32,000 nucleotides of DNA from Casimicrobiaceae bacterium (GCA_026646885.1 JAPKHK010000010.1:6703-38702), one strand, 5' to 3'. Positions 1 to 32,000 are shown, counted from the stretch's first letter. Translations and numbers: made by a program. The notes: generated from the letters alone by a model not told the origin.

Positions 1-1
1 G

Positions 2-1141
2 AAAATCATGCTCGACGCCATCAACACCGGCGTGTCGGACATCCATCTCGAACCCTATGAAAAGTATTATCGAATCCGCTATCGTTTGGACGGCGTGCTG
101 ATGGAGGTGGCGCAGCCCCCTCTGGTCATCAAGGACAAGATTGCCTCGCGCATCAAGGTGATTTCGAAACTCGACATCGCCGAGAAGCGTGTGCCCCAGG
201 ACGGCCGGCTCAAGCTGGTGCTGTCGAAAAACCGCGCCATCGACTTTCGGGTGAGCACGCTCCCCACGCTCTATGGCGAGAAGATCGTAATGCGTATTCT
301 CGACTCCAGCAGCGCGATGCTGGGGATCGACGCTCTGGGCTACGACCCGGATCAGCGCGAATACCTGCTCGACGCTATCCGCCGCCCCTACGGAATGATT
401 TTGGTGACGGGTCCCACCGGCAGCGGCAAGACGGTATCGCTCTACACTTGTCTGAACATCCTCAACGAGCCGGGCATCAATATTTCCACTGCCGAAGACC
501 CGGCGGAAATCAACCTCCCAGGTATCAATCAGGTCAACGTCAACGAAAAGGCCGGCCTCACTTTCGCCTCGGCGCTACGCGCTTTTCTGCGCCAGGACCC
601 GGACATCATCATGGTGGGCGAGGTGCGCGACCTGGAGACCGCGGATATCGCCATCAAGGCAGCACAGACCGGCCACCTAGTCCTGTCAACGCTGCACACT
701 AATGACGCTGCCACCACCCTCACGCGGTTGATGAACATGGGTGTCGCACCCTTCAACGTGGCTTCCAGCGTCATTCTCATTTCCGCGCAACGTTTGGCAC
801 GACGCCTCTGCGCGCAGTGCAAACACCCCGTGGAGATCCCGCAGGAAGCGCTCATGCGCGCCGGTTTTGCGCAGGAGGATCTCGACGGCAGCTGGATTCC
901 CTATGGCCCCGTCGGTTGCGAAAATTGCAAGCAGACCGGCTACAAGGGGCGGGTGGGCATTTACGAGGTTATGCCCATCACCGACGAGATGAGCCGGCTG
1001 ATCATGCGCGGAGCCAATGCCAAGGAAATTTCCGACCAGGCGCGCAGAGAGGGCGTTCGCACCCTGCGCCATTCTGGTCTCCTGAAAATAAAAGCCGGCG
1101 TGACCTCGCTCGAGGAAATCGAAGCGGTCACCAACGACTAA
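2..1141 (+). CDS. pilB: Type IV pilus assembly ATPase PilB, C-terminal part. The gene starts upstream of the window.
   Basis: The frame is open from position 2. Walker A GPTGSGKT, Walker [13 protein letters not shown], His-box [10 protein letters not shown], and a tetracysteine CAQC...CENC typical of GspE/PilB ATPases. Followed by pilC and pilD. Confidence 0.93.
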
Positions 1142-1160
1142 TTGCGACGAGGAAGACATT

Positions 1161-2387
1161 ATGGCTACTGCAACTGCGGTTCGTGGCAAGGATGTGAAGC
1201 AGTACAACTACTTTTGGGAAGGCGTGGACCGCGGCAACAAGCAGGTCCGCGGCGAGCTTCGCGCGCCTTCAGAAACGGTGGTCATTGCCACGCTGCGCCG
1301 CCAAGGCGTGCGGGTACTCAAGGTCAAACGGCAGACTCTGCGCGGTGGCGGCCGGATCACCGAGAAAGACATTACGTTCTTCACGCGCCAGCTCGCGACC
1401 ATGATGAAAGCGGGCGTGCCGCTCCTGCAGTCCTTCGATATCGTCGCACGAGGCCACTCCAATCCGCGGGTGTCGCGCCTGCTCCTGGAAATCAAGGGAG
1501 ATGTCGAGTCGGGCAGCGCCCTCAACCAGGCATTTCGCAAGCACCCGCTTTATTTCGACAACCTCTATTGCGACCTGATCGCGGCCGGCGAATCCGCCGG
1601 TGTCTTGGATGCCATTCTCGATCGTCTGGCCACCTATAAAGAGAAAATTCTCGCCATCAAGGGAAAGATCAAGTCCGCGCTTTTCTATCCGGCTGCGGTA
1701 ATTGTAGTGGCGGTCGTCGTCGTCGCCGTCATCATGTTGTTCGTGGTGCCCGCCTTCAAGCAGGTCTTTGCCAGCTTTGGCGCCGAGCTCCCCACGCCGA
1801 CCCTCATCGTCATCACCATCTCCGATTTCGTCGTTCAGTATTGGTGGGTTTTCGCGGGCATGGTTGCGGCCGGAATAGTCGCCTTCGTGTACGCGTTTCG
1901 AACATCCCAGAAGTTCCGCGATGCCATCGACCGGCTTTCCCTCAAGATTCCCGTGATCGGCGAAGTACTTCGCAAAGCAACCATCGCGCGCTGGTGTCGA
2001 ACGCTGCAGACCATGTTCGCCGCGGGTGTGCCGCTGGTTGAATCGCTCAATTCCGTAGCCGGCAGCGCGGGAAACGCCATTTATCGCGACGCGACCAAGA
2101 AGATTCAAAGCGAGGTCGCCACCGGCACGAGCCTGACCGTCTCGATGCAGAATCGCGAGGTGTTCCCCAACATGGTGGTTCAGATGACGCAGATCGGCGA
2201 GGAGTCTGGCTCCCTCGATGCAATGCTCGGCCGGGTTGCGGACTTCTACGAGAGAGAAGTCGACGAGGCCATCGATGCCTTATCGAGCCTGATCGAGCCG
2301 CTGATCATGGTCTTCCTCGGCGTCGTGATTGGCGGACTGGTCGTGGCGATGTACCTACCGATCTTCAAACTCGGGGCGGTCATCTAG
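1161..2387 (+). CDS. pilC: Type IV pilus inner-membrane platform protein PilC (GspF family)
   Basis: 408 aa with two GspF-like repeats and hydrophobic segments. C-terminal EPLIMVFLGVVIGGLVVAMYLPIF motif. Sits in pilB-pilC-pilD synteny. Confidence 0.93.
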   Translation: MATATAVRGKDVKQYNYFWEGVDRGNKQVRGELRAPSETVVIATLRRQGVRVLKVKRQTLRGGGRITEKDITFFTRQLATMMKAGVPLLQSFDIVARGHSNPRVSRLLLEIKGDVESGSALNQAFRKHPLYFDNLYCDLIAAGESAGVLDAILDRLATYKEKILAIKGKIKSALFYPAAVIVVAVVVVAVIMLFVVPAFKQVFASFGAELPTPTLIVITISDFVVQYWWVFAGMVAAGIVAFVYAFRTSQKFRDAIDRLSLKIPVIGEVLRKATIARWCRTLQTMFAAGVPLVESLNSVAGSAGNAIYRDATKKIQSEVATGTSLTVSMQNREVFPNMVVQMTQIGEESGSLDAMLGRVADFYEREVDEAIDALSSLIEPLIMVFLGVVIGGLVVAMYLPIFKLGAVI

Positions 2388-2402
2388 CGGATTATTGGCG
2401 CA

Positions 2403-3248
2403 ATGCAATTCCTTGCCCAGTATCCGAGCGTGTTTGCGCTCGGGGCGATGATCTGCGGTCTGATGATCGGCAGCTTTCTCAATGTGGTTATACATCGCCT
2501 CCCCAGGATGCTAGAGCGCGAATGGGCCGCGCAATGCGAGGAACTCGCCGGCAACGAGCTTGTAGAGGACGAGCCCTACAATCTCGCTGTGCCGGCTTCG
2601 CATTGCCCAGCCTGCAATCATAAGATCACGGCGCTGGAGAACATTCCGGTCTTGAGCTATCTGGTCCTGCGTGGGCGCTGCTCGGCGTGCGGTACACGCA
2701 TTTCCGCACGATACCCATTGGTCGAGGCGCTGGCCGGGCTAGGTTCTGCCGCCGCGGCATTCGCTTTCGGGCCGAGTTGGGCCGCCCTCGGTGCGGCGCT
2801 GCTGATCTGGACGATGATTGCGCTCACCTTCATCGACCTCGATACGCAGCTTCTGCCCGATGACCTGACGCTGCCGCTTTTGTGGCTGGGCCTGGTCTTC
2901 AACCTCTTCGGGACATTCACCGACCTCCATAGCGCGGTCGTTGGCGCCATGGCGGGCTACCTGTCCTTGTGGGCGGTTTATTGGCTGTTCAAATTGATAC
3001 GCGGTAAGGAAGGCATGGGTTATGGCGACTTTAAGCTGCTGGCGGCCATCGGTGCGTGGCTGGGCTGGCAGGTGCTGCCCATCGTGGTTTTTTTCTCCTC
3101 CTTGGTCGGCGCGATCACGGCAATCACCATGCTGACCTTGCGCGGCGGGGATCACCAGCAACCCATCCCCTTCGGACCGTACCTTGCCGTCGCAGGCGTG
3201 TTGGCTCTGTTCTGGGGCCGACCGCTGATGACCTGGTATCTAGGTTGA
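2403..3248 (+). CDS. pilD: Prepilin peptidase / N-methyltransferase PilD (A24 family)
   Basis: 281 aa polytopic protein. Cys pairs CPACNHKI...CSACG, conserved GMGYGDFKLLAA aspartyl-peptidase motif, pil synteny. Confidence 0.93.
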   Translation: MQFLAQYPSVFALGAMICGLMIGSFLNVVIHRLPRMLEREWAAQCEELAGNELVEDEPYNLAVPASHCPACNHKITALENIPVLSYLVLRGRCSACGTRISARYPLVEALAGLGSAAAAFAFGPSWAALGAALLIWTMIALTFIDLDTQLLPDDLTLPLLWLGLVFNLFGTFTDLHSAVVGAMAGYLSLWAVYWLFKLIRGKEGMGYGDFKLLAAIGAWLGWQVLPIVVFFSSLVGAITAITMLTLRGGDHQQPIPFGPYLAVAGVLALFWGRPLMTWYLG

Positions 3249-3261
3249 GCCGAGCGCGGAG

Positions 3262-3915
3262 ATGCCCCTAGTCATTGGTCTCACCGGGGGCATCGGATCG
3301 GGGAAGAGCACCGTCGCCGAACGCTTCGCCGCACGCGGCGCCGATCTGGTCGATGCCGATGCCATTGCCCACGAGCTTTCACGCCAGGGAGCACCCGGCT
3401 GGGAAGCGGTGCGAGCTGCCTTTGGCGACGCGGTCTTGCGCGCCGATGGCGAACTCGATCGCGCCCAGCTGCGCAATCTGGTCTTCCGTGATCCGGCCGC
3501 CAAGGTCAAACTCGAAGCCGCCTTGCATCCCCTGATCGGCGCCGAAATCGGCCGACGCATGGCCGGCTGGCAAGCGCCTTACGGACTCCTGATGGTGCCG
3601 CTGCTAATCGAGGGCGGGCGCTACCGCGATCAGATCGACCGGCTGCTGGTGGTCGACTGCCCGGAGGCCGAGCAGATTCGCCGGGTCATGGCGCGCAGCC
3701 ATCTGAGCGAGGTCGAGGTCCGCAACATCATGGCAGCGCAAGTCAGTCGCGCCGATCGCCTCGCGGAGGCAACCGAGATCATCGACAACGGCGGGACCTT
3801 GGCCAGCTTGGAACCTCAAGTCGATGCCCTGGATCGCCAATATCGGGAGCTTGCCGCGAACGCCGGAGCGTCCCTCCAGGAAAAAAAGGCAGCCAAGAAC
3901 CGAACACCCGTTTGA
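3262..3915 (+). CDS. coaE: Dephospho-CoA kinase
   Basis: N-terminal P-loop IGLTGGIGSGKST. The size and the position after pilD match the conserved pilBCD-coaE arrangement. The C-terminal tail is longer than usual. Confidence 0.9.
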   Translation: MPLVIGLTGGIGSGKSTVAERFAARGADLVDADAIAHELSRQGAPGWEAVRAAFGDAVLRADGELDRAQLRNLVFRDPAAKVKLEAALHPLIGAEIGRRMAGWQAPYGLLMVPLLIEGGRYRDQIDRLLVVDCPEAEQIRRVMARSHLSEVEVRNIMAAQVSRADRLAEATEIIDNGGTLASLEPQVDALDRQYRELAANAGASLQEKKAAKNRTPV

Positions 3916-3971
3916 AACTAACGCGTTTTGTAGCAGAATCTTTCCTATAAGATCTTTTTCGAGCCGCCAGC

Positions 3972-4730
3972 GTGATCCGTTACGAATTTCCGCTCAACGA
4001 ACGCGTGCGCATCCTGATGCGGCTCGAAGACATTTTTCGCCGAGCCCATTTTTTCCTCGCGAAGGATGATGCCATAGAGCATCATGCCGCCCTGCTGGCG
4101 CTGTTCGAGATCGTCGACGTAGCCGCGCGCGCCGACTTGAAGTCCGACATCCTGCAGGAGCTGGAGCGCCAACGGCAGATCTTCCTCGGCTGGCGCAACA
4201 ACCCATCGATCGCGCAAGACACGCTCGAAGAGATCATCGCCCAGATCGAGGAGGTCGGCGCCGAACTCCATTCTCTACAGGGAAAACTGGGTCAGCACAT
4301 GCGCGCGAGCGAGTGGCTGATGGGCGTCAAACAGCGGGCCAGCCTGCCGGGCGGTGTTTGCGAGTTCGATCTACCCGGCTACCACTACTGGCTCAATCTA
4401 TCGGCACAGGCTCGCCGCGCCGATCTTCGCTCATGGCTTGAGCCAATGCTGCCCGTGGAGAGTGCGCTGGGTATATTGCTGCGTCTCATGCGCGACAGCG
4501 GCAAGGTGGTGCACCATACTGCCCTGCACGGAGTGTTTCAGTTGATGCTCACGACGTCCAAGACCGCTCAGCTATTGCGCGTGGGGATCGAGGAGACCCT
4601 GGCCTGCGTGCCCGAAGTCAGTGCCAACAAATACGCCCTCAACGTGCGCTTTCTCGAACCGAGCCGCGGCGAGCGCCCGCGGCCTGTCGAGTGCAATGTC
4701 GAATTCGAGCTGGCTTTCTGCAACTTATGA
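3972..4730 (+). CDS. zapD: Cell division protein ZapD (YacF family)
   Basis: GTG start. The N-terminus [21 protein letters not shown] is typical of ZapD. Conserved coaE-zapD-yacG synteny. Confidence 0.85.
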
Positions 4731-4918
4731 AATCCGCCCGCCTCGTGCCTTGCCCCGCCTGCGGAAAGATCGCGCCTTGGAGCACCGAGAATCGCTTTCG
4801 CCCGTTCTGCTCGGAGCGTTGCAAGACGATCGATCTTGCGGCCTGGGCCACCGAGCAATACCGTGTCGCCCCCGAAAACGGCGGTGACGAAAGCCGGTTG
4901 CACGAATCGGATCAATAG
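4727..4918 (+). CDS. yacG: DNA gyrase inhibitor YacG (zinc finger)
   Basis: The ATG at 4727 overlaps the zapD stop (ATGA). CPACGK...PFCSERCK zinc-binding pattern. I prefer this start over the track start at 4691. Confidence 0.85.
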
Positions 4919-5697
4919 CTCCTTTTCGTCTGTAGCAAGCGCCTGTCACCTCTCTCGAGCGCGAGGCAGGTGAGCACACCGCTCGCATAAGCGCCTGTGT
5001 CTATGCCGATGCGATTGCGGCGCACCTCTGGTTCGGGTGCGATGCAATGACCATGCACCACCACGGCTCCGTGATCGACCTGCGCTTGCAAGAAGCGCTG
5101 GCGAATCCACACCAGATCGCGGGGGAGTTGCGCGCCGAGAGGCACACCAGGCCGCACCCCCGCGTGCACGAAGAAGTAGTCTCCCTCCCGATGGGTTAGT
5201 GGCAGGCCTTCGAGGAAGCTGCGATGGGCTTGGGGCAAAGCCGCGAGAAGTCCTTCACGAAGTTCGCTGAGCAGAGCCGGGGCGCGCGCGGCTGGGTCGG
5301 CCATCGGCAATCCGTATTGCGCCAAAACCACTGTTCCGCCGTAATTCAGCCAGTGCCGCCCAGTGCGCAGATCGCCGGCGATGAATCGCAGCATCAGATC
5401 TTCATGATTTCCCTTCAGGGCAATGACTTCCCAGCCCGGGGGCCGAAAACTCAGCACTCGCTCGACCACCGCGCGGCTATCGCGGCCGCGGCTGAAATAG
5501 TCGCCGAGGTACACCAGCACGTAGCGACGCGCCTGGCGTCTGGTCGCGTCGAGCAATATCCCGGCTTGAATCTCGGCAAGCAGGTCATCTCGGCCGTGAA
5601 TGTCCCCGATGGCATAGACCACTGTGTCTTCCGGAACCTCGCCCAGCGGCGCCGGCTCGCCCGGTGGCGGTAGGGCTTCACGCCAAGTGAGCGCCAT
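4912..5697 (-). CDS. Calcineurin-like metallophosphoesterase (PPP / ApaH-PrpA-like Ser/Thr phosphatase family)
   Basis: Motifs [15 protein letters not shown] (a GDxxDRG variant), GNHE, VHAG, VHGH. Starts 15 nt after the stop of the PaaK-like gene, so it is the last gene of the long minus-strand operon. Confidence 0.8.
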
Positions 5698-5712
5698 CGT
5701 GCCGCGCCCGCG

Positions 5713-7008
5713 TTAACGCTGCACGTGAAAACGCTTGGCCTTGAGCTCGAAGCGCGGTAGCGAATTGCGCGGCAGACTGTGCACCCTGGGCCGGAAAGAA
5801 AGCATGGAGTCCAGGCGCTCGGCAATGGCATGCACGAGGTTCGGATCGGCCCCCTCGCAAAGCTCGACCTCCACGTCCATCTCGTCCATCTGCCGAACCT
5901 TGTTCACGGTGATGCGAAACTCGTCCACCTCGCTGAACTTGCGCAGAATGTTCTCCACTCCAGCGGGAAAGACATTCACTCCCCGCACGGTCACCATGTC
6001 GTCAGCACGCCCGATGATGCCGCCCTCGAAGCGCAACGAGGTGCGCCCGCATTCGCAGCGCTTGGTGGTGGTACGAACGATATCGCCGGTCTTGTAGCGA
6101 ATGATGGGGAATCCCCAGCGCCCGAGGTTAGTGATCACTAGTTCGCCGCGCTCTCCCTCGGCGACGGGCTTACCGGTGCTCGGATCAAGCACTTCGGCGA
6201 TGTACTCACTCTCGATGAGATGCGTTCCCCCCGGCTGCATGCTGCATTCGAACGAATGCGCGCCCACTTCAGTGGCTCCGGCATGGTCGAAGCACTTCGC
6301 GCGCCAGGCGTCCTCGATGCGCGCCTTGGTGGCGGGAACGTTGGCTCCGGGCTCGCCCGCGTGCACCGTTGCCTTGATCGGAATGCTCGCGAGGTCGAAG
6401 CCGATCTCGCGCGCCACCTCTGCCAAGCGCAGGGCATAAGTGGGCGTGCAGCAAAGCACGGTGGCGCCCACATCGCGCATGAGCTCCAGGCGCTGGGGCG
6501 AATCGCGCCCGCCGCCCGGAATCATCATCGCGCCCAAGCGCCGCGCCCCTTCCGTTGCCGCCCAGAAGCCGACGAAGGGTCCGAAGGAAAAGGCCATGAA
6601 AACGCGATCGGCCGCAGTCACCCCAGCCCCGGCAAGCACATGCCCCCAGCAGCGACCCCACCACTGCCAGCCCTCCTCGGTGTCTGGAACCTTGAGCGGC
6701 ACGCCGGTGGTGCCGGATGTCTGGTGATAGCGTACATAGCGATCGACGGGATAGGTGAGGTTGTGCCCAAAGGGGCCGTGTACTGCCTGATCCTCCATTA
6801 GCTCCTGTTTGGTGGTCAAGGGCAAACGGGCAAGATCTGCGAGCGAACGCAGATCCTCCGCAGCCGCTCCCGCCGCTCGCCATTTCGCGGTATAGAACCG
6901 GTTCCGCTCCCAGAGCTCCCGTGCCATGGCCTGAAGCTTGGAGAGCTGCAAGTCCGCCAGTTGCTGGCGCGGCAGTGTCTCAGTGTGGGCGTCGAAATAC
7001 ATAGACAT
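5713..7008 (-). CDS. PaaK-like adenylate-forming ligase (phenylacetate-CoA ligase / coenzyme F390 synthetase family). Substrate unknown.
   Basis: 431 aa. N-terminal LQLSKLQAMARELWERNRFY, AMP-binding motif HQTSGTTG, and later YKTGD. The length and motif order are typical of PaaK-type ligases. Confidence 0.85.
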   Translation of the reverse strand: MSMYFDAHTETLPRQQLADLQLSKLQAMARELWERNRFYTAKWRAAGAAAEDLRSLADLARLPLTTKQELMEDQAVHGPFGHNLTYPVDRYVRYHQTSGTTGVPLKVPDTEEGWQWWGRCWGHVLAGAGVTAADRVFMAFSFGPFVGFWAATEGARRLGAMMIPGGGRDSPQRLELMRDVGATVLCCTPTYALRLAEVAREIGFDLASIPIKATVHAGEPGANVPATKARIEDAWRAKCFDHAGATEVGAHSFECSMQPGGTHLIESEYIAEVLDPSTGKPVAEGERGELVITNLGRWGFPIIRYKTGDIVRTTTKRCECGRTSLRFEGGIIGRADDMVTVRGVNVFPAGVENILRKFSEVDEFRITVNKVRQMDEMDVEVELCEGADPNLVHAIAERLDSMLSFRPRVHSLPRNSLPRFELKAKRFHVQR

Positions 7009-7015
7009 CTTTCGA

Positions 7016-7477
7016 TCAGGGTTGATGGTCGCGCATTTCGGAGTACACCGCTTGCTCCATGCGAAGCATTTCGGCGCGATTCTCCGCCGGCCATTCGTAA
7101 ACCAGCGCAGTAGTCGATACCCCGGGCCATGATTGATCCTTCACGCCGAAAACCTCCATTTCGTACATGGCAATCGAAGCGGGTGTCGCTGCGGCGATGC
7201 GTTCCTTCACTTTGCGCGCACGCCCCTTGATCAAGAACACGACGTTGCCGGACCCGATGATCTGCAGCGAAGCCTGGCCGCTGCGATCGATATTGGTCAT
7301 CGCCGAACCGCCCTGGTCCACTCCAAAGCGCAGGCGCTTGCTATCGAGCGCCAAAACCCAGGTGTAGGCCGAACTGGGATAACCATCCGCTCCGCAGCTC
7401 AACAGCAGCCCCGGCGCGCCGGGCCGAAGAAAACCGACCAACCGATCCGGCAGGTCTTTGGTGATATTGCCAATCAT
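7016..7477 (-). CDS. Pyridoxamine 5-prime-phosphate oxidase-like (split beta-barrel) FMN-binding protein
   Basis: I place the start at ATG 7477, preceded by AGGAG: AGGAGCAGGAAAAATG. This gives 153 aa with a PNPOx-family-like pattern (GLLLSCGADGYPSSAYTWVL...LRFGV...N). The longer track ORF (to 7876) would overlap the upstream gene. Confidence 0.7.
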   Translation of the reverse strand: MIGNITKDLPDRLVGFLRPGAPGLLLSCGADGYPSSAYTWVLALDSKRLRFGVDQGGSAMTNIDRSGQASLQIIGSGNVVFLIKGRARKVKERIAAATPASIAMYEMEVFGVKDQSWPGVSTTALVYEWPAENRAEMLRMEQAVYSEMRDHQP

Positions 7478-7512
7478 TTTTCCTGCTCCTAATTTCACGC
7501 GACGATGCCAGC

Positions 7513-8046
7513 TCAGCAAACCACGCTGACCGTGACCTCGTCGCCATCCTTGACCCCTAGCGTCTGCCGCACCGGAACCGCGGATATCACTTCGAACTTC
7601 TCCGGCGGATAGCCCGGTACTTCGGGAAAAACCACCGCCCCGGTCACACGTCCTGCCACAACGACGTGAAAACACTTGGCCGCACAGAACCCAGGCACCG
7701 GGTTGATAGAAATGCCCGGCTCCTGCGCCAGCACACGCCGGGCTGCCTCCCACTCGGTCCCGTGCAGGCGCAGATTGAACGTGCCTGGATAGGGTTCGAA
7801 ACCCAGCCGCGCCAGGAACTCCCGGCGCACCCATTCGAGCTGAGTGAAGTTCGCGCCCTCGCCCGCTCCCGAGCAAACAGCGCCCACCAGTACCAGTGCC
7901 TTGGCCTCGACTCGCTCGCTCGGCACAGATCCGACGCGCTCCTCGCCCGCAGCCGCGCCTGCCTGCGCAAGCCCCGGATCGGCGCTACCCAACGGCAAAG
8001 TGGTAAGTGCTGCCAGCGCCTGCGAACCCGGTGTGATCAGGGCCAA
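7513..8046 (-). CDS. Homolog of archaeal CTP-dependent riboflavin kinase (RibK / DUF120 fold). The start codon is uncertain.
   Basis: The core GAVCSGAGEGANF...LGFEPYPGTFNLRL...GAVVFPE...KFEVISAVPVRQTLGVKDGDEVTV aligns block by block, from memory, with Methanocaldococcus MJ0056 (GEVVSGLGEGRYF...LGFEPYEGTLNLKL...GAIVVP...LKDGDVIKI). The first ~50 aa are Ala/Gly-rich and may not be translated. An in-frame GTG lies at the SVPSER position. Confidence 0.7.
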   Translation of the reverse strand: MALITPGSQALAALTTLPLGSADPGLAQAGAAAGEERVGSVPSERVEAKALVLVGAVCSGAGEGANFTQLEWVRREFLARLGFEPYPGTFNLRLHGTEWEAARRVLAQEPGISINPVPGFCAAKCFHVVVAGRVTGAVVFPEVPGYPPEKFEVISAVPVRQTLGVKDGDEVTVSVVC

Positions 8047-8134
8047 GAGCGCACCTTCCGCCGCTTGCGCCCGCCGGTCGCGATGCTGTTCCAGCCCGCA
8101 GCCGCGATAAAACGACCCGATTCGGCAATGCCGC

Positions 8135-8719
8135 TCATTTTGCCTTCAGAGCCTCCCTCTCTTCGTTGCCGGTCCAGCGGCGAAAGAGATCGAGATCGAG
8201 ATCAAATTGATCGAGCGCTTTGTTCACCGACTGCATGATGATGTCTTCGAGGGTCTTGGGTCGGTGGTAGAACGCAGGCAGCGGTGGCACCAGCACCGCG
8301 CCGCTTTCGGTGACCTGCGTCATCAGGCGCAAATGCCCTGCATGCAGCGGCGTTTCGCGCAGCATCAATACCAACTTTCTGCGCTCCTTCAGACACACGT
8401 CGGCGGCGCGGATCAACAAATTGGTGTTGAAGCAACTGGCGATGGCCGAGAGTGTCTTGATTGAACAGGGTGCGATCACCATACCGGCGTGCCGGAAGGA
8501 ACCCGAAGAGATGCAAGCGCCGATGTCGTTGATGTCATGCACATGGCTTGCTAGTCTTTTCACGTCCTCGATACCGTAGTCGGTCTCATAGACGATCGTG
8601 CGCTTGGCGGAATCACTCATCACGACGTGCGTTTCCACACCGGTCTTTTGCAGCACTTCCAGGATGCGAATGCCGTAGATCGCGCCACTTGCCCCAGACA
8701 AACCCACCACCAGTTTCAT
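8135..8719 (-). CDS. ubiX: UbiX/Pad1-family flavin prenyltransferase (prenylated-FMN synthase)
   Basis: 194 aa. GLSGASG, SSGSF, APCSIKTLSAIA, RAADVCLKERRKLVLMLRETPL, PPLPAFYH motifs. Its ATG overlaps the stop of the upstream UbiD-like gene (ATGA). Confidence 0.9.
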   Translation of the reverse strand: MKLVVGLSGASGAIYGIRILEVLQKTGVETHVVMSDSAKRTIVYETDYGIEDVKRLASHVHDINDIGACISSGSFRHAGMVIAPCSIKTLSAIASCFNTNLLIRAADVCLKERRKLVLMLRETPLHAGHLRLMTQVTESGAVLVPPLPAFYHRPKTLEDIIMQSVNKALDQFDLDLDLFRRWTGNEEREALKAK

Positions 8720-10068
8720 GTCGTTTCCTTGTCAAGCGCCTCGGCCACGGCGCGTGCGCGCGCCAAGGCTGCCGGCGGAAAGGCTATTCTAGCGAAACTG
8801 CCGCTTGCGCCCCTGGTTGCATCGAATCCCATCTTGGAACCCTCGCCTGTGGCTGCGGAGGGGTCGATGACATAAGCCTCGGTGCCGGTCAGCATCACCG
8901 TATCGCGTGCCGCCTGAAAGCGCGTAGCCAGCGCCCAAGCGACATCCCGGGGGCTGCGGATGTCCACGTCATCGTCGACCACGGTCACACTTTTTAAGCG
9001 ACGGTCGAGACTGAGTGCCAGATGAATGAGGCGACGCACTTCCCGCTTCGAACAATCCTTGACGGCGATCACCGCGGCAAAGCTGCAAGTTCCGGGAGTG
9101 AGTTCGAGGTCCACGACCTCGCGCACCAGGTTTCGCAACTGGCCAAGAAGCTCCGCACCGCCGGCGAGCGAGAGCAGCACATCGACGTCGGCGGTAAAAG
9201 GCACTAGCGCCGGGAAGAGGAACTGCTCGCGGTGGGTAACGGCGCTCACTTCGACCACTGGGCTCTCGTTTTCGAAGTAGTAGCCGGTGTTTTCACCGAA
9301 GGGCCCTTCCGGTTCCCGGACCCCGGGAAGGACCCGCCCTTCGATGATCACCTCGGCCTGCGCCGGGACTTGCAAATCGACGCTGAGCGCGGGCACCAGT
9401 TCCACCGGCGCACCGCGCAGGGCCCCGGCGATCTCCATTTTGTCAGGCCCCTGGGGGCCGGTCTTCACGACTGCGGCGATCAGGGTCGCCGGATCGACTC
9501 CCAGTGCCACCGCCACTTCCAGCGGAGCGCCTCGCGCTTCGGCGTGGGCGAGGAATTGTGACAAAGGCGGATTGGCGAGAAAGATGCCGAAGCGTCGGCC
9601 GCCCTTCCACATCATGCGATGGATGCCCATCCCCCGCTGTCCGGTGACGGGATCTCGCGCCAGAACCATTCCGCAAGTGAGAAAGGGGCCGCCATCGCGT
9701 TCGTAGTGGGTCAGCAGCGGCAGAATCGCCGATAGGTCGGCCGGTGTCCGCGCCACCACGGCCTGGACCGGCGCTTCGCGTGCTGCGCGCGGGGGCACTC
9801 GCTGGGCGCTGCGTGCGAGGTAGGTGGAAATCAGGTCCGCCTCGGCGCAACCCAGGGCGTGGGCCGCCAGTCGCCGCGTTGCAAAGAGATTGCCGACGAC
9901 GCGACAGTTCGGATATCCCTGGATACGCTCGCACTGCACCACTTGCCCGCGTGTCTGCAACGCCGCCAAGGTGGCGGCGACCTCGAAGCGAGGGTCGAGC
10001 GGCGACTCGATCCGTAAGAGATCGCTGCCCAGGCTACCGAGAAAAGATCGCAAGTCCGCGTAGGTCAT
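8716..10068 (-). CDS. UbiD-family (prFMN-dependent) decarboxylase/carboxylase paralog. It is the third in the cluster and its role is unknown.
   Basis: 450 aa. UbiD hallmark EGPFGENTGYY, plus IHRMM and DVDIRSPRDVAWA blocks. Translationally coupled to ubiX. Confidence 0.85.
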   Translation of the reverse strand: MTYADLRSFLGSLGSDLLRIESPLDPRFEVAATLAALQTRGQVVQCERIQGYPNCRVVGNLFATRRLAAHALGCAEADLISTYLARSAQRVPPRAAREAPVQAVVARTPADLSAILPLLTHYERDGGPFLTCGMVLARDPVTGQRGMGIHRMMWKGGRRFGIFLANPPLSQFLAHAEARGAPLEVAVALGVDPATLIAAVVKTGPQGPDKMEIAGALRGAPVELVPALSVDLQVPAQAEVIIEGRVLPGVREPEGPFGENTGYYFENESPVVEVSAVTHREQFLFPALVPFTADVDVLLSLAGGAELLGQLRNLVREVVDLELTPGTCSFAAVIAVKDCSKREVRRLIHLALSLDRRLKSVTVVDDDVDIRSPRDVAWALATRFQAARDTVMLTGTEAYVIDPSAATGEGSKMGFDATRGASGSFARIAFPPAALARARAVAEALDKETT

Positions 10069-10114
10069 CGTTCGGCTTTGCGCGTCCCCCGCCCGAGTCG
10101 GGCGCGGGCGGCAA

Positions 10115-10369
10115 TCAACGATACTTCGCCGGCAGTCGCTGCACTTCAGAGAGCACCGCGATCGAGAACCGCCGATTGCTCAGCTGCCCTCGTCCCAAGC
10201 GCACTTGCAGCTGGTCGGTGTGTTTCTGGAGATCGCTCGACACTTGGCACTTGACGCGTTTGTAAGTGAACTTATGCAATCCAGGGTTGAGCGTGCGGAT
10301 GGTCAGCTCGAGTTCGGCATCCTCGGCCAATTCCTTTTCGCTGTTGACGAATACTTCCCACTGATTCAT
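10115..10369 (-). CDS. ppcC: Small (~10 kDa) subunit of phenylphosphate carboxylase. The subunit letter is assigned from memory.
   Basis: 84 aa ORF starting 13 nt after the UbiD-like subunit gene. The size and position match the 10-kDa subunit of the four-subunit Thauera enzyme. It has no recognisable domain of its own. Confidence 0.6.
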   Translation of the reverse strand: MNQWEVFVNSEKELAEDAELELTIRTLNPGLHKFTYKRVKCQVSSDLQKHTDQLQVRLGRGQLSNRRFSIAVLSEVQRLPAKYR

Positions 10370-10382
10370 TTGCGCGGTCTCC

Positions 10383-11831
10383 TCATTTCACCGGCGGAAA
10401 GCCATAAGCCGTCCAATTGGCGAGCACTTTGTCCTGGATTTCCTTGGGGTACACGTTCTTGAACGACACCACGGTCGGCACGTCGTTGATCGGGTCCCAA
10501 TCCACCGGCCAGAGGCAGTCGAACACCACTTTCGAGCCGATAGAGTACTTGCGCTCGTGCGGCGTGGCGAAAGGATAAAGCGGCGTCCCCGGAGCGTTCT
10601 TGTAAATGTGAATGCCGTTGGCCGGGTGGCAGCGGGTGCAGAAAGCGTGGTAGACCTCGTCCCAGTTGTAGATGTCGGTCTTGTCGTCGACCACCATCAC
10701 CATGTGGAACCAGGGTCCGAGCTTGGAACCGAAGGCGAGCTGGCCGATCTGCTGGGCCACGCCGGCATAGGTGGGCTTTACGCCGACGATCATCATGTGG
10801 TGCGTTGAACGCGGATGCATGTACACGCCGGTCACCGGAATGCCCTGGCTCTTCAAGAGTTTCTCCAACTCCAGGCCGAGCGAGAAAGAACGCAGCAATT
10901 GCCCTTCATCCTGCGGCACGCCCATGTTGGAGATGGTCATGGTGGCGTTGTTGCGGTAGGTGATGCAGTTCACCCGGAAGGTGACCCGGAAGTCGCGAGG
11001 GGATGTGCGATAGCCGGTGTATTCGCCGAAGGGGCCTTCCTCGACTTTGTAGTCGGGGCAGATTTCGCCTTCGAGAATGATCTCGGCGTCGGCCGGCACT
11101 TCGAGGTCATTGGTTTCGCATTTCACCAGGCGCGCGGGCTCCCCAGCGAGCATACCCACCAACTCCGGTTCGGGAATGGGCGAAGGCGCACAGGCCGCCA
11201 TGGCCGCCAGGGGCGACAAACCGATGGCGGTGGCGAAGGGGCAACTCTCGCCGCGCGGCAGGTAGTAGTCGTTCAGCGCCTTGCCCAGATCCGAGAAAGG
11301 GAACACCGCGCCCGACATGGTGCGCGGATCGAACATCATCTGCCGATACATGCCCCAGTTCACGTCGCCGCGCACCGGATGTTTGGTCACCACGGCGTGC
11401 CAGGTACCCACATAACGCCCGCCGTCGCCTTCATGCACCAGCGGCACGGGCAGCTTGCACAAGTCGACGTCGGCGCCCCGCAAGATGTTCTGCTTGCACG
11501 GAGCGTCCTTGCGGTCGACCACCACCGGTTGGATCACTTCGCCGTTGGTGCGCTTCAAATACTCCTTGCCGATCTCCGGCAGGCTGGAGGCTGGGTCCAT
11601 GCCCAACGCAATCGCCATGCGCCGATAGGTGGACAGCGGCGCGCCGAAATAGGAGAAGCCTGGATAATCCTTGATGCTCTCCATGAAAGGCGCCGGTGCC
11701 GCCAGCTCGCAAGCACGACGCACGATGGCGCCGGCCTCGTTTTCCCAATCGACTTCTTGCTTGATGCGCACCGCATCGCCGCTGGCGATGCAGGCCTCAA
11801 CGAACTCTCGGTTACTGCGGGGTGCAGCCAC
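10383..11831 (-). CDS. ppcA: Phenylphosphate carboxylase, UbiD-like large subunit (~54 kDa)
   Basis: UbiD family (EGPFGEYTGYR). I place the start at GTG 11831, behind AAAGGAGAAATAC. This gives 482 aa and removes the 17-nt overlap implied by the track start at 11897. Confidence 0.8.
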   Translation of the reverse strand: MAAPRSNREFVEACIASGDAVRIKQEVDWENEAGAIVRRACELAAPAPFMESIKDYPGFSYFGAPLSTYRRMAIALGMDPASSLPEIGKEYLKRTNGEVIQPVVVDRKDAPCKQNILRGADVDLCKLPVPLVHEGDGGRYVGTWHAVVTKHPVRGDVNWGMYRQMMFDPRTMSGAVFPFSDLGKALNDYYLPRGESCPFATAIGLSPLAAMAACAPSPIPEPELVGMLAGEPARLVKCETNDLEVPADAEIILEGEICPDYKVEEGPFGEYTGYRTSPRDFRVTFRVNCITYRNNATMTISNMGVPQDEGQLLRSFSLGLELEKLLKSQGIPVTGVYMHPRSTHHMMIVGVKPTYAGVAQQIGQLAFGSKLGPWFHMVMVVDDKTDIYNWDEVYHAFCTRCHPANGIHIYKNAPGTPLYPFATPHERKYSIGSKVVFDCLWPVDWDPINDVPTVVSFKNVYPKEIQDKVLANWTAYGFPPVK

Positions 11832-11880
11832 GTATTTCTCCTTTGAACGGACCTCAGGCTTGCGAAGCGCTCGACAAACC

Positions 11881-12390
11881 TCAGCCAATCTTGGCAAGAA
11901 TGGCGTCCCATTTGCCTTGGGTCTTCAGAATCATTTCCGCCACTTCGCGCACCGCACCCCGCCCACCGCGGGCCTGGGTAACGTATTCGGCACGGTCTTT
12001 GACGTCCTGCACGGCATCGGCCACCGCCACCGGGAGGCCCACGCGCTTCATCATCGACAAATCCACGAGGTCATCGCCGACATAACAAACCTGCTCGTCG
12101 GTGATGCCCATGTCCTTCAACATTTCCTCATAGGGCTCGGTCTTCTTCTTGATGCCCTCGTAGAAGCGCTTGATCTTCAGCTCTTCGGCGCGGTGACGCA
12201 CGGCCACCGACTTCTTCGAAGTGATGATCGCCACTTCCACGCCGGACATCATCAGCACCACCACACCCATCCCATCCTTGATGTCGAAGTTGCGCGATTC
12301 CACACCGTTGTCGTCGATGATGATATGGCCATCGGTCATGACGCCATCGACGTCGAGAATCACCAGTTTGATGTTTTTCGCTTTTTCCAT
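11881..12390 (-). CDS. ppcD: Phenylphosphate carboxylase ~18 kDa HAD-phosphatase subunit (KdsC-like)
   Basis: HAD motif I LVILDVDGVMTDG, motif IITSKK, motif GDDLVDL. Start taken at ATG 12390 (MEKAKNIK), 8 nt after GGAGAA, giving 169 aa. The subunit letter is from memory of the Thauera enzyme. Confidence 0.75.
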   Translation of the reverse strand: MEKAKNIKLVILDVDGVMTDGHIIIDDNGVESRNFDIKDGMGVVVLMMSGVEVAIITSKKSVAVRHRAEELKIKRFYEGIKKKTEPYEEMLKDMGITDEQVCYVGDDLVDLSMMKRVGLPVAVADAVQDVKDRAEYVTQARGGRGAVREVAEMILKTQGKWDAILAKIG

Positions 12391-12541
12391 GTTCATTTCT
12401 CCAAAAAATCGGCGGTGAAGAAACCGTCGCGAGCGGCTGCGGCGCAAGGCGGACGCAACGCAGCGACCGGCGCGTACTGGGCAGTTCGCGAGGAGCGCGA
12501 GCCGCGCCCAAGGCCGCGATGGGGCCGCGCAGCAGGCCTAT

Positions 12542-13966
12542 TCATCGCCGATCGATGCCGTATTCGTCCCACCGCCCCCTGATCTTCGCAAGGGTCTCCT
12601 CGTCCATGCGCGCTTCGATGGGTTTCTGTTTCCATTCATAAGGAATACAGGCGTCCATCAGAATGCGCGAGGTGGTGAGTTTGTCGGAGTTGGGGTCGAG
12701 CGCCGGATCGAGCGGGGTCGAGCGCCCGCGTTTGATCAGTTCGGTGCCGCGCATCGGGTCGTAGCGACAGGAAAGCGCCCAGAACACGCGCTGAAGGTCG
12801 TCGGCCATGATGTCTTCATCGACGGTGATCACGCCCTTGATGCCGTAGGAGCCGGTGTTGCTGGCAATGACCGCATCGGCCACCTGACGCGAATGGCCGG
12901 GATAAGCCTGCTTCACCGACACCACCGCCCAGAAGCGGCCGGCCGACTCGGGCATCACGCACACCGATTGGACGCCGGGGATTTTCATTTTTTCGAGTTC
13001 GGTCCACAGCGTGGCGGTGCGGGTGAAGGCGAGCAACATATGCACGTCGGTCACCGGCCGCCCCTGCCCTGTGGCCCACAAAATGGGGTTGTCGCGATGA
13101 AGGATCTGCTTCACCTCCAGCGCGGGTTTGGGGATGGGTTTGTGCAGCTCGTCGGTGTAGTACCCGGTGTACTCCGCGAAGGGCCCTTCGGGGCGGAAGT
13201 TCGAAGGATCGATCTCGCCTTCGAGCACGATTTCCGCGCCCGCGGGCACCGGCAGGCCGGTCATGGGCGCCATCAGAAACTCCGCTTGCTGGCCGCGCAC
13301 CGTGCCGGTGATGTCGAAGTCACTCGCCCCTTTGTGCATCAAGGTTCCGGCCATGAACAAGAGCGGGTCGCAACCGATCACCGCCGCGGCGGGCATCTTC
13401 TTGCCCATCTTGGCGTATTTTTTCATGATGCGCTCGCCGCGCTTGCCGGGCAGAATCTGCACGCCGCAGGTTTTGTTGTCGAGCATTTGCATGCGATAGG
13501 TGCCGAGGTTGGTCTCATTGGTCTCGGGGTCCTTCAGCACCACGAACACCGTGGTGCCGATATAACGCCCGCCATCCAGCGGGAAGAACTTTGGCACCGG
13601 GAACATGCTGAGGTCGACCTTGTCGCCGGAAATCACGTTGGCGAGCACCGGGCCGTCTTTCACTTCCTTGGCCTTGATGAGGCCCTCGGCGGTGATGGTT
13701 TTTTTCATCCAGGCCTGGGCCGATTCGCACATCGACAGGTGATGCGGCAAGCCCAACATGATGGCCAAGCGCTTGGTGGTGGCGAAAGCGCCGGTGAACA
13801 CCGGGGTGCTATAGCCCTTGACGCTTTCGAACAACAGCGCCGGCCCTTTCTTTTCTTCGGTGAGTTTGGAAACGTGCGAAATCTCCAAATTCCAACCCAC
13901 CTCGGTCTTGACGCGGGCGAGTTCTCCCGCCGCTTCGCATTGATCGATGAAATATCTGAGGTCCAT
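12542..13966 (-). CDS. ppcB: Phenylphosphate carboxylase, UbiD-like large subunit (~53 kDa)
   Basis: 474 aa UbiD family (EGPFAEYTGYYTDE). First ppc gene after ppsC, as in the described phenol cluster. Confidence 0.8.
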   Translation of the reverse strand: MDLRYFIDQCEAAGELARVKTEVGWNLEISHVSKLTEEKKGPALLFESVKGYSTPVFTGAFATTKRLAIMLGLPHHLSMCESAQAWMKKTITAEGLIKAKEVKDGPVLANVISGDKVDLSMFPVPKFFPLDGGRYIGTTVFVVLKDPETNETNLGTYRMQMLDNKTCGVQILPGKRGERIMKKYAKMGKKMPAAAVIGCDPLLFMAGTLMHKGASDFDITGTVRGQQAEFLMAPMTGLPVPAGAEIVLEGEIDPSNFRPEGPFAEYTGYYTDELHKPIPKPALEVKQILHRDNPILWATGQGRPVTDVHMLLAFTRTATLWTELEKMKIPGVQSVCVMPESAGRFWAVVSVKQAYPGHSRQVADAVIASNTGSYGIKGVITVDEDIMADDLQRVFWALSCRYDPMRGTELIKRGRSTPLDPALDPNSDKLTTSRILMDACIPYEWKQKPIEARMDEETLAKIRGRWDEYGIDRR

Positions 13967-13984
13967 GTTGCTACTCCGTCTGCT

Positions 13985-14671
13985 TCACAAAGTTTCGTTT
14001 CGGGCCGCCACCGCTTCGAGCACCTTGAGGCCCGCGGCCTCAAGAACGGCGGCCACCTTCTCCACGGGCGCGCTGTGAAAGCGCACGATGATTTTGCGCT
14101 CCCGGCTTTTTCCCGGCGTCGGCCTGTGCCCATTGGCGTTGCTGGCAATGGGGTAGATCGCTTGTACTTCGGCGCCCGCCCCTTCCACCAGGTCGGCGAT
14201 GCGCCCGATGATGCCGGGCTTGAGATCGAGCGGCCCCAGCGTGACGCCGCTGCGATTCTCCCAAGCACCCAGAAAATGCGCCGCCAGGGAGAGAATTTCG
14301 TTGGACGAGATCACGCCGACCACCTTGCCCTGGTCGAGCACCGGGAACTGCCCCACGTTCAACTCCTGGCCGCGGCGCAGGCATTCCTCCATGGTCTCGG
14401 TGGCCTCGACGGTGGCGGGGTTACGCACCATCACATCCTTCACCTTGAGGCGGTTGGCGAAGAAGTTGTATTCGTCCGGGTTCTGCGTGCGCGCCACGAA
14501 ATGCGCCGCGCGCAGGCAGTGCTGACGGGTGATGAGCCCCCGCAGCCGGCCCTCGTCGATCACCGGCAGGGCTTGCAGATTGTGTTCGGTGAGAATGCGT
14601 TTGGCTTCGGCGAGCAGCGTGTCGCCATGGACATGCTCGGGGTTGGTCTGCATCCAATTCCTGACGATCAC
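13985..14671 (-). CDS. ppsC: Phenylphosphate synthase stimulating protein (tandem CBS domains plus a C-terminal ACT-like region)
   Basis: 228 aa (~24 kDa). Two CBS-like repeats (LQALPVIDEGRLRGLIT ; VGQFPVLDQGKVVGVIS). GTG start 9 nt after AGGAG. Positioned after ppsB. Confidence 0.75.
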   Translation of the reverse strand: MIVRNWMQTNPEHVHGDTLLAEAKRILTEHNLQALPVIDEGRLRGLITRQHCLRAAHFVARTQNPDEYNFFANRLKVKDVMVRNPATVEATETMEECLRRGQELNVGQFPVLDQGKVVGVISSNEILSLAAHFLGAWENRSGVTLGPLDLKPGIIGRIADLVEGAGAEVQAIYPIASNANGHRPTPGKSRERKIIVRFHSAPVEKVAAVLEAAGLKVLEAVAARNETL

Positions 14672-14753
14672 GAGTGCAAGCTCCTAGGCAAACAGCTCCA
14701 GGCGCGAAGAAACCGCCCAACGCTCGCCAGCGCCGGAAAACGGCCTTTTACCA

Positions 14754-14812
14754 ACAAGGGGAGAAACCCCTTGTCTATCCCCCGCTCGGAACAAGGGGGC
14801 GCGCCCCCTTGT
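14754..14812. repeat. Pair of GC-rich palindromes sharing the arm ACAAGGGG/CCCCTTGT (REP-like, or an RNA stem-loop pair) in the ppsB-ppsC spacer
   Basis: 14754-14774 reads ACAAGGGG-AGAAA-CCCCTTGT. 14791-14812 reads ACAAGGGGGCGCGCCCCCTTGT, a perfect 22-nt palindrome. Both were read directly from the sequence. Confidence 0.6.
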
Positions 14813-14876
14813 AAATCCCCAAAACAGGCTCTTCGATTCATTTCCGCTCCAAAACTGAAAAAACCGGCGTTGCTCA

Positions 14877-15998
14877 CTAAGTCACTTTCTTGCCCGTGAG
14901 CAAGCTGGAGAGAATGAAATCCATCGCCGAAGTGGCTTTGGCCGTGCCGCTCTCCTCGGTCTGGCGCTTTTCGCTCCACACCGTCTCGGGGCGCGCTTGC
15001 AAGATGAAGATGTTGCCGCCGGCGGGCAGATCTTTGTCCACCGCCCATTCGATATCCATTTGCCGGCCGTAGTGTTTTTCGATGGCCTTGCCCATGCGCG
15101 CGAGTTCGACGATTTCTTCGTCGATCACCGATTGCACGTTCTGCCGCTCAAAGGGCGTATCCATCTTCACGGACTTCTGCGTCTTGGGATCGACGGTGTA
15201 GGTGATCTCTTTGGTGGAGATGGTGCGCTCCAGAATGTCGAGCGTGATTTTGTTGACCAGAAAATGGTCCGGCGTGACTTCGCCCGACACCACCGATTCG
15301 CCGAAACCGAAATTGGCGTCGATGGCGATCACCGACCGGTCGCCATTGCCGGGATTGAGAGTGAACATCACCCCGGCGGTGTAGGAGTTGGCCATCTTCT
15401 GAAAGCCCACCGAAAGCGCCACGTCCTCATGCGGGAAGCCCATCTTGATGCGATAGGCGATGGCCCGCGCGGTAAACAAACTGGAAATGCAGCGCCGCGC
15501 GTGATGCAAGACGTCATCGACGCCGCGTATCCAAAGGTAAGTGTCTTGTTGCCCGGCAAAGCTCGCACCCGGCAAGTCTTCGGCGGTGGCGCTGGAACGC
15601 ACCGCCACCGGCACCGCCGGCACCATGCAGCGCACCGAAAGCCGGCGATAAAATTCGGCGATGGCGTCTTCCATTTCCCAGGCGAAGTGATGCGCCTCGA
15701 TGGTTTCGCGGATTGCTTGGCTGGCGTTTTCCAGCTTTTCCAAATCGTCGTGCCCCACACCCTCGAGCATGCGGGGAATATCCTTGGCCACGCCGGCATC
15801 GCGCATGAAGCGCGCGTACCCGTTGGTGGTGAGCGCAAAGCCCGGCGGCACCCGCACGCCGGCGTTGATGAGCTCGCCGAGGGAAGAACACTTGCCGCCC
15901 ACCAGGGCGACATCGTCCTTGCGCACCTCCTCGAACCAGCACAGTTCCCGCGTACCCACCGCCGCGGCGCCCGCGCTGCCTTGCTGTCCCGTCAGCAT
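14877..15998 (-). CDS. ppsB: Phenylphosphate synthase subunit B (PEP synthase / PPDK N-terminal ATP-grasp-like domain)
   Basis: 373 aa (~40 kDa). DVALVGGKCSSLGEL...GVRVPPGFALT is the PPDK_N signature. Confidence 0.85.
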   Translation of the reverse strand: MLTGQQGSAGAAAVGTRELCWFEEVRKDDVALVGGKCSSLGELINAGVRVPPGFALTTNGYARFMRDAGVAKDIPRMLEGVGHDDLEKLENASQAIRETIEAHHFAWEMEDAIAEFYRRLSVRCMVPAVPVAVRSSATAEDLPGASFAGQQDTYLWIRGVDDVLHHARRCISSLFTARAIAYRIKMGFPHEDVALSVGFQKMANSYTAGVMFTLNPGNGDRSVIAIDANFGFGESVVSGEVTPDHFLVNKITLDILERTISTKEITYTVDPKTQKSVKMDTPFERQNVQSVIDEEIVELARMGKAIEKHYGRQMDIEWAVDKDLPAGGNIFILQARPETVWSEKRQTEESGTAKATSAMDFILSSLLTGKKVT

Positions 15999-16120
15999 CT
16001 TGCCGTTTACCCTGTGGTTAAACCTGTTTGAACCTGTTGTTGCCCGTCAGCAAAATTTCGCCGCCGCGAGGTGATTGGCGACCTTGCGCCGCCGCTCACC
16101 CCGCGAGGCAAAAGTGTTGC

Positions 16121-17956
16121 TTAGCGAGCCACGGTGATCGCGCCCGAAGAACCATCCACCCGTATGGTCATGCCGGTCTGGATGATCTTGGTCGCGTGCC
16201 CGGTGCCGACCACCGCCGGCATGCCGTATTCACGGCAAACGATGGCGGCGTGGCTCATCACCCCGCCGACGTCGGTGACGCAGGCCTTGATCTTGGCAAA
16301 GGCCGGCGCCCAAGACGGCGACGTGGTGGGGGCGACGAGGATCTCGCCTTCCTGCAATTGGCGAATGTCCTCCACGGTCTTGCAGACACGCGCCTTGCCC
16401 TCGACGATGCCGGGGCTGCCGGCAAAGCCCTTGAACTCCTTGACCGAGGCAATATCCTTCACTTCGGCCACTTTCGCCCAATCGGCGAGCGAGGAGTTGG
16501 TCACCCCCCAGAGCACGATGGTGAAAGGTTCCTGAATGACTTCGGGCGCGGTGCCGATGGCGGGCGGCGCGTTCCACTCCTTGAACTTCTTCATCACGCC
16601 CTTGCGCCATTCGACTTCTTTGGGCCAGGTCTGGGTGCCGCGCGGCGTCACGCCGGTGGCCCAGGCGGTGACGACATCCCACAGCGCTTGCTTGATTTCG
16701 TCGCGGCGCAGCAGCCACACGTCTTCCACGTCTTTGATGATGCCGTGCTCGACCAGAATGGCGGCCACTTCGCGCATCTTGTTCCAGAACACCGAATGGA
16801 ACCAGTGCTCGACATAGAAGAGGTGGTTCTCCACATACGGGAACACGGTCTTGGCGCAGCCCAGCAATTCATCGAACTGCTTCCTGTCCTCTTCTTTCTC
16901 GATCAAGCCGCGATATTCCGCGGTAATGCGATCGCGCTCGGCGCGCACCTGCTCCATCGGACGCTCGATGTTGACGCCCGCCTTCACCTTCTGGATGTAG
17001 GTCTGGATGCCGTTGAGCGGGATGTTCATGGCGTCGTTCCAGGAGCGGTCGTGGTGGAACCAGCCCGTACCGGTGGAGACGTTGAACCAGGGTTCGCGCG
17101 AGAGGTTGAGCGAGGTGAGCCACTCGACACCCTTGGGCAGCTTCTTGAGCGCTTCTTCGACTTGGGTCCACTCTTGGCTGAAGCACACCGCGTTGTCGAC
17201 GCCCAGCTCGACGGCTTTCTTGGCGAGCTTTTTCAGCTCTTCATCGGGCTGGTACATGATGACGTCGATGCCGGAAATCATCTGCGTCACGCGCTGCGCC
17301 GGAATGCTGGGGAAGAGCTTCTGCACGAAATCGAGGAAGAACACATAGGCCGCGTAGCCCAGGTTCAGAAACTCGAAGTGGTACTGCCAGCACTTGATGC
17401 CGAGGTTGATGAGGTCGTCGTAGTTCTTCAGCAGATGGTAGCCCTTGGACTCGCCGATGGCATCGGTGACCACGGAGATGTCTTCCATGTCGGCCAAGCG
17501 CGGGATCTGGAGTTTCTCCAGTTCGCGGATGGTCGCCTCCATCTTGATCTTCCACTTGGCCTCGAGGGCATCCCAGTTTTTGTAGTAATGCCCGGCGCGC
17601 TCCATGAAGTGGGGCACGCGGCTACCGATTTCCTCGGGGTTTTTCACCGGCACCGGCGAGATGTAGACATAGCCGTTGATCATGCGGTGATCGACGCCCC
17701 GCACCGGCGGCACCATAAAAATGCGGTTGTTGTATTGCGACAGCGCCAGATACCAGGCCTCGTCCCAGATGGTGTCGAAGGGATAAAGCGGCTCGGGGTA
17801 ATGCAGGCCGTCGTAGAACCAGAACATCTCCTTTTCGTACTGGTTGCGGACGGGATCGTCGGTGACGAATTGGTACTGATAGGGATACATCCTTTCCCAG
17901 CCTTCGGTGCCGGGAATGGTGGCGGCTTTTACATCATGTGGTACAGGAAATTTCAT
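16121..17956 (-). CDS. ppsA: Phenylphosphate synthase subunit A (PEP-utilising enzyme with the mobile phospho-histidine domain)
   Basis: C-terminal TDVGGVMSHAAIVCREYGMPAVVGTG phosphohistidine motif. Start placed at ATG 17956 (MKFPVPHD), 8 nt after GGAGGAG, giving 611 aa. The track start at 18013 lacks an RBS. Confidence 0.85.
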   Translation of the reverse strand: MKFPVPHDVKAATIPGTEGWERMYPYQYQFVTDDPVRNQYEKEMFWFYDGLHYPEPLYPFDTIWDEAWYLALSQYNNRIFMVPPVRGVDHRMINGYVYISPVPVKNPEEIGSRVPHFMERAGHYYKNWDALEAKWKIKMEATIRELEKLQIPRLADMEDISVVTDAIGESKGYHLLKNYDDLINLGIKCWQYHFEFLNLGYAAYVFFLDFVQKLFPSIPAQRVTQMISGIDVIMYQPDEELKKLAKKAVELGVDNAVCFSQEWTQVEEALKKLPKGVEWLTSLNLSREPWFNVSTGTGWFHHDRSWNDAMNIPLNGIQTYIQKVKAGVNIERPMEQVRAERDRITAEYRGLIEKEEDRKQFDELLGCAKTVFPYVENHLFYVEHWFHSVFWNKMREVAAILVEHGIIKDVEDVWLLRRDEIKQALWDVVTAWATGVTPRGTQTWPKEVEWRKGVMKKFKEWNAPPAIGTAPEVIQEPFTIVLWGVTNSSLADWAKVAEVKDIASVKEFKGFAGSPGIVEGKARVCKTVEDIRQLQEGEILVAPTTSPSWAPAFAKIKACVTDVGGVMSHAAIVCREYGMPAVVGTGHATKIIQTGMTIRVDGSSGAITVAR

Positions 17957-18044
17957 TTCGATGACTCCTCCAGGCGGTGATCGTTCTGAAACCTGACACT
18001 CGGGCGCACGCAAACCGGTGCGCCCGATGGTGTGACGACGCTAA

Positions 18045-24305: not shown

Positions 24306-24590
24306 GTGCTGGCCGAGATCGAGTCGTGGCCTGTCGATGCCTTGGCCGACTATGCCCGCATCGTTGAATTGTTGGCCGAGCATGGGCCGTATTTGCGTAT
24401 GCCGCACTCCCGCGCTTTTGGCGACGGGCTGTTTGAGTTGAGGCCGCGTGGTCGTTCTGGTATCGGGCGGGCGTTTTATTGTTTTCTGGTGGGTCATCGG
24501 GTTGTTGTTTTGCATGCGTTCGTGAAGAAATCGCTGCAGACGCCCGATAAAGAAGTGAAGCTTGCGCGCAAGCGCATGAAGGAGGTTTGA
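24306..24590 (+). CDS. RelE/ParE-superfamily toxin, phage Gp49-like/HigB-like. The annotated GTG start lies downstream of an in-frame TAG (see findings).
   Basis: The pattern ...LAEHGPYLRMPHSRAFGDGLFELRPRGRSGIGRAFYCFLVGHRVVVLHAFVKKSLQTPDKEVKLARKRMKEV is typical of Gp49/HigB-like toxins. Followed immediately by an XRE-HTH antitoxin gene. Confidence 0.75.
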   Translation: MLAEIESWPVDALADYARIVELLAEHGPYLRMPHSRAFGDGLFELRPRGRSGIGRAFYCFLVGHRVVVLHAFVKKSLQTPDKEVKLARKRMKEV

Positions 24591-24592
24591 AA

Positions 24593-24904
24593 ATGGCCGA
24601 AATCGAATATCAACCCGTGCGTCACGACCACAAGGCGTTTTTGTCACGGGCATCAAAGCGCAAGGGTTTCACCGAGGCCTACGATAGTCTGGCTGTCGAG
24701 TATGCCCTTGCTAATCAAATGTTGGCGGCCAGAACGAAGGCTGGCCTGACTCAAGAGGCTGTTGCGTCGCTCATGGGTACAACCAAAAGCGCGATTTCTC
24801 GCCTGGAGTCTGCCGGTAAACATGCGCCCTCTCTTGCCACACTCAAGCGCTATGCGCAGGCGGTTGGGTGCAAATTGGAAATCAAGCTTGTTCGTCAGCG
24901 CTGA
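24593..24904 (+). CDS. XRE-family HTH antitoxin (HigA-like)
   Basis: The ATG at 24593 lies 7 nt after AAGGAGG. HTH LTQEAVASLMGTTKSAISRLES, plus a C-terminal LATLKRYAQAVGCKLEIKLV block typical of this antitoxin class. Confidence 0.8.
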   Translation: MAEIEYQPVRHDHKAFLSRASKRKGFTEAYDSLAVEYALANQMLAARTKAGLTQEAVASLMGTTKSAISRLESAGKHAPSLATLKRYAQAVGCKLEIKLVRQR

Positions 24905-24924
24905 AGAGCTGCCCAACCCTTCGG

Positions 24925-25439
24925 TCAACCGGACAGCCCAGAAGCTGCGCTTTTGGGTGCCCTCCGCGCTTCGCGCTCCGGCTGCCCATCCTGGCGTTTG
25001 GCGATGACGGGCGTGATGCGCGATGGCAGGCGATAGCTCCAGGCCGCCTCGGCCAGCATGCGTCGCGCGTGGCTGTTGCCGCACTTGGTGATGGCGCCGC
25101 GATGGGTGCAGGGGCCACTCCAATGCTCGCTGGGCCCCAGCCCGAGATAGGCCATCAACTGGCGCGGATGATCGTAGCGGTCGATGTCGCCGATCTCGGC
25201 CACCAGGGTGGCGGCAATCACCAGCCGCACCCCACGTAAGGCTTGCAGCGCCTCGGCCACCGGGTAGAGGCGCCAGGCGCTACGCTCTAGCGCAGCGCCG
25301 CCTCCAGGCGTTCGAGCCGTTCGCCGCCGATGGTGCCGTAGTGGCGCACCTCCCCGCGCGCATCGGCCTGCGCCAGAGCTATGTCAATCGAATCCTTGTG
25401 TACATCCATTTCGACGAAAATCGCGCTAGACTTTGTCAT
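24925..25439 (-). pseudogene. Internally deleted, frame-disrupted IS110-family transposase remnant
   Basis: N-terminal piece from ATG 25439 (AGGAGG RBS): MTKSSAIFVEMDVHKDSIDIAL... (DEDD domain start), stopping after 50 aa. C-terminal piece in another frame: LYPVAEALQALRGVRLVIAATLVAEIGDIDRYDHPRQLMAYLGLGPSEHWSG...GAITKCGNSHARRMLAEAAW (Transposase_20 block). About 150 codons of the middle are absent. Confidence 0.75.
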
Positions 25440-25581
25440 GGCCTGCCTCCTGACTCCGTGTGTTGTGCCCTCGTGCCGACCTTGTGGCCCGGCGCGGAAC
25501 CGCTCCGCGCAATCCACGATATTCCAGGAGACGGGCCACCTCACTTCAAACCATGATGTCTAGCCCGCAAAGCAAGGCCAT

Positions 25582-26184
25582 ATGCCCATCGACGACCTGA
25601 TCGCCATTCCGCTTCTAGTGATCGTCATTCCAATTGGCTTCGTCTGGGTCACACGCAACAACGCATCCATGCACCGCGCAAAGATGCTGCTGGCTTGGAG
25701 CGTGGTTGTCGGAGCCTTGGCGATGGCCTCTCTGCTCGCGACTCGCGGCGGCGGGCTTGGCGCAGCTGTCCCGGCCCTTGCTTTCCTGGGGCTTGGCTTC
25801 ATAAGCCTGGTGTTGCTGTCGTGGTCAATACAAACTGCGATTGCCGCTGCCCTGCATCGGCCGAACTTGCGCCACGACCGACCCCAAGGACGCGCACGAG
25901 GCCCGACCAACTTCGATCCAATCAACTTCCGCGGGCTACTCGCACTGATCGTCGTGAATGCGTGGATCTGGTTGCTGCTAGCAAGTTGGCTTTGGACCGG
26001 CAGTGCAACGAACCTACTTCGTCCGATCGGAATCCTCGGCCCCAGTTCACCAAGCATCTTGACTCTCGCCTCCAACCATCGTCACTTCCTGCTTCAGGTC
26101 TTTCTTCTTGCCCTTGTCGCTGTTCCTGCACTTGTAGCCCTGATCCTCATCTACCGAAGCATGGCCCGCCGAGGTCAGCTATAG
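25582..26184 (+). CDS. Hypothetical polytopic membrane protein
   Basis: 200 aa with about 5-6 hydrophobic segments separated by Arg-rich loops. No recognisable family. The antisense ORFs here look compositionally worse. Confidence 0.5.
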   Translation: MPIDDLIAIPLLVIVIPIGFVWVTRNNASMHRAKMLLAWSVVVGALAMASLLATRGGGLGAAVPALAFLGLGFISLVLLSWSIQTAIAAALHRPNLRHDRPQGRARGPTNFDPINFRGLLALIVVNAWIWLLLASWLWTGSATNLLRPIGILGPSSPSILTLASNHRHFLLQVFLLALVAVPALVALILIYRSMARRGQL

Positions 26185-26249
26185 ATTCCACGTTGCGGCC
26201 TCTCAAGAAACACACGCCAGGTGACTCTTTGTTGCACCCGACCTGCTGC

Positions 26250-26268
26250 AGCGGGCTTCACCCGCTTT
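26250..26268 (+). terminator. Possible weak rho-independent terminator after the membrane-protein gene
   Basis: AGCGGG-CTTCA-CCCGCT followed by TT only. Short stem and a poor U-tract. Confidence 0.3.
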
Positions 26269-26311
26269 GGCAGGCGGGTCAACTCAAACGTTGGGAATCT
26301 TGATTAGCGCA

Positions 26312-26340
26312 TTGACTGCACGTACGCAATAACGTACCAT
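26312..26340 (+). promoter_or_regulatory. yefM-yoeB promoter with two GTAC-core operator half-sites
   Basis: TTGACT (26312-26317), 17 nt, TACCAT (26335-26340). GTAC cores at 26322-26325 and 26334-26337 are 12 bp centre to centre. AAGGAG RBS sits before the ATG at 26368. Confidence 0.55.
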
Positions 26341-26367
26341 GTTAACTTCACCTGAAGGAGAGCGAAC

Positions 26368-26610
26368 ATGGCAGCCCTTACCGCGAGCGAAGCTCGCGCC
26401 AACCTGTATCGCCTTATCGACCAAGCAGCCGAATCACATCAGCCTATCCACATTGCGGGAAAGAGGACCAGCGCGGTTCTCCTCTCCACCGAAGACTGGG
26501 ACGCCATTCAGGAAACGCTCTATTTGCTCTCGATCCCCGGCATGCGCGAATCGATCAAGGAGGGTATGGCCGAGCCTGTTGGCAAGAGTGCCAAGAGGCT
26601 TAAGTGGTGA
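26368..26610 (+). CDS. yefM: Phd/YefM-family antitoxin
   Basis: 80 aa. TASEARANLYRLIDQAAESHQPIHIAGKRTSAVLLSTEDWDAIQETLYLLSIPGMRESI is canonical YefM. Overlaps the toxin start. Confidence 0.9.
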   Translation: MAALTASEARANLYRLIDQAAESHQPIHIAGKRTSAVLLSTEDWDAIQETLYLLSIPGMRESIKEGMAEPVGKSAKRLKW

Positions 26611-26870
26611 GTTGGCAGATCGTCTATTCGAAGCACGCACAAAAGGACGCCAAGAAACTGGTGGCCGCGGGCCTCAAGGACAAGGCGCTGGATCTGCTAG
26701 CGGTTCTCGCGGCGGACCCGTTCCAGAATCCGCCACCCTATGAAAAGCTCGTTGGTGACCTTGCCGGAACCTACTCGCGACGCATCAACATTCAGCACCG
26801 TTTGGTCTACGAGGTCTTTGCCAAGGAGCGCATTGTCCGTGTCCTTCGCCTGTGGTCGCACTACGAGTAG
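26604..26870 (+). CDS. yoeB: Txe/YoeB-family mRNA interferase toxin
   Basis: 88 aa. DPFQNPPPYEKLVGDLAGTYSRRINIQHRLVYEV...LRLWSHYE with the conserved C-terminal His-Tyr. GTG start at 26604 or 26607. Confidence 0.9.
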   Translation: MVSWQIVYSKHAQKDAKKLVAAGLKDKALDLLAVLAADPFQNPPPYEKLVGDLAGTYSRRINIQHRLVYEVFAKERIVRVLRLWSHYE

Positions 26871-26964
26871 AGGCCCAACCCGACGGTGCAGGGGCCGCTG
26901 CGCGATAAAGCCGCGCCGCGCCCCTGACCTTGAACGCTGGGCTTGCTGAAAGGGAGCTTGACGC

Positions 26965-28071
26965 ATGACTTCCCGAAGAGAATTCGTTGTTAGCGCGCTG
27001 ACCGCCGCCGGCGCAATGGCAGGCCTGCCGTCGTGCTCATCGGAGCCCGGTGCAGACAGCTATGAAGCTGTTGCGGATCGCACTTGGCGCCACAGCAAGG
27101 CAGTCGTTGGCGACAAGACTGCTCTTTTGCATGAGCTCGTGCGCTACGCGACTTTGGCGCCGTCAAGCCACAACACGCAATGCTGGAAGTTCCGCCTTGA
27201 GGATGGCGCCATCTCGATACTGCCGGACCTTACGCGCCGGTGTCCTGCCGTCGATCCGGATGATCACCACCTATTCGTCTCCCTCGGGTGCGCTGCCGAA
27301 AACCTGATCCAGGCTGCTCTGGCGAACGGACTGATGGGGCAATCCGGTTTCGACGCCGCAGCGGGCAATGCACTGCGTGTGGCTTTCGAACCGGCAAAGC
27401 CCGTCGCCTCATCGCTGTTTCTGGCGATACCCGAGCGGCAGAGCACACGCGGCGAGTATGACGGGCATCCCCTCGCCCGAAATGAACTCGAACTGTTAGA
27501 GGAGGCCGGTACTGGCAAAGGCGTTCAGGTGATTGTCCTGACCGAGCGCAAAGCCATCGAGGCGGTCCTGGAGTACGTTGTTCGAGGCAACACGGCCCAG
27601 ATGAACGATCCTGCCTTCGTCGATGAATTGAAGAAATGGATACGCTTCAGCGGCGGCGAGGCCGTTCGAACGGGCGATGGGCTGTATGCTGCATCGTCCG
27701 GCAATCCGACTGCGCCGACATGGCTGGGTAGCCTGCTTTTCCACTTGTTCTTTACCCCGAAGAACGAAAACGACAAGTACGCGAAACACCTGCGAAGTTC
27801 GGCCGGCATTGCGATATTCGTCTCGGACTCCCCGGGCCCGGCCCAGTGGGTGGAAGTGGGTCGCTGCTACGAGCGCTTCGCGCTCCAGTCGGCGGCCTTG
27901 GGCATTCGCAATGCGATGATCAATCAACCCGTGGAGGTACCGACGCTTCGGCCGCAGTTTGCGGCTTTCCTCGGTATCGGAACACGCAGGCCCGATCTTG
28001 TCGTTCGTTTCGGGCGCGGCCCGAAACTGCCTGCTTCGCTGCGCCGTCCGGTCAAGGCGGTGCTGCTTTGA
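26965..28071 (+). CDS. Acg-type nitroreductase-family (FMN-binding) protein with a Tat-like signal and a possible lipobox
   Basis: N-terminus MTSRREFVVSALTAAGAMAGLPSC (twin-Arg, then LPSC). Nitroreductase motif YATLAPSSHNTQCWKF. The ~370 aa two-lobed size resembles Acg-family proteins. Confidence 0.8.
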   Translation: MTSRREFVVSALTAAGAMAGLPSCSSEPGADSYEAVADRTWRHSKAVVGDKTALLHELVRYATLAPSSHNTQCWKFRLEDGAISILPDLTRRCPAVDPDDHHLFVSLGCAAENLIQAALANGLMGQSGFDAAAGNALRVAFEPAKPVASSLFLAIPERQSTRGEYDGHPLARNELELLEEAGTGKGVQVIVLTERKAIEAVLEYVVRGNTAQMNDPAFVDELKKWIRFSGGEAVRTGDGLYAASSGNPTAPTWLGSLLFHLFFTPKNENDKYAKHLRSSAGIAIFVSDSPGPAQWVEVGRCYERFALQSAALGIRNAMINQPVEVPTLRPQFAAFLGIGTRRPDLVVRFGRGPKLPASLRRPVKAVLL

Positions 28072-28376
28072 GTTCGCGCGGCCCCGCGACCCGTGATCGA
28101 TCTGATCGGATATCTCATTCATTATCCATTCTTTCCGGCAACCCGGTAAAAGAACCTGGCGCTGTGCTTCAGAATCTCCGGGCCTGTGCGCAAGGCAGAA
28201 GCTCTGACTTCGCCGACTCGTTTGCGTCAATTGATGGCGACCCCGGGAGCCATCAGAACACACAAGCGGCGACGAAACGATACGCAATGGCGCATACCGA
28301 AGCACAAAGACGCCCATTCGTGGCAGACTCGCTGTGCCGTACCTCGGCAGGCCAGCACCTTGCGACAGGAGCAAGA

Positions 28377-29075
28377 ATGCCGCGACTGATCTTTCCGCTT
28401 TTGTTGTGGCTATCCGCCAGCGCGGCCTTGGCCGTGCAAGACTGCGAAGTCAATGGCCAGTCGGTAAACCCCGCCAACGGTTTCACGACCCAGGGCAAAA
28501 CCGGCCTCATGCGCTGTCGCGATCGCGACAGCGGTCAGTTGGTGCGCGAAGAAGAACTGAAGGGCGGCAAGTTCATCGGTTTGGTACGCCACTATGAAAA
28601 CGGCAAGCTCATCCGCGAGCGCAGCGTCAACGACAAGGGCAACAGCGAAGGCCGCGACCGCGAACGCACCAAGGAGTTTCAGCGCGAATATCACGACAGC
28701 GGCGCCCTCACCCGCGAACAGCGCTGGGGGCCGGAGGGGCTGGCAAGCGACAAGACTTGGTACCTCAACTGCCAACCGCGAAAAGAGCATCGTTATGTCC
28801 GGCAAGAGGGCCGCGCGGTGTGCCTGATCACCGAATATGACGACAACGGCAAGCCCAAAATCGAGGGCAGCTACGCCGTCGAGCGCGGCGCACTCACCCA
28901 GGCGCTGGGCCTTTGGCGCTACCACGACGTCGAAGGGCGGCTCAGAAAGGAAATAGAATACGATGCCAAGGGCCGTGCCAAACGCGAGCGCGAATTGAAT
29001 GAACAGGGCAAGGTCGTGCGCGATGATGGCTTGTTCGAGGATGGGTCGCGCAAGGCTTATGCGGCGCCGAGGTGA
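28377..29075 (+). CDS. Exported MORN-variant / YwqK-like repeat protein
   Basis: The ATG at 28377 lies 5 nt after AGGAG. Signal peptide MPRLIFPLLLWLSASAALA. Repeats of the G-x-x-x-x-Y-x-N-G-K-L type (GLVRHYENGKLIRE, ITEYDDNGKPKIEG, WRYHDVEGRLRKEIEYDAKG). The upstream part of track ORF 27846-29075 overlaps the nitroreductase gene and is rejected. Confidence 0.7.
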   Translation: MPRLIFPLLLWLSASAALAVQDCEVNGQSVNPANGFTTQGKTGLMRCRDRDSGQLVREEELKGGKFIGLVRHYENGKLIRERSVNDKGNSEGRDRERTKEFQREYHDSGALTREQRWGPEGLASDKTWYLNCQPRKEHRYVRQEGRAVCLITEYDDNGKPKIEGSYAVERGALTQALGLWRYHDVEGRLRKEIEYDAKGRAKRERELNEQGKVVRDDGLFEDGSRKAYAAPR

Positions 29076-29349
29076 GGGTTTGGGTCTGCGCGAGTACATC
29101 GGCCTCATTCTCACCGTTGCGGCTATTGCCACCGCGCCCTTTGGCTATTGGCTCAGCCCCAGGTGGTATCTGCTTGCCCTGCTGCTCGGCGTGCCCGGAA
29201 CCGCACTCTTCATTACGGCCAGAAACGCGCGGCGATTTGATCCATCCTGCGACACCGATGTCGATGCTCCGCTCCCACTGAACGAACTGCGCGGCTTCGC
29301 CGCAGGCAAGGCACTTGACCGTTTCCCTGAGGAACTTGACGGCGACTGA
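29059..29349 (+). CDS. Small two-TM membrane protein (hypothetical). The start is uncertain: ATG 29059 or TTG 29080.
   Basis: Two hydrophobic helices (YIGLILTVAAIATAPFGYWL ; WYLLALLLGVPGTALFI) and an acidic tail. Overlaps the end of the MORN gene. No family recognised. Confidence 0.4.
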   Translation: MRRRGEGLGLREYIGLILTVAAIATAPFGYWLSPRWYLLALLLGVPGTALFITARNARRFDPSCDTDVDAPLPLNELRGFAAGKALDRFPEELDGD

Positions 29350-29354
29350 GTCGC

Positions 29355-29384
29355 GGGCAAGGCGCGAAGGCACCTTGCCCGTTT
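29355..29384 (+). terminator. Possible rho-independent terminator
   Basis: GGGCAAGG-N10-CCTTGCCC followed by GTTT. An 8-bp GC-rich stem, but a short T tract. Confidence 0.35.
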
Positions 29385-29548
29385 GGGGAGAACGGCAAGA
29401 AGGGCGATGCGCGCAAGTATTAACCTGCGCCTTGCGCTACCATTGCGCCTTTACCCACCCTCCCCTAGCCCATCGTCATGTTCGCACTTCCGCCCTTCTC
29501 TGGCCCCCAGTATCGCGCGCCGGCGTTCTCGGCGGTGCTTGCCGCCTC

Positions 29549-30124
29549 ATGAGTGAAGCGACCGCTCCCGGCGGCGCCGTCACGCAGTTGCTGGCTGCCG
29601 CGCAGGGCGGTGACGACGCCGCGGTCGGTCGGGTCTGCGAATTGCTCTATCGCGACTTGCATGGTCTCGCCCGCGCTCGCTTGCGGGCGCAGCAAACGCT
29701 GACGCTACTCGACACCACCGCGCTGGTGCATGAATCTTTCCTGCGGCTCCTGAAGGCGGGCGAGGTGGCCATTCCCGACCGCGGTCGTTTCATGGCTTAC
29801 GCCGCTCGCGTCATGCATAGCGTGGTGGTCGATGTCGTGCGCGCGAAACATGCCGAGCGGCGCGGCGGCGATTTGGCTCGGGTGACGCTCGATACGCAAC
29901 TGTCCGATAGCTTGACCGCCAGCGAAGAAGACGTGCTGCGTTTGTCGGAAGCCATCGAACACCTGCGCGCCATCGATGCGCGCGCCATGCAAGTGGTGGA
30001 AATGCGCTATTTCGCCGGCATGGAAGAAACCGAAATCGCCGCTGCGCTGAGTCTCACGGAACGCACCGTCCGCCGCGATTGGCAAAAAGCCAAAATGCTT
30101 TTGCGTGCGGCGCTCGACTCATGA
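29549..30124 (+). CDS. ECF-type RNA polymerase sigma factor of the class that is paired with Ser/Thr kinases
   Basis: Start at ATG 29549, giving 191 aa. VTQLLAAAQGGDDAA...LYRDLHGLARARL...TALVHESFLRLL...RFMAYAARVMHSVVVDVVRAKHAERRGG...VEMRYFAGMEETEIAAALSLTERTVRRDWQKAKMLL. Sigma region 2 and region 4 HTH. Its stop overlaps the kinase ATG. Confidence 0.85.
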   Translation: MSEATAPGGAVTQLLAAAQGGDDAAVGRVCELLYRDLHGLARARLRAQQTLTLLDTTALVHESFLRLLKAGEVAIPDRGRFMAYAARVMHSVVVDVVRAKHAERRGGDLARVTLDTQLSDSLTASEEDVLRLSEAIEHLRAIDARAMQVVEMRYFAGMEETEIAAALSLTERTVRRDWQKAKMLLRAALDS

Positions 30125-32000
30125 TGACCACGGATTTGCAGCGCTTGTCGCAAGTTCTCGATGAGGCGTTGGCGCAGCCGGAGGAAACGCGCCTGGCTTG
30201 GCTCGCCCAGCGCCAGGACCTCGATTCCGCGCTGCGTGACCAAGTGCTGCGCCTGTTGCGCGAAGAAGCCGACTTCGAATTGCCGACGCTGCCGCAGTAT
30301 GCCGATCCTCCAACCGCCGCGGGAGACCTGCCGGGCGCCTGCATCGGACCCTACCGCCTGGTGCGCGAATTGGGCCACGGCGGCATGGGCGCGGTGTGGC
30401 TCGCCGAGCGCGAAGACGGTGTGCTCAAACGGCAAGTGGCGCTCAAGCTGCCGCACGCGAGCTTGCCGCGACGACAACTCACCGAGCGCTTCCATCGCGA
30501 ACGCGACATTCTCGCGAGCCTGGAACACCCGCACATCGCGCGGCTCTACGACGCCGGCGTCACCGCCGATGGCCGGCCATGGCTGGCGATGGAATTCGTT
30601 GCCGGCCGCAATATCGTCGAGCATTGCCGCGAGCAAAACCTCGATTTGCCGGCTCGCCTGCAACTCTTTCTGCAAGTGGCGGGCGCGCTGCAATACGCGC
30701 ACAGCCGCCTGGTCATTCATCGCGATCTCAAACCCAACAACATTCTGGTCACCGACGGCGGCGAAGTTCGTTTGCTCGACTTCGGCATCGCCAAGTTGTT
30801 GCAAGACGAAAGCGTTGCGGCGCACCGCACCGAGCTGACGCAATTCGGCCAGCCGGCGCTCACGCCGCAATACGCCGCGCCCGAGCAGATACTCGGGAAG
30901 TCCGTGGGCACCGGCGCCGATGTGTATGCGCTGGGGCTCGTGCTCTATGAATTGCTGACCGGCGCACTGCCTTACCGCGTGAAGCGCGACACGCGCGGCG
31001 CGCTGGAAGAGGCCATCCTCGAAGCCGAAGTTCAACCCGCCAGCCAGGCGGCGCAAGGCCAAGCCCCTTGGGCGAAGCGCTTGCGCGGCGATCTGGACAC
31101 CATTCTCGCCAAAGCGCTGAAGAAGCAGGCAGAGGAACGTTACGCCACGGTCGCGGCTTTCGCCGAAGATATCGAGCGCTACCGGCAAGGCACGCCGGTG
31201 CTGGCGAGGCCCGACACCAAGGGGTATCGCCTGGGCAAATTCATTCGTCGCCACCGCTGGGGCGCGGCCGCCACCGGAGCGGTGACGGTGGCGCTGGCCG
31301 CGGGTTTCGGCGTCGCGCTGTGGCAGGCCGAAGTGGCGCGCACCGAAGCGCGCACCGCGAAGGCCGTTCAGGATTTCGTAATCGGCATTTTCGTTGCCAA
31401 CTCGGCGCAGCAACCCGATCCGCTCAAGGCCCGCCAAACCACGGCGCGCGAACTGCTCGACATCGCGGTGAGCAAACTCGACGGGGCACTTGCCGAAGCG
31501 CCCGAAGCGAAGAATCGAATGTTGTGGCTGCTGGCGGAGCTGTATTCGCAACTGCTGTTGCCCGAGAAGGCGAAAGACCTCGCCCAACGGCGCCTCGCCT
31601 TGATGCGCGAGATTCAAGGCCCCGACAGCAAGGAACTGGGCGAAGCCTTGGCGACCGCTTCGCTCACCTATCGCAGCGTCTGGATCGACGATCCGGCGCA
31701 GTGGCCGGTTCTGGAAGAGGCTTTGCGCATCTTTTCCCGGGGCAGCACCCGCCACGGCTATTACCCCACCCTGCTGGGTTTCTCGGCGGCGTATTGGATG
31801 GATCGCGACTTTGCCCGCGCACAGCGAGAAGCGCGCGAGGCGGTGCGTCTGAAAGACGCGAAGCTCGATGACTGGGATGCAACTTCGCTTGCCATTGCCG
31901 CGGTGGAAAAAGCGGCCGGCAACCACGCGGGAGCGCGCGACGCCGCGGTTAGCGGCCTGGCCGCGCAAAAGAAACTCGAAGCGCGGCAGGCCGAAGGCAA
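30121..32000 (+). CDS. Ser/Thr protein kinase with one TM segment and a C-terminal TPR-like extracytoplasmic region. It is 3-prime partial and continues beyond the window.
   Basis: Not in the ORF track because it has no stop in the window; I translated it by hand. GPYRLVRELGHGGMGAVWLA, VALKLP (Lys), HRDLKPNNILV, DFGIAK, TPQYAAPEQ. TM segment WGAAATGAVTVALAAGFGVALW. ATGATGA overlap with the sigma gene. Confidence 0.9.
   Translation, partial: MMTTDLQRLSQVLDEALAQPEETRLAWLAQRQDLDSALRDQVLRLLREEADFELPTLPQYADPPTAAGDLPGACIGPYRLVRELGHGGMGAVWLAEREDGVLKRQVALKLPHASLPRRQLTERFHRERDILASLEHPHIARLYDAGVTADGRPWLAMEFVAGRNIVEHCREQNLDLPARLQLFLQVAGALQYAHSRLVIHRDLKPNNILVTDGGEVRLLDFGIAKLLQDESVAAHRTELTQFGQPALTPQYAAPEQILGKSVGTGADVYALGLVLYELLTGALPYRVKRDTRGALEEAILEAEVQPASQAAQGQAPWAKRLRGDLDTILAKALKKQAEERYATVAAFAEDIERYRQGTPVLARPDTKGYRLGKFIRRHRWGAAATGAVTVALAAGFGVALWQAEVARTEARTAKAVQDFVIGIFVANSAQQPDPLKARQTTARELLDIAVSKLDGALAEAPEAKNRMLWLLAELYSQLLLPEKAKDLAQRRLALMREIQGPDSKELGEALATASLTYRSVWIDDPAQWPVLEEALRIFSRGSTRHGYYPTLLGFSAAYWMDRDFARAQREAREAVRLKDAKLDDWDATSLAIAAVEKAAGNHAGARDAAVSGLAAQKKLEARQAEG

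Follow-up and report, generated by a model that had tools for sequence, protein, structure and literature searches.

The phenylphosphate synthase/carboxylase operon of a Casimicrobiaceae bacterium contains, downstream of the carboxylase genes, a group of genes that on balance probably forms a dedicated module for supply and activation of the prFMN cofactor. The group encodes the flavin prenyltransferase UbiX, a homolog of archaeal riboflavin kinases, a split-barrel protein, a UbiD-family paralog, and a metallophosphoesterase. UbiX combines FMNH2 with DMAP to yield prFMNH2. A preliminary description of this DNA had proposed a cofactor-supply module attached to UbiX and UbiD, and this proposal gains from the strict synteny of the genes in 21 species and from overlapping start and stop codons in the relatives.

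Gene content of the locus

The analyzed window is a stretch of 32,000 nt (GCA_026646885.1, JAPKHK010000010.1:6703-38702), with the focus on positions 7016-8719. The relevant features are as follows.

4912-5697, minus strand: calcineurin-like metallophosphoesterase (PF00149, E=8.9e-12), last gene of the proposed module
5713-7008, minus strand: PaaK-like aryl-CoA ligase (AMP-binding and AMP-binding_C_2 domains), between the split-barrel and phosphoesterase genes
7016-7477, minus strand: FMN-binding split-barrel protein of 153 aa, PRK06733/2q9k family (PF01243, 28.0 bits; AF2 model; Foldseek)
7513-7926, minus strand: DUF120/RibK riboflavin kinase homolog, probable 137-aa CDS with GTG 7926 as its start (PF01982, E=1e-30)
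7927-8134, minus strand: lineage-specific spacer of 208 nt separating UbiX from the probable kinase start
8135-8719, minus strand: UbiX flavin prenyltransferase (PF02441, E=1.6e-42; TIGR00421, 247.8 bits, cut-off 108.9)
8716-10068, minus strand: third UbiD-family paralog (UbiD_N, UbiD, and UbiD_C; TIGR00148, 286.5 bits, cut-off 244.85)
10115-13966, minus strand: phenylphosphate carboxylase subunits, whole block (TIGR02723, 1040 bits; TIGR02724, 1036 bits; TIGR02726, 305 bits)
10115-10369, minus strand: phenylphosphate carboxylase gamma subunit (PF09662)
10383-11897, minus strand: phenylphosphate carboxylase alpha subunit, UbiD-family
11881-12447, minus strand: phenylphosphate carboxylase delta/HAD subunit
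12542-13966, minus strand: phenylphosphate carboxylase beta subunit, UbiD-family
18045-18060, minus strand: sigma-54-type promoter-like element TGGTAT-N5-TTGCA, found by eye

The positions of the UbiX, DUF120, and split-barrel ORFs, all on the minus strand, agree with those originally reported. UbiX exceeds the equivalog cut-offs of both TIGR00421 and PRK06029 (263.4 bits in the profile search, cut-off 188 for the latter), and a 4-nt overlap links its start to the stop of the UbiD paralog lying upstream. This third paralog is distinct from the alpha and beta subunits of phenylphosphate carboxylase, which are presumed to be the main prFMN clients. In clusters of this type it invariably precedes UbiX, and it likely serves as a further prFMN client or as a helper. 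The PaaK-like ligase, scoring under every NCBIfam equivalog cut-off, is pathway context and stays outside the cofactor module.

The operon genes lie on a single strand with short gaps and would presumably be co-transcribed. The sigma-54-like element precedes the ppsB-like ORF at the head of the gene string by about 30 nt; it has two mismatches to TGGCAC-N5-TTGC and was missed by a pattern scan allowing one mismatch. A gene for a XylR/DmpR-type sigma-54 activator is located divergently at 18352-20064. With this promoter-like element and activator at its head, the phenol operon appears to be inducible. A scan of the intergenic gaps, including the 208-nt spacer, which was blind to sigma-54 promoters, revealed no sigma-70 promoter-like or terminator-like site, and an Rfam scan of positions 4500-17000 yielded no riboswitch or other RNA family, only two sub-threshold chance matches. 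The phenol clusters of Thauera aromatica and Aromatoleum, which we take to combine pps-ppc genes with ubiD-like, ubiX-like, and MutT-like ORFs, would share the pathway genes with this locus, and in them the UbiD-like and UbiX genes presumably likewise follow ppc.

Conservation of the gene order

The relatives of the DUF120 gene were drawn from a scan of species-representative genomes, and the gene order was read as far as each contig reaches. The 21 betaproteobacterial species that carry this DUF120 clade all have the kinase gene at an identical point of their pps-ppc phenol operon, the shared order being pps-ppcBCAD-UbiD-UbiX-DUF120-(Nudix)-split barrel-ligase-Metallophos. The arrangement recurs in 21 species-level genomes, which speaks against chance. 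In two loci (L087 and L089) the UbiX, DUF120, and Nudix genes overlap by 4-10 nt, as does the split-barrel gene in L087, and the metallophosphoesterase gene directly follows the split-barrel gene in both. One Chloroflexota genome (L032) and one Binatia genome (L063) likewise have a DUF120 gene adjoining UbiX. Among about 50 archaeal loci, none has UbiX within 10 kb of DUF120.

The betaproteobacterial matches in the scan end at 67% identity and the next ones do not exceed 49%; Thauera and Aromatoleum have no record among the DUF120 matches. Therefore, the kinase seems to be restricted to a clade that consists almost wholly of uncultured Rhodocyclaceae-like MAGs.

The 208-nt separation of UbiX and the probable kinase start counts against the module interpretation. 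This spacer is present in no sequences except the identical metagenome contigs L001-L006, and in the relatives the UbiX and kinase genes abut or overlap. The possibility that the spacer encodes a regulatory RNA was rejected: it is absent from the relatives, has no repeat copy within the window and no Rfam match, and its predicted RNA fold is no better than that of shuffled sequence (z-score +1.5).

A gene for a Zn-ribbon Nudix protein is located between the kinase and split-barrel genes in 16 of the 21 related species. It is missing from the window, where tblastn detected no Nudix remnant anywhere, and from three relatives. The kinase had been suggested to be an alternative to the MutT/Nudix gene of the Thauera aromatica phenol cluster. 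This proved wrong: because both genes co-occur in 16 of the 21 relatives, the kinase is not a substitute for Nudix. Nudix enzymes are known to turn DMAPP into DMAP for prFMN synthesis (PMC12359138). In the variant that lacks the Nudix gene, a candidate for the conversion of DMAPP to DMAP is the metallophosphoesterase, which may otherwise perform some other phosphate trimming. Of the 21 related loci, 17 show its gene, and at least three of the other four have contigs that stop short of its position.

The riboflavin kinase homolog

The assignment of the DUF120 ORF to the family of CTP-type riboflavin kinases was upheld. The ORF matches PF01982 over the complete domain (106.6 bits, gathering score 25, model positions 1-121 of 121) and the RibK of M. 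jannaschii (2p3m/2vbu) with E=3.6e-12, and it contains the SGAGEG, LGFEPYPGTFNL, and VKDGDE motifs. The longest ORF, which is the choice of gene callers, spans 7513-8046 from TTG 8046 and encodes 177 aa. Homologous proteins are 133-141 aa long and span the last ~75% of it, and hence the start is likely at GTG 7926, giving a probable product of 137 aa. The gaps of 88 and 35 nt reported earlier on either side of the kinase gene hold for the longest ORFs, not for the probable start, which lies 208 nt after UbiX.

As a reference for conservation we used 36 alignment columns with a conservation of 80% or more across 49 archaeal RibKs and MjRibK, with the RibK motifs as defined previously (bioRxiv 10.1101/2021.04.15.440061). 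The betaproteobacterial clade has the identical residue at about 27 of the 36 columns, and most other substitutions are conservative, such as GTLN to GTFN. The retained elements are GxGEG (here SGAGEG), GFEPYPGT-N, Glu107, Arg115, and the DGD block; in GTFN the Thr and Asn of the archaeal motif are unchanged, and the Leu to Phe replacement is fixed across the clade. The conserved Glu (Mj 107), which in the Mmp model binds both metal and riboflavin (bioRxiv 10.1101/2021.04.15.440061), and the nucleobase-loop Arg are both present in the window protein. At two motifs it departs from the archaeal consensus, having PEVP for PxxT and VRQTLG for LRxxxL; the contacts of these two loops are mainly via the backbone (bioRxiv 10.1101/2021.04.15.440061).

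Judged by its scores, the predicted kinase falls outside the curated archaeal RibK equivalogs of NCBIfam (59.3 bits against 168 for ribK_Meth NF040694, and 85.8 against 279 for PRK14165). It has the same single-domain size of about 135 aa as archaeal RibK (M. jannaschii MJ0056; PF01982; EC 2.7.1.161) and shares with it the GxGEG loop, GFEPYPGT-N, the Glu, the nucleobase-loop Arg, and the C-terminal DGD. Unlike archaeal RibK, it is a bacterial protein, and its gene resides beside UbiX in a catabolic operon, not in a housekeeping context or one under the control of RbkR. The 2017 review of the family described RibK orthologs as absent from Bacteria (PMC5397151).

The split-barrel protein

By sequence the split-barrel protein is a borderline member of PF01243 (28.0 bits, gathering score 28.1), and it matches neither Flavin_Reduct (PF01613) nor TIGR00558. 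The possibility that it is PdxH proper was rejected on these scores; the protein is PNPOx-like in fold only. A PDB search with the single sequence returned spurious antibody matches alone, which the profile of the A4 alignment resolved. Similarly, a shallow alignment produced a poor AlphaFold (AF2) model with pLDDT 72, and the deeper A4 alignment one with pLDDT 96.4. This latter model and the Foldseek matches confirm the PNPOx-like fold originally ascribed to the protein. The first Foldseek match is 2q9k (TM 0.79/0.82), followed by PhdC entries at ranks 2-7 and 10-12 (TM 0.66-0.68 over 157-162 columns, full length), with generic PNPOx folds lower (TM 0.53-0.58).

The sequence family is that of 2q9k (exig_1997 from Exiguobacterium sibiricum), corresponding to NCBIfam PRK06733 (NF005232), "hypothetical protein." The family profile matches 2q9k over the full length with E=6.3e-21, and 64 of the 67 family members match PRK06733, the window protein alone reaching 39 bits where the equivalog cut-off is 93. 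The 2q9k protein is uncharacterised and, in contrast to the gene considered here, its gene in Exiguobacterium has neither UbiX nor UbiD nearby. A search seeded with 2q9k retrieved proteins from Exiguobacterium, Brevibacillus, Thermoflavimicrobium, and Paenibacillus, none of them named YclD.

The best functionally characterised structural match is PhdC (TM 0.67, full length). PhdC from Mycolicibacterium fortuitum is a prFMN maturase; PhdC and its distant homolog YclD from Priestia megaterium activate UbiD enzymes, and PhdC homologs were reported from Actinomycetota only (PMC13040415). Both PhdC and the protein modeled here are FMN-binding split barrels of about 150 aa with a C-terminal helix, and both are encoded beside a UbiX/UbiD pair. 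Glu47, Glu136, and the C-terminal ExW of PhdC may, judged by position only, roughly correspond to Asp45 and Y-E-W-P (127-130) of the window protein. These two elements are conserved, the latter placing an acidic residue followed by Trp just ahead of the C-terminal helix. Sequence similarity to PhdC is marginal: the family profile matches 9nk3, 9nk0, and 9srg with E=5e-4 to 3e-3 at profile positions 7-76, that is, in the N-terminal half alone, and in this search many generic PNPOx proteins outrank PhdC. The earlier suggestion that the flavoprotein could be a maturation factor gains support from the predicted structure, for which the closest solved structures after 2q9k are those of PhdC.

The split-barrel gene accompanies UbiX or UbiD in the window, in the 18 betaproteobacterial loci with contigs long enough to include it, and in four other loci (L063, L093, L094, and L099). 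The order in L093 is split barrel-UbiX-UbiD. In L099, a family member fused to a histidine phosphatase directly follows UbiX in a different pps/UbiD cluster. Family members also occur without UbiX or UbiD nearby (L092, L095, L096, and L097), which counts against the module interpretation.

Proposed function of the gene set

If the genes indeed act together, the archaeal-type kinase would convert riboflavin to FMN, perhaps with CTP, and, unlike the bifunctional RibF, would not proceed to FAD. A phosphohydrolase, Nudix in most relatives and presumably the metallophosphoesterase here, would release DMAP from DMAPP, and UbiX would then join FMNH2 and DMAP into prFMNH2. Two options can be considered for the split-barrel protein. 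It may reduce FMN or pass it to UbiX, or, similarly to PhdC and YclD, it may bind prFMN, aid its oxidation, and deliver it to the three UbiD-family proteins.

The first option, in which the module is the same and the split-barrel protein acts before UbiX as a reductase or carrier providing FMNH2 rather than as a PhdC-type oxidative maturase, is quite possible, if on the doubtful side. It is consistent with a natural fusion of a family member to DUF120 (P0200), known from one example on a single 2-kb contig, and with the proximity of the two genes in the UbiX-free locus L092. A Brevibacillus family member adjoins HpaB, which as the oxygenase component of a two-component flavin monooxygenase depends on a partner reductase; this neighborhood suggests an ordinary flavin-reductase role. 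PhdC itself has been classed among the HpaC-like flavin reductases as a distant member (PMC13040415). On the other hand, the closest characterised structures are PhdC and not reductases, the window protein lacks a match to Flavin_Reduct, and no NAD(P)H-binding motif was identified in it. In L094, moreover, the split-barrel gene directly follows UbiD with neither UbiX nor the kinase gene present, which fits a step at the level of UbiD.

The second option leads to the most specific form of the module hypothesis: the kinase, phosphohydrolase, UbiX, and split-barrel protein would be a self-contained bacterial assembly line for prFMN, whose last member is an O2-independent maturase or chaperone resembling PhdC. 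We regard this form as tentative and rather unlikely in its entirety. With PhdC, O2 served as the oxidant in vitro, whereas the host pathway here is anaerobic, and hence O2 is an unlikely acceptor. The mechanism of maturation without O2 was still open in the 2025 study of PhdC (PMC13040415).

Another explanation is that the DUF120 gene encodes a housekeeping riboflavin kinase, which backs up the kinase domain of RibF or replaces it non-orthologously, its adjacency to UbiX being meaningless. The motifs are intact, and HAD::DUF120 fusions in Acidobacteriota, found in unrelated neighborhoods, fit a general riboflavin/FMN role in some bacteria. This explanation is improbable, given that in every one of the 21 betaproteobacterial species the gene follows UbiX directly within the phenol operon, that it overlaps neighboring genes by a few nucleotides, and that it adjoins UbiX again in two other phyla; an apparently inducible operon, with its sigma-54-like promoter and XylR-type activator, would also be an odd home for an essential gene.

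In Chloroflexota (L092) and on contig L098, the genes for DUF120, the split-barrel protein, and a second PNPOx protein are grouped with phosphatase genes, with no UbiX within 7 kb; therefore, the DUF120 and split-barrel pair may have a flavin function independent of prFMN. That the phenol clusters inherited an older bacterial unit of DUF120, split barrel, and phosphatases that makes or recycles another flavin, for instance a modified one or a deazaflavin, is highly improbable: the triad with an orthologous second PNPOx_N protein (46-59% identity between copies) does recur in L092, L098, and L063, accompanied in L092 by His_Phos_1 and HAD phosphatases, and 60 of the 67 family members weakly match a subfamily model of F420-dependent PPOX, but the second PNPOx_N protein is absent from the window, the kinase adjoins UbiX in the betaproteobacterial loci, L032, and L063, the split barrel adjoins UbiX or UbiD in L093, L094, and L099, and the neighborhood showed no gene for tailoring flavins or making deazaflavins.

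The prFMN module, as the preferred interpretation, has parallels among known accessory systems. LpdD is a prFMNH2 chaperone and an accessory of UbiX/UbiD (PMC10865409); its fold resembles Pba3/4, unlike the split barrel. The logic is shared with LpdD and with the supply of DMAP by Nudix enzymes, as in each case extra genes beside UbiX/UbiD feed or escort the cofactor. Judging by the titles and abstracts of papers that mention both subjects, the literature searched does not appear to describe a dedicated riboflavin kinase in the UbiX/UbiD accessory set.

Implications

There is demand for UbiD-family (de)carboxylases as catalysts in CO2 fixation and aromatic chemistry, and many of them resist activation outside their hosts because prFMN supply and oxidative maturation fail. 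The operon type described here, which occurs in nitrate-reducing phenol degraders, bundles candidate helpers for FMN supply, DMAP supply, prenylation, and PhdC-like flavin handling, and the candidate for FMN supply is a kinase of a type previously regarded as exclusively archaeal. The archaeal-type RibK thus has a conserved bacterial niche tied to a specific pathway. The genes are directly testable by co-expression and anaerobic maturation assays. If the assembly line exists as outlined, it would offer a concrete candidate for how prFMNH2 becomes oxidized to the active iminium in anaerobes, together with a co-expression kit for UbiD carboxylases that are hard to activate, such as phenylphosphate carboxylase.

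Gene Cluster and Its Expected Control

The homolog of archaeal-type riboflavin kinase RibK (DUF120, PF01982) and the PNPOx-like split-barrel protein are encoded within a 13-kb run of minus-strand genes. The coordinates, both gene identifications, and the motifs quoted in the preliminary description all proved correct upon comparison with the ORFs and the Pfam and NCBIfam profiles, which also provided the other gene assignments.

Features of the cluster, from the regulator to the last gene
18352-20064, plus: XylR/DmpR-type sigma-54 activator (XylR_N/V4R/Sigma54_activat), divergent from the string
18045-18060, minus: sigma-54-type -24/-12 element TGGTAT-N5-TTGCA, preceding the first pps gene by ~30 nt
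16121-18013, minus: ppsB-like PEP-utilizer protein, first gene of the string
14877-15998, minus: ppsA-like protein
13985-14671, minus: CBS protein
12542-13966, minus: phenylphosphate carboxylase beta
11881-12447, minus: phenylphosphate carboxylase delta/HAD
10383-11897, minus: phenylphosphate carboxylase alpha
10115-10369, minus: phenylphosphate carboxylase gamma
8716-10068, minus: third UbiD-family paralog
8135-8719, minus: UbiX
7513-8046, minus: DUF120 ORF
7016-7477, minus: PNPOx-like (split-barrel) ORF
5713-7008, minus: PaaK-like ligase
4912-5697, minus: calcineurin-like metallophosphoesterase with weak similarity to ApaH/PrpE, closing the cluster

The sigma-54-type element and the XylR-type regulator are expected to provide PheR-like control of the whole string. 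The cluster is flanked by a plus-strand housekeeping block (8-4730) of pilB/pilC/pilD-type genes (T2SSE, T2SSF, prepilin peptidase A24) followed by coaE, zapD, and yacG, and the same junction is present in contigs L001-L003. Past the regulator, at 20100-32000, GC content dips to 0.545-0.57, and several large ORFs (21127-22053, 23022-23774, and 30007-31968) have no Pfam matches or sub-threshold ones only; this region may be an acquired island.

Kinase Homolog

The DUF120 ORF yields a full-domain match to PF01982 (E=1e-30), and its product matches Methanocaldococcus jannaschii RibK at 3.6e-12, with a score well under the curated archaeal equivalog cut-offs. The protein was aligned with 21 betaproteobacterial, nine other bacterial, and 49 archaeal homologs and with the M. 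jannaschii enzyme. In the archaeal set, 36 columns reach at least 80% conservation; at about three quarters of them the betaproteobacterial clade has the same residue, including G9, the GxGEG loop, GFEPYPGT-N, Tyr101, Glu107, Arg115, and the D-G-D block; other changes are mostly conservative, e.g., Leu44 to Phe and Leu114 to Val. The retained motifs have been ascribed roles in binding triphosphate, nucleobase, and riboflavin (bioRxiv 10.1101/2021.04.15.440061), and thus, judging by its sequence, the protein looks like a working riboflavin kinase.

The homologs are shorter (133-141 aa), and their alignment to the window ORF begins only at about residue 41; hence the real start is probably GTG 7926. 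The 88-nt gap after UbiX described initially holds for the longest ORF, and with this start it is probably 208 nt. The interval 7927-8134 (minus strand) is either a GC-rich 208-nt spacer or part of the kinase ORF as an N-terminal extension. It is lineage-restricted and shows no Rfam match, repeat, or unusual fold. In relatives, unlike the window, the UbiX and kinase genes abut or overlap.

Linkage of DUF120 to UbiX

A scan with the DUF120 alignment, taking one genome per GTDB species, gave 410 confirmed matches; the best 80 were retained for analysis. Among these 80, Betaproteobacteria account for 21, with 67-79% identity; the next matches are at 49% or below. Most carriers are MAGs of Rhodocyclaceae/Rhodocyclales; among the carriers there is also a complete genome, that of Ca. 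Desulfobacillus denitrificans. As far as the contigs reach, DUF120 directly follows UbiX in a pps-ppc-UbiD-UbiX cluster in 21/21 loci and is followed by the PNPOx-like gene, a ligase, and a phosphoesterase. Gene order is unchanged in two more divergent clusters (L087 and L089), where 4-10 nt overlaps among the UbiX, DUF120, and Nudix genes, extending to the split barrel in L087, suggest translational coupling.

Adjacency to UbiX, as implied by the proposed cofactor module, holds for part of the best 80 of 410 matches: all 21 betaproteobacterial loci, a Chloroflexota MAG (L032), and a Binatia chromosome (L063); it does not extend to Acidobacteriota HAD::DUF120 fusions or to archaeal loci. In L032 the order is MFS transporter-DUF120-UbiX, with DUF120 immediately adjoining UbiX. 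L063 (OZ244070.1, 9213-14450) carries XdhC-DUF120-UbiX-PNPOx_N-2q9k-like split barrel-Amidohydro_2-radical SAM/SPASM with a SEC-C motif; it holds a toolkit of the prFMN type, and no UbiD gene was found in the stretch inspected. UbiX was found within 10 kb of none of about 50 archaeal DUF120 loci among the best 80 of 410 matches.

In a rough neighbor-joining tree, built without support values, bacterial DUF120 proteins form one clade beside Bathyarchaeia-like sequences. Hence the linkage with UbiX may be ancient, as opposed to having arisen on three occasions; in either case, it has been retained across deep divergence. Bacterial DUF120 is not always UbiX-linked, as the Acidobacteriota fusions lie in unrelated neighborhoods. 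Fusions of HAD phosphatase with DUF120 (349-361 aa) are observed in four Acidobacteriota loci (L028-L030, L035) and in an Ardenticatenaceae locus (L092, 8321-9370).

Nudix Gene and Other Phosphohydrolases

The preliminary description raised the kinase as a possible alternative to a MutT/Nudix-like gene of the Thauera aromatica phenol cluster. This was not borne out: a Zn-ribbon Nudix gene (168-174 aa; e.g., L009 10403-10927) lies between DUF120 and the PNPOx-like gene in 16/21 betaproteobacterial loci, and therefore the two are partners, not alternatives. The other five loci include one truncated Nudix remnant (L010, 69 aa), three without Nudix, and one contig that ends too early. In the window, 35 nt (7478-7512) separate the kinase and split-barrel ORFs, and no Nudix gene or remnant was found anywhere in it. 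The window lineage, L008, L014 (Ca. Desulfobacillus denitrificans), and L023 appear to have lost the gene.

DMAP, the co-substrate of UbiX, is a known product of Nudix hydrolases acting on DMAPP (PMC12359138). Every module variant examined has some phosphohydrolase. In the betaproteobacterial clusters it is Nudix and/or the metallophosphoesterase, detected in 17/21 loci; in L087 and L089 it lies directly 3' of the split-barrel gene. Another pps/UbiD cluster, L099, has a split barrel fused to histidine phosphatase (P0212, His_Phos_1, 6317-7483) directly after UbiX. In the Nudix-less window, the DMAP step may fall to the metallophosphoesterase.

Split-Barrel Protein

The PNPOx identification stands, but by sequence the PF01243 match is borderline, and a single-sequence PDB search gave no match. 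In a scan of 1.8 billion representative proteins, the family is small (125 clusters). Sixty-seven diverse members, 64 of which match NCBIfam PRK06733, were used to build a profile that matches the uncharacterized structure 2q9k over its full length (E=6.3e-21). With an AlphaFold model from the 67-member alignment (pLDDT 96.4), Foldseek against PDB ranks 2q9k first (TM 0.79/0.82), next every deposited PhdC structure (TM ~0.67, 157-162 aligned columns), and then generic split barrels of the PNPOx-like and F420-dependent types (TM 0.53-0.58, ~120 columns). PhdC is the prFMN maturase of Mycolicibacterium fortuitum that oxidizes the prFMN radical, giving the active iminium species; E. coli UbiD activity rises about ten-fold with PhdC or its distant homolog YclD, and the physiological prFMN oxidant of strict anaerobes is stated as still open (PMC13040415). 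Sequence likeness of the family profile to PhdC is weak and confined to the N-terminal half. The invariant Asp45, K-D-Q-S-W (113-117), and Y-E-W-P (127-130, directly ahead of the C-terminal helix) are candidate counterparts of the PhdC catalytic Glu and ExW residues. A PhdC-like maturase or chaperone is a tentative assignment.

An FMN reductase or carrier is a slightly less likely assignment. Neighborhoods of distant family members are mixed: split barrel-UbiX-UbiD (L093), UbiD-split barrel (L094), UbiX followed by the His_Phos_1 fusion (L099), and no relevant neighbors in L095 or Exiguobacterium. In Brevibacillus (L097 6001-8013), a 2q9k/PRK06733 member adjoins an HpaB-type flavin-dependent monooxygenase, a hint that part of the family acts in ordinary flavin reduction or donation. 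P0200 (L098 322-1167, 281 aa), from a single 2-kb contig, joins a split barrel, which shares 48% identity with the window protein, to a DUF120 domain with somewhat divergent kinase motifs. In L092 the order is split barrel-His_Phos_1-HAD::DUF120-PNPOx_N, with no UbiX within 7 kb, making this a kinase-plus-phosphatase flavin cluster; the second PNPOx_N protein is orthologous among L092, L098, and L063 (46-59% identity). Thus, the kinase has a link to the split barrel that does not run solely through UbiX. This slightly favors a split-barrel role near FMN, in reduction or hand-over, and leaves room for a flavin function of the pair outside prFMN. The remaining likelihood falls to some other function of the split barrel.

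Proposed Function and Significance

It is reasonably likely that the module is a prFMN toolkit serving the three UbiD-family proteins of a phenol-induced operon. In such a module, the kinase would make FMN, a phosphohydrolase would make DMAP, and UbiX would make prFMNH2; the split barrel would either feed FMNH2 to UbiX or, like PhdC, escort prFMN and mature it for the UbiD proteins. That the kinase makes FMN for UbiX is the most probable part.

UbiD-like and UbiX genes are already known from phenol clusters. Those of Thauera and Aromatoleum gave no DUF120 match among the best 80 of 410. Known accessory functions are Nudix-type DMAP supply (PMC12359138), LpdD, and PhdC/YclD (PMC13040415). What is new is that archaeal-type RibK forms a conserved clade in bacteria that is physically coupled to UbiX; of four papers in the searched library that name UbiX together with a riboflavin kinase, none links them, going by titles and abstracts. 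Also new are the occurrence, in operons for anaerobic phenol degradation, of a predicted PhdC-like fold belonging to the PRK06733/2q9k family and, more thinly, the one-off fusions joining a split barrel to the kinase domain or to a phosphatase. A known accessory system is varied here, and the system itself is not of a new kind; the main value of these observations is in testable candidates for studies of UbiD carboxylase activation and oxygen-independent prFMN maturation.
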